Of a DNA stretch of 64,000 nucleotides, positions 1-64,000 are shown piece by piece (position 1 is the stretch's first letter; each line of letters opens with the position of its first letter). This DNA is from Massalongia carnosa. Taxonomy: Eukaryota. The stretch covers positions 2,604,001 through 2,668,000 of the forward strand of contig OZ287070.1 of NCBI GenBank assembly GCA_965645245.1. The letters run 5' to 3'. The notes beneath the pieces were generated by a model that did no database searches, had not been told where the DNA came from, and worked only from the letters and a program-made list of their open reading frames with translations. The translations under genes were made by a program, and so were the position numbers.

Positions 1-1613
1 AACGATCAAAATGGAGGAGACCAACAAAGCAACGATGATCGCCCTAACTCCCAAGAATTATCATCTATGGATTAGGGAATTACAAGGAATATCCAAGAAA
101 GCGAAGGTATGGCAATATGTGGACCCCAATAGTTCAAAACCGGAGCCCGAAGAGGGAGAATATCCGGAAGTTTCACAATATCAAGTCCCTATTCAAGCAC
201 AGCCAGCAGGTGGAATTGCTTACCCCATTATAGAAGGTGGAGTTGTAATAGCCACGAAATCGGCTGAGAAATACGGCGATTTATCGGCTGAGCAAAAGGA
301 GGACTATAAAATGGAGATATCAGCCTATAAGATGAAGGAAAAACAGGTGGAGAAGGTCGCCCAAGGACTCAGAATAGTGGACAATGCACTAAAGAGCTCC
401 GCACGAGCATACATCCCCCCCAATAAGATGGCTTCATCGGTTAGGGAAATAGTGAAAATTCTGGCTGCAAGATATAAGCGGTCAGATGACCAAGTCATAG
501 AGCAATTGCATGAGCAATTTCTAGCCCTAAAAACCCCGCCCATTAAAGGTAAAATAGAGGCATGGGTAGCTGATTGGGAGAATATTAAGGGACAAATTGT
601 TGAGCTCAATGTAACGGGCCTATTTGGCTCCGAGACTATATTCATCAATGAATTTCTCCAATCAGGGAAGAAATGGGCTCCCAATTTCTGTGAAAACTGG
701 GTAATGCAGCATAGGGCTGCTAAGATGACGGTTGAATTTTACGAGACAACCAGGGAATATCGTTTAGCCGTGGAATCATTCCTGAATGAGGCACAATCAA
801 CGTCTAGAAATCAAGCTAATGCAGCCTCGCTGCAGGGGCAAATGCAAGACGAAAATAAAGGTCCGGGGCCTAGCCAATCAAGTCAATGGAATGGCCAATC
901 AAAAGAGGCCAGATTCAAGGATACAAAGTGCGTATGTGGGAAAATACACCTGTTCAGGCTATGCCCATATATCGTCAAATCAGCTCGGCCCCCTGCATGG
1001 AAGGAAGATAAAACCGTACGCAATGAAATACGTCAGAAAATTCAGTCAAACATTCGGTTTTTCATGGCCATTAAGAAGGTCATCGACACCAACATACTAG
1101 ATGGAATAACTGAGGAGTCAGTCAAAAAGAGCTCCCAAAAAGCAGAGAATGATCAACATAATCAGGGCAATCACATTGAATTGCCTAGTCAATCCTTCTC
1201 GTTTGCGAACGTTACATCTAGGGCAAATAACCCCTTGCATAAAAGCGTCATCTTTGACTCTGGATGCGATAACCCTCTGACCTATGATAAATCACGGTTT
1301 ATAGGAGAGATAACCCCAACTTCGTCAGACATGTGGGTGGACACCCCCGACGGGGAGATGAAAATCCATGGTCATGGCACAATGAGGGTAAATGGCCTAT
1401 TGAATGGCCAGAAAAGGAAGCTATTATTCGAAGGAACAGCTTATATTCCTGATTCATCAGTGACGTTGGTTTCGGCCAATAAGTTGAAAAAAAGAGGCTT
1501 TTTCTGGGATATGTTCACTGATACCCTTATAGTTAAGGAGACAGGGCAACAAATATGTGAAATAAAGGAGCACTATGGGCTCTCAATCATAGAATATAAC
1601 CCTGAATCCATAG

Positions 1614-1799
1614 TGTTGAACCTAGTGAGGTTCGTGAATAGAGGTGAACTCTTGATAATATGAATGTCTAGAAGGAAAGCTCTATCTCAGTAGCTAATAT
1701 TACATTATGTGCGGCGAGCTAGCCCACACTAGGCCTAATAAGGCCATGCTATCCCTCAGGCCCCTGAGCCACCACCTAAGATCATCACTTAGTTTCACA
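1614..1799 (-). repeat. Copia B 3' LTR
   Basis: Identical to 6815-7000; TG..CA ends. Confidence 0.98.
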
Positions 1800-1887
1800 C
1801 ACCCCTTCAGCTTCTATGCGATCAGTGTAGAAGTTGATTTCTGATCCTATTTGCTGAGTTCTGATGCTATCGTGAAGTTTGATGCTT

Positions 1888-4800
1888 TCAAGGCCCTTCC
1901 TTTTTAGGCCCTTCCTGAGACGGCTGTTTAGGCCCTTCTGCCTTGACTAGTCCTAGTAGGTTGATGAATTCTTTGTGCCGCTGAATGGGTAGGGCCTTAG
2001 TGAACCCATCGGCCAAAATCTGAGCTGATGGCACCCAGTTGATAGAGATCCTCTTATTGATCACTTCTTGCCGTAGCCAATGTGAATGAATATCCACATG
2101 CCTTAGCTTAGTCGAGAATCGGGGGTTTTCTGATATTAGGGCTCTGATAGTTTGACGGTTATCACATTGAATGGTGAGATCATTTCCTAGGTCAAATTCA
2201 ATCAACTCAAACAGACGGGACCACCATATAGTCTCTTTCGCGGTCTGAGAAATAGCCAGCAATTCAGCCTCAGTTGACGATAGCGTAACCGTCTTCTGTT
2301 TGTTGGCCTTCCAGTCTATTAGGCCTCCGAATAGCTTCATTGCGTAGCCCTGCGAGCTGTACCTAGTCTGCAGGTCGTCTGCAAAACTGGAGTCGCTGCT
2401 CACTATCAGGACTTCTTTTGGTATGACTTCTCTTGGTATGATTATGCGACCGTCGAACATGATTGATAAGGTCCTTGTTGAAACGAGGTAACCAATCACC
2501 CTATTCACCAACTCGATGTGTCTGGGTGAGGGGTTGTTTAAATGTTCTGATAATTTGGAGGCCGAATTTGCTATATCAGGCCTTGTAATAACCGCAGGGA
2601 AATTGACGTGCCCTACTTTCGTTTGGTATTGAAATATGTCTTGTGCAGTGGCGATGCCGTTGAATTTGGGAATATCTTCAACTGGTAGCGGCGAGGCCTT
2701 TGCATTGACCCCGGTGATGTTGAACTTTGCACCTATTTTGTCGATATAACTGTCCTGGCATAGCCACAGTTTCCTTGAGGCCCTATCCCTAGTGACCCGT
2801 ATGCCCAAGAACCACTCAATTTCACCTAAGGCCTTCATTTCATATTTGTTAAAGAGTTTTGCTTCGAAAGCATCAACGTATGCCGAGTAGCGTTTATCAT
2901 AGATGACGCATATGTCATCTACGAAGAAAAACACTATCATATAGCTGTTGGTGTAAATGCATTCGACCCCAGGGAGAGGTTCTAGCCCTAGCTCTATTAG
3001 AGTGCTTGATAAATCGTTGTGCCATAGTGCTGGTGACTGTTTTAGCCCGTATAGGGCCCGGAGAAGACGTAATATAACGTTCGAATTGCCAGTCCATCCT
3101 GGTGGAAGCCTACAGTATGTTGTTTCGTTGATTAGTGAATTAGCAAATGCATTCACTGCATCGTACTGCCTCGTATTTAGGTCAAATGATGCGACGAGGG
3201 CCATCAGGAATCGAAACAGGCGTGCAGCTAATGTGGCTGCATACGTATCGAAATTCGTATGTTGAAGGTCCCCTCTAGCCACCAAACGCGCCTTATGTTT
3301 AACAAGCCAGCCGTCCTCATCAAATTTATACTTGTAGACCCACATGGTAGGAACTGATTGCTTGTGTATGGCCTCATCCTTAGCCACCTCTTCCCACGTA
3401 CCTTTGCGTTGTAATTCCTTTATCTCCACCCGCATTGCCTCTTTGAACGCCTCGCAGTATGGGTGCCTAGCTAGTTCCTTGAACCCTTTCGGCGCGGCTG
3501 GCATATTGTCTCGATGTGGACGAGTATGAGGTCGCTCCGAGGATGAGGCTATCCTGGTCGTAAATGCTAAAGCTGGACGATAGGCCGAACCTATGGTGAG
3601 GGCTGCAAATGAGGCGTGAAAAGGGTCTGTTGATCCTTGACCAACTTCCTCCAACTGTGTTGCGTACACATTTTGACGCGTGGTTCTTTGCCGTTTTGAC
3701 CCTTCAGGTAAGATGTGGTCGTCGTCTAGGTCTGCTGAAATCGTTTGAGCCTGTGGTGCTATGTCCCTTGACCTCAATGGCCTCATAGCACGTGCACGCC
3801 TCATTATCGGTGGGAGACCTGTAGCATCATCACCATCACCCCCCAGTGTGCTTGGTGAGGGACTAAGGGACGGTGTAGGTGTAGGAAGGATGTTTGGTGC
3901 TGTGTCATGAGGCCTCTTTCTAGATGGCCCATCAAGTCCTATACCGGGCTTTTCCGTTATAACAGGCTTTTCCGCGATAGCAGGTGAATTTGCAAATAAT
4001 TCGTCAAAGGTGCTACGATGTTTTTCGTCCTCAGCATCTAACTCAGCTAGTGCATTTCGCATGCGATCAGTAATGATGTAGGGTGCATTATCTCCGGTGG
4101 TAGAGAGGAAATGCAACAGGTCTGGTGGGTCAACAAGGCTATGGACCTCGTCCTCATCGAAAAGGACGTCCCTTGATCGTATGATTTTGCGCCTTGATGG
4201 TATCCAAATTCTGAAGATGTTTGTTGAATCATAGCCTACCAAATATCCTATATGGGCCCTAGGTTCCAGTTTTTGCTTCCTTGGTATGTGATGTTTCAAC
4301 GCGTAGGCCTTACATCCGTAGACCTTCAAATGTGATAAATTAGGCTTTTGGCCGGTGACTAGTTCGTAAGGCGTCTTCCAGTTATGTTTCGCCATAGGTG
4401 TGCGATTTGCTAAATAGCAAGCAGTGTGAATAGCCTCAACCCACAGGTAGTGAGGCAACTCGGCCTCTATCCGCAATGCCCTTGCCTTTATAGCCAACAT
4501 CTTGCCTTTGCGTTCCGCATGCCCGTTCTGTTCAGGCGTATCAGGACTACTAGGTTCCAAGGTGATTCCTAGGCCTTTGATTTCATCTCTGAAAGCGGTG
4601 TTAAAAGAACCCTCGTTGTCAGAACGTATGAACACGACGTCGCGTTTAAACCTCCGTTTTATCATAGCGATCGTATTCAAAATGAACTCTCTGCAGTCAG
4701 ACTTGCTGCGATGAGTCTCTAAAATGTTGAAGTCAGTAGCCATACAGGCTATGTGGGTCGCCCATTCGTGCCCATTTAATGACGTCTCGAAAAGCATCAG

Positions 4801-6654
4801 GTCTATAGATATACGATGAAAAGGCTCCGTTTTATCTTCTGATTTGTTGGTGGATCGAGAGATTATTCGTTGACTTTTGGTCAACGCACACGTCTCGCAT
4901 TGATTTGTTTTAGGGACTTCCGACTCCAGGACTTTTATTCCCTCTGTTGATTTCTCCAAGTGGCTGATTGTTTCACCAGATGGGTGACCCATTATCCTAT
5001 GCCATTCCTCTGCAGCCTTGCTCCGTATAGCCTCAGTCGCGTAGGCCGAAGGATTGGTTGCTGTTGATTCAGGTTCCGGCTCAATTTTCGCAACCCCCTC
5101 TGGAAATGGATGTGGGAGTCCTGTGGCCGAGAAAGTAAGGTATGATCCATGGCGATGGAGGCAAAATCCGACTTTAGTAGGGTCGTCGCCGGTGAACAAA
5201 TGAGGTCCTCTGGAATTTAGGCTTACGTTCTTGCTTTCTAAAAGAGCACCTGAAACAATACTCGTCATAAAATTTGCTGCATAGGCCACGTTTTGAAGAG
5301 ATGCTCCATAGAGTCCATTAGGTGTCTCAAAGGCGGTGTGCATCACCCCCCAGCTTTCGATTCTGACCTTGTCAGTTCCTGATTGCAGATACTCATCGCT
5401 ATGTGAGTCCCTGATTTTCTTATAGAGGTGGGCCGACCACCTATTGCAAATGTGCACTGATGAGGCCGCGTCATGAATTAGCAGAGTCTCCATGCCAGAA
5501 ATGTCTGTTGCAAATGCAGAATTATCAGTCGTGACGAATGCACCACCACCTTCAGTCCTTGATGCAATTGTAGGAGTGTTGGCTGTTTCAGACGATGAAG
5601 ATGCCTTTGACTTTTCGGCCTGACGTTTCAGAAAGCCCTCGACCCTTTCTTTCGTTTCTTTATTTTTTAATGCCTCATCGACCTTTTTCCTTTTCTCTGG
5701 GTCTTCCTTCCATCCTAGTGGTGCTTTGCTAGGAACGAGGTAGGGACAATTGGAATAAAACATCTTATCACCACAGAGGCACATGGGCCCCCTCCCTTCC
5801 CTGCATTTATTATCCTTGTCCTTCCCTTCCTGATGTCTGCCTTTGAGCGTAAGTTTTGCCTGAGTTGCTAGGGCGGCTGGGTTTCTTAATGCTAAGGTCT
5901 GATTTTCGCGATAATCCTCTCGCAGGCTCTCTATCTCCTGTTCCATGGTGAATTGTTGTTGTTGACGGCCTAGGCCTAGAATTGGGTTCTCGGCCATGCT
6001 TTGGTTCTGTATCTCGATGTTCTTACGAAATCCCCGTCGATTGCTAGCATAATAAGGGTTGAAGGTCTTGACAGCTAGCAAAAAATCGCGGATGGCCCTT
6101 TCGCCAGTGATCTCGAAAATCTTTCGCCTTTTGGCCTCATGATACATATCTATCCACTCATCTAGCCAAGCTTCTATGTTCTGATTTCCAGGTCCTTTGG
6201 CCAGACGATGGAACTTCCTTTCCACTTCGAGAGAAAGGCTTGCGCTAGAAGGTTTAAGCCGTTGTTTCAGAGCTATGAGGGTGTCGTATGGGTCCTGTTC
6301 CGTATAGGCCGTATGATTCACCATCCGTGCTGAAACTGACTCGAGAATAAGGGTATGCACCCTGGTCAATGCTTTGTCCTGCTTTTCATACAAATCCTTT
6401 TCCTCGTCGTAATATAATTTGTTCATCTTCCATACTTCTAAATCAGCACTGCTTATCCGCCCAGTTTCCTCATTAACGGTGGCTTTTGCCGGAAGAGCTG
6501 GCATTTGAAGCCTTGCCGGTCTTTCTGGCAAATCTGGGTCAACCAGCTTCCAGGTCTCGCCGTTGACGGATTTCCTGATGTAAGAAAGCCACCCAACCCA
6601 ATCCTTGGGGTCGTTAAGGATGAGCCTATGCTTGTTGTCAAAAGAAGCAGCCAT
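1888..6654 (-). CDS. Copia B gag-pol polyprotein (about 1588 aa from the first ATG)
   Basis: Uninterrupted ORF in Copia order: gag, protease-like (LIHDAAS), integrase (WHRIMGH..CETC, SIDL/SDNEG/AER), RT (KARLVARG, FFVDD), RNase H (SDSSF, TEAE, CDN, ADGFTK). Confidence 0.95.
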   Translation of the reverse strand: MAASFDNKHRLILNDPKDWVGWLSYIRKSVNGETWKLVDPDLPERPARLQMPALPAKATVNEETGRISSADLEVWKMNKLYYDEEKDLYEKQDKALTRVHTLILESVSARMVNHTAYTEQDPYDTLIALKQRLKPSSASLSLEVERKFHRLAKGPGNQNIEAWLDEWIDMYHEAKRRKIFEITGERAIRDFLLAVKTFNPYYASNRRGFRKNIEIQNQSMAENPILGLGRQQQQFTMEQEIESLREDYRENQTLALRNPAALATQAKLTLKGRHQEGKDKDNKCREGRGPMCLCGDKMFYSNCPYLVPSKAPLGWKEDPEKRKKVDEALKNKETKERVEGFLKRQAEKSKASSSSETANTPTIASRTEGGGAFVTTDNSAFATDISGMETLLIHDAASSVHICNRWSAHLYKKIRDSHSDEYLQSGTDKVRIESWGVMHTAFETPNGLYGASLQNVAYAANFMTSIVSGALLESKNVSLNSRGPHLFTGDDPTKVGFCLHRHGSYLTFSATGLPHPFPEGVAKIEPEPESTATNPSAYATEAIRSKAAEEWHRIMGHPSGETISHLEKSTEGIKVLESEVPKTNQCETCALTKSQRIISRSTNKSEDKTEPFHRISIDLMLFETSLNGHEWATHIACMATDFNILETHRSKSDCREFILNTIAMIKRRFKRDVVFIRSDNEGSFNTAFRDEIKGLGITLEPSSPDTPEQNGHAERKGKMLAIKARALRIEAELPHYLWVEAIHTACYLANRTPMAKHNWKTPYELVTGQKPNLSHLKVYGCKAYALKHHIPRKQKLEPRAHIGYLVGYDSTNIFRIWIPSRRKIIRSRDVLFDEDEVHSLVDPPDLLHFLSTTGDNAPYIITDRMRNALAELDAEDEKHRSTFDELFANSPAIAEKPVITEKPGIGLDGPSRKRPHDTAPNILPTPTPSLSPSPSTLGGDGDDATGLPPIMRRARAMRPLRSRDIAPQAQTISADLDDDHILPEGSKRQRTTRQNVYATQLEEVGQGSTDPFHASFAALTIGSAYRPALAFTTRIASSSERPHTRPHRDNMPAAPKGFKELARHPYCEAFKEAMRVEIKELQRKGTWEEVAKDEAIHKQSVPTMWVYKYKFDEDGWLVKHKARLVARGDLQHTNFDTYAATLAARLFRFLMALVASFDLNTRQYDAVNAFANSLINETTYCRLPPGWTGNSNVILRLLRALYGLKQSPALWHNDLSSTLIELGLEPLPGVECIYTNSYMIVFFFVDDICVIYDKRYSAYVDAFEAKLFNKYEMKALGEIEWFLGIRVTRDRASRKLWLCQDSYIDKIGAKFNITGVNAKASPLPVEDIPKFNGIATAQDIFQYQTKVGHVNFPAVITRPDIANSASKLSEHLNNPSPRHIELVNRVIGYLVSTRTLSIMFDGRIIIPREVIPKEVLIVSSDSSFADDLQTRYSSQGYAMKLFGGLIDWKANKQKTVTLSSTEAELLAISQTAKETIWWSRLFELIEFDLGNDLTIQCDNRQTIRALISENPRFSTKLRHVDIHSHWLRQEVINKRISINWVPSAQILADGFTKALPIQRHKEFINLLGLVKAEGPKQPSQEGPKKEGP

Positions 6655-6814
6655 TGCTAAAATAATGGCTGTTAAAAATGGAGGTTTTCGCTGTTTAAAA
6701 CTCAGGCCAAGTCCTAACCTTAGGACAAATCGTGGCAATGTTAAACGTGGCTAATGGCGTCTCCAGAATTTAATAGAAAGATGAATTGATTGCAGATCAA
6801 TCCGGGCTCATAAC

Positions 6815-7000
6815 TGTTGAACCTAGTGAGGTTCGTGAATAGAGGTGAACTCTTGATAATATGAATGTCTAGAAGGAAAGCTCTATCTCAGTAGCTAATA
6901 TTACATTATGTGCGGCGAGCTAGCCCACACTAGGCCTAATAAGGCCATGCTATCCCTCAGGCCCCTGAGCCACCACCTAAGATCATCACTTAGTTTCACA
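6815..7000 (-). repeat. Copia B 5' LTR
   Basis: Identical to 1614-1799; followed on the minus strand by the PBS. Confidence 0.98.
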
Positions 7001-10000
7001 CATAGATATAGGGTTTGCTAACTCAGTGCAGCCACGCGATACGTCAAAAGCAACTCCATGGAAATGGCATCTTCGCCTCGGTCATTGCCGGCCAGAGGTG
7101 ATTGACCAGCTAAAGAAGATCGATGAGGTGACAGTTTCAAAAGGCGTAGGGGGTGAAAACGCACCTAGGACCATTCAATGCGAAACGTGTGCAGTCTCCA
7201 AAATGCATAGAGTCATCAATAAAGCTCCGTCAGGGCGTGCCATCAAGCCATATCAGGTGCTTCATTTTGACCTAACCATCAATGATAAGGGGTTCGATGG
7301 AACGAGCTGTATAGCTCATTTTACGGATGAATTTACCTCATATGTATGGGTTTTCCATTGAATGATCATAAGGAAAAGACTCTATTGCCCATCTTCAAAA
7401 GCTTGATCAATCAATGCGATAGAGCTGGCATTTCCATTAATTCAATGGTAACCACGATTCGCACGGGGCAAGAAACATCAATAGGAAAAGCCCTAGAAGC
7501 ATGGATCAGTCAGCAAGGCATAGAATGGTCATGGTCAGCAAAGAATACCCCTGAGCAAAATGGCGTTTCGGAGCGTTTCGGAGCCCTATTAACTGAAAAA
7601 GCTCGATGCATCAGGGAATATGCAAAAATGCCAGAAGACCTGTATCCGGAGTGCTATTTAGCTGCAGCCCATCTGATGAATCGAACCCCTAATAAAGCTC
7701 TGGAATGGGACTCCCCATTGGTCAAATTGCAGAAACTGACCAATCCGGGTCAATCAGTCAGATACGAGCTGGCTCATCTAAAAGTGTTTGGTTGCAAGGC
7801 GTATCCATTGCTAAAAGGGGCCGATGCTCCTCCCAAAAGCAACAAGTTGAAACCTAGGGCATTTGTTGGCTATTTGGTTGGCTATGATTCAACCAATATC
7901 TTCAGGATATGGAATCCAGAAAAGGGAGATGTCAGCGGTTATAGAGACGTCATATTCAACGAAGATGAGCTTTATAGCGCCTATACGTCGAATAAGGAGC
8001 TATTGCTAAAGGAGACTGAAAAAGCGAGCTTTATAGAGTTTCATGTAGTTGAACCACGCCCCGCATTTCAGGAGATAGATAGTGAGGAAGAAGAATGGCT
8101 AGACTTATCAGTCAATAAGCGTATAGAGCAATTGACCATAGAAGATAACTCACCTAGTCAGGACGAAATACAGGAGAAAATAACTCCCTCATCAAGGCCC
8201 ATGCAACTGGAAACGCCAATAGAAACACCTGAACCAGATATCAGCCCTAATGTCTCCATAGATAAAAGAAGGGCCAAATAGGTGAGGGCATCAACAATTG
8301 ACCCTCCACAACTCCCGCAAACGGGCCGAACGCCCCTCAATGTGACGGAAATAGAGCAATCATCAGGAAAAAGGAGCGATAGGATAAATGAGGCAAACGT
8401 TATAGAGGGAAAACGTACTAGGAAACCAAACCCTAGATACGCTGCAAATGGAGCTTGGTCAGCAGAAGAAATGTCGAAATTCCCTCAATTTCATACAGCG
8501 TTTATGGCGGGGACGGCGAGAATGACTAATCAGCTCCGAACTGATGATTTGCCCGACCCCCCATCTCATTGGCGAGCTCTGCTAAGGCATCCCTATGCAG
8601 AGGAGTTCATGAAAGCAGCTAACGTTGAATGGGAGGCACTTTTCCACAAAGAAATATGGGAAATAGTTGATCAAGATGAGGCTATACAGCCAATATTTCC
8701 CCTCAAATGGGTTTTCACCTATAAGACTGATTCGGACGGCTATTTGGCAAAGTTCAAAGCACGTCTAGTGGTTAGAGGTGACCTACAGCAAGATAATGCT
8801 CAAGATGTTTATGCAGCTACATTAGCCTTCAAGGTGTTTAGGGCATTAATGGCATTAGTTGCTGCATTCGGGCTGAAAACGAGGCAGTTGGACGCTATTA
8901 ACGCCTTTCTAAACGCTCACAATGACGAGCCTATTTACTGCTTTTTGCCTGATGGTTTTAAGCTTAGAAAGAAGGTGCTAAAAGTGAAAAAAGCGCTATA
9001 TGGTCAAAGAAAATCACCCCTTCTATGGCTACGAATGCTAATAGGCAAATGCATAGAACTAGGTTTAAAACAGGTGCCAGGCGAACCATGCCTATTCTAT
9101 ATGGAGGGAATCATACTATTCTTCTATGTGGACGACATAGTAATAGCGTATCGGCCCGAAAAAGAAGCCGAAGTCGAGGAATATGTGCAACGTTTCATGA
9201 AGATGATCGAAATACGGGATATGGGTCCATTAACCTATTTTCTAGGCGTACGGGTCATTCATAACATAGAAGAAAAGACGATCCACTTGATTCAGGACTC
9301 CTATATGAACAAACTAGCCAAGGAGTATGACATAGATGAAAAGTCGGAGGCTAAAACACCTCTAACGCCCATATTCAATGAAGAACTGGCGCCATATGAG
9401 GGGGAGGTGGATCCGGCCAGAATGCATCTATATAGGAAGAAAGTTGGATCAATATGCTACCCAGCTATTATGACTCGGCCAGATATAGCAAAATCAGCTT
9501 TAAAATTAGCTGAATATCTGACCAACCCGGGACCTAGTCATATGAGGGCTGCAGACCATTGCCTACGTTATCTATATGGGACGAAATATCTGGGAATCCA
9601 GTACTCGGCCAAAGGGGGCGGTGAAATCACTACTAAGGCAAATCATGGACCGGTTCCGGCTAATAAGCAGGTTTTTGAGGCAACGGCTGATGCATCCTAT
9701 GCAAATAACCCAGATAGGAAAAGCTCCGAGGGCTATACATTCAAGCTCTTCGGTGGGATGATTGACTGGGCCGCTAGGAAGCAACTGACCGTGACCACGT
9801 CAACCACTGAGGCCGAGTTATTGTCTATGCTTCATGCGGGTAAAGAGCTCATATGGTGGATACATCTATTTGAAAAGCTACAATTTAACCCGGATCAAGA
9901 TATAGTTATCTATAACGATAACCTACAGACAATTCGCATTTTAACCTCCGAAATGGGTAAAACTGACACTAAACTGAGGCATATAGACGTCGCCCAATGC

Positions 10001-10305
10001 TGGCTTAGGCAATCTGTGCAAAAGGGGGGAATTATGTGTTGACTATGTGCCGACCAATCAGATGGTCGCAGATGGTTTAACCAAGATCCTACCTCCTCAA
10101 AAGCATCAACATTTCGTCAAGCTATTAGGGCTAGTCAATGCCATGGACCTGGTCAACAATCAGAAGAAATTGGCCAATCAGAAGAAGGGAAATACGGCCA
10201 CAAATTGAATCGGCCAAAATCACTAGAAATCAAGGTAAAACATGGAAATTTTCACCTAATATAGGTTTTTCGGTCATGGCAGCTTTGGTCAAAGCTGGGG
10301 GGGTG

Positions 10306-10439
10306 TGTCAGGCGATTAGGGGTCACATGACCCGCCATGGGTCACATGACCCACGAACCCCTATGAGATATCCCTCAGTTAGCTAGCCTAGACCTCCCAT
10401 AGATCAATACACACCACTCCTTTTCACCCATATTCCACA
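10306..10439 (+). repeat. Probable 3' LTR of Copia A
   Basis: Starts TGTCAGG right after the PPT and has two GGGTCACATGACCC palindromes. The end at TTCCACA is inferred because the partner LTR is not in the window. Confidence 0.6.
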
Positions 10440-11003
10440 TTAGCCCATACAGCTTGATAGGTGAGGATAGTTAGCTAAGGGGTTTGGACGTACATCGGCC
10501 GTTTGCCCCATGGCCCAGGGGACAGGCCCCAAGGGCGACACGCGATGGTTGGTACAGCGATGGCATGAGGCCATCCAGACATTCTCGGAGTGGGAGTGTT
10601 GAGAATTGAGCCGAGATGTCTGCTTATTAATAAGAGCACTAACCGAATGCGGATCAGGCACTAAGGGTTATTTCGGCCGTGGCAACACATCACTAATCAT
10701 TCGAGATGTCATCCATCTGCCAGCTAAGGGAGGCAAAACGGAATATATTGTTAGATGGTGAGGCTACCATTGGTTAGATGGTCAGGCTACCATCAATATA
10801 GGCATCCATCGTGAGTCACACGGGTGTCTACCAGGCACCTATGGAGGTGCCTAACAGGCAGCTATGGGAGCCCTACAGCATTACTGCTGTGTGACTGCTA
10901 TAAAAGCAGGTAGATAGCCCACATAGATAATAACCCTCAATGACATGTATGCTTCTTATTTGCTCTACTTCCGTTTCATGATCAATAGCCTGGTGTTTCA
11001 ACA
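10440..11003 (+). repeat. LTR-like segment (remainder of another LTR, or a longer Copia A LTR)
   Basis: Non-coding, short direct repeats (GTTAGATGGT.AGGCTACCAT x2), TATAAAAG near 10899, ends TTTCAACA. Confidence 0.45.
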
Positions 11004-11544
11004 GCCTTGACGGTTTCTGTAGCACGGCATGATCATGATAATCAATGCCCGCTAAGTCTCGGTCGTCAAGGCAAAATTGAAGATTTCTGCGTAGAATTGT
11101 TTTTTGTTGTTCGAAACGAATCGATCATCATTTACATAGTCGTTTTGTTCAAAACACGAATTATTAGTCTTCGCTCAATCATGATTTTACATTTTTTACG
11201 TTTCATCCAAACGACTCTCGTGTTGTTTTTATTTAGGGTCGGGATACGGGCACACCCTATTAGCTACCTTAACACCCTACTTTGCTACCTTCACACCCTA
11301 CTTGGATAAAGTCACACCCCCGAAAAAGTAACCGCAAAAGGAAAAGTTTCCGCCCCTTTCCCGAGTAGGGTAAGCGGTGCGAAATTCTGTCGCCTGAGAT
11401 GGGGAAGGAAGAAATTCCATGTTTTCGAACCTCAGGAATCGGAGTCGATTGGCACCATGTTGGCTATTCGCACCTTGATTTCAAGCTACTAAACTTAAAG
11501 CAGACTAGCTACCTCATTTCCTGCCTGATCTATCGCTGCTTCAT

Positions 11545-14136
11545 TCAACCCTCATTTTCGCCGTCTCCATCTCTGACATCTCCCTCACCTCCCTGATTCT
11601 CTCGCGCATTCCGAGCACTTCTTCGAAGCCTTCGCGCACCTCGAGTCCCTCGAGTCTCCTGCGCATCCTGCGTCCCCCGCGTCCCCCGCGCATTTCCACC
11701 ACCTCGATCAGCTCGATCAGCTCGAGCTCTTCTGCCTCGCGCCCTTGTCGGGGCTGGATCCGCCCGACGAATGACCCGTTCCACATCCGCTGGCACCTCT
11801 TCATCTTCTGCCGTCTCCATAATAACTCGCTCGAATTGAGAAGGTTGTCGACCCGTAGAGGCATTGAAAGCTTGAGTTCTTCTGTTTTCCGCTCCCGAAG
11901 GTCGTCCACGAGGTCGAATAATGTCTGGTTCTTCCACTATCAGCAGATTGAAATCATTGGCGGGAGCGTTTCTTTCAAATCTCCAATGTGGATGAACGTC
12001 TTCCAGCAATAAACTTCCTTCGTCATACAATCTTTCCTGAATTCTATGACTGCAAGGCAGTCCGGTGCTGGTTGTAAAAGAATTCGTACATGCTGGCAGA
12101 GCCGTCGGTCTCCCGGTCAGTAAATCGTACTGAGAATTAATTCTTCTGATTGCCTTAGTACTGATGAATGGAGATATTTGCTGAAAAATTGATTTCCGAA
12201 GATCTAGCGGATATCGCGTTTTGTCCTCATTCAATTTGATCCAATAGTTATGATACTCGTTCATCAATAAAAGACTGATTCCGTCCACCACCGTTTTCAG
12301 ATCTCCGGCCGACGTTCCTAATTGACGTTTGCTCACTGCATGCCCTCCCTCACCTCGAGAAGTAGTGGTGCTGTCAAAATGCAGTACTCGATTGGTAAAG
12401 CATCTTACGAAATGCTGAACATGAGTAATGTAGGTGGTAGCCAGATATTCCACTACCTCATAGTCCTTGTATTTGATCGAAAACTGACCCCAGAGCTCCC
12501 ATAGTATGACTTCCGATGAGGCGTAAGTTATCGCTTTCCATTCCGCAAAGAAGGTGTCCCATTCTTCCTTGCTGAATTGTCTTTTGCAATTGGCGACGAC
12601 ATTCTTATTGATATGCCAAATGCAAAGCAGATGATTGGTACGAGGAAATTACGCACGAAGAGCAAGCATCAGACTTCTTTCCATGTCGGTGACAATGACG
12701 GTCGGATCTGGAAGCTCCATTTGCAAATATAGAGCTTTGACTTGCCTCAAAACCCAGGTGTAGTCAAATTTTGTCTCACTGGCCATGAAGCAAAAAGCCA
12801 CATAGAAATTGGTATGCAATGCGGTTTGACCGCTGATGATCAGAAGAGGCATTTTGTAGCGATTGGTTTTATAAGTGCAATCCATGATCAGAACCTCATA
12901 GTTGGACTTTAAAAAAGTTCGGGAACTTCCTTTTACAAAGAATAAATGAGTTATCTGATTGCGATCCTCCTCATTCTTTTGCATTTGATACAACCAATCG
13001 TCGCTCTGATCAAGCTCTCGAATCAATGCTTGTATGGGAGTCAACGGTCCCAAAGCCTCGCGACGAAGTTGAGCCTTGAGATTGTAGATGTCTCGAGGTT
13101 TGATCATGGGATTGACGACACGAGGATTGGCCGGATCGTCCCAATTGATTCCGGTGGTAAGATCAGGTATGCGCAGACTCGAAATCACTTTCGATGGAGC
13201 AGTCTGAACAGTTAGCTGACGCGATATCTCATCTTTTACCTCGGCGGTGATAGCCATCTTTCGATGCACTGGATGAGCCCCTGCCAAACTCGAGGCATGA
13301 TTATGTTCCGATTTGACCACTTCCAAAAACCAGATATTGAAGAAGGGTAGTCGTGCGTGCTAATGGAAGGTGGTGGTACGTGATGATAGATGGCGAACTG
13401 AGCAGTGAACACACACACACACACACACACACAAACGTCTGAATGGACCTACGACTGCATAGACATGAAAAGAACTCAACGACTGAACGACTGAACGACT
13501 AGTTGATGCACGAAATGAACGTGTGTCGATGACTACGTGACACGACGATGATGATGACAGCGTAGGTGATAGAAGATGATGTCTGGAGATGATGAAGAAA
13601 ACGCCAGCAAAAAACCCGTTTTATCCTCACACAGGCCTGCCATGTCACCTGACCATAGATGACACATGTCGCCCCACCACAATATCAGACTCTTTTTCCC
13701 GAATCACAATCATTGAAAAGGGACAAGCAATGGCTCTGCTGGCAGTATGACGACGACTTTGTCCGCGAGGTTCTCTCAATCTGCCTCCTCGATCGCAAAT
13801 CAACCAAGCTTTGCGCGTATTTCCATCCTTATTCTTCTTCGTACGAGCGAGAACAATTGCATAACCGCGCGGGCCAGCATGCTCATTGACTCGTTGAATC
13901 AAGTCTTCCAAAGACTCAAAGGATTGTCCTTCTTCCGGAGCAGCAAGAGGTGCTGAAGCTGACGAAGGGGGAGAAGCTGGCGGAGGGGGAGAAGCTGGCG
14001 GAGGGGGAGAAGCTGGCGGAGGGGGAGAAGCTGGCGGAGGGGAGGCAGATGCGACTCTTTCGAGGATGATGAGATTGGGAGCGGAAGAATTGGATTCGGT
14101 ATCAAAACCATTGAACGTGTCATCGGAAGATGACAT
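11545..14136 (-). pseudogene. MULE (FAR1/Mutator-type DDE) transposase
   Basis: Motifs DCTYKTNRYKMPL, VTDMER, LLCIWH, SRGEGGH, GLPCSH. Broken by a solo LTR (13338-13681) and one in-frame TAA at 12649. 18-bp PPPASP tandem repeat near 13965-14045. Confidence 0.9.
13338..13681. mobile_element. Solo LTR (344 bp) inside the MULE transposase
   Basis: TG..CA ends, ATAT on both sides (13334-13337, 13682-13685); removing it restores ..KESDIWFLEVVKSEHNH. Contains a (CA)n tract near 13409-13433. Confidence 0.85.
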
Positions 14137-16306
14137 TCTGCAGGAGTAAGAAGAAGGTTGCGGCGAAATTCCAAGATGCGACGAAATTTTGCGAAAGATG
14201 CAGCGAAATTTCAGGTGCGGCAAAATTTCGCGCCGCTTACCCTAATTGGGAAAGGGAAGGGGGCGGAAACTTTCCCTTTTGCGGTTACTTTTTCGGGGGT
14301 GTGAATGTATCCAAGTAGGGTGTTAAGGTAGCAAAGTAGGGTGTTAAGGTAGCTAATAGGGTGTACCCGTATCCGCACCCTATTTTTATTGCCGAGGCTC
14401 CGGTGGCTGCTCAGGGGCCGTCTTAGAAGCGAATGCTTCTTGGAGGGAGAGGATTAAGCGAGCGACTAGCCGACGAGTATTCGGACATGGTCTTGAGATT
14501 AGGGCTAGGATATGTATTAAACATGTTTATTGACTAACCCGATCGGGAAGTGTTTAATACGTGTCAGTTGGCCCAACTGATGTTTAATACGTGTCAGTTG
14601 GCCTAACTGACAGACACAGGGATTAGCTACAAGGGGGGAGGGGGGGGGGGCGGAAGAAGCGGGAAGATAGAAAGTGGGGAAAAGATACTTTATTTTGTTA
14701 GCAATTTGCGTACAATTTTATGTATCTCCTACTCTACTAGCTAGGTGTTTATCCAAGCTCTCGTCGCATCACCAAATATCGTTTGACTCGCCGGTCTTTT
14801 CGATGATGACATGGACGTATCAGATAAAGAGATCTCTTCTTGCAGTTGTGACGAAGCGAGATAGTGAATAGATTTCTACCATTGCGCCACCTGTCCTTCC
14901 CGACCAAAAGGCACAATACTTAGTCCGCAGACCAAGCTCTATTCTACTATAACTGGGTCTCCTGCTATGTTTGCTGTAGGTCCTGCCGTCCGCACCACGC
15001 TTGGTCGAACCGTTACAGCAGTAGTCTATCCTCCATCTCACAAAGATCCATCTCATTGATGTCGATGCCAGCAAACTGAAGCTTGCTTTTGAAATCTGTT
15101 GGCCGATTAAGAGTACGCTCATTCATGTAAATAAACATGAGTTTATCGACATTTATGGAATGTAGAGAGTTCCGACTTTTGGTCATGATCAAATTCATGA
15201 CCGACTAATTTCTTTCTGCCAGCACCGAATTAGCAGGCAGCATTATTACCTTTCTAGCTATGTTGCTGAGATCAAAAGCAAAGCTTCTGGAAAGGTTCCA
15301 AAACAGCTCCGAATCCGTTTGATATGTCCAGCATTCGGAGGCAGGATAAAAACCGTCTTCTTGATTTCGAAAAGAAAGCCTTTGCTTCTTCAACGTTCAG
15401 ATATTCAGCAAAGAATCTATGCATGATAGAGAAAAATGCCTGCGACGTGGATACTCCAATCACCTGAATGTTATGATTCTGAGGAACCAACAGAGCTGCT
15501 ACCACATGAAGTTCAGTTATTTGACTGAGATATCGATCTTCCCAAGTTATCTCTGCAATGTGATGCAAATCCATCTCAGAATCTTCATCCTCTTTGGCCA
15601 TTGTATATAGGTGAGATCGAAGCCTGTTCCAATTGGCAGTCACCGCGTACAGTTTATGCCCCTCGGCCTCGGACATGTATTGTGCTTTATGTATGGGATC
15701 AAGAATTTTCTGTACGATGGCCAGCTTTTTCCAAAACGAGAAGTCGTTGACGAATGTTCCTAAAGGATGACTTCTGCCCTGATCAATGCCCGGAGCATTT
15801 TGCTGAAAAATAATCCAAAATTGCCTGCTTGCTTTTTAGATTGAGTTCAAAAGGCCTACAGTCGTACCCCATCTGGTCAAAACGTTGAGAATCAGTGATT
15901 GACGTTGATTGTATGCCTTTGAAAGTTATAAATTAGCAATGACGTTTTGATGCCGCATTGAAATTTCATTCCTACTTACCTTCATCTGAAGATTCCATAG
16001 AATGGCCAATTCTTTATTCGATCCACGAAAAGCTATCACTATCGACTGAGCTTTTTGCATGATGTCTGCAAAAAAAGGAAGCTTCAAAATGTCTCCCAAA
16101 AGAAGCTGTAAACCGTGACTGTCGCAAGGAACGAAAAAGACGTGTCTCATCTCAGGAAACTTTCGAATTTCAGACCACATGGCCTTTATAGTAGAGCAAG
16201 TATCTGTTCCTATACAATTGACTCTCCAGAGCTGATTATTGGTCGCTTCTCTACAGCCTTTTATCATCCACTCAGCTTGAACAGCTGCAGTCATCGTCTC
16301 AGCGAT

Positions 16307-16868
16307 TGTAATAGCGCGGCAATACAGGACTGCGCTAGCTCCTGGGATGACTCACCCAAGAAGACCGGGTGACTGATAATCCGGATGCTTAGTCATGATA
16401 AGGCGGATAGCAATACTAAGCCATCAGCAATCAGCCTTACCAGTTTGTTAGGCAGCAACTGAAGCTATTCAGATAAGCCTCGATCTCATGGGAGGCCTGG
16501 GACGCCTAGGAGACCTCAGCTGAAGGCAACAAGGCTATCTGCTAGACCTCAGCTGAAGGCAACAAGGTTATCTGCTAGACCTTAGCTGAAGGCAGCAAGG
16601 CTATCTACTAGACCTCAGCTGAAGGCAACAAGGCTATCTGCTAGACCTCAGCTGAAGGCAGCAAGGCTATCTACTAGACCTCAGCTGAAGGCAACAAGGC
16701 AGACAGGTAACCAGACAAGTAGTTAGTAAATAGGACCCCAAGGGGTATATAGAAAGCTCGATTCCCATCTTCAGGGAATCAGCTTTTAGCTTTAGCACCT
16801 ACCAATCTATTAGCAGTCACACTGAGCATTATAACCCATAAGGACTAGTGTCTACTGTCCCTCTTATA
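16307..16868. mobile_element. Solo LTR (562 bp) inside the hAT transposase
   Basis: 5-bp TSD GCGAT (16302-16306, 16869-16873); starts TGTAA, ends TTATA (likely mutated TTACA); removing it restores ..KAMAGIAETMTAAVQ.. Confidence 0.88.
16511..16700. repeat. 33-bp tandem repeat, 5 full copies plus a partial copy, inside the solo LTR
   Basis: Unit AGACCTCAGCTGAAGGCAACAAGGCTATCTGCT, head to tail with no spacers. Confidence 0.95.
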
Positions 16869-17691
16869 GCGATGCCGGCCATTGCTTTTAAATGAAAGCC
16901 CCCCCCCTCGAGAGGTAGCTGATGAAGGGACATGACAACAGAGATTAATAACCCGTTCCTTCTTAATTTTGGCCGTTTCGTCGGTAAAGAAGTTGAGATA
17001 ACTGCAGGCATCTAACTGCTGATTTACTTTCAGTTTAACCGTCTCATAGGCGTCGTCCAATAATTTCCCGCCAACGAGCTTATGATGTGGAGGTTTATAT
17101 CCAGGATGCAGTGCTTGATGATGAGCAATCACATAGGGATTTTCGAAGTGGTTAAACGGAAGATCGGTCATAAAGACGGACATTGCAGCAGCGCGATGAG
17201 CATGCGCAACTTGGGCTTGATTTAAGGGACGAATCAAAGGGGTAATGGGCAATTGAATCAAAGATTTGCTGCTCCTAGAAGACGTCTCCTGCTGTCTTCT
17301 TTCTTGCACTTCTTGAAAGGCATTGCATGTCTGCAAATGCTGCTGACCCCTGGTAGCAACTTTGGCAGACTGATATCCGCAATGCGTACAACGATGCTGA
17401 GGGTATTTCATGCCTTCAATGATGACATCAACGAAATTCTCATCTACCAATGCATTTTTCGGTCGACCGCCAGAATGTCCAGATTGTCGAGACATGATCA
17501 ATGTATGTATAGAGATAATAGGAAGGTACCTCAAATTAGGTAGAAATGTCTAGTAATTTCAGGTATTGATCTATGAGAAAGATAAATTTGACATGCTTAA
17601 GTAATATTATACCAAAAAGACAGGGTCCAAGTCTACACGTGACGTATAATGCGTGTCAGTTGGCCCAACTGACGTATTTTTCCTAGCCCTA

Positions 17692-20600
17692 AAAACAGGA
17701 CTCGTGTGGAATTTCAGTGCAAGGATCTTCCACATCACAATCAACGAAACCTGATTCTGCCTCTATTCCGACATCAGCTGTCAAGGTGAACACGGGCTCC
17801 GGATCGGTTCCGAATTCAACTGAAGAGGCGAGATCGATCAAAACATCTTCTTCAGCGGGTGCGCAAGCTCTAAATGTTCAGAGTAGTCTCTGGGACATTA
17901 CGCTACAGAAACTATCATTAGAGGAGAGAGCGGCTGTTCAACAGACATCCTTGAATTCGAAACTAGAGATCGTGGAACAATTACACGGTGTTGTTCAGCA
18001 GAAACGAGATGAATGCCGCGAGAAACAATGGAAATTTCGTTTCCAAGGCCAAGAGATCATCCTTCGCGATTTAGCGGAGAAAATTATCTTTGGACTCAAA
18101 AAATTCAAGGAAATTGGAGACGTGGCGGTAAATTTTGATCCCGTTCATGCTGCGTTGCCATGGGCGGGAGTCAGGTTTTTGCTTCAGGTGAGATTGGATC
18201 TTCCTTTCACATGATCTTGAAAAGACCTAACTCTGGAAAAGATGGCGGTGGGAGAAAGCGAGTTGATGGCAGCTTTACTTATTGGCGGAGAGAAGGTGAC
18301 GCAACTTATCAATCGGTGCACAATATATGAACTCCTTTACCTTCCTTTGGATATCTCCGGACCGTTCAAACTTGCAATGGAGAACTTGAAAACGGCGTTG
18401 ACAGACTTGTATCTCGCTGTGTTAAGATTCCTTGCCCGTGCAAAGAAGGAATATGATAAAGGATCTGTATCTCGAACTCTGGGGAGTGTGTTGCATTCGA
18501 AAGTTCTCGAATTTGTTGAGAGTTGTAAGGACTTAGAAACCCAAGTAGATACGGAGGCAAGAAATTTGGATCGCATACAAGATCGGGAGGCAAGAAATTT
18601 GGATCGCATACAAGATCGGGAGGCAAGAAATTTGGATCGTATACAAGATCGGGAGGCAATTATGAAGCTAAAGAGCTTATTTGAAGACTTGCGAAGCCCA
18701 ATCTTGCACGTCGATGCTCGAGTGAGTGCTTTGAGCGATGAATATGAAGTGGACAAGCGAAGTAAAATACTCTCTTGGATATCCGACATTCCATACAAGG
18801 GCATCCATAATGTTGCTCGTAAAGGATGGACGAAGGGGACAGGAAATTGGCTGCTGGAGCATGACCGATATTTAAAATGGCGTGCGTCTAGCGCATCTAC
18901 AATATTATGGCTGCACGGAATGCGTAAGTGTATATACAATATCTAGCATTTCTTACTAACTGGGTCCATCAGCTGGCGCTGGCAAAACTAAACTTGTGTC
19001 AACAGTTGTCGATGATCTGACTAAAAGTTTTGCTCAGCAATCGAATGACGAGGCGCTGGCCTACTTTTATTGCGATCGCAATCAGCCTAATCGTCAAGAC
19101 CCAGCAGTGATCATGAGCAGCTTCGTGCGGCAATTATCGGGAGTCGAAAGCAGCAACACGATTCAACGTCCGATCGTTCAAAGGTATGAAATAGAGCAAA
19201 AAAATGGCTTTGCCTCAGGAGTGCTCAAGATTGAGGAAAGTTTTAATCTTCTACTTCAGCTGATTGAAATTTATCCTCAAATCACGCTAGTTGTGGACGC
19301 TTTAGATGAGTGCAACAAGGAAACGAGGGCCTCTTTCATGGAAAGTTTAGACATCTTGGTCAGCGGCAAGTCTTCTAACTTGGTAAAAATTTTCATCTCG
19401 AGCAGGCCAGACCTAGATATCAAACACCGATTTAGTGATGGACCAAACATGGAAATCAGGGCAACGGATAATGAGAAGGACATAGCAATGTTTGTTGACG
19501 ATAAGATCAAAGATAAAAAGGAATGGTATTGCAAGATAAGTTCCGAACTTAGAGAGCTCATCTCCGAGACTTTGGTGAGCAAAAGTGACGGAATGTAAGT
19601 TTCTATAACTGTCGGCCACTAGCATTGATTTATAACAGTAGAATAGGTTTCAGTGGGCGTCTCTGCAGATTATTCAACTACATAAACTTCCGCCCCGTAG
19701 ACGCGATATTGAAGAGCGACTAGGCAAACTTCCGAAGGACCTTGATGCGGCATATGACGAAATATATCGCAGAATTAAGGGTCAAGAGGGAAGTGTGCCC
19801 GAAATTGCCAATCGTGCATTTCAATGGATCATGTATTCCAAAGTCCCCTTATCGCCAGAAGCATTAGTCGCTGGGGTTTGTCAAGATCCCAACACGGACG
19901 TTGTCGACGCTGTCGATGTCGATATCGATTCTGTTCTCGACGCTTGTCAAAACATAATCGTCGTTGATTCTCAGCTTCATATCTGCCGATTTTCCCACTT
20001 ATCAGTTCAAGAATATCTGGAAAGACACTGGGGATACTATGGTGCGAATGCTCTGATAGCGAAAGTATGTTTGTCTTTGTTGAATGATCCAGTTCAACAA
20101 AAACGGGATACCGAATTGCAAGACGAAAAAAAAGAACTCGACGACATTATTCGCTACGCAAGATTCTGTTGGGCAGATCACGTACAAAACCACGATAAAG
20201 AAAAGATTGATTCTCGTTTATCGGCTATTTTGAAGCAATTCCTTGGATCCTTCAATGAAAGCAGCCCAGCGTACAAGAGTTGGCATGAAATAATAGAAAA
20301 GGACAAAAATGGGAGAGCTTATAATTATATGCAGGTGTTTCATACTAGTCTGGTATATAAAGTTTTTGATAATATTAGTCCATCTACATTAACTTTACTG
20401 GCAATATCAGCGTTCGGATTCAACAATATCATATTCGATTGGTGGGAAATGGCTGTTTTCGATGTCGACACATACAATAACAATAATGAATCATTATTGC
20501 ATATTGCCAGTCGATACGGTCATCTTTCCATTATCATTATTTTATTGAAGAAAGAAGCTGACGTGAACGCGCAAGGCGGAAAGTATGGCAACGCGCTGCA

Positions 20601-22191
20601 GGCGGCATCGTCCGAAGGTCACGAGAAAATCGTGCAGTTGCTGTTGAACAACGAAGCGGACGTGAACGCGCAAGGCGGAGAGTATGGCAACGCGCTGCAG
20701 GCGGCATCGTCCGGAGGTCACGAGAAAATCGTGTAGTTGCTGTTTAACAACGAAGCGGACGTGAACGCGCAAGGCGGAGGGTATGGCAACGCGCTGCAGG
20801 CGGCATCGTTGCGAGGTCACGAGAAAATCGTGCAGTTGCTGTTGAACAACGAAGCGGACGTGAACGCGCAAGGCGGAGAGTATGGCAACGCGCTGCAGGC
20901 GGCATCGTCCGAAGGTCACGAGAAAATCGTGCAGTTGCTGTTGAACAACGAAGCGGACGTGAACGCGCAAGGCGGAGAGTATGGCAACGCGCTGCAGGGG
21001 GCATCGTTCGGAGGTCACGAGAAAATCGTGCAGTTGCTGTTGAACAACAAAGCGGACGTGAACGCGCAAGGCGGACACTTTGACAATGCGCTGCAGGCAG
21101 CATCGTGGAACGATCACGAGAAAATCGTCCAATTGCTGTTGAACAGCGGAGCGGATATAAACGCGCAAGGCGGACACTTTGGCAACGCGCTGCAGGCGGC
21201 ATCGTACGGAGGTCACGAGAAAATCGTGCAATTGCTGTTGAACAACGAAGCGGACGTGAACGCGCAAGGCGGACTCTTTGGCAATGCGCTGCAGGCGGCA
21301 TCGTACGAAGGTCACGAGAAAATTGTGCAATTGCTGTTGAACAACGAAGCGGACGTGAACGCGCAAGGCGGAGAGTATTGCAACGCGCTGCAGGCGGCAT
21401 CGTACGGAGGTCACGAGAAAACCGTGCTGTTGCTGTTGAACAACGAAGCGGACGTGAACGCGCAAGGCGGAGAGTATGGCAACGCGCTGCAGGGGGCATC
21501 GTCCCGAGGTCACGAGAAAATCGTGCCACTGCTGTTGAATAACGAAGCGGACGTGAACGCGCAAGGCGGAGGGTATGGCAACGCGCTGCAGGGGGCATCG
21601 TCCCGAGGTCACGAGAAAATCGTGCAACTGCTATTGAACAACAAAGCTGACGTGAACGCGCAAGGCGGAGGGTATGGCAACGCGCTGCAGGGGGCATCAT
21701 CGAGAGGTCACGAGAAAATCGTGCAGTTGCTGTTGAACAACGAAGCGGAAGTAAATGACAGCGCGCTGCAGAAGGCATGCATATATGGTCAAGCGAAGGT
21801 AATATAGTTGTTGTTGAAAAGTGGAGCGCAAGTTAACGACAAGTTGCTGGTAATGACACTGTCGGAAGGTCACATAAGGATAATACAGAACAGATTGGTG
21901 GAAAAATGGGAAATTAACGATATTGTATTACTGACTACATCATGGAGATATCACGAGAATGCAGTGCAGTTTTTGTTGAATAACCGGGTGAACGTCAATG
22001 ACAGCTCGCTGCATGCATCGAGGGAATATTACAAGAAGACGATGTAGTGGTTGTTGGATGAAGTAGAGAACATGAACGTGGAAGAGGATGAAGGAGAGAA
22101 CATAAACGTGGAAGACAGCTCGCTGCAGGCATTGAGGAAATCTCACGAGAGGGTCTTACAGTTGCTGGAGGCAGCCATGAAATCTTCCTGA
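17692..22191 (+). pseudogene. 5'-truncated NACHT-ankyrin NLR paralog (copy 1)
   Basis: Inverted copy of 25627-31086. Lacks the promoter and first 71 coding nt. Introns 18188-18241, 18924-18972, 19595-19646. In-frame TAG at 20734, 21805 and 22045. Confidence 0.93.
20554..21741 (+). repeat. Ankyrin array of copy 1: 12 x 99 bp
   Basis: Units [33 protein letters not shown] counted from the translation. Confidence 0.96.
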
Positions 22192-22873
22192 TATCAAGTC
22201 CTTCATCAATCATTATTACAACGGCGATGTTTCATATACAGTTGCTTTCAAATCAGTCTCCTATTTTCTTCTCGAGAGAAGTAGGCGCAGCGCGAGACAT
22301 TTTTTGAGAACGCAGGAGCTTGTAATTGAGAAATCCTAGCGTAGCAGATTAGCATTACTTTCCTATCGTTCGGCCTGCTTGATTTCTGGCCATTTCTCCT
22401 TGAAGGTTTATTTTTTTTCGCATTGAACTTTTCATGAGGACTAGGAGCAAAAGAAAGAGGCAGTTTTTAATGTTTTATCTAATGTAGTTCAGAAATCGAA
22501 TATAATAATTCGGCTAGGGCGAAAGGTAATGCCGGGACCGAGTGGAGGCAGGCCGTGGATAGCCGACGAAGGCCAAAGGTCGAAGGAGGACTGATGCCCA
22601 AAATAGTTGGACAAGCAAGGGAGAGAAAAGGGCATAAATAGGCCTTTTGGCACTCTTCTCCTCATCATCACCATTGATTCGGAGTTCAGCACCAAAAGGT
22701 CTTTTGCCCACTCACCCACTCCCTGAATCAGCCGCATAGGTAGATGGAGTTTTTCAGAGTTGCCCAAACATAGATAGAAATTATGTATATGTTCAGCTGA
22801 CACGATAGAGCCCGCGAATTACATATCTCTGGCCAAAATCGTGAGAGTTCGAGAAATCAATCTTGGAATTAAC

Positions 22874-24729
22874 GAAATGCTTAGGGACAGTCCCCCCCCG
22901 ACCGTCCCCCCCTCTGTGTAAATCTTTACTATTAAACAGCCATTTTACTACTCATCCAGGGTGCGTACAAGCTAGCAGTTACACTACGTATTAATAATGT
23001 TGCTATTACTGACTAAGTGTATTCAACACCTACAAATCTACCTATTGCGATGACTTCAACTCCAAAAACTCGTCAGCCAATTGCGATACATCATCTTTTC
23101 TAGGCTTCATGGTTTTAGCCACCTTTCTCATCGCCGTTTCCTTTCTCGCTTGAGCCCTAGCCTGTTTGACTGATTTCTCGACTCTTTGAGATTCCAACTC
23201 CAACTGAGCCTTTGATTTCTTCGCCACTCCCCGAGACCTTCGCGTTGTTGCAAAGGAAGTAGGGAGAATTTGACTGGCGCGCACGTTTTGGCTAAGACTA
23301 TAAAGAGATAGAGCCGGCGCTGTCTGAGGTAGGGCTTTTTGACTATGCTTGGCAAGCACATCGTCAATATCTTCGAGCGAATCCGACGAGGCTTCTGATT
23401 TAAGAATAACATCATTATCGTCATCAGAAGGAAGCACAGGATCCATAGAACGACCGAGAATGGGCTGAGTGCTTATATACTGCACCTCGTCATCGTCGTC
23501 GGAGACGATAGACGCGTTTTCGATTCTCTCCATAACTAAGTTTTCTCCTAAACCTATTGTACCCAATATTAGCCGACCCGAGAGCAATAACTTTGCAACA
23601 TCGTGAATTTTACCTTCTGTTTCACCTTTAACCTCATCGTCGCCCCCAGCACGCAATCTATTATATCTAAGCCTCCCCCCTTGTTCAATAGAGTCCCTTC
23701 GCCTAGTACGTCGCTGTTCAGTTTCTCTAGCCTCAGCTGCCTCGCGACCAGTGTAGGCACGTCGTTGATTCCCTCCTTTCTTATACATGAGGTTTTCTTT
23801 GGGCCGAATTTCGTCGGGGAATGTGGTGGGGATGAGAGGTCTTACCAGCTCCTTCTTTTGCCATTTCTTATTGAACTTTTCAACGATGTGAGCATGCTCG
23901 CAAGCGTACTCCTCCCTTCGATGAGAATCTTCTATTGATTGATGCAAGTCAATAGATTGATATGCCACAGAATGTAGCAAATCAAGGCCCCCGCGGCAAA
24001 ATCTATCCTCACTCAACACGCCTTCTTCGAGCTCGACCTCATCCTTATCCGCCTCAATTTCTCCCGTCCCTTCGACCTCATCGACGATCTTTTCGACCTC
24101 GGGCTCCGAGCCGCGAGCGAAATCGAAGGTCATTTGCCAAGAGACCGCATAAGGTGGGCCATCAAAAAACCAGCGGGGGTGGATGAGAGAAACGGGAATA
24201 GGGTCCGAGTCGATGATGCATTTATACAACCAGCATTTTCATGGGAGACCGTACCTTAAAGGCAAATCACAATGTTAAACACAGCTTCCACTATCAGGGA
24301 CAATAGAAAGGATTCGTTCAGCTAATGATTTGGCGGCATCGAGTTCTCTTGAAACGAGGCCAATGGCATGATGTGTAATTTTCCCAATGAGTAGCGTAAA
24401 AGCCATTTCTATCGATCAATCTAGGATTGCGTATTCGCTGTTGATTGCTCAAAATCTCCTGATATAATTCTTTTTTCCGCACCTCATCACATATTTTCTG
24501 CACCGATTGTCTTATAGGCAAGGGTAAATGGCAAGTGAGGGTGAGGGTGAAGGTATGCTTTATCAGACCGAGTAGGGTAATTATTAGTAGCAATAACACG
24601 TCATAGGATTTAAACCGAAAAGAGTTTAATGTGCTGTTGGCAGTTGGATTACTAGCTTGTACGCACCCTATATAAGCAGTGAAATGGCTATTTACTAGCC
24701 ACAGGGGGAGGACTGTCCCTAAGCACCTC
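22874..24729 (-). mobile_element. Internally deleted MULE between the two NLR copies
   Basis: TIR GAAATGCTTAGGGACAGTCC / GGACTGTCCCTAAGCACCTC plus inner inverted block GGGTGCGTACAAGCTAG. Encodes only the transposase C-terminus (LIHPRWFFDGP, PLIPTTFPDEIR), homologous to 38570-40140. No TSD. Confidence 0.85.
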
Positions 24730-25992
24730 GGTCGGTTTATTATGATTTGTATCGTTTGTGATCGGCTGCTGACTTGTTCTGCTTTCGTCTTTTCCTCTGA
24801 AGCATTGCCTGAAATGCAAATGTAACATCTTTCTCTCTTACTGAAGACAATATATTAATAACGATGAAGTTCGCATTACTCTCCGCTCCTTCGTGATTCT
24901 ACATATGATTTTCATCTAAATATCTACCGACTAATTTTACTCTTAATGCTTTAACTCCAAGATTGATTTCTCGAACTCTCACGATTTTGGCCAGAGATAT
25001 GTAATTCGCGGGCTCTATCGTGTCAGCTGAACATATACATAATTTCTATCTATGTTTGGGCAACTCTAAAAAACTCCATCTACCTATGCGGCTAATTCAG
25101 GGAGTGGGTGGGTGGGCAAAAGACCTTTTGGTGCTGAACTCCGAATCAATGGGGATGATGAGGAGAAGAGTGCCAAAAGGCCTATTTATGCCCTTTTCTC
25201 TCCCTTGCTTGTCCAACTATTTTGGGCATCATCCTCCTTCGATCTTCGGCCTTCGTCGGCTATCCACGGCCTGCCTCCACTCGGTCCCGGCATTACCTTT
25301 CGCCCTAGCCGAATTATTATATTCGATTTCTGAACTACGTTAGATACATTAAAAAATGCCTCTTTCTTTTACTCCTAGTCCTCATGAAAGTTCAGCGCGA
25401 AAAAAAATTAACCTTCAAGGAGAAATGGCCAGAAATCAAGCAGGCCGAACGATAGGAAAGCAATGTTAATCTGCTACGCTAGGATTTCTCAATTACAAGC
25501 TCCTGCGTTCTAAAAAAATGTCTCGCGCTGCGCCTACTTCTCTCGAGAAGAAAATAGGAGACTGATTTGAAAGCAACTGTATATGAAGCATCGCAATTGT
25601 ATTGGTGATTGATGAAGGACTTGATATCAGCAAGGTTTCATTGCTGCCTCTAGCAACTGCAAGACCCTTTCGTGAGATTTCCTCAATGCCTGCAGCGAGC
25701 TGTCTTTCACGTTTCTGTTCTCTCCTTCATCCAACAACCACTGCATCGTCCTCTCGTAACCTTCCCTTGATGCCTGCAGGAAGCCATCATTGACTTTCAT
25801 CCCGTTATTCAACAAAAACCGCACTACCTTCTCGTGATATCTCGATGATGTAGTCAGTAATACGATATCGTTAATTCCCAATTTTCCCCCCAATCTGCTC
25901 TGTATAATCCTTATGTGACCTTCCGACAATGTCATTACAAGCAACTTGTCGTTAACTTGCGCTCCATTTTTCAACAATAACTGCATCACCTT

Positions 25993-28900
25993 CTATTTAC
26001 CATATAAGCATGCATTCTGCATCGCGCTGTCATTTACTTCCGCTTCGTTGTTCAACAGCAACTGCACGATTTTCTCGTGACCTCCAGACGATGCCGCCTG
26101 CAGCGCGTTGCCATACTCTCCGCCTTGCGCGTTCACGTCCGCTTCGTTGTTCAACAGCAACTGCACGATTTTCTCGTGACCTCCGGACGATGCCGCCTGC
26201 AGCGCGTTGCCATAGTGTCCGCCTTGCGCGTTCACGTCCGCTTCGTTGTTCAACAGCAACTGCACGATTTTCTCGTGACCTCGCAACGATGCCGCCTGCA
26301 GCGCGTTGCCATATTGTCCGCCTTGCGCGTTCACGTCCGCTTCGTTGTTCAACAGCAACTGCACGATTTTCTCGTGACCTCCGGACGATGCCGCCTGCAG
26401 CGCGTTGCCATAGTGTCCGCCTTGCGCGTTCACGTCCGCTTCGTTGTTCAACAGCAACTGCACGATTTTCTCGTGACCTCGCAACGATGCCGCCTGCAGC
26501 GCGTTGCCATATTGTCCGCCTTGCGCGTTCACGTCCGCTTCGTTGTTCAACAGCAACTGCACGATTTTCTCGTGACCTCGCAACGATGCCGCCTGCAGCG
26601 CGTTGCCATACTCTCCGCCTTGCGCGTTCACGTCCGCTTCGTTGTTCAACAGCAACTGCACGATTTTCTCGTGACCTCCGGACGATGCCGCCTGCAGCGC
26701 GTTGCCATACTCTCCGCCTTGCGCGTTCACGTCCGCTTCGTTGTTCAACAGCAACTGCACGATTTTCTCGTGACCTCGCAACGATGCCGCCTGCAGCGCG
26801 TTGCCATATTGTCCGCCTTGCGCGTTCACGTCCGCTTCGTTGTTCAACAGCAACTGCACGATTTTCTCGTGACCTCGCAACGATGCCGCCTGCAGCGCGT
26901 TGCCATATTGTCCGCCTTGCGCGTTCACGTCCGCTTCGTTGTTCAACAGCAACTGCACGATTTTCTCGTGACCTCGCAACGATGCCGCCTGCAGCGCGTT
27001 GCCATATTGTCCGCCTTGCGCGTTCACGTCCGCTTCGTTGTTCAACAGCAACTGCACGATTTTCTCGTGACCTCCGGACGATGCCGCCTGCAGCGCGTTG
27101 CCATACTCTCCGCCTTGCGCGTTCACGTCCGCTTCGTTGTTCAACAGCAACTGCACGATTTTCTCGTGACCTCCGGACGATGCCGCCTGCAGCGCGTTGC
27201 CATACTCTCCGCCTTGCGCGTTCACGTCCGCTTCGTTGTTCAACAGCAACTGCACGATTTTCTCGTGACCTCGCAACGATGCCGCCTGCAGCGCGTTGCC
27301 ATACTCTCCGCCTTGCGCGTTCACGTCCGCTTCGTTGTTCAACAGCAACTGCACGATTTTCTCGTGACCTCCGGACGATGCCGCCTGCAGCGCGTTGCCA
27401 TACTCTCCGCCTTGCGCGTTCACGTCCGCTTCGTTGTTCAACAGCAACTGCACGATTTTCTCGTGACCTCCGGACGATGCCGCCTGCAGCGCGTTGCCAT
27501 ACTCTCCGCCTTGCGCGTTCACGTCCGCTTCGTTGTTCAACAGCAACTGCACGATTTTCTCGTGACCTCCGGACGATGCCGCCTGCAGCGCGTTGCCATA
27601 CTCTCCGCCTTGCGCGTTCACGTCCGCTTCGTTGTTCAACAGCAACTGCACGATTTTCTCGTGACCTCCGGACGATGCCGGCTGCAGCGCGTTGCCATAG
27701 TATCCGCCTTGCGCGTTCACGTCCGCTTCGTTGTTCAACAGCAACTGCACGATTTTCTCGTAACCTCCGGACGATGCCGCCTGCAGCGCGTTGCCATACT
27801 CTCCGCCTTGCGCGTTCACGTCCGCTTCGTTGTTCAACAGCAACTGGACGATTTTCTCGTGACCTCCGGACGATGCCGCCTGCAGCGCGTTGCCATACTC
27901 TCCGCCTTGCGCGTTCACGTCCGCTTCGTTATTCAACAGCAACTGCACGATTTTCTCGTGACCTCCGGACGATGCCGCCTGCAGCGCGTTGCCATAGCGT
28001 CCGCCTTGCGCGTTCACGTCCGCTTCGTTGTTCAACAGCAACTGCACGATTTTCTCGTGACCTCCGGACGATGCCGCCTGCAGCGCGTTGCCATAGTGTC
28101 CGCCTTGCGCGTTCACGTCCGCTTCGTTGTTCAACAGCAACTGCACGATTTTCTCGTGACCTTCGGACGATGCCGCCTGCAGCGCGTTGCCATACTTTCC
28201 GCCTTGCGCGTTCACGTCAGCTTCTTTCTTCAATAAAATCTTGATAATGGAAAGATGACCGTATCGACTGGCAATATGCAATAATGATTCATTTTTGTTA
28301 TTGTATGTGTCGACATCGAAAACAGCCATTTCCCACCAATCGAATATGATATTGTTGAATCCGAACGCTGATATTGCCAGTAAAGTTAATGTAGATGGAC
28401 TAATATTATCACAAACTTTATATACCAGACTAGTATGAAACACCTGCATATAATTATAATATCTCCTATTTTTGTCCTTTTCTATTATTTCATGCCAACT
28501 CTTGTACGCTGGGCTGCTTTCATTGAAGGATCCAAGGAATTGCTTCAAAATGGCCGATAAACGAGAATCAATCTTTTCTTTATCGTGGTTTTGTACGTGA
28601 TCTGCCCAACAGAATCTTGCGTAGCGAATAATGTCGTCGAGTTCTTTTTTTTCGTCTTGCAATTCGGTATCCCGTTTTTGTTGAACTGGATCATTCAACA
28701 AAGACAAACATACTTTCGCTATCAGAGCATTCGCACCATAGTATCCCCAGTGTCTTTCCAGATATTCTTGAACTGATAAGTGGGAAAATCGGCAGATATG
28801 AAGCTGAGAATCAACGACGATTATGTTTTGACAAGCGTCGAGAACAGAATCGATATCGACATCGACAGCGTCGACAACGTCCGTGTTGGGATCTTGACAA

Positions 28901-31157
28901 ACCCCAGCGACTAATGCTTCTGGCGATAAGGGGACTTTGGAATACATGATCCATTGAAATGCACGATTGGCAATTTCGGGCACACTTCCCTCTTGACCCT
29001 TAATTCTGCGATATATTTCGTCATATGCCGCATCAAGGTCCTTCGGAAGTTTGCCTAGTCGCTCTTCAATATCGCGTCTACGGGGCGGAAGTTTATGTAG
29101 TTGAATAATCTGCAGAGACGCCCACTGAAACCTATTCTACTGTTATAAATCAATGCTAGTGGCCGACAGTTATAGAAACTTACATTCCGTCACTTTTGCT
29201 CACCAAAGTCTCGGAGATGAGCTCTCTAAGTTCGGAACTTATCTTGCAATACCATTCCTTTTTATCTTTGATCTTATCGTCAACAAACATTGCTATGTCC
29301 TTCTCATTATCCGTTGCCCTGATTTCCATGTTTGGTCCATCACTAAATCGGTGTTTGATATCTAGGTCTGGCCTGCTCGAGATGAAAATTTTTACCAAGT
29401 TAGAAGACTTGCCGCTGACCAAGATGTCTAAACTTTCCATGAAAGAGGCCCTCGTTTCCTTGTTGCACTCATCTAAAGCGTCCACAACTAGCGTGATTTG
29501 GGGATAAATTTCAATCAGCTGAAGTAGAAGATTAAAACTTTCCTCAATCTTGAGCACTCCTGAGGCAAAGCCATTTTTTTGCTCTATTTCATACCTTTGA
29601 ACGATCGGACGTTGAATCGTGTTGCTGCTTTCGACTCCCGATAATTGCCGCACGAAGCTGCTCATGATCACTGCTGGGTCTTGACGATTAGGCTGATTGC
29701 GATCGCAATAAAAGTAGGCCAGCGCCTCGTCATTCGATTGCTGAGCAAAACTTTTAGTCAGATCATCTACAACTGTTGACACAAGTTTAGTTTTGCCAGC
29801 GCCAGCTGATGGACCCAGTTAGTAAGAAATGCTAGATATTGTATATACACTTACGCATTCCGTGCAGCCATAATATTGTAGATGCGCTAGACGCACGCCA
29901 TTTTAAATATCGGTCATGCTCCAGCAGCCAATTTCCTGTCCCCTTCGTCCATCCTTTACGAGCAACATTATGGATGCCCTTGTATGGAATGTCGGATATC
30001 CAAGAGAGTATTTTACTTCGCTTGTCCACTTCATATTCATCGCTCAAAGCACTCACTCGAGCATCGACGTGCAAGATTGGGCTTCGCAAGTCTTCAAATA
30101 AGCTCTTTAGCTTCATAATTGCCTCCCGATCTTGTATACGATCCAAATTTCTTGCCTCCCGATCTTGTATGCGATCCAAATTTCTTGCCTCCCGATCTTG
30201 TATGCGATCCAAATTTCTTGCCTCCGTATCTACTTGGGTTTCTAAGTCCTTACAACTCTCAACAAATTCGAGAACTTTCGAATGCAACACACTCCCCAGA
30301 GTTCGAGATACAGATCCTTTATCATATTCCTTCTTTGCACGGGCAAGGAATCTTAACACAGCGAGATACAAGTCTGTCAACGCCGTTTTCAAGTTCTCCA
30401 TTGCAAGTTTGAACGGTCCGGAGACATCCAAAGGAAGGTAAAGGAGTTCATATATTGTGCACCGATTGATAAGTTGCGTCACCTTCTCTCCGCCAATAAG
30501 TAAAGCTGCCATCAACTCGCTTTCTCCCACCGCCATCTTTTCCAGAGTTAGGTCTTTTCAAGATCATGTGAAAGGAAGATCCAATCTCACCTGAAGCAAA
30601 AACCTGACTCCCGCCCATGGCAACGCAGCATGAACGGGATCAAAATTTACCGCCACGTCTCCAATTTCCTTGAATTTGTTGAGTCCAAAGATAATTTTCT
30701 CCGCTAAATCGCGAAGGATGATCTCTTGGCCTTGGAAACGAAATTTCCATTGTTTCTCGCGGCATTCATCTCGTTTCTGCTGAACAACACCGTGTAATTG
30801 TTCCACGATCTCTAGTTTCGAATTCAAGGATGTCTGTTGAACAGCCGCTCTCTCCTCTAATGATAGTTTCTGTAGCGTAATGTCCCAGAGACTACTCTGA
30901 ACATTTAGAGCTTGCGCACCCGCTGAAGAAGATGTTTTGATCGATCTCGCCTCTTCAGTTGAATTCGGAACCGATCCGGAGCCCGTGTTCACCTTGACAG
31001 CTGATGTCGGAATAGAGGCAGAATCAGGTTTCGTTGATTGTGATGTGGAAGATCCTTGCACTGAAATTCCACACGAGTCCTGTTTTGCCTTACTAGCCTT
31101 GTGACTAAACAAGGCCCTCAATCGCTCCCGTTTCCTTTCACGCGGAGAGCTTTCCAT
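25993..31157 (-). CDS. Fungal NLR: N-terminal helical (NACHT_N/Goodbye-like) domain, NACHT, ankyrin repeats; about 1669 aa
   Basis: Exons 31157-30591, 30536-29855, 29805-29184, 29131-25993 total 5010 nt in one open frame. [16 protein letters not shown] in the N-terminal domain, Walker A HGMPGAGKT formed across intron 2, Walker [34 protein letters not shown] at 25993 removes about 120 codons of degenerate ANK tail (to 25627). Confidence 0.9.
26047..28224 (-). repeat. Ankyrin array of copy 2: 22 x 99 bp, near-identical
   Basis: 22 units counted from the translation; variation is almost confined to three codons per unit. Confidence 0.97.
30120..30224 (-). repeat. 33-bp x3 in-frame repeat ([11 protein letters not shown]) before the NACHT domain; same repeat at 18554-18659
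   Basis: GAGGCAAGAAATTTGGATCGCATACAAGATCGG three times in both paralogs. Confidence 0.95.
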
Positions 31158-32199
31158 CGAATCCTGCACCAAATAATGATAGTTGTAGACTAAGGTATTG
31201 CGCTGGCAACAGCAGACTCCTCAAAACAATGCTGAGGTGTACTGGTGGTCAAGAGAGAGTAAAATTTCTCCAAGACAGGTGGGCGCTGCCTTTTGCTTTC
31301 TTATGCACTGATTGGTCCAACTCGTTTCACCCAATGCATCTAGGCGGCGTACGTAGTTCAGACACGTCATCGCCAATGATCTTCGAGGTAGATAAGATAA
31401 GGCAACATCCTTCCACGAGTTTAACGTTCATCAAATCCATAGAATAGAACTAATGATTCAACTTCTCCGAATATGCATGGCGTGTTCTAACGCTGCTGTG
31501 AGCATCGTTATTCGAGAAGTCGGCTACTACGTCAAGCACTACTCTCTAACCCTGAGGATTCTTCCACAAGATCATAATCGAGTTAAACTGGAACGAAGAC
31601 ATTTTATGTTATCAGCACTCCATCAAGTCCATCAAGTCCATAGAATAAACTAGTACTAATGATTCAACTTCTCCGATTATGCATAACGTGATTCTAACGC
31701 TGCTTGACGTGGAAGCCGACTTGTCGAATAACGATGTTCACAGCATCACTCTTCTATGAGCACTAAGCATTTGCTCACTCTGTATCACAACTTTCACGTT
31801 CTGTGCGCGACAGCTCAATATCAAAAGAATGCATTCTGCTTTTAAAGTATATTATGCTTTATTAGAACTGTGAAATGGTAGCACTGGCAATTGATATGAC
31901 TAGGGTAAAACTGCTCCTATTGATGCCGGTCCCACCAGCAATTCCAGAAGCCTCCATTCCCATCTCATCGGCTGTCTCTTCCGATGCGATTTCTGACTCC
32001 ATGCCAATTTGCCACCGCCACAGGTCATTTCTTGCCGAGGTAGATGCAAATTGCTTTGTCAGCTGGTTTCGGTATTTGGCATCGGTTGCCCGTTTTAACA
32101 CATTACACATAACTCGGTGTTAACTTTCGATATCTTTTAGGTTAGGTGATTTTTGACGCAATCCTTGTTTTACTGAAAGAGAAAAGCAAAACAACGTGA

Positions 32200-35100
32200 A
32201 TGCATTTAGAGCAGCGTGGGAAGCGAGCCTCTCGGATCCTCGAAATTCGTCGACAGAGCCCCGACGTTTCTGCCGGCCGGCTGACATGCGACGGATTTAT
32301 CGCCTGGCTGCAGCGTCTGGGGCTCAAGCCGCGCTCCATTCGATCGTGGAGTGATAGCGAGCCGACTGGTAAAGGAACGTATTTCTCCGTCTATCGGCAG
32401 CAAGTGCGCCCCGTCAATTACCAAGCGTTGCATTTGATCATCTTTACTGGAGATCTTCCCCGAAAATCGACTCCTATGTCGCCTTTAAGCGGATGGTTGT
32501 TCGCAACCAAGCCTCGCAGGAGATAGACGATCAAGGACAGTTGTACGCCATCTGCCGGGAGATTCAGGCACTCATCCATCCCGCGCTCCGTGAGCATGAG
32601 AGTATCGTGAAGCTGCAAGCGATCGTTTGGGAGAACAGGTTTGGCGCAGGGTATGAGAGCGGAATGCCAATGTGGCCGACGCTTGTGCTAGAATATTGCG
32701 AGACGACTTTGGCCGATCATCAGACAAACAACCCTCCAATCGATGCCACGGTCAAAAGTATCATCGGATCAAAGATAGGAGGCGGCTTGGATGCTCTGCA
32801 TTCCGTGGGGATCTTTCACCGTGACCTGAAAACCGAAAACGTTTTACTCAAGATTGGGGATGGAGGAGCGTTGGAGCCAAAGCTCGCTGACTTTGGTTGT
32901 TCGGCGATAATCGAGAAAGGTGATGGCAAGAAGAAATATTGGATTGGTGGAACATCCATGTGGCGCGCCCCAGAGGTTGTCATCTACTCTACTGTAGGGT
33001 TTTGAGATTAATCTGACGTTTTCGAGGCGGCCAGTGCCCAGGCTATTTCGAAATGTCGATGCAATTGCCGCAACCGACTGGTATTCTTTTGGACTGCTGT
33101 TGTGGCGCCTCTCGATAGATGGCAGAAACCCAATGGACGAATGAGAAATCATACCGACGGAATGGTCTCAGGAAGAAAGACTGTTAGCGATGCAGTTTCT
33201 GAAAGACACCGATTGTCTTTCCGCTCTCCTTGGTGACAGCACTGCGCCAGACAACTCTTTGCCCCTTAGTCGTTTACTAGCGAGCCTTTTGCTGAAAGAC
33301 CCCATAAAAGGGCTAGAGGCTATAGAAAAATCCACACTCGAGGTTGTACCGTTCCTATCGCAAAATGCCCGTATGAATCGAGACCGCGAATCGGATCTCG
33401 AATCAGATCCTGTCCGTCTGCAATCACAGAACGAATATTTAAACGTTATCGAGCAACTTTCAAGTCACCATCGTAGCAGCAATTCGGAATCGTCAGGGGA
33501 AGATGAGGAAGAGCCGGATCTTCTAAATATCTTTTCCTTCTTCTCATCTACAACTTCGAAAAGTGTAGTTCCCAACTTCGTGAGTGACCTCAATCTTTGG
33601 TGTATGTTATGGTGACTTTTTTTAAAATTAAAAACGTGGTCTCATTGTTTCCTTATGATTGGCGATTTTGACGCTTAAAATAGATACCCCTCTTTACCAC
33701 GGGGCGTGAACATGCGCTCAACTCAGCCACGCGTTCTCGATTAACTCAGGAACTCCTATCGATATACGAAGATGACAACGGAACTGAACATCTTCACCAG
33801 TGCCTCGAGTGCAATTCTTTGAGTAAAATAGACATGGATCCGCATCGATTGACGCATGACGCTTTGATTAAGGAGTTACAGCAATGTAGCGAAAGTTTGA
33901 AACACACTTGCTTAACACAGCCATCACAACTCAGTTCAGCACTTATCAAGTCAGCAGTTCCACGAGCTCTACAAAATCTTACTTCATCCAAAGCCGTTCT
34001 TCGAAAGGGTGAGGCGGCCTACCAACTCTTTTTGACCACTATCTCAGGATTCGGCATCAAGAGAGATATTGCTCGTGCTTTTAAGTTCCTCGAAGATGCT
34101 GCCATGTCCGGAAGTCATTACTGCTGTGTTTGGCTCTGCCGACACTCGTTGTTTATAAATCGGGATCTCTCCCCTCAAATACCTTTTCGAAAATGGCTGG
34201 CAATAACCGTGTTGTTTGCAGCTGGCATTCCATCCGAGGCTTACCTCGCCTTAGTAGAATTAGATCCCATCTTAGCCAGAATAGTAGCTGTGGCGAGAAG
34301 TAAAGTCTACAACGGCTCTACGGCAAGCTTTGTAAACACGAAATTCAACGCCGTTTGCGATTTGTATGAGACGACCTCGGATCTGTCAATGCAATTTTCC
34401 CCGATGGCTGATGGATCATCTGCAAGACAGGACAAGTCTTTTGAAAACACGTTATTGCATTTAACCGCTGGATCGGAAAACTCCAACACATCAGTCCTGG
34501 AATACTGCACTTCCGTCCTGAAAATCGACAAGAACGTGCGGAACACCGATGGAGTGACACCATTACTCATGGCTTGTCGTGCTGGGAGGGAGGAGAAGAT
34601 ACTGGCACTGCTGCACCTTGACGTAGATGTCGATTTGGTTTATGCTGGCGGTGAAACTCCGCTGCACTAGCTTGGCTTTTTGCCGGACCCCACACGAGTA
34701 TTGGAAGAATTCCTCCTACGCGGTGCCGGTATCAATGCGCAAGTAACTCAAGAAAGGGCGCTACCAAGTTTTCTTGGCGGGTTGAAAAGTTTCTATGTGA
34801 AATGACCTCCTCTCAACTGGGCAATGGCTATGGGAAATGAGATATATGTAGACGCTCTCTTAAAAAAAGGGGCGGATATCAATATGCTTGTTCTTGATAA
34901 AGTAATGCTTGTGAGATTTGCTTGCTTCCCTAGAAGATCGCAGTTCCTTGACAGGTTTTCGAGACAACCGGAATTTAAGGTTTCTAGAGAAGGATGATCT
35001 GTGAATACTGAATAATTATGCCAAACCCGAAGAACATGAGAGGGCTCTTAAGCTACTGTTGTCGACACCCATTCCGTTCCGTGATTGGGCTGAAGTCGAT

Positions 35101-36208
35101 GCTTTTTATCAATACCTTGTCTCAGAGGCTGTGTCTGAGTGTCGGGGAGAAATCCTAGAAATTGGACTACGGTCTCAGCATGAGCATGGCGACTATAAAA
35201 GACACAGATCCAAGCAGCTTTAAGCACGCAAAACTTCCGCTCTCACATCCAGCTTGAGTCGAACATCACCTAGTTCACGAAGCTGCAGTCAGGGGTGATC
35301 CTGAAATTTTACACATCGTTCTCGACTACGGGGGTGACGCAACCAGTATGGACGGGTTTCAACGGAACACCTAACATCTATTATCAGTTTTCTCGAATAA
35401 CGCGGAGTCAGCCGGTATCCTTCTCGACCACGGTGCTCATTCTCTCCTAGGCCGCAGGACTGAGTTGGATGGCATGACTGCATTTATGACGGCAATGGCT
35501 AACTGTAATTTCGCAGTTGCAGATCTTCTTCTTCGCAAAACCCCTAACACCGAGCGCCAGACTTTACTCTCAAGCCGTCCGGCAGGCATGGCCTTTGCAG
35601 AGCTATCGTTGTTCGGCCACCTTATCGCTTGGTCGACGACTGTGAGCGAGAAGCCGGTAGAGTACCTCTGCAGCTTGCCAGAAATCCGAGAGACCTCGGA
35701 TTTGCTTTTTATCGTAGACGAGACCAACAAATACTCCGCCCTTATGATGGCCTGCGGTATAAAATCCGGTGGAGGCATACTCGACACGGGACTATTTGTT
35801 TGTTCTCGGAGGAGAAGGACCATCAATCTGCTGCTGCGCCAATTTCCCAAACAGCACCATATCGACAGTAGAGATAATCACGGCAACACTGCACTTCATC
35901 TTGCAGCCTTTTTAGGAAGCAAAGACATGGCAACTGCGCTTCTGGAAGCCGGCGCAAACCCGAATCTTCTCAACTCCTCAGGAGCCAGCCCCTTGGATGT
36001 TTTGTTTGTCTCTGATCCCTCATACTTCTGGGGAAATCGGGCTTCAAAGAAATTTTTGGTGGAGTGTTTTGAAGCTGGAAGAAACGATATTTGCATGCAG
36101 TTGAGGAGTAAAAGTGCAACGCATGCACTTCCTCTGGCAGTGAAGAATGCCTGGGCTACGCACTTACCTTATCCCTGGGTTCGAAAAATGCAAACATTGT
36201 CCCCGTGA
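32200..36208 (+). pseudogene. Protein kinase + SEL1-like repeat + ankyrin repeats gene, disrupted
   Basis: GKGTYFSVY, VAFK, HRDLKTEN, DFG, WRAPE, DWYSFG. SEL1-like AAYQL..GFGIKRDIARAFKFLEDAA. ANK motifs GVTPLLMAC, GETPLH, GNTALHLAA. In-frame TGA at 33142, TAG at 34668, more lesions at 34800-35460. Start codon and exon limits are approximate. Confidence 0.85.
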
Positions 36209-36433
36209 AAGTGCCTTGCAAGCCAAACCGAACAGATTGTTGAAGTGAATTAATCACTTGATGCATGTACGAGTATTTTTGAAGAGAATAATTTTGATTG
36301 TTGTCTATCGTGGGTGTTTTATGAACATCCATCAACTAAACTACCCTTAGTCTATTCTGGTCAAGCAGTCATCAATTACCTGACCTTGTCTATTAGATTA
36401 ACACGTTTTAGTATAATATCAACACTGATAATC

Positions 36434-38251
36434 TCACGCAAAACATCTACCAAGCTTGTACACAACGTCAAAAAGAAAAGAAGCTTGGGGGAAGTCTTCT
36501 GCCTCAAACTCACTCATACGAGTACCCTGCCCTACCGAGTCGTGTTCAACGACTCGACCCGTCAAACAAGTTTCGACCACTTCTTGATATATTTTGCCAC
36601 ATCTGGACCAAAGGCTTTCTGCACACAAGAGAAAGCGGTTTTGCCAGACTTGGGGCTTTCTTGAGTCCCTGTATTTATCTGGCTGGGCCCCAATCAAACT
36701 CCAGTTACCAATCTCGAGAAGCACAACTCCGAGCGCATAGATGTTGTACTGTTTGCGGAATCGCGGCGAGGTCGGAGAAGTATCAGACGGCCACAAGGAC
36801 GGGTGGCGGTAATCGTTGCTGCTTCGGTCCAAAGGATTCTCCAGCGAGGGTGTGGTAGGGCGGTCAGGACGCGAGAAGTCGAAACCTAGCAGGAATGGGT
36901 GGGATGGATCGAGGTCTGAGGATGATGAATAAGTCTGCGACAGGCTGAAAAGAACATTTGATGAACTGACTGCTTTGTGAAGCCAATCATACGCATGAAG
37001 CTGAAGAATGATATTACAGAGAGCCGTAGCAATCTGGAACCGATCACCCAGGAACGGAGGCGTCGTTGTGCCATTTATGTACTCATGGAGAGAGTAAGGG
37101 CGAGACGATATTGATGTTGGCAATGCAGCGTTTGATGGTTGGGGTAGTCTTGACATAGCTAGAGGCCTAAACAGAAGACCGTATCTCAATAGACTTTTCT
37201 GCAAGATACTTCGTGTCTTTGAAGTGACCAATGCATCTGAGAAGCCCGAAATCGGCTGATCTCTCCGAGCTAAGTACCACAGCAAGCGTCTTGATGCGCG
37301 ATCGTATAGTTTCCATGTCATTGAAATTTAATGATCGGTCCACATATCTCCATTCCAGAATCGCGGGTTCATGTTTCCATCCGCCCTTGCGACTGAGGCA
37401 ATGAATCTATTCTGGCCGGCTTTCTTGGTATCTCCAGACTTGAAACTCACCAAATCCGTCACACTAGTTGACAATAGCAGAAGTTCATTTGCAAAGGATG
37501 GACTCGACTCGTTCATCACTGCGGTTAAGGCAGCTCGCCTCAGATCTGCGCATGAAGCGAGCAACTCAGTTGTTTTGTTCCGTTTCGCGTTGTTCTTCAC
37601 TTCTGACAGCGTTGCTTAATCCAAAATCCCCGGAAGCACCACAGATGGTAAACCCTTTGCCAGCGCAATCCGCATGTTTGCGGGCAACGCAATCCACAGG
37701 CTCTCATTCAACAGTCGCAAGTCATCAACAAGTCTCCTAAGCTTGACGCTGTCGCTCAGTGCCCAACGGAGCTTTCCTAGCCGCGATGTTGAGACTACGA
37801 TCGAACGTTCCATCGTCGTCCGTTTGACTTCCGCAATATTCACCGCGGCACAGCTGCGTATATCGTCCAGATTCAGATCCTGAAGCTCAATCATTGGATC
37901 TGGGCTTGAATCCTGACCAGCCTCGCAAATTCTGACCCCATACCGAATCATGATTAGGTCGATGTCGTCCAAAAACAATTTGATAGCGTCGAAACGCGCA
38001 ACAACGAATTTCTGCGTCTCGTACGATTCTCTCAATAGCAATTGGCACCCCTGCGCCTGAGAAATCCCAAGATATCTACCCCAGAGCTGCAGCCTCCGTC
38101 TCTCAACTTCAAGCTGCACACCTAGTAGATGTGCGTCTTTGCAGATGTCATTTGCAGATCGGATAAAAACATCATACGCTCTATTGCAGGTCTGGAACAG
38201 AGAGAGCAGGCTCGCAAGACCTATGCCTCCGATGATAAGTTCCACCGGCAT
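36434..38251 (-). pseudogene. HeLo-like domain + pseudokinase gene (MLKL-like architecture), disrupted
   Basis: Hydrophobic N-terminus MPVELIIGGIGLASLLSLFQTC, LEVERRRLQLWG, LRWALSD..LRRLVDDLRLLN. Kinase-like part RFQIATAL..LHKAVSSSNVLF, LLGFDFSR, YRHP, IYALGVVLLEIG. In-frame TAA at 37616, frameshifts near 37370 and 37190. Confidence 0.85.
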
Positions 38252-38380
38252 TGTGAGCCAGAGAATACTATGAAAGAAGAAAGTGAAGTCACAAATAATC
38301 AAATAATCATCCACTTCTCCTTCTGACGAGTACGCTACTTTCGATTATCAACAAGTATTATTTCTGGCTAGTTCATGTGC

Positions 38381-41300
38381 GAGAAGACTCGGGACAGTCC
38401 CCCACCGTCCCGCAAATTAGGACTAGCTACAAGCCACCTCCCCATACTAAATATGTGCACGTCCACCGTCTCTCCGCAAGCTTCCTCTAGCTGATTTAGC
38501 TTAGCCCCGCATTCTGAAAAATCCTCATCTATTCATACTACTACTATTACTACTACTCCTACCACTCATTGCGATGATCTCAATTCTGAAAATGCATCAC
38601 TCAATTGCGAAACATTATCCTTTCTAGGCTTCATAGTCTTAGCAACCTTTCTTGCAGCTGCGTTTTCCTCTCCTCAGCCCTTGCTTGTTTGGCCGCTTGG
38701 TCGGCCCTCTGCTGAGACTCCAACTCCAACTGAGCCTTCGATTTGTTGGCTACCACACCCTGTGACCCTCGTGTTGTTGTTGCAGACGATGTGGATGGTA
38801 GCTGGCTAGCGCGGATATTTTTTTGACTGAGGCTATAAAGGGAAGGAGCTTTTGGAGAGGGAACCGTTTGGGAAAGAGCCTTTTGGCTATGTTTCGCCAG
38901 CACTTCATCAATATCTTCAAATGAATCCGAAGAAGATGCCGGGGATGGAGGGATAAAATCATCGTTCTCATTCAGAGAGAGTGGAGGATCGGGGGTAGGC
39001 TGAGTTGCTATATATTGCAGGTCATCGTCGTCAGATACGATGATAGCATCTCCGGAATCTATACCTAATATTAGCCGCGCTACATCGATCAATTTGCTGA
39101 TATCGTGGGTTTTTTATCATAATCATACCCTTGTCTTCACTGCCTGCCCGCAATTCATCCTCATGCCTTCTTCTCCTCCCTTATTCAATCGAGTCCTTAC
39201 GTTTAGCACGTCGCTGCTTAGCTTCATCTGCCTCAGCTGCCTCACGGCCAGTGTAAGCCCGCCGGCGACTCCCACTCTTTTTATACATGAGGTTGTCCTT
39301 CAGTCGGATTTCGTCGGGGAATGTTGTAGGGATAAGTGGCCTCGCCAGCTCCTTATCCTGCCATTTTTTATTGAAAATAGCAGTGAATTTGGCGAATTCA
39401 CGAGCGTATCCCTCCCTTCTATGCACATTTTCTATTGATTTATGAAAATTAATAGATTGATGCGCGGCCGCATGCAGCAAATCAACACCCCCGCGACGAA
39501 ATCTATCCCCAGTATTATTGTCAACTGCCTTCTCGATCTCCTCTTCCAGCTCAGATTCTTGTCTTTGTTGAGCATTTCCCCCCTCATCCACCTCCTCATC
39601 CTGCTCTTCTGTGTTCTTCCTGTGAGCTGCTCTCCGAAACATCTCAGCGAAATTTATGGTGGGGTCGAAAACCATTCTCCACGAGACCACAAAAGGCGGC
39701 CCATCGAAAAACCAGCGGGGATGAATGAGGGGAGATAGGTATGGGGATAACATCAATGACGCAACGATACAACCAGCATCTGACGGAAGACCGTATCGTG
39801 GAGGCAAATCACAATCATGCATACAATCCTCACCGGTTGGTTCGATTAATGCATCCCTTCAACTCCAAAGAAACCTGTTGATTGAAATCTTCGGCTAAAA
39901 GTTTAGCTGCATCCAACTCTCTAGATATGAGATCAATAGCATGATGACTTATTAAACCTATAAGGTCTTTAAACGCACTTCTATCCATTAGCCGGGGGTT
40001 GTTGATTCGTTGATGATTGGTTGATATTTCGTAGTCAACCTGAACCCTTTGCACTGTTTCGCATATTTTCCGCACTGAGTCCTCAATAGGTGTATGCCTA
40101 TTTGTCACATTCTTTACCAACGGATGCAAATCTTCCACCCTTTGTGTGCTATGTGCACCGAAATTAGGGAACTTTCTGGTGTATGCGGAAACAAACTGAC
40201 ACTCCTGACGTTGATAATAGCTAGTAAAATACTCCTGGAAATAGGAGTGAGTTAGCCCTAATCAACGTTTTTTGATGGCTTCATACCTTTTCTGAAGCAT
40301 GAAGCTTCAATATCAACGCGTTTTTCTTCTCATCCAGCTGTTCAACGGTAGGAGTTTTGATCCACTCCTATATCAATTCATGCAGCTCTTTCCGTACTTC
40401 TAAAGGATATGAACCCGCCCTGATCAGGGGTTTCTTGATTGCCTCCGCTGCGTGCCACGTGCATAATTGCAACACACAATTAGGGTCGGTTTCGTGTATT
40501 GATTGGGCGACTTGCCATGCAACGGTCATTGCTGCATCCGGGTTTATTTCCTTAGCCCGTTTTTTAAGCATCTCTGCAGTCAATCCAGCGGCGAAGTCTC
40601 CGAGGATGACCCTAGGATCAGGACATGTATCATGAAAAAAGAGATCTTTCATACAATCAAATAGAAACGTAAAGCACTCAGCCGATTCGGAAGTTATATA
40701 ACAATAGGCCGCGTTGAAAGTCTGATTTGTGTTGGTGATGCCAACCAACACCGATAGGGGTAAGTTCAACTGATTTGTATTGAACGTAGCATCCATTTCT
40801 ATTAAGAATCCACTGACGAATCGTCTAGTCAGTCGGATCTGTTCAGCGTTACGGAAAAAGAAATGTTCAACAACACGTCTTCGGGGAGTATTGTTTTCAA
40901 CGAGATATTTCTCCAAAGTCCGTACATGAAACCCTTCTTCTTCTAGAAATCCAAGTGCATAGGTCAACTCTTCTTCAGGTGTATGTTTGCCCTGGGATCG
41001 AGCCAGGTTGTAATAGTCCTTCTTCGAAAGGCGCAGGCCAGTCATTCCCAAAACGCGAGATGCTTGACCGTATCTAGTTGATGCATCACGGAGACTTTTG
41101 CTTGATCTAGAGCAGTTGCTCGATCGAGGTCTTGGCTACGATGCTCTTTGAAACCGAAGGGGTCTGTAGCCATCTCGTGATTGTGATCAGGATTGGTGCT
41201 GATTAATCTCCACGATTCGTCTTTATCTTGCTTCAGTCTTAGTCGATATTTGCACTCGTTGAACGAGACCTTCGTGTTTTTTCGTACGCGGTCCTTCTCC

Positions 41301-43596
41301 TCTAGCTTTCTAGTGCTTCCTTCTCTTTTGTGATGACGGGTGCAATCTAACGTAATTTACCCTCATTCGGGTCAGCCCCCCATTCGGGTCAGCCACCCAA
41401 TCGGGTCACCCCACCAAAAAAAAAAACCTTCGCCCTACACCAAAGAAAAATATTACATTGCTTCCACCATCCCCAAAGCTAACTAAAAACATCACTATCC
41501 ATCTGCATTTCCTTCCATACGGCCTTTGCGAACTTTACTTTACCATTTAAAGCATGGTACCGTTCCTTTTGTTTGGCCAATGCTTCTTCCTTCCTCTGTT
41601 TTTCCTCCGCAATCGCCTGCCCTTCACCCACAGTTAGCACCCTTGCTTTAACACCCCCCTTTCTGGATGCTTTTTGACGTCCCTGAGCCTTTTTATCAAT
41701 CAGTTCTTGATTGGTGTGTCTTAGAATAACCCTATCAGCGACGGCATTCAAAGCAGTTGTTTTAAGCAACTCAACATGCGCGCGAAGAGATGGAGTTATA
41801 CAGGATATAAGGGCATCGCTGACTTCCTGGATTCGCTGCTCCGTTTGGGGGGCATCGGTGACGGTGTTTGGATAGGTAGGAGGTGTGATAGGCCTAGGCA
41901 ACTTGCCTAGAACATGCCCTGGATTAAATGGGATGAGGCCTGCCCCCCGCCATGCACTCATGATGTTAGTAGTAGTAATGGCCTGTTTCCTAGCCACCTG
42001 AATAAGGCACAAAAAATCTAGCTTAGAAATAGTCACAGCCCCGTAACGTGATTGGCTGGAAACGAGTTGTTTATAGGCCTTAGATAAAGGGCCAAAAACA
42101 CCGACATCCAGGGGCTGCAATAAATGAGTTGAATGTGGTGGCAAACAAAGGGGTATGATTCTCTTGGGCACAAAACTCCATAAAAGGAATGGAGACGTGA
42201 CTCTCATGGCCATCTACAATTAGCATCCTATACATGCCTCGTTCAGGTTTTGTATGCTTATTGAACACCGTTTGCAACCAATGAAGGCCTATCTCCGCAT
42301 CCGTCCAACCATTGGGACTGACCCGAACGGTATCTGCCTTCGTCTCCATGGCATCATACCATGCAGGTTGAACTTGGGCACCTTGGAAAATGATATAAGC
42401 CGGAAGAACTGTTCCGCGGGATGATATGCACTCAATAAGAGAAACCCAGTCCCTATTTCCCGGGTGCACATTGAATGGTGTTGTTGTTCCTTTGATTATG
42501 ACCTTCGAACTGTCTGCGATGCCCATAGCAAAGCCTTTTTCATCCATGTTGTAAGTATCTTCATCTGAAATCCCATATTTGACCAAGGTGCTCGTGTACA
42601 ATTCGAACCAATCACGCAAAATTTCGGGACTACCAGCGTTCTTTCTGGATTTATCGAGGTTTCTATTGTATTTGATTTTGAAATCGGGATGCCTTTTCAG
42701 GAACTTTTGATACCAATGACGACCCAACGGATTTTTGTCCCCTTTGGCGTTCAGGAGACTTCTGGCCATGCCTTCCAAATGTTGGATACGAGGCGGCCAA
42801 CCCCATGAGGTCATCCGCTCTATCCAATCAATCAGAGCCTGTTCTTCGTGGACGGATAGCCTTTGGGCGGCTTGATGATAGTGTTTTGCGGCCCGCCTGC
42901 CTTTGAGCCGGGCCTGTAAAGTCGACTGAGGAACTCCGTAAAGGCGCGCTATTTCCCGCTGCGAAATGCCCGGATTTTTGGCTAATTCTTCGATAGCCAA
43001 CTGTAATCTAGTAGCAGAGTCAATTGTAGGCATATTAATGGACATTTTATCTACAATTAATAGATAAATATACGGTGGTGGTGGATAAACAGGATAGAAT
43101 TTTTTTCGGTCGCTAGATTTTAATGGGGTGACCCGAATGGGGGGCTGACCCGAATGAGGGTAAATTACGTTAGTATAACGAGATGATTCTTCTTATCATT
43201 AGTCTCTGTGACCAATGCAAAGCCTTGAGTAAAGGCATAATTCTGAAGGCGGGTTTTTCCCTCCTCCCAGGAGATAAAGATTTCACTCTCACTCGGAGGA
43301 AGACGATGAGACGATGGTAAACTCGCTATAGCCCTTTGCAATCGTGCATCCAGGGACGTTGATGTGAGGGCCATAGCAAAGAAAAAGATAAGGGAGAGAA
43401 GAAGTGCGGTCTACCTATCATAGTGATAAATTTACATAGAGGGTTGGCTGCCTATACCTATAATATTATTAATAGAGACGGTGAACGAGGTATATGTACC
43501 TAATTATTTAGTATGGGGAGGTGGCTTGTAGCTAGTCCTAATTTGGAGTGATTTTCGCTAGGGGGACGGTGGGGGGGGACTGTCCCGAGTCTTCTC
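38381..43596 (-). mobile_element. MULE DNA transposon, degenerate, with nested pogo element
   Basis: TIR GAGAAGACTCGGGACAGTCCCC / GGGGACTGTCCCGAGTCTTCTC. Transposase from ATG 43374 (FTQGFALV..VILDCTRHHK after removing the insert; MDATFNTN, ILGDFA, LCTWH) with stops and frameshifts. No TSD. Confidence 0.9.
41350..43170 (-). mobile_element. pogo/Fot1-type Tc1-mariner element (1821 bp)
   Basis: TIR ACGTAATTTACCCTCATTCGGGTCAGCCCCCCATTCGGGTCA, TA TSD (41348-49, 43171-72). Transposase 43045-41479 with HTH, YNMDEKGF, IVDGHESH, LQPLDVG and one frameshift near 42160. Confidence 0.96.
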
Positions 43597-46500
43597 GAGA
43601 GGTTTTCATTGATAGGGGTCCAAGCCGCCGAATCCCAGGCGACCATTAAATCTTTGTGCTCGCTGATATAGCCCACGTCTTCAATTGCGCCTAAATCCAC
43701 AGAGCATGCTTTCAGACCCAACTTCCGTCGGTAGACGGCAAAAGAGCCAAGGAAAACGTTGGCTGCTGCGTAATTTGCCTGGCCTTTTTGACCCACAACA
43801 CCAGAGATACTGGAGAGCATAGTGAAGAAGTCTAGGTTAAGCTTCTCTTCCTGAGATATATTGTGGAGATTCCAGGTCCCCTGTATCTTAGATTTGATTG
43901 TTTCGTGATAGTCCGTAATGGTCATGGAAGTAAAAATTTTATCCTGAAACTATTAGTCAAGCCGTAAGTTTATGTATACAAATCTGACCACTTACCCTTA
44001 GAACCTTAGCTCCTTGAATAATTCCTCCAATAGGAACAGTTGCTTGTTTAAAACATGGCCGCACGTCATTCGCAACGGAGATATCTCCCTTTATGAGCAC
44101 AACCTGGCAACCTTTTGCATAAATATTCTTCAGTACTCCTTGAGACTTCTCGTCGGCGTAGCCACTTCGCGGCAAGACAACGAGGAGTTTAATACCAAGT
44201 CGGGCAAGGTAAATGGATAGACTTCCACACAACTCCCTGAGCCCACCAATGACAAGAGTGGACTTGTCGCTCTTCAGATTTAGTGTCCGTGGTGCAGCTC
44301 GAATCTAAGTATTTCAGTTCAATCTTTGTTATATAATCAGTGGATAATAAGCTTACCGGAACCTCGATATCACTGTCGTTGCCGTTAGATATCACAATCT
44401 TGCCAATATGATTCGCACTCCGCATATAGCGGAAAGCGGAAGTAATATCGTCAAACATAAAGGTCTTGATGGGATATATAGGCTTGATGTGTCCCTTTTG
44501 GAGTATATCAAACATCTGTGTCATAAGCCTGCCGATCACGGTATCTATAACTTGTTCATGGGACATGTCGAAACATCGATAAGATGCGTTACGTCCAAAT
44601 GGTTCCATAGCTAATGTGTTTCGATCGAGCATATCTTTCTTACCAAGCTCAACCATAGTTCCACCAGGAGCGATACAACGCCAAGACGCATCTAGAAGAT
44701 CCCCGGTTAGGGAGTTCAATATTACATCAACGCCATGACCATTAGTGACTTGCATCAGTTCAGAAGCAAAGGCGGTCGATCGTGAGTTAAAGATATTAGA
44801 TGACGGAATCCCGAAGTTTTCAATGAGGAATGTGCGCTTCTCGTCGTTGCTAACAGTCGTGAATATCTCTGCCCCTAAGTATTGACATAATTGAATGGAA
44901 GCTATGCCAAGCCCTCCAAAAGCAGAATGAATAAGCACACGATCTCCTTCTTCGTTTTTGCGAGTTCGAAGATACTATATATTGCTGTAAGATAAACGCC
45001 GGCTAGTGTTGATGCTTCTTCGAATGACATGGTATCTGGTATGTGTTGCACACGTTGGGTTGTAGCTATGGCTCTGTTTGCAAAAGTCCCTTTCTTAAAG
45101 ATAAGGATTCGTTGGCCCGCTTTGTAGTTCTTTGTCGATTTGCCAACCCTACGAACCACTCCGGCACCTTCAAGTTCTAGAAGATACTGATTTTCGGGTA
45201 CAATACCCATTATAATTACCACATCCTTAAAAATTCAAGCCTACAATAGCAAGCTCGACCTCAACACTATTATCATCAACTGGGTGTTCCGAAGCAGCAA
45301 CCTCTGTATAGCAAAGCGAATCAATTGTCCCTAGGCGATCGCACCTTAGTCGAACACAATTCTCTGCCTGATGCAAGGACCTGACTAAAACGTCAGCACC
45401 ATGAACGTCCTCCCTTTCGGCGTTATTGATGAGGCGATCAGGCTGAACTCGGCTAACTTGCAAAACACCGTCTCTCTCAACGAATTCATTCTCAATATGA
45501 CTTTTGAGAGCCGGGCGACCAAGTGACTTAAGCAAGGAATTTATTGCTGCAAGAGTCCCACTGCCCGAAGTGCTCTGGACATCCAAAGTTGTCAAGCTTA
45601 CACTCGGATCTTCTGCACGAATGGTTCTTGCAAGCCTATGAATCATTGCCTTGCTTGGGTCGGGTCGCTGACATCCATTTGAGAGCCCTCTGTAACCCAG
45701 AGGATCCTGCTGCCAATGCTGATTAGTGTTTTTAATGATTCCCACTGATCCTCACTTATGCTTGGGAGAACTGGAGAAAATAGATCGTCCAGAACCAAGA
45801 CAGTACTCTTTGTTTCGACTTTTTCGAATGGAGAGAAGTGCTCAGATACCTGCCAGCCAAGCTGCTCTAGCTCCTTTCTTATCTTTGTAGTAGCTGAAGA
45901 CTTTGTCAAGTTTACCAGGCTTATATGACGGAGAGAAAACGTAGTATCCATGTCTTTGAAATCCACTACAGATAGGTATGCCGATCTCAGGGTACTTGAT
46001 TGCTCGAAATAAATATGGCGTGTATCATCGAACCCGCTCGGACGGAAGATACTGGTCAAGTCAACTCTATCGTCATCACCTTTTTATCCACAACAACAAA
46101 CTCATCGCCTGAAGAATTTTCGGATGGGATGATAGCTCTAAAAGCAAGACATGGCCACCATCGCATAGAAGGTTTCGGACATTCTGAAGGACGGTTGAGA
46201 CGACTGTTACAGATTTGCTTGGAATTCTGACAACAATAAGATCAAAATCTATTTCAGTAAGATGAAATTCATCTACAGGCCTAGTGATATCGAGTAGACC
46301 AAACTCGCTGTTGCCATGTACCGAATAAACCTCTTGGACATTTATCAGTGCTTTGGCGTCATTTGACACGAAATGGAACGCCCGGCTAGCTGCCCGAAAT
46401 GACTTATCCGAATGACTTCGATCTAGCCATACGCTGGTCGAGTCCCCAGAAGCCATGTTGACAACTTCCATGACTTTCACGTTAGGTTTCTTGTGCGCTA

Positions 46501-49050
46501 TAAGATCAATGATCTCGTGCACCGTGCTCCAAGCAAGATCTTCACTATCGAAGGCATTACCCGTGTATTTAGAGAGAATCTTCAAAAACGCATCTTGGGA
46601 AAGCCAATTAATATCTGGCTTCCAGATAACGCAACTTTAATCATGCGCGGCATGAGGATTCTCACGAGTATCGAGCTTGTGATAACGAAGTCCTGATAAT
46701 TGGAATAATAAGTCGCCAGTCGCTTGGTTATAAACAGATGCATCTGAAACGTAATTCTTGGTTTCTTCTTGACGGCCCAAGCCATTGAATTTTGATTTAG
46801 TAATAGAGATAGCCGTATCAGGTCGCGGGCCTCTTGTAGTGATCACAATCTCATCAATTATAGCTGGAACTAAAACGTCACTAACACCAGCTCTATCCCC
46901 TTTCCAAAGGGATGGAGCGCAAGACTGGAGGCACCCGTCGATACATGCTGGGTGAACTGGGTACGGTGACTGGGGATATGTTGATTCGGGTTCAGTAAGT
47001 GATACAACTGATCGACTATGTCGTTGGCTAGCCACAGACTCAACCTCAAGCTGCTTTTGAAAGATAGGCCCGAAATTGTATCCAGCATCATGCATAGCTT
47101 TATACCATAATGAACCAGGTGTAGAGAATTTGAGAGGTTTCAGAGCATCTTCTGGTGCCACTGTAATGATGTTAGAGTCGGTGCATTTGGACTGTTCAAA
47201 AGCCGAGACACTTACTTAGATTACTATCCTCCTCCATTCGAACAAGACCTCGACTGTGTTCATTCCATACGCCTTCAGTGAAGGAAAGAACATTGTAATC
47301 AAACCATAAATCTTTTGGGCCAGGGTGTGGGGTCAGCGTAAGTATGATATGGTGATCCTTACCCTCCTCCAGCACAAAAGCCTTTAGAAAAGTAAGATCG
47401 CGGAGCTTATAGCAAGGCCGTGTGAGCCCTTTCTTCTCTTCAAGAAGACATAAAGCCTCGTTTCGTTGAGTAATGGCTTCTACTGCCATGGCCATGAATG
47501 CAGCGGCAGGAAACACGATTTCGGGACCCATCTACTGCCATATTAATATTTCTTTTTCGAGGCCGCAAACGAACAAAGACAAACCTTGTGATCCTTGAGC
47601 CAAGGCAAGTCTTCAACACGTAGTGTTTTCCTCCATGAAGGTGAATGCCACGAGGTGCCGAGTACCTTACTCCCTAGTAGGTCATGATGAGGGAAAAGTC
47701 TATTGCGCCAGTCCTTGCTAGCTTCATTCTCATACCAGTACTGAGTTGAATGATTCCAGGTGTAATTTAGGAGATCAATAATGACTTTTGGACAAGCAGC
47801 GTCAGCAAGTGCGCCCTCTAGATTCACTTTTCTTAAGTTGACCGTCCCCCCGGAGATGAAAATTTGACCTGCCATTTTGAAAAGCGAATTGACGGAGTCT
47901 TGGCCTCTGGAAAAGGCCGTTAAATACTGAATCTTGGCAACATTCCCGGACAGTGCTTTCTTGATTTGACCAATGGGACCCGCTAGGGCGCCGCTCGGTC
48001 CGATCTCGATTAGAAACTTTACGCCTTCCCGCCCAGAGACGAGCTTCTAAACGGCATCATCAAAACGAACTGGACAGACCATATTACCTTTCCAATAACT
48101 GGCATCGGCCTGCTGGTTCAGTTCTTCACCAGTGACTGACGAGAACATTTTGAGATGTCCATTTTTGAAAGGATTTGACTCATAGTCCTGCAGAAGCAAC
48201 TCCTCATAATAGTCACCGATTTCAGCCATGAACTTCGAATGGTATGCCAGATTTACTTTCAGCAATCGGATAAGGTGATGATCTTCTACCAGGCTTTTCT
48301 TGACTTGTTCTAGCGCATCAAGGGTCCCCGAAAGCGTAACACTTTGCGGGCTGTTGAAGCAAGCAATTTGAACCATGTCCTCCATACCTTGTAGGTATTT
48401 TGAGACTTCAGCCGAACCAAGACCAACAGCAAGCATTCCCACAGGTCTCTTGTCAGAATTAGGGCAGTACTTGGCAGCTTGGCCTCTGTAAAAGGCAACT
48501 TTGATAGCATCCTCCCGAGACAGATAGCCAGCAGCGCAAGCAGCAGCAATCTCACCGGATGAATGGCCAACAACAGATTGCGGCTTGATATCCCAGTCTT
48601 CAAGGACGGCAAGAATAGCAAGTTGGAGCGCCGTGACTAAGGGTTGGGAGAATTCGGGTTCACGAAGTGTCCCTGGGTTTCGCGGCTCAACAAGCTCATC
48701 TGCAACGATTAGCCGGGACTAAATCAGTGGTTGAAGGGATAACTTACTGTAAAGCGACCATGGTGGTGGATTCGGTGTGCTCTGAAGTACGTCGTCGAGA
48801 TGTTTGAACAGCAGCGTTGCAACGGGAAATGTCTCACAAAGTTCTTTGCCCATCTGTGACCATTGAGCTCCTTGACCAGTGAAGACAAATCCGAGCCTTG
48901 GGGATTCGGTGCTCTTTTTTCCAAAAAAAAAGTCGCTTTCGCTGAAACTCGTGTTCTTGGTTACCACGTATACTCGATTGAAGTGGTGAGTTCTTCTTTC
49001 AGAGAGGGTATATGACAAATCGTTCAGATTAACTTTGACGCTCAGATTTA

Positions 49051-51471
49051 ATCGTCGGCTAGTCTCTCGCTTGCCTCGTGCCGACTCGAGGCGTTCGCCT
49101 CTAGTCGGGGAAAGCAAAGTTCGGCGGAAAGCAAAGTTCATCTTTTCAACTTTTACACGCAAAAAATCAATCAAATAACGATGGGATTTTTTTCTACAAA
49201 GATCAAGCATGAAAAGTGTTATAATAGTAGTTATACTAATAATAACCCAACTGCTCCTGAACATCATCCTCGTCGCTGTCGTCGACATCGTCGCCTACTT
49301 CCTCTTCCATTTCAAAGGCAACGAAGTCTTTTTGTTGACGAATAGAATCACCTTCACCTATAAATCGTAGATTTTGATCACCTACAGTATCCATGATAAA
49401 GGTAGTCTCTGTCTCTCCCTCTTCATCATTGAATATATGAGTATCTTTTACTCCTTTCTTCGTCTTTTTTTTGGTCTCTTCCGTCTGCCAAGTAATGTCG
49501 CTCGCCTTTCAAATGGCCTCAGGATCATCAATTGGAGTCAACATTTCATCGGGATATGCTAACTCCCTGTTTTGTGAGGTCTTTAATATGTTTTATTCTG
49601 ATCTTTTCATTCTTTCGAGCGATAACACCTTCCGCGTGTACACTATCTCTTTTCATTCGCCATATTCTCATGAAGTTGTTGTGCTCTCGTTTCTTTTCTA
49701 TCTGCTCATCTTTTTGCTGTCTTTCAACAATTGCTCGTTGCGCATCCTCCTTCGTGAGTCCTAATCCTCCGTCTGTCGAGTAATTAGGTCTTAATCACTT
49801 GCGAGAAGTTGCTCTCTGTAGTAATTCATTGCTTCTTCGCTCATGATGAAGTGACAGTTCGAATTTCGTAAGCGTCGATTTGGCAACAACTTCCTTCGTA
49901 TTACTCACGAATTCCTCTAACTCCTGTTCCCGGACTGGATCACTCCATTGTGTATTATCGCGAATTTTGGGTAGCCATTCAAGTAATCCTCTTTCAACAT
50001 CATCAAACGTTTTAGGTTGAACTCGTGGCAATGTTGGGAGAGATAATGTTGGAAAAGAAGAAGAATTATTCTCACTTTGTGAAGGTACAAACTTCTTTAG
50101 CTGTTCAGTGCATTTCTTCTCATTATTTGGCCACATTCCAGATTTTTCAAAGGCAGATTGAATACTCCGTAGTGGATTTCTTGAATGTGTTATCTCGTAT
50201 TTTGGTGAGATCTTGACAAAATCGAGTTATTGTATACTCTACATTGAACTCCGCAATCGCATCTTGAATGGCCACATCATGCCAATGTTTATAAGGTTGA
50301 AACACTCCTACATCAAGCGGTTGCATACAATGCGTCAAGTGTGGTATCAAAGGATAAGGACGTATCCGGTTTTCATTGGCAAGCCTGATGAATTCAGGAG
50401 TAACATGACTACCGTGATTATCCATGAGCATTAACTTCCAATCACTCTCAGGTCCTGCATCAGAATTCTCAATGTAATGTTGCAGATATGCAATCGCTAT
50501 TTTATCCGATGTGAATCCATTTTCTGACGAAACAATTCGAGTTCCTTTAGGCATTTCGTCTGCAAACCAATTGCTCATCATATCATGACCTTGTATGACA
50601 AGTAAAGGAGGTGGCGGATAATCACCGGCGGCGTTTATGTTCTCGAAAATGGTGATAGATTTTCTATTCTCAGGACTAATAGAATAATACTCCTTTACAT
50701 CTGTTGGAACCAAAATTTCAAGTCCCTTCATGCAGCAAACTCGAAAACCAGCCTCATCAAGATTGATGATATTTCGTTTATTCTTGATATTCAGCTCTCG
50801 AAGAACCACCCGATAATCAGCGAACCATGCTTTAACGTCCTTCACTTGTCCCGCCGTATAGCGAACGACTGGTAGCGGTTTAGTCTTAATCTTATGTAAA
50901 TGGTTGGATTTCCACCATGTTCTAAACCATCGCTTAGTAGGACCTTTATAATCAGCATTCTGACTTCGCTTCAGACTCTTGATCGCGTTGAATATCAGTT
51001 CATGCGTCGGTTGAACACCATATGTAAGTAACGAGCGAATGAACTCATATATTGCTTTGATCTGATGCTTCTCCAATATCTTATTGTGTCCTCCTCTCTT
51101 CTCGACTTCATTCGACGCGCTGTTTTGAGCAAGTGAACTTTGTAAAGTGGTACGAGGAATGTCAAATATGCGAGCAGCGCATATCTTGCTTTCAAGTGGA
51201 TTTTCTATTAGAAACTGCTTAGCATCATTCAGACGCGTGACAGTATCATTACAATTCATGATGATGATGATGATGATGATGATGATAATAATGATAATGA
51301 TGATGATGATGATCAATAATGAAATAGTTGATGTAGTCAAAGGCGTCGTGTTGATGAAATGGAAATAAAATTGCGAAAAGACGAACTTTGCTTTCCGCCG
51401 AACTTTGCTTTCCCCCACTAGAGGCGAACGCCTCGAGTCGGCACGAGGTAAGCGAGAGACTAGCCGACAAT
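49051..51471 (-). mobile_element. Tc1-mariner/pogo-type element (2421 bp) inserted in the PKS KS-AT linker
   Basis: About 90-bp TIRs (ATCGTCGGCTAGTCTCTCGCTT..), TA TSD; removing it restores ..KHLLNLSVKV.. Transposase from ATG 51259 (NLDEAGF, MDNHGSH, MQPLDVG) with a frameshift near 50170. Confidence 0.95.
51257..51313. repeat. (ATG/CAT)n microsatellite just upstream of the transposase start
   Basis: Imperfect trinucleotide run visible in the sequence. Confidence 0.9.
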
Positions 51472-54107
51472 TAGTAGATGTTTCCGGATGGCTTTGCAAT
51501 GCGCTTGCAACGAGGTATCATCATTTGAAGAGAACACAAGAGTGTACGGTCTCGTAGCATCAGATTCGTCATCTGAGAAGAAATCGCTGCTATCCTTCAT
51601 ATATGACGAAACATGGGTCACAGGTGCTCCATGGGTTAACAACTTTGGCTCCTCTAGGATAACATGGGCGTTTGATCCTCCATATCCAAAGGAGTTAACG
51701 CTAGCTCGCCGAAACGGGACCTTTGGCCATGGAATTGCAGTCCTAGTTGCGAGAATCCTTAGGGTATGGAAATCAACTAGAACAATCAGGACCTTGACGG
51801 TTGAATGCACAATATGTAAGATAGAAACATTTTACTTACTCTTGGGATTTGGCGTTACGAAAGTGGGATTGCCGGGGATGATGCCATTCTCAATTGCAAG
51901 AATAGTTTTTAATAGCCAGAAATACCCGCAGCAGGCTCTGAATGACCTATGTTGCTCTTGATCTGTGGTGTACTCCTGTATCAGTATTGGGGGCTACTAT
52001 TCAATCCGGAAGACTGTACATACTGATCCAATGATGAACGGGGAATCCAGATGGCGAGAGTCAGCAAACACTGAGGCTGCACCACTCACTTCTATAGGGT
52101 CTCCAGCCTTTATTCTCATGTCTCAGCATACAAAGAAAAAGAGGCTAGGCAATGATCATGAACCAACCTGAGTCCCAGTGCCAGGGCATTCTAGGTATGT
52201 AGTATCATTGAAAGCAGATATGCCTGCATGAGCATATGCCGCACGTATGGCCGTTGCTTGTGCCTCTGCGCTCGGACTGGCGATGTCAGGAGTTCTGCCA
52301 TCGCTATTGGTTGCCGAACTACGAATAACTGCTCTAATAGGGTCTCCATCTCGAATGGCATCGTCCAGACGCTTTATAATAACAGCATTGACGCCTTCGG
52401 CCTTGACGTCAAAGGTGTGGCACTTTCCTGAAAGCGAAGAAGCTCCCTTCATGGCACCTCCTAGTTATACCACTGTTAGCGCGACACCTTAACGGCTTGC
52501 CCTAATGGGCTTAGCACGAGTGGTACGATTACGAACCGTCCATGTTGTGTTCTGGACTGTAAGGTGAAGTATATATCAGCCATAAAGGAAGCTGGCCTGC
52601 AGAGAAGAAGGCTCACTTCAGGTATAAATTAGCTGCAGCGACGATAGCTCCATTGATCTCCCTAGTTTGTAAATATCGACAGGCGACATCCATTGACACC
52701 AAGCTGCCAGAGCAGGCGGTATCTATCGTTATACTTTGTGATATCAGCCTCAATGCTAACTGACTTCCTGCCAGTTGCATCTTACCTTGGTCCCTTGATG
52801 TTGAGGAAATGACTAATGAGGTTGCTCAGAATCGCTCGACCTACACCAACCGTGATTGACGGGGCTCTATCTTCAGGTCACGTGCTTGCATGTCGGCGTA
52901 ATCTGCGGTACATCAAGGTCAGAAGGAAGTCTCAGTCCGGTTTTGCAGTGGACCAGTCATACCAACGGCATATGAGCCCACAAAGCAGCCAACTGAAGAT
53001 CTGTCTAAGTCGTCCATCCTGAGACCGGCATTCTCGAGGCACTCGTAAACCACTTCAAGCAGTTGGCGTTGCTGGGGGTCCATGGCAATAGCGTCGGTAC
53101 GCGAGATTCCGAAAAATGGAGCATCGAAGTCCTGAGGATCGACATTTTCCAGAAACATACCGCCAGGGGACCTCATGGTCTTTGGCTTCTTCGATCCATC
53201 GTGGTGGGCTTTTAGGTTGAATCGTGACGCAGGAGCGTCATTTTGTGCAACGCCTCCTTTTTCAAGGAATTCCCAAAGCTTATGAGGGGAGTTGCTGTCG
53301 CCAGGCAAGCGACATGCCATGCCGATGATGGCGATGGGATCTTGAGCATACTTGGTAATGGTGGAAGGAGTAGATACAATATAGTTTGGACCATGTCCGC
53401 TCAAGACTGAACCGTTGGTAGTCATTGTGGAGACCTGTGAAGACTTCTGAAGATTTTCAGGTGTCCAAAGCAAGACTCTTATATTGCCAGTAAATTCTCT
53501 CAATGAACCATAGCGGATGAATTGCCAACCAATCCCCTCTGGGAGCTCTATGACCCACCAACTCTGTATCTTGGACCTTGTCAAGGGCTGTGCCTTCTAA
53601 TGCTGACCTCTGTTACAATGTTAATGCACAGATCGCTGAGCTACAGACCACAGATGTTATGGTGCCCTGCGGTCCGCGGAAGATCCCGTCTTGAACAATG
53701 TGAAGGCCATCAACCTTGGAAATGCTGCTGCACTCACCGCTTTGATGCACGGTGAAAGCCCAAATATGTCAACCAACGCAGATATATATGGAGGTGATCT
53801 AGCCGCCCCGCCACAATAGAACCTGCTTATGGCGGCACCACGTCAGCTCGTAAGCAGCCAGAATTTAAGCGAGAATGACAAAGAGAAAAAATATCAGAGT
53901 AGAAAGTTAAACTCGCATCTTGCTTGAGGCCAGCATTGGATTATGGATGACTAGGGCTCTTTGTCAAGTCTCAATCCATTCCGTTCTATTTACACTCCAC
54001 CCAGTTTATAAGCCTCAGTTTCGAGACAATCGAAAGCCACTGGATATATAGACCGATTTTAGGACCTCACCCCTAGACCGCGGACCGGAGTCTTAAACAC
54101 AGCAAAT

Positions 54108-55070
54108 ATGTCAACCCACCATGAAGACGTCGAATTCAAACTCTTGACGGCCTTACGATTCGAGGATGGCTGTATCCCGCGGCTTCACGCGGTCCCGCCA
54201 TTATCATTACACCTGGTGTAAGTTCGCTCCCGAATCTGGTTGAAAGAACCGCAGAAGCTGCCTCTCGATTTTTCAAAGGGCTCTGCTAATGTGGCTTTGC
54301 AGTTCAACTGTGTCAAAGAGATGTTCGTTCCTGAAGTAGCCGAGCAGTTCCAGCTCGCTAATATCACAGCGCTCATCTACGACCCCCGCTCCCTCGGCCT
54401 TTCTGACGGTGAACCTCGAGGAGGAAAGTGAGGGCGTCCGAATAGTCTCACCCATCCCCTCGTCAATCCGGATGAGATCTGCATCTGGGGAATGTCTTTT
54501 GCCGGTACCGTCGCCCTCTGCGCGGCCTCTCTCGACAAACGTGCCAAGCTCTGCATTGCCATCTGCCCCCTCCTCGATTTCGAACTCACCATGGAAAAAT
54601 TCCCCAAGGTTCTCCTGAAATCGATGCGCGACCGCGAGTCCCAGCGCGCGGGCAACCCTCCGGTCTATCTCCCCGTTCTCACCGAGAAGGGAGAGAACCC
54701 AGCGGGCATGGGCATTGGCGCCGACAAGGAGGAGTTCGACTACATGGTCAACGCCAAATCGCGGGGTGCGCCACGACACGAGAACCGGACGACGCTATAA
54801 ACGTACTACAAGATCATCATGTGGCAACCGCACGGGATCATGAAGTACATGAACCCGACGCCGGTGCTGATGGTGGTGCCGGAGCTAGATATGATTTCCA
54901 CGCCCGAGGGCCAATTGGAGCTGTTCGGCACCTTCCCAGAACCCAAGAAGGTGCATATCGCGCCAGGCAAGGGTCACCTGAACGTGTTGAGCGGAGATGA
55001 TTTCCCCGCGCTGTCCAAGATGCAAGCCGATTTTGTCTTTGAGAATTTGGGACGCAGACACCGTAACTAG
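54108..55070 (+). pseudogene. Alpha/beta-hydrolase (polyketide transferase/thiohydrolase-like), divergent from the PKS
   Basis: [17 protein letters not shown] / FNCVKEM..YDPRSLGLSDGEPR, nucleophile WGMSFAG, ELDMIS, GKGHL. Frameshift near 54141, intron about 54218-54302, disrupted segment near 54420-54450, TAA at 54798. Confidence 0.85.
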
Positions 55071-55696
55071 ATAGCTAGGTGGCTCGATTCCTTTGAGGAA
55101 AAACACAATCCAAGTCAGAAATCAAACATAAAATGCCACCCGGCAGCGTTTAATCATTGGCCTTATCCCATTGACGCATGATTTCTATTCTTTTCTCCCT
55201 CCTCCTTTCTTCTTTCTTCTATTCGGATTAAGAACGTGGGGGAGGGGAATCCAAAATCCTCAAGTTCAAAAATAAAGGTAAAAAAAGGAACTTGAATCGT
55301 AACTCGGTCGAAATTCTTTTTCCCCATATTGATTTCAACTGAAAAGAAGCATGAGGTCGAATTTAAAGTGATGTTACATGGCTAGAACTAAATTTGGTTA
55401 GTCGTGCGGGAGGATGGACACAGGAGATAAAGTGATCAACAATGTTTAATGGAACATTTGCTCTTGTTCACAAGTTGATTCAACTGCCGTTGCTCCAAGT
55501 TTCCAGTTTGTGCGTACCGATATCTGTAAAGGCCGGAAGGAAAAAGTAGCTGTATTAACAGGCTAAACAAATTGTTTCTACCCCCCCAAACAGGCTAAGC
55601 TTCAACTGCCGTCAAATCTTGATTTCCGCCCTTACCCTTCCCCCCCCCTCCCCCCATTGCCCTACCCTGACCTGCCCTGACCTTTCCTTCCTCTTT

Positions 55697-56330
55697 TCAA
55701 TTTGGATTTTTCACTTGATTTGTGCACGGTTTTTCCTTTACCAACACTCGGACGTCTAACGTGCCGGGCTTCGGGTGCGGGACGAACATATCCCGATAAC
55801 AGTCTACCGCGTTCCTCGTCGTCTGGAACAGCTCGAAGTCGCATCGGCGGAACACGGTCGCCAGGGCGATGTACATCTCCGCATACGCGAGTGTCATGCC
55901 GAGGCAGGTCCGCGTGCCTTTTCCGAAACTGACCATGTAGCGAGACAAGTACTTGCCGTCAGGCGCTTTGGGTGTGTCGAGCCATCGCTCCGGTCGGAAG
56001 GTGAAGCTGTCCGGGAGGAGATTTTGGTCGTGCGAGACGGAGAAGTTGGACATGGAGACGACGGTGCCAGGAGGGAGCGCGTATGATTTATACATGATGG
56101 TTTGCGTCTCGGAGGTGCGAGGGGTGCGTTGGGCGGTACCGTAGGACAAGCGGAGGGCTGGAGGAAGGGGAAAGTGGTTAGTGGCTGGATCTCGTGGAGA
56201 TCAGGAGTGAGAAAGCGAGAACGCACCTTCTTCGATGCAGGCGCTCAGTTAAGGCAGGTATTCCTTTTGCAGACGATCACAGAGCCTATTCATGCGGTTC
56301 TGAATGACGGGCGATGCAGGGCAATCTAGG
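55697..56330 (-). pseudogene. Cytochrome P450, 3' fragment
   Basis: ExxR across an intron (CIEE/ALRLSYG), FRPERW, heme motif FGKGTRTCLG. The 5' part is replaced by LINE sequence. Confidence 0.9.
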
Positions 56331-56349
56331 TCTTGAGTAACCGATACGA

Positions 56350-59300
56350 TTAGACTGAATCTGATCTAATCTAATCTGTTGTGCTGATAGAAGTTGAACA
56401 TTCAACATTCTTCCTCAAGTTCTATCAGTACTTGTCCGTTAAATGAGGTCTGTAGAAGGTCGAATCTGTTGCGTGACGACTATCGAGCTCAATAGTCGAG
56501 TTCATATGATGATAAATTCTTACACCGATATGTCACCGGCCGAAGGCCGGCCCATGCGGGCGTGGTTCTATATGACTATTGTACATAGGAAAACCTTTTA
56601 AGGAATACAAACCTAGTAACCAGTATTATCGCCTGCGGGATCCCCATGACCCCTTAATGTACCTAATAACGTGTATCTGTGAGGTCCTTGAAAGAAAAAG
56701 GAAAAGAACGAAAGAAAAGGGGAAGAAGTCAAACATTTCTAATGCTGTGTCGACGGGAGTTATCCGTACAGCATGATCGCTGCAAATGAAAGCTGTTTTA
56801 GTATATCTGCCCGCATTAGCCATGCTGTCAGCTTTTTCAATTTTGCGGAATTTTCAATTATCGTGCGAAATTTTTTAGTTTCCACTTGATTAAATAATTC
56901 ATTTCTTCCGTCTATCAGCTGACAGTGCATGATGACGTGTTTGGCCGTCTGCCTTGGCCATCCACATATGCACGCCGGTGAGTTTACATTGGGTACCCTT
57001 CGGTTGGAAAGAAAGTTGGCTAGCCCGATTTTCTCCGTGCGAATTTGCGTTGCTAGTGAACTCTCCGTTTTTGCCAAATTGCTGTGAATTTTTAATCTCT
57101 TTTTGTCAAGCGAAGCTTGTTGAGCCTCGGTGGGGAGTGGAATGCGATTTTGATAAGTCGCCCATGTTGACTTCCATATTTTCATATGATGCTCCATGAG
57201 CCGCGTATGATGTGCCCGTTGGGCCGTTCGCGCTTCACTCAGCTCCTTGAGATATTCTGGACTGGCCTCGTACCACGGGGGCGCGGAAGGCGGTAATCTG
57301 ACGGCGGCCTCTCCATTTAACATTGCCTTGGCCCATGTGTGTTTCAGTTCTCCGGGTGTTGGCGGCGGAGTTCTTCTTCGACCCGCTCTTTCCCGTAGCT
57401 TATTAGCTATTATCTTGCATGCGGAGTTAGTGAGTGCTTTTTGCCCCGTGATTCATAGTCGATATCTGGCTTTAGCCTGCAGTTGATCCAGATATACATC
57501 TAATGGGGCTATGTGTGTTTCTGCCTCCAGCACCGGTATCGGGGTAGGCTTGAACGCTCCGGCGACTGTGCATAGGCATCTGTTCTGAATGACCGCCAAT
57601 TTGGACGTTATGGATTTATTTCTATTTACGTCTTTCGGGGTGTGCCAGACGATTGAACCATATGTCATGGCCGGCCGCACCACCGCCGTGTATACTTGCC
57701 TGGCCCTAGCGAACGAAGCTCCCCAGGTAGACGTGGAAATTTTTGTTAAGGCCATGCTCTGCTTGACCATCTTCTCCTGCGTTTTCCGTATGTGAGCACC
57801 CCACTTAAGTTTGGTATCTATTTGAAGACCGAGTATTCTTATATCCGCTTTTTGTTTGATTAGGCTGTTTTCTATATTAATAGTAGCCGTCATATCAAAT
57901 TTCTTTGGATTTCTAGATAAATGAATAAGCTCGTACTTAGTCGGAGCAAATAAGGATCCGTGCCGTAGAGCCCATCTTTCACATTCTCTGTGAATTCTTT
58001 CTAGCGTTCTGCAATTTTCTTGCGTGCTTTTCCCATATGCTAGTACATTGATGTCATCGACGAATCCGAGTCCGCTCGTTTTCGTGCCGGGCCTGTTACA
58101 TATGTCTAGTAAATCCGCATTGTGGAAAAAATACGGAATGGGAGAGATGGGTGAACCTTGCGGAATTCCGGTTCTCGCATCAAACTCGTCGGTGGTTCGT
58201 CGGTTGATCGTAAGAGTGGTCCTTCTGTTTTTCAAAAAGCATTCTATCCAGTTGGTGACCCACTGTGGAATTTTTCTTCTTCGAAGATTGTGGATCAGTC
58301 TTTGATGCGAAACCGTGTCGTACGCGCCGGCCACGTCCATGCTGAGCAGCGTGGCAACTTTATCATTACCTTGACCCCACACTGTGTGAATCTGTTCGGT
58401 TAACAGCTCCAGTGTTGACTCGGTGGACCTTTCCCGTCTGGCTCCCATCTGGGTACCTGGTAGTAACTCGTGCTTTTCGGCCATGTGAGTGATCTTGCTT
58501 GCCATGATGGCTTCCATCACCTTGCCTAGCGTATTCAGCAGGGCTATCGGGCGATAGGCCTTCGGCGTTTCGTAATTGTCTTTGCCCGCCTTTTTCAGCG
58601 TTATCGTGTGCGCTTTTCTGAATGCTCGCGGGTGATATCCCAGATTTACGCACGCCTGAAATAGAGGAGTTAACAACTCGGTCAGCGTCTCAGAGCACGC
58701 TTTGAGAACTCTGTTGGGTATACCATCCGGTCCAGGAGCCGTGTCAGGTTTGAGGCGTAGAATGTTCGTGAGCACCTCTTTCTTCGTTATGACTGTTGGG
58801 CACTCCGAGGCTGCCGGATAGACCGACCCGGGTATGTCCTGTAGATCCGCCGGAGGCGGAGCAGGAAAGAAGATGCCTTTCAGCATTTCAGCCTTCTCTT
58901 CGAAGGTGTTCGCACTGTGATTGTTGAAAGTCAGTGTTGGCATTTTTGGTGTTTCGCGCGCCTTGTGACTCTTGTCCTTTGCCCATTTCGCCAGCCGCCA
59001 TATGCCCTGAGATGATTCAGACGCTTTACTGATCTCGTTTCGGAATGGCAATGTTTTGGCTTTCTTGATTATCTTTTGCTTTTTGTCATTCGATTTCATG
59101 TACGGTTTCCAGTCATTGAGATTTCGAGAGGCTGTCCAAAGTTTTGAATTCAGCGTGTTTCTCCCATGGCGTTGTTGCAGTCCTCGTTCCAGAATGGTTT
59201 TGCATAAGCACTAGGCCTTGCCCATGGAACGGCCGCAGATATTATTTCATGTAAGAACTTTTGTATTTTATCCGTCTGTCGATCAATCTCCTCCACTGTG

Positions 59301-59806
59301 CGAGGAAGTGTTATCGGGGAGCGTTGCATTCTGCTGTTCTCAACTTTTCCATGTTAGCAGCTTCCAGGCTCTGCGTTTTGTCTGTGTTAGCGTCTCACTT
59401 TCCAAAGAGATGCGGGAGGATATCGGAATGTGATCGGATGACTGATTGAGTTCTGGTCTTGACATGCAGTGAATTAGCCTCTCTGTTAGGAATTCTGACA
59501 TGAAAACCAAATCGATGGTGCTGCATGAGTTCTGGGCTTCCCATGTGACGGTTCCATTGGGCAGGGTTAGCGACAGATTGGCTTCATCGACTATATCTAG
59601 CAGCTGATCCGCGGCTGCGTGTTGCGTGGGTCTGGTGGCTCCATTCCAGAAAGGATGGTGTAGATTGAAATCCCCGAGTAAGATGTGATGAGCATCGGCC
59701 GAGAGCTGGCATTGAGCATCTGGGAGGGTGGAGGGGCTGTCTCTTGAAGAATATGAGGTGGGTGATGGATTATAGACGTTGTGAATGTGTATTTCCTTGT
59801 GGCTTC
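56350..59806 (-). mobile_element. Tad1-like LINE, 5'-truncated and degenerate
   Basis: AP endonuclease remnants (NVYNP, GDFNLHHP, TIDLVF, SDHIP), RT 59099-57453 (APGPDG, YRPIALL, GIPQGSP, FVDD), stop at 57453, C-terminal CICG..HVIMHC, (ATTAG)n-like tail near 56372-56387. The 3' limit is approximate. Confidence 0.9.
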
Positions 59807-62800
59807 CGTCAGATCAATCAACAATGGATTGCTTTGTACCATCATCCCTGAGCCTCCAGTCACTCCCGGTCAGTCCACATCATAATCGGACCTAGAACCG
59901 CCCAGCGACTGTGATCCTTTCGATCTAAGAGCCAGAACCAAGTCACCAAGCACTTATAATAGCACTCCGTCGGAATCCGGTAAAACCAAACACCAGTTCA
60001 AGCCAGTCCGTTAACAAGGACAATCCATCAAGCTCTTCCAATAAACCCTTTCCATCATGAGTGAAAAAATCTCTGGATCGGGGTCCTATAGCGCTATTGA
60101 TAGGATCCCTAATCTAGTGGACCACGAGGGTTATCCAGCATGGAAGCGAGCCATGCGAGATTGCCTCAAAATGATAGATCTTTGGATCTATTGTGATAAC
60201 ACCGAAGCTGCACCACGCCCAAACGCTCCCAATGATGGCTTCAACAAATGGAAAAAGGGCCAAGATAAGGCCTGCACTGCTCTTCGGTTGGCTTGTGAAG
60301 GAAATGCCTACACCGATATAGAAGACCATACTACTGCTTCCGTCGCCTGGGACCTGCTTGAGTCAAACTATAAGCCTCGCGGTTCGGGATTCCTCAATGA
60401 CACCTTCAGAAAATTAGACAACCTTATCCTATCGGATTGCAGCAGCCCTGCAGACTACGTTACCCAATTCCGCGCGACGGTCAATAAGCTTCGCACCTTC
60501 TCAAGCAAGCTAAGCCTGGACGAAAACTGGCTTATCTATCGCTTCCATACCAATTTAGGCTTCGAATACAACAGCTATTTCGAACGATACGCTCAGGATC
60601 ATGATCCTTTCAATGAAATGGGTGAACCCAAGCACACGTTAAGTCAGGCAATGCAGCATTTCCAAAACACGGTGACCAACCCAAGCAAGTCCAGCGATAA
60701 GGCCGTAATCGCAATGGCAGCTGTTTCAAACGCTCAAACCCAAGCAGGAGCTCAACCCGGAACAGCCCATTCTCGAATCATCACCAAGACCATCAAGTAC
60801 TGCAACCACTGCCGAAAGGACTATCACGTAGAGAGCGAGTGTCGTGAAAAATATCCACACCTCGTTAACCAAGACTCACAGCGTAAGTCCAATAAGCGTC
60901 GCAGGAATTCCAAAAGTCAAGGTCAAAGTCAAAAGTCAACCGGAAATAATGACTCAACCAAAGGAGCCTTCTGCGCCTACATGGCCACCGCGGATATAAC
61001 CAAAATATCTAAACTCTGGATCTGTGACTGGAACTAGCCAACATATTACCCACGATCGCTCCATCTTCACCTCATTCAAGACATCCGATTGCCCTCCAAT
61101 TCAAGGTATTGGAGGAGTATTAATCCCCAAAGGAATAGGTAACGTCATGTTGCGGTGTGCCGGTAACGAGGGTCTTCGGGAGTTCCCTCTTTTCGATGTG
61201 TTATACGTTCCGGACGGAGGCCTAAATCTCATCTCCCAAGGACAATTACAACGAGACGGATGTCCCCTGAAGATTGTACCAGAGGGAATTGAAATCGGGA
61301 ACTATGGTATCATCGCTCGCCGCCAGGACAACAATCTGTATATCCTGAATATGTGGAACGTCTCTGAAGCCGCTCTCGCTCTCGCTGCAATTAATAGCGA
61401 GGCGATAAAAATGTGGCACGCTCGTTTAGGCCATCTTGGAAATCAAAACATTCTCAAGCTCGCTGGAATGTCAAAAGGAATGGACCTCACCAAGCCCCCG
61501 CCCCAAGATGCCTGTCCTCCGTGCGCCATCGCTCAGTCCCAAGTAGAACCACACCGGGCCCCCATCCAACCAGGCAAGCACCCGCTGGACTTAATTCACA
61601 GCGATGTCCAAGGGCCTTTCCCAGAAGCCTTGAATGGCGCCAAATATATGGTGACCTTTCTTTGCGATTTCGATAAACGGTCCCACGTCACCTTACTGCG
61701 CGTCAAAAGCGGAGTCCTTCAAGCCTTTAAAAACTACAAGAAGCAATATGAATATGGGGACAAACGAATTAAGCGCTTGCGATCGGACTGTGGGGGTGAG
61801 TATGACTCCAAAGACTTCGAGAATTTCAGAAACGAGCATGGCATTCAGTGGGAACCTACCGTACCGGGAAATCCACCCATGAACGGGGCAGCCGAGCGCC
61901 TAGGTCAAACGCTTCACAAGTTAGCCAGCACCATGCGAGAAGGCGCTAAACTCGACATCAAATATTGGGCTGAAATGGTTCTCACTGCCAACTACCTAAG
62001 AAATCGACAACCAACTGAGGGACGCTCCATCACCCCCTACGAGTCTCACACCGGCAGCCCACCAGAACTAGGACATCTAAGGATAATAGGACAGACTGGC
62101 TATGCGCAAAATCGCAAGCCCTCCACTGGATGGAAGAAATTTCAGGAACGAGCCACCAAATGTACTTTAGTAGGATACGAAGGCGATCACATCTATCGAA
62201 TGATAAATGCACGGGGCGCGGTCATGCGTTATTCCAATGTTCAGTGGATAGATAACAATCCCCCAACTCCTCCTTCCTTATAATTCTCTCAAACTAAAAG
62301 AGCCCTACATGTTGGACAGTCAGGACCACCCACAAGAAAGCAAAAAATTACCCATCATACGGACGCCCCTCATACGGACTTAGTCGACGCTCATGAATCC
62401 ATAGAATCAATTCCCACTGGACCTCTCCCATCAAACGCTGGACAAGATGCATTGGCAAACCAACTGCCCATTGAGCCTCGGTCCCAGACAGATATTCTCT
62501 CTAAGCACCCAAAACTTCGTGCCCCCTCGCCTGAACCACTAGCTCTTTTGGCTCTTCTTGCTCGAGCCAATGACCCAGAGCCATACGAGCCTAAAACCTA
62601 TAAGCAGGCCGTAGATAGTTGTGAGGAAAAGGATTGGCGAAGGGCAATGCAGGAAGAAATTGACTCTATCAACGAAAATGATACCTGGATCCTCACCTCC
62701 CTGCCCCCGGACCGCAAAGCCCTGCGAGGCAAATGGGTTTATAAAATCAAACGAGGCCCGGCTGGCGAGATTCTTCGTTACAAGGCTCGATGGGTAGTCA

Positions 62801-64000
62801 GAGGCTTTGAGCAACGTGAAGGCATTGACTACAATGAGACTTTTGCTTCAGTAGTGAAGCCAATGAGCTATAAAGCCATCTTCGCTATCGCTGCAGCCAA
62901 TGACTTGGGAAATTCACCAAATGGACGTAAAAACAGCCTTCTTTTACTGAAGGGTGGACGAGGAAATCTACGTGGAGCAACCAACCGGTCTGGATGACGG
63001 GTCAACGAGAGTTTGCAAGTTGAAGAAAGCTTTTTATGGCCTGAAACAGTCGTCTATAATCTGGTATGAAACGATCACTACTTTTTTCAAGTCTCATGAA
63101 TTCGTTCCAGTCAACGCCGACCTTAGCGTTTTCGTTAAAGAAGGGGTTATCGTAGCCATTTACGTCGATGATTTAATCATCACTGGCTCTTCTTCTTCCG
63201 AGATACAACGTGTCAAGAAACTGCTGAGCGACGAGTTCTCGATGGTTGATTTAGGCCCTATCAATTACTACCTGGGCATGACGATAACTCGGGATCGGGC
63301 TAATAGGATTCTTCGCCTTGGTCAGCAGGCCTATCTGGAAAAAGTACTACGCGACCATGGCATGTGGGACACTAACCCCGTAGCTACCCCGATGGATGGG
63401 CGACTGGAGGCTGCACCAGAGGGCCATCAGGCCACAGATGACTCTCGCCTCCGCTACCAATCAGCGGTGGGCTCTCTCATGTATGCTATGCTAGGCACTA
63501 GGCCTGACTTAGCCTACGCCGTATCGGTGGTCAGCCGCTATGCCTCGAACCCGACCGATACGCACTGGAAGGCAGTCAAACGCATCTTTCGATACATCAA
63601 GGGCACTCTACCATTGCAGTTAACATACAAAGGTCACTTACAACCCTTGAACGGTTACACTGACGCGGATTGGGCCGGAGATCATCATACCCGAAGGTCT
63701 ACCTCTGGCTTCGTGTTTAATGTGGGTAGTGGCGCTATTAGCTGGTCTTCCAAACGACAACCGACCGTAGCCCTATCTTCATGCGAAGCCGAGTACATGG
63801 GTCAGACTCAAGCCACCAAGGAAGCCGTCTGGTTGTCTAGTCTTCTCGAGCAACTTTCAGCACCTCACGTCCCTGGGAATCACTCTCTCCAAACCCAGAG
63901 CACCTCTGTAGCCCTTGCCTGCTTGCCTACATCTTTCGCCCTAAATGCTATCATCATTCACTGCGACAATCAAGGAGCAATGGCTTTGGCCAAAAATCCC
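59807..64000 (+). mobile_element. Degenerate Ty1/Copia element C, runs off the window end
   Basis: gag with CNHC..H..C (60057-61037), frameshift at the protease motif near 61028, integrase WHARLGH / HSDV / SDCGGEY, TAA at 62281, RT YKARWVVRG, frameshift near 62908, IYVDD, RNase H YTDADWAG / CEAEY / CDNQ. No 5' LTR seen. Confidence 0.92.

Follow-up and report, generated by a model that had tools for sequence, protein, structure and literature searches.

The question raised by this locus is whether three adjacent genes in Massalongia carnosa, encoding an NLR, a protein kinase joined to ANK repeats and a HeLo domain joined to a pseudokinase, form a single cell-death cascade in which a receptor signals through a kinase to an executioner, as the initial annotation had suggested. 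The genes lie in the window, a 64,000-nucleotide stretch of contig OZ287070.1, and Pfam searches together with open reading frame (ORF) reads placed all three at the positions, orientations and spacings reported earlier. The NLR is on the minus strand with its ATG at ~31157 (NPHP3_N/NACHT, E 1.4e-24; ANK, E 1.8e-208). The plus strand carries a Pkinase segment at 32373-33005 (E 2.4e-22) and, beyond it, ORFs with ANK repeats as far as 36208, and the minus strand encodes HeLo (E 8.4e-22) and DUF7580 (E 2.6e-6) between 38251 and 36434. The NLR and kinase-ANK genes are head-to-head, with ~1.04 kb from ATG to ATG, and the kinase-ANK and HeLo-pseudokinase genes are tail-to-tail, with 225 bp from stop to stop. 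Our results favor dividing this block in two: with a probability of roughly 0.55, it consists of a bystander NLR and the remnant of a module in which a kinase would act on a pseudokinase executioner.

Both kinase-type genes had been described as broken, and the damage proved heavier than that description implied. The kinase part of the kinase-ANK gene (32200..33615, plus strand) was delimited by a three-frame read, tblastn with P0034 and the Pkinase match. Its motifs are split between two frames, one with the Gly-loop and the other with VAFK...HRD...DFG...APE; frameshifts fall at ~32385-32440 and 32978-33070, and a TGA is present at 33142-33144. The linker and ANK part (33684..36208, plus strand) was traced by tblastn with the 849-aa homologue P0023 (49-53% identity), by its codons and with an HMM of alignment A2. 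In-frame stops occur there at TAG 34668 (a conserved Trp), TGA 34803, TGA ~35255 (at a Trp) and TAA ~35372, with frameshifts at ~34990-35029 and ~35175. The total comes to at least five stops and four frameshifts, and the gene as it reads in the window is a pseudogene. The SEL1 repeats previously assigned to it did not hold up: the signal is weak, the window has no Sel1 match at E<=0.01, and Sel1 is absent from 10 of 10 close homologues at E<=1. A Sel1-like repeat was seen in the linker of one distant locus, L016, at E 2.1e-5, below Pfam's cut-off.

The HeLo-pseudokinase gene (36434..38251, minus strand), read with alignment A1, ORFs and contigs of related strains, has one stop and two frameshifts. 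A TAA at 37616-37618 replaces a Gln of the homologues in alignment A1, and losses of 1 nt near 37371 and 2 nt near 37183 put ~65 codons out of frame, the true frame being found in ORF 37167-37406. Judged by its sequence, this gene is likewise a pseudogene. Since both members of the pair are, by these lesions, dead in this strain, the module has no function here.

Such breaks would be artefacts if the assembly were in error and both genes intact in the actual organism. Contigs from four related runs (three studies) lack five of the lesions, reading CAG at 37616-18 and carrying +T at 37371, +TC at 37183, +G at 32996 and +G at 33052, and all but one of these are 1-2-nt indels of the kind typical of long-read error. 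However, the related contigs are ~97% alike and thus come from other strains, providing no check on this assembly. Furthermore, TAA and CAG are two substitutions apart, five in-frame stops of the kinase-ANK gene arose by substitution, the adjacent NLR and its three introns read cleanly, and the related strains are not free of indels either, with 4 nt inserted at 35544. We regard assembly error as a quite improbable source of the damage.

While both members of the pair are broken, the adjacent NLR (copy B, 25993..31157, minus strand), defined by Pfam, intron signals and tandem repeats, keeps its frame and splice sites. Its domain order in Pfam is a NACHT_N/DUF7708-type N-terminus, NPHP3_N/NACHT with the Walker A motif GMPGAGKT, and ANK repeats, which comprise 22.2 near-identical 99-nt units (97% matches in tandem-repeat analysis). 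Introns at 30590-30537 (GTGAGA..AAAAG), 29854-29806 (GTAAGT..TACTAAC..CAG) and 29183-29132 (GTAAGT..AATAG) all restore the frame, which stops at TAG 25993-25995. Past this TAG an ANK-like tail (25627..25992, minus strand) is open in frame for 121 codons; it is probably free of selection, because the equivalent tail of a second NLR copy has stops at other codons. That copy (copy A, 17692..22872, plus strand) was recognized as inverted repeat I1/I2, which duplicates copy B together with the adjoining 3' flank, and pairs in inverted orientation with 31086-24951. It is cut 23 codons past the ATG and holds 12.2 ANK units; additional stops interrupt its frame at 20734-20736 and in the tail. The non-repeat parts of the copies align without gaps and differ at 12 of 2854 nt (99.6% identity), and the duplication extends through 22086-22872 against 25732-24951 at 95.6%. 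By these comparisons the inverted duplication is very recent, inside a decaying transposon-rich region, and the NLR itself reads as an ordinary all-in-one fungal receptor. Transposons had been said to flank the block, and MULE transposons at 12.6-13.4 kb and 40.4-41.1 kb and a DDE_1 transposon at 41.5-43.2 kb do so further out, but the left flank is the inverted, 5'-truncated copy A. The window as a whole is littered with duplicated genes and broken ones, and transposons and pseudogenes abound in it.

The case for joining the NLR to the other two genes in one receptor, kinase and executioner cascade is that the three lie side by side without intervening transposon coding sequence, and that effector genes often sit beside fungal NLR genes (PMC12881547). 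However, none of the 13 non-redundant kinase-ANK loci scanned (ORFs of >=170 aa, E<=1e-4) has a NACHT or NB-ARC gene nearby, and the window NACHT query matches only L014, L015, L017, L019 and L020, all without the kinase. L004 holds a DUF7791 fragment, which we take to be possibly part of an NLR. The window NLR has an N-terminal domain of its own, and its position is very recent because it forms one arm of the 99.6%-identical duplication; the HeLo protein, for its part, ends in the kinase fold, leaving no space for an amyloid motif. The intergenic stretch between the NLR and kinase genes (31158..32199) contains short local repeats, summed depth in related contigs is raised at 31670-32343 with many loose ends, and none of the related contigs listed bridges the two genes. 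The cascade thus keeps its kinase-to-pseudokinase half, on the linkage and catalytic states described below, and loses its NLR half. Already disfavoured, the three-gene version is not supported and appears very improbable; the NLR would be a neighbour of the pair, not its partner.

Linkage of the remaining two genes was assessed in other fungi by tblastn, Pfam and HMM searches of 21 metagenome loci, which had been collected with the ANK alignment and were thus picked by ANK similarity. A kinase followed by ANK on the same strand was present in L001-L013, L016 and L021; a single 1198-aa ORF in L003 (1573-5166) contains both Pkinase and ANK, and the kinase and ANK ORFs of L012 lie in the same frame 6 nt apart. 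Loci with >=5 kb of flank were taken as assessable, giving a small sample of seven non-redundant loci once two near-duplicate groups had been collapsed by hand. HeLo-DUF7580 was the immediate neighbour of kinase-ANK in five of the seven (L001/L007, L004-6, L008, L011 and L012) and was not found at L009 and L010. Four positive loci are head-to-head and one, L004, is tail-to-tail, with a gap of 227 nt compared with 225 nt in the window. A HET gene and another kinase-ANK paralogue are also present at L004. Because the metagenome loci share only ~25-35% identity with the window proteins, the linkage has persisted through extensive divergence and one or more rearrangements. Closer homologues lie on equally long contigs (P0009/P0026, 34650; P0010/P0029, 49163; P0015/P0033, 4959) and may reflect same-contig linkage. 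From these searches we conclude that kinase-ANK and HeLo-pseudokinase are a conserved two-gene pair in distantly related fungi.

Part of this linkage could reflect islands of clustered fungal immune-type genes. Taken further, adjacency would have no direct functional meaning and would follow from local duplication of fast-evolving kinase, ANK, HeLo and HET genes, an explanation that fits the extra kinase paralogues at L003 and L004, the missing HeLo gene at two of seven assessable loci and the many duplicated, broken genes of the window. Yet the two genes directly adjoin each other at every one of the five positive loci, as they do in the window, in two orientations and at ~30% identity, whereas the other neighbours change by locus (CBM_21, GST, ferric reductase, glycosyl hydrolase 47). 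We therefore consider mere clustering unlikely.

The kinase family retains GxGxxF, VA[LF]K, the alpha-C Glu, H[GR]D..K..N, DFG and APE, and the kinase is predicted to be active, mostly non-RD. HeLo-pseudokinase proteins form a very large family, with 2894 cluster representatives at E<=1e-30. Among 150 representatives, 141 lack the HRD aspartate in the HeLo-attached domain (G in 77, A in 23, S in 22, N in 16 and D in 9), and the DFG-Asp position is Gly in 149. Residues 250-605 of the HeLo-pseudokinase model adopt a complete kinase fold (Z 22.4, rmsd 3.1 over 276 residues), and the N-terminus matches the HeLo domain of HET-s (E 1.9e-14). Both residue counts and model indicate that the HeLo-attached domain is a kinase fold without catalytic residues. 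In a single-sequence search its only solved kinase-type matches at E <0.01 were LIM kinases and MLKL; MLKL pseudokinase chains scored E 1.5e-3 with the single sequence and 2.3e-5 with the profile, and MLKL was not among the best 50 structural matches to the model. The top solved match of the kinase was RIPK1 for one of three members and MAP4K4 and IRE1/LRRK2 for the others, and the family profile matched GCN2/LRRK2. On these matches the kinase is not specifically RIPK-like.

In the mechanism we favor, the ANK domain, joined to the kinase through a linker, would keep the kinase off or sense a cue. Once released, the kinase would phosphorylate the activation segment of the pseudokinase, which would free the N-terminal HeLo membrane-attack domain and allow membranes to be permeabilized. 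The overall logic would be that of RIPK3 acting on MLKL; the domains, motif states, linkage and lesions are direct observations, and binding, phosphorylation and killing by the pair are inferences. The same linkage in five of seven loci fits a different coupling equally well, in which the pseudokinase would be a decoy or sensor watching the state of the kinase-ANK protein (guard and guardee), or in which a het-like allorecognition pair triggers HeLo killing when alleles are mismatched, or the kinase holds the killer off. At L004 a HET-domain gene and two kinase-ANK paralogues lie beside the HeLo gene. Lesions also vary between strains, as they typically do in dispensable genes for immunity or incompatibility, the related contigs lacking five window lesions yet having the insertion at 35544. 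However, with a mean column identity of 61% in alignment A2 the ANK domain shows good conservation, whereas sensors and het determinants are often hypervariable. Coupling of this other kind is possible but doubtful, and activation of the executioner by the kinase remains our preferred reading.

Among known systems, the T-NACHT/ankyrin class is frequent in fungal NLRs (PMC12258605). The window NLR, like other uniform-ANK receptors, combines an N-terminal domain, NACHT and 22 99-nt units of 97% identity; its sole difference is the recent inverted duplication, with unit numbers of 12.2 and 22.2. The pair itself is similar to NWD2/HET-S and PNT1/HELLP (amyloid) and to HET-Q2/HET-Q1 (protease/gasdermin) in that the executioner gene lies beside the gene of its activator, here a putative one. 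In the gasdermin clusters an enzyme does the activating, and it frequently carries ANK, TPR or WD40 repeats as a fusion (PMC12881547, PMC8851545). In contrast to those clusters, the pair has neither a prion-forming motif nor a protease, and its proposed signal is phosphorylation, not amyloid templating or proteolysis.

Some HELL domains occur in proteins with a kinase or pseudokinase domain, reminiscent of MLKL (PMC12881547). These fungal HeLo/HELL-kinase proteins share the architecture of HeLo-pseudokinase, which Pfam annotates as HeLo + DUF7580, names that Atlas clusters in Ascomycota also bear. That architecture is already known; the available portion of PMC12881547 names no upstream kinase or gene pairing, we found no description of the pairing of kinase-ANK with HeLo-pseudokinase in the literature searched, and the conserved kinase-ANK neighbour is what the present analysis adds.

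The closest non-fungal look-alike clusters of the kinase-ANK protein in Atlas are animal RIPK4/ANKK1 (score 0.94-0.95), which share the order of N-terminal kinase and C-terminal ANK repeats. The animal proteins are ~750-800 aa, compared with 1200-1450 aa for the fungal ones; sequence comparison yielded no grouping of the fungal kinase with RIP kinases, and the likeness may be purely architectural. The RHIM-type core motif is [IV]Q[IVL]G, and it occurred in 0 of 15 proteins checked. Unlike RIPK3, the fungal kinase bears ANK repeats and is not specifically RIPK-like, and unlike MLKL and RIPK3 the fungal partners are adjacent in the genome. As in MLKL, however, a helical-bundle killer domain precedes a kinase fold that lacks catalytic residues, the HeLo domain being considered related to the MLKL four-helix bundle (PMC12881547), and as with RIPK3 the proposed activator is a separate kinase, here predicted to be catalytically competent. 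In fungi, the pair may play the part that the necroptosis switch plays in animals.

All three genes described in the initial annotation were recovered with Pfam and stop-to-stop ORFs at the positions claimed, namely an NLR gene on the minus strand, a kinase and ANK gene on the plus strand (gene A) and a HeLo-DUF7580 gene on the minus strand (gene B). The reported spacings, about 1.04 kb for the head-to-head pair and 225 bp for the tail-to-tail pair, were also correct, and both kinase-type genes are broken as described, with frame changes and at least one in-frame stop in each. As an observation, the annotation was largely right. The DNA is fungal; among named species, Oidiodendron maius has the protein most closely related to the HeLo protein, and one run with DNA nearly identical to the window carries the label lichen metagenome.

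Linkage in other fungi was assessed in JGI metagenome contigs, in which an alignment of ANK homologues retrieved 21 loci that were then subjected to tblastn, Pfam and HMM searches. The Pfam search covered 89 ORFs at 15 loci and left out L005 and L006, which are near-duplicates of L004, as well as five kinase-less loci. A kinase was found directly upstream of the ANK ORF and on the same strand at 16 loci, or 13 once L001/L007 and L004/L005/L006 were collapsed. Since kinase and ANK occupy a single 1198-aa ORF in L003, and share a frame with 6 nt between the two ORFs in L012, we conclude that the kinase-ANK fusion is real. The HeLo-DUF7580 gene was the direct neighbor of the kinase-ANK gene in five of the seven non-redundant loci that were assessable (5 kb or more of flanking sequence on one side or the other), and was absent as a neighbor from the other two, L009 and L010. 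The two genes are head-to-head in L001/L007, L008, L011 and L012; in L004 the HeLo-DUF7580 gene is tail-to-tail, across a 227-nt gap, next to a second kinase-ANK paralogue. Proteins at these loci are just 25–35% or so identical to those of the window, and the remaining neighbors vary from one kinase-ANK locus to another. Among closer homologues, three HeLo-pseudokinase and three ANK matches fell, pair by pair, on contigs of identical length (34650, 49163 and 4959 bp). No NACHT or NB-ARC domain was detected at any of the 13 kinase-ANK loci when ORFs of 170 aa or more were searched at E≤1e-4, and the window NACHT query matched just five loci, all of them without a kinase. Together, the frequent adjacency, the low identity and the missing NLR lead us to regard the two genes as a conserved pair and the NLR as a bystander. 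The cascade originally proposed, in which an NLR acts through the kinase on the HeLo-pseudokinase, is not supported.

Several further arrangements were seen at these loci. In L004:3161-16477 the HeLo-pseudokinase gene is clustered with two kinase-ANK paralogues, a gene with ANK only and one with a HET domain, and a DUF7791 fragment lies at 1713-2297. The short L003 contig has another kinase from this family (53-1204, HMM E 4e-77), placed head-to-head to the kinase-ANK gene that occupies a single ORF. At L008:2565-5710 and L010:5392-6642 several ORFs together make up the kinase, and the HeLo-pseudokinase of L008 is likewise split; such genes may be rich in introns, or they may be additional decayed copies.

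Gene A begins with a Pkinase segment at 32373-33005 (+, Pfam E 2.4e-22) that is followed by ANK-bearing ORFs to 36208. It was compared with P0034, a 407-aa kinase homologue (46% identity), and with P0023 and other ANK homologues of 800–870 aa (45–50%). Relative to these proteins, gene A has four frame changes (about 32385-32440, 32978-33070, 34990-35029 and 35175) and five stops that must be read through (TGA at 33142, TAG at 34668, TGA at 34803, TGA at about 35255 and TAA at about 35372), two of which replace conserved Trp codons. The VAFK, HRD, DFG and APE motifs are retained, dispersed over different frames. By its sequence, gene A is a pseudogene in the window; an intron would be expected near 33615-33684. 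The initial annotation had also placed Sel1 repeats between kinase and ANK; Pkinase and ANK were matched, and Sel1 (PF08238) had no match in the window at E≤0.01 and none in ten close homologues at E≤1. A Sel1 match in L016 reached E 2.1e-5 and 25.4 bits, under the cut-off of 30.7.

The family to which gene A belongs has the residues of an active kinase, including the Gly-loop, beta-3 Lys, alpha-C Glu, catalytic Asp/Asn, DFG Asp and APE. Across an alignment of 12 kinase sequences E190 is invariant, conservation at D276, K278, N281 and D298 is 90% or higher, and most sequences have VA[LF]K; all catalytic motifs are retained, and the catalytic loop mostly reads HGD, which makes the family non-RD. 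Ascomycete Pkinase+ANK clusters in the Atlas measure 1338–1369 aa. We considered whether the kinase is of the RIPK1/3 type. As single sequences, the L012 protein was nearest to RIPK1 and MLKL, with RIPK1 on top, P0034 to MAP4K4 and the L003 protein to IRE1/LRRK2, so that RIPK1 was the top solved match of one member in three; in the family profile, GCN2 and LRRK2 rank before RIPK1. Because the nearest solved relatives are inconsistent, gene A is not filed as a RIP kinase. The RHIM has the core tetrad [IV]Q[IVL]G, and this tetrad was absent from all 15 kinase, ANK and HeLo-pseudokinase proteins searched (11094 residues).

Gene B runs from 38251 to 36434 (−), with Pfam matches to HeLo (E 8.4e-22) and DUF7580 (E 2.6e-6). 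Both are above their curated cut-offs: HeLo (PF14479, 37616-38344, −) scored 78.4 bits against 23.2, and DUF7580 (PF24476, 36434-37327, −) 27.7 bits against 27. The two domains also occur together in homologues of gene B. The gene lies in one frame that is broken by TAA at 37616 and by what looks like a further TAA at 37328. The first of these is a Gln position in an alignment with seven relatives; around the second, a stretch of some 65 codons has slipped out of frame, and the ORF at 37167-37406 represents the true frame.

HeLo-pseudokinases form a large family, with 2894 cluster representatives at E≤1e-30. In the attached kinase domain, 9 of 150 representatives have Asp at the HRD-Asp position and 149 have Gly at the DFG-Asp position; the corresponding sites of gene B read HKA and GFDFS. 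As in MLKL, the kinase domain of the family is predicted to be catalytically dead. A model of the homologue P0002 (pLDDT 69, pTM 0.74) has helices at residues 2-246 and a complete kinase fold at 250-605, matching MerTK (Z 22.4, rmsd 3.1, 276 aligned residues) and BRAF (Z 20.8), and so has the MLKL order of a helical killer domain followed by a kinase fold. With the family profile, the N-terminus matched HET-s chains (E 1.9e-14) and the C-terminus BRAF (2.4e-6), IRAK4 (1e-5) and MLKL (2.3e-5). With a single sequence as query, only LIMK and MLKL fell below E 0.01 for the C-terminus, with MLKL at 1.5e-3 to 7.5e-3 and tied with LIMK1/2. Based on the helical N-terminus, the kinase fold and these sequence matches, we regard the HeLo-pseudokinase layout as MLKL-like, a term that describes layout and says nothing firm on membership in the MLKL family. 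MLKL was rejected as the closest structure, being absent from the best 50 matches listed by Foldseek and VIA-align.

The lesions were compared with related contigs that come from four runs in three studies and are about 97% alike to the window. In gene B the related contigs have CAG at 37616-18, an additional T at 37371 and an additional TC at 37183; in the kinase of gene A they have an additional G at both 32996 and 33052. These five lesions, absent from the related contigs, are therefore private to the window strain or its assembly. Other changes are specific to the related strains, for example 4 nt inserted at 35544 in X3, in X4 and in part of X1. RIP was considered as the killer of these gene copies. 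Base changes between the window and X1 were balanced (A>G 59 and T>C 68 versus C>T 70 and G>A 72), so no RIP signature is seen and this explanation was dropped.

The window NLR has the features of fungal NLRs, with NACHT/NPHP3_N and a Walker A motif (NPHP3_N E 1.4e-24, NACHT E 2.3e-6), an N-terminal domain and C-terminal repeats (Ank_2 E 1.8e-208). Its N-terminus matched DUF7708 at 27.1 bits (cut-off 25) and NACHT_N at just 16.5 bits (cut-off 30). The reading frame is interrupted by three introns that have canonical signals (30590-30537, 29854-29806 and 29183-29132, −) and whose splicing brings back LHGMPGAGKT (Walker A) and SDGMFQWASLQ. The sole defect is a TAG at 25993, within the last ANK units. 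An inverted duplication that the initial annotation overlooked places copy A on the arm 17692-22872 (+) and this gene, copy B, on the arm 31086-24951 (−), and the non-repeat part of the arms (2854 nt) has 12 mismatches and no gaps. The duplication may be real, or it may reflect two haplotypes joined during assembly. Copy A is truncated 23 codons past the ATG and contains additional stops. Because its tail stops at codons other than those of copy B, the NLR tail probably lies beyond the functional end of the protein. The ANK array of copy B comprises 22.2 units of 99 nt with 97% identity; that of copy A comprises 12.2 units with 91%. The unique spacer of the palindrome, about 2.1 kb (22873-24950), includes two ORFs, at 23045-24238 (−, 398 aa) and 24321-24854 (−), neither of which matched Pfam at E≤0.001. 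The NLR N-terminal region contains a tandem repeat (30119-30225, and 18553-18659 in copy A) with 3.2 units of 33 nt, each encoding 11 residues. Contigs of X2, X3 and X4 skip 66 nt at this repeat, and its unit number therefore differs between strains.

Between the NLR and the kinase gene are short direct and inverted local repeats (31426-31745 and 31670-32343). In the related runs, summed contig depth is raised over this stretch and many contigs run off into unlike sequence, which suggests a dispersed repeat or a breakpoint. None of the listed related contigs spans 31.3–32.1 kb; as these contigs are short, nothing follows from this on bridging of the NLR and kinase genes.

The remainder of the window contains transposable elements and a shattered gene. 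Copia-type (RVT_2, integrase, gag), two MULE, Tc5/pogo-type DDE_1 and LINE (RVT_1 and endonuclease) sequences occupy 1-10039, 11548-13359, 40371-43192 and 57456-64000. A highly fragmented reducing polyketide synthase with KS, AT, DH, ER and KR pieces (43503-53596, −) is interrupted by a DDE_1 transposase ORF (50150-51517), and with a P450 fragment at 55700-56200 it looks like the remains of a dead secondary-metabolite cluster.

Linkage and the predicted catalytic states support a two-gene module of a kinase and a HeLo-pseudokinase, which in the window strain is, as read from the DNA, dead. We infer phosphorylation as the mechanism for the pair. The ANK part of the kinase-ANK protein would act as a sensor or an autoinhibitory domain, and the kinase would phosphorylate the adjacent HeLo-pseudokinase to unleash membrane killing, much as MLKL-type executioners are activated through phosphorylation of their pseudokinase activation segment. 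We tentatively propose, with a probability of roughly one in three, that ascomycetes possess a widespread, linked two-gene switch resembling necroptosis, in which an active non-RD kinase-ANK protein phosphorylates an adjacent MLKL-like HeLo-pseudokinase. If so, this would be a third signaling logic for fungal cell-death gene pairs, besides amyloid templating and proteolysis, and kinase-to-pseudokinase control of a helical-bundle killer would either predate the split of fungi and animals or have arisen twice. The conserved adjacent kinase is a concrete, directly testable candidate activator of HeLo-pseudokinases, and with this defined pair one can ask how old the control of MLKL-like killers by phosphorylation is. 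The copy in the window is useful because it points to the pair and illustrates loss at the level of a strain.

A recent review (2025) urges wider study of fungal HeLo/4HB proteins (PMC12881547), and the Goodbye and NACHT_N N-termini of NLRs are described as MLKL-related (PMC9815663). In the literature searched, no kinase gene was described as a partner of HeLo-pseudokinase genes, and 'DUF7580' was not mentioned. The passages considered from PMC12881547, PMC9815663, PMC10197012 and PMC12258605 contain no statement on how fungal HeLo-pseudokinase proteins are switched on, and nothing on kinase-linked HeLo proteins was found in those of the latter two.

Comparison with known systems places the pair as follows. 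The animal proteins RIPK4 and ANKK1 are look-alikes of the gene A family in the Atlas, in architecture only. We rejected an amyloid-signaling NLR/HeLo pair from the C-terminal end of the HeLo-pseudokinase protein: in the NWD2/HET-S type of pair the HeLo protein carries a short C-terminal prion-forming motif that is matched at the NLR N-terminus, whereas the HeLo-pseudokinase protein is a kinase fold to its last residues. Kinase or pseudokinase domains accompany some HELL domains in an arrangement that PMC12881547 calls reminiscent of MLKL, and the layout of gene B is reminiscent of MLKL in the same way. Pairs of a protease-repeat protein and a gasdermin, also described there, work by proteolysis, in contrast to the phosphorylation that we propose for the pair of gene A and gene B.
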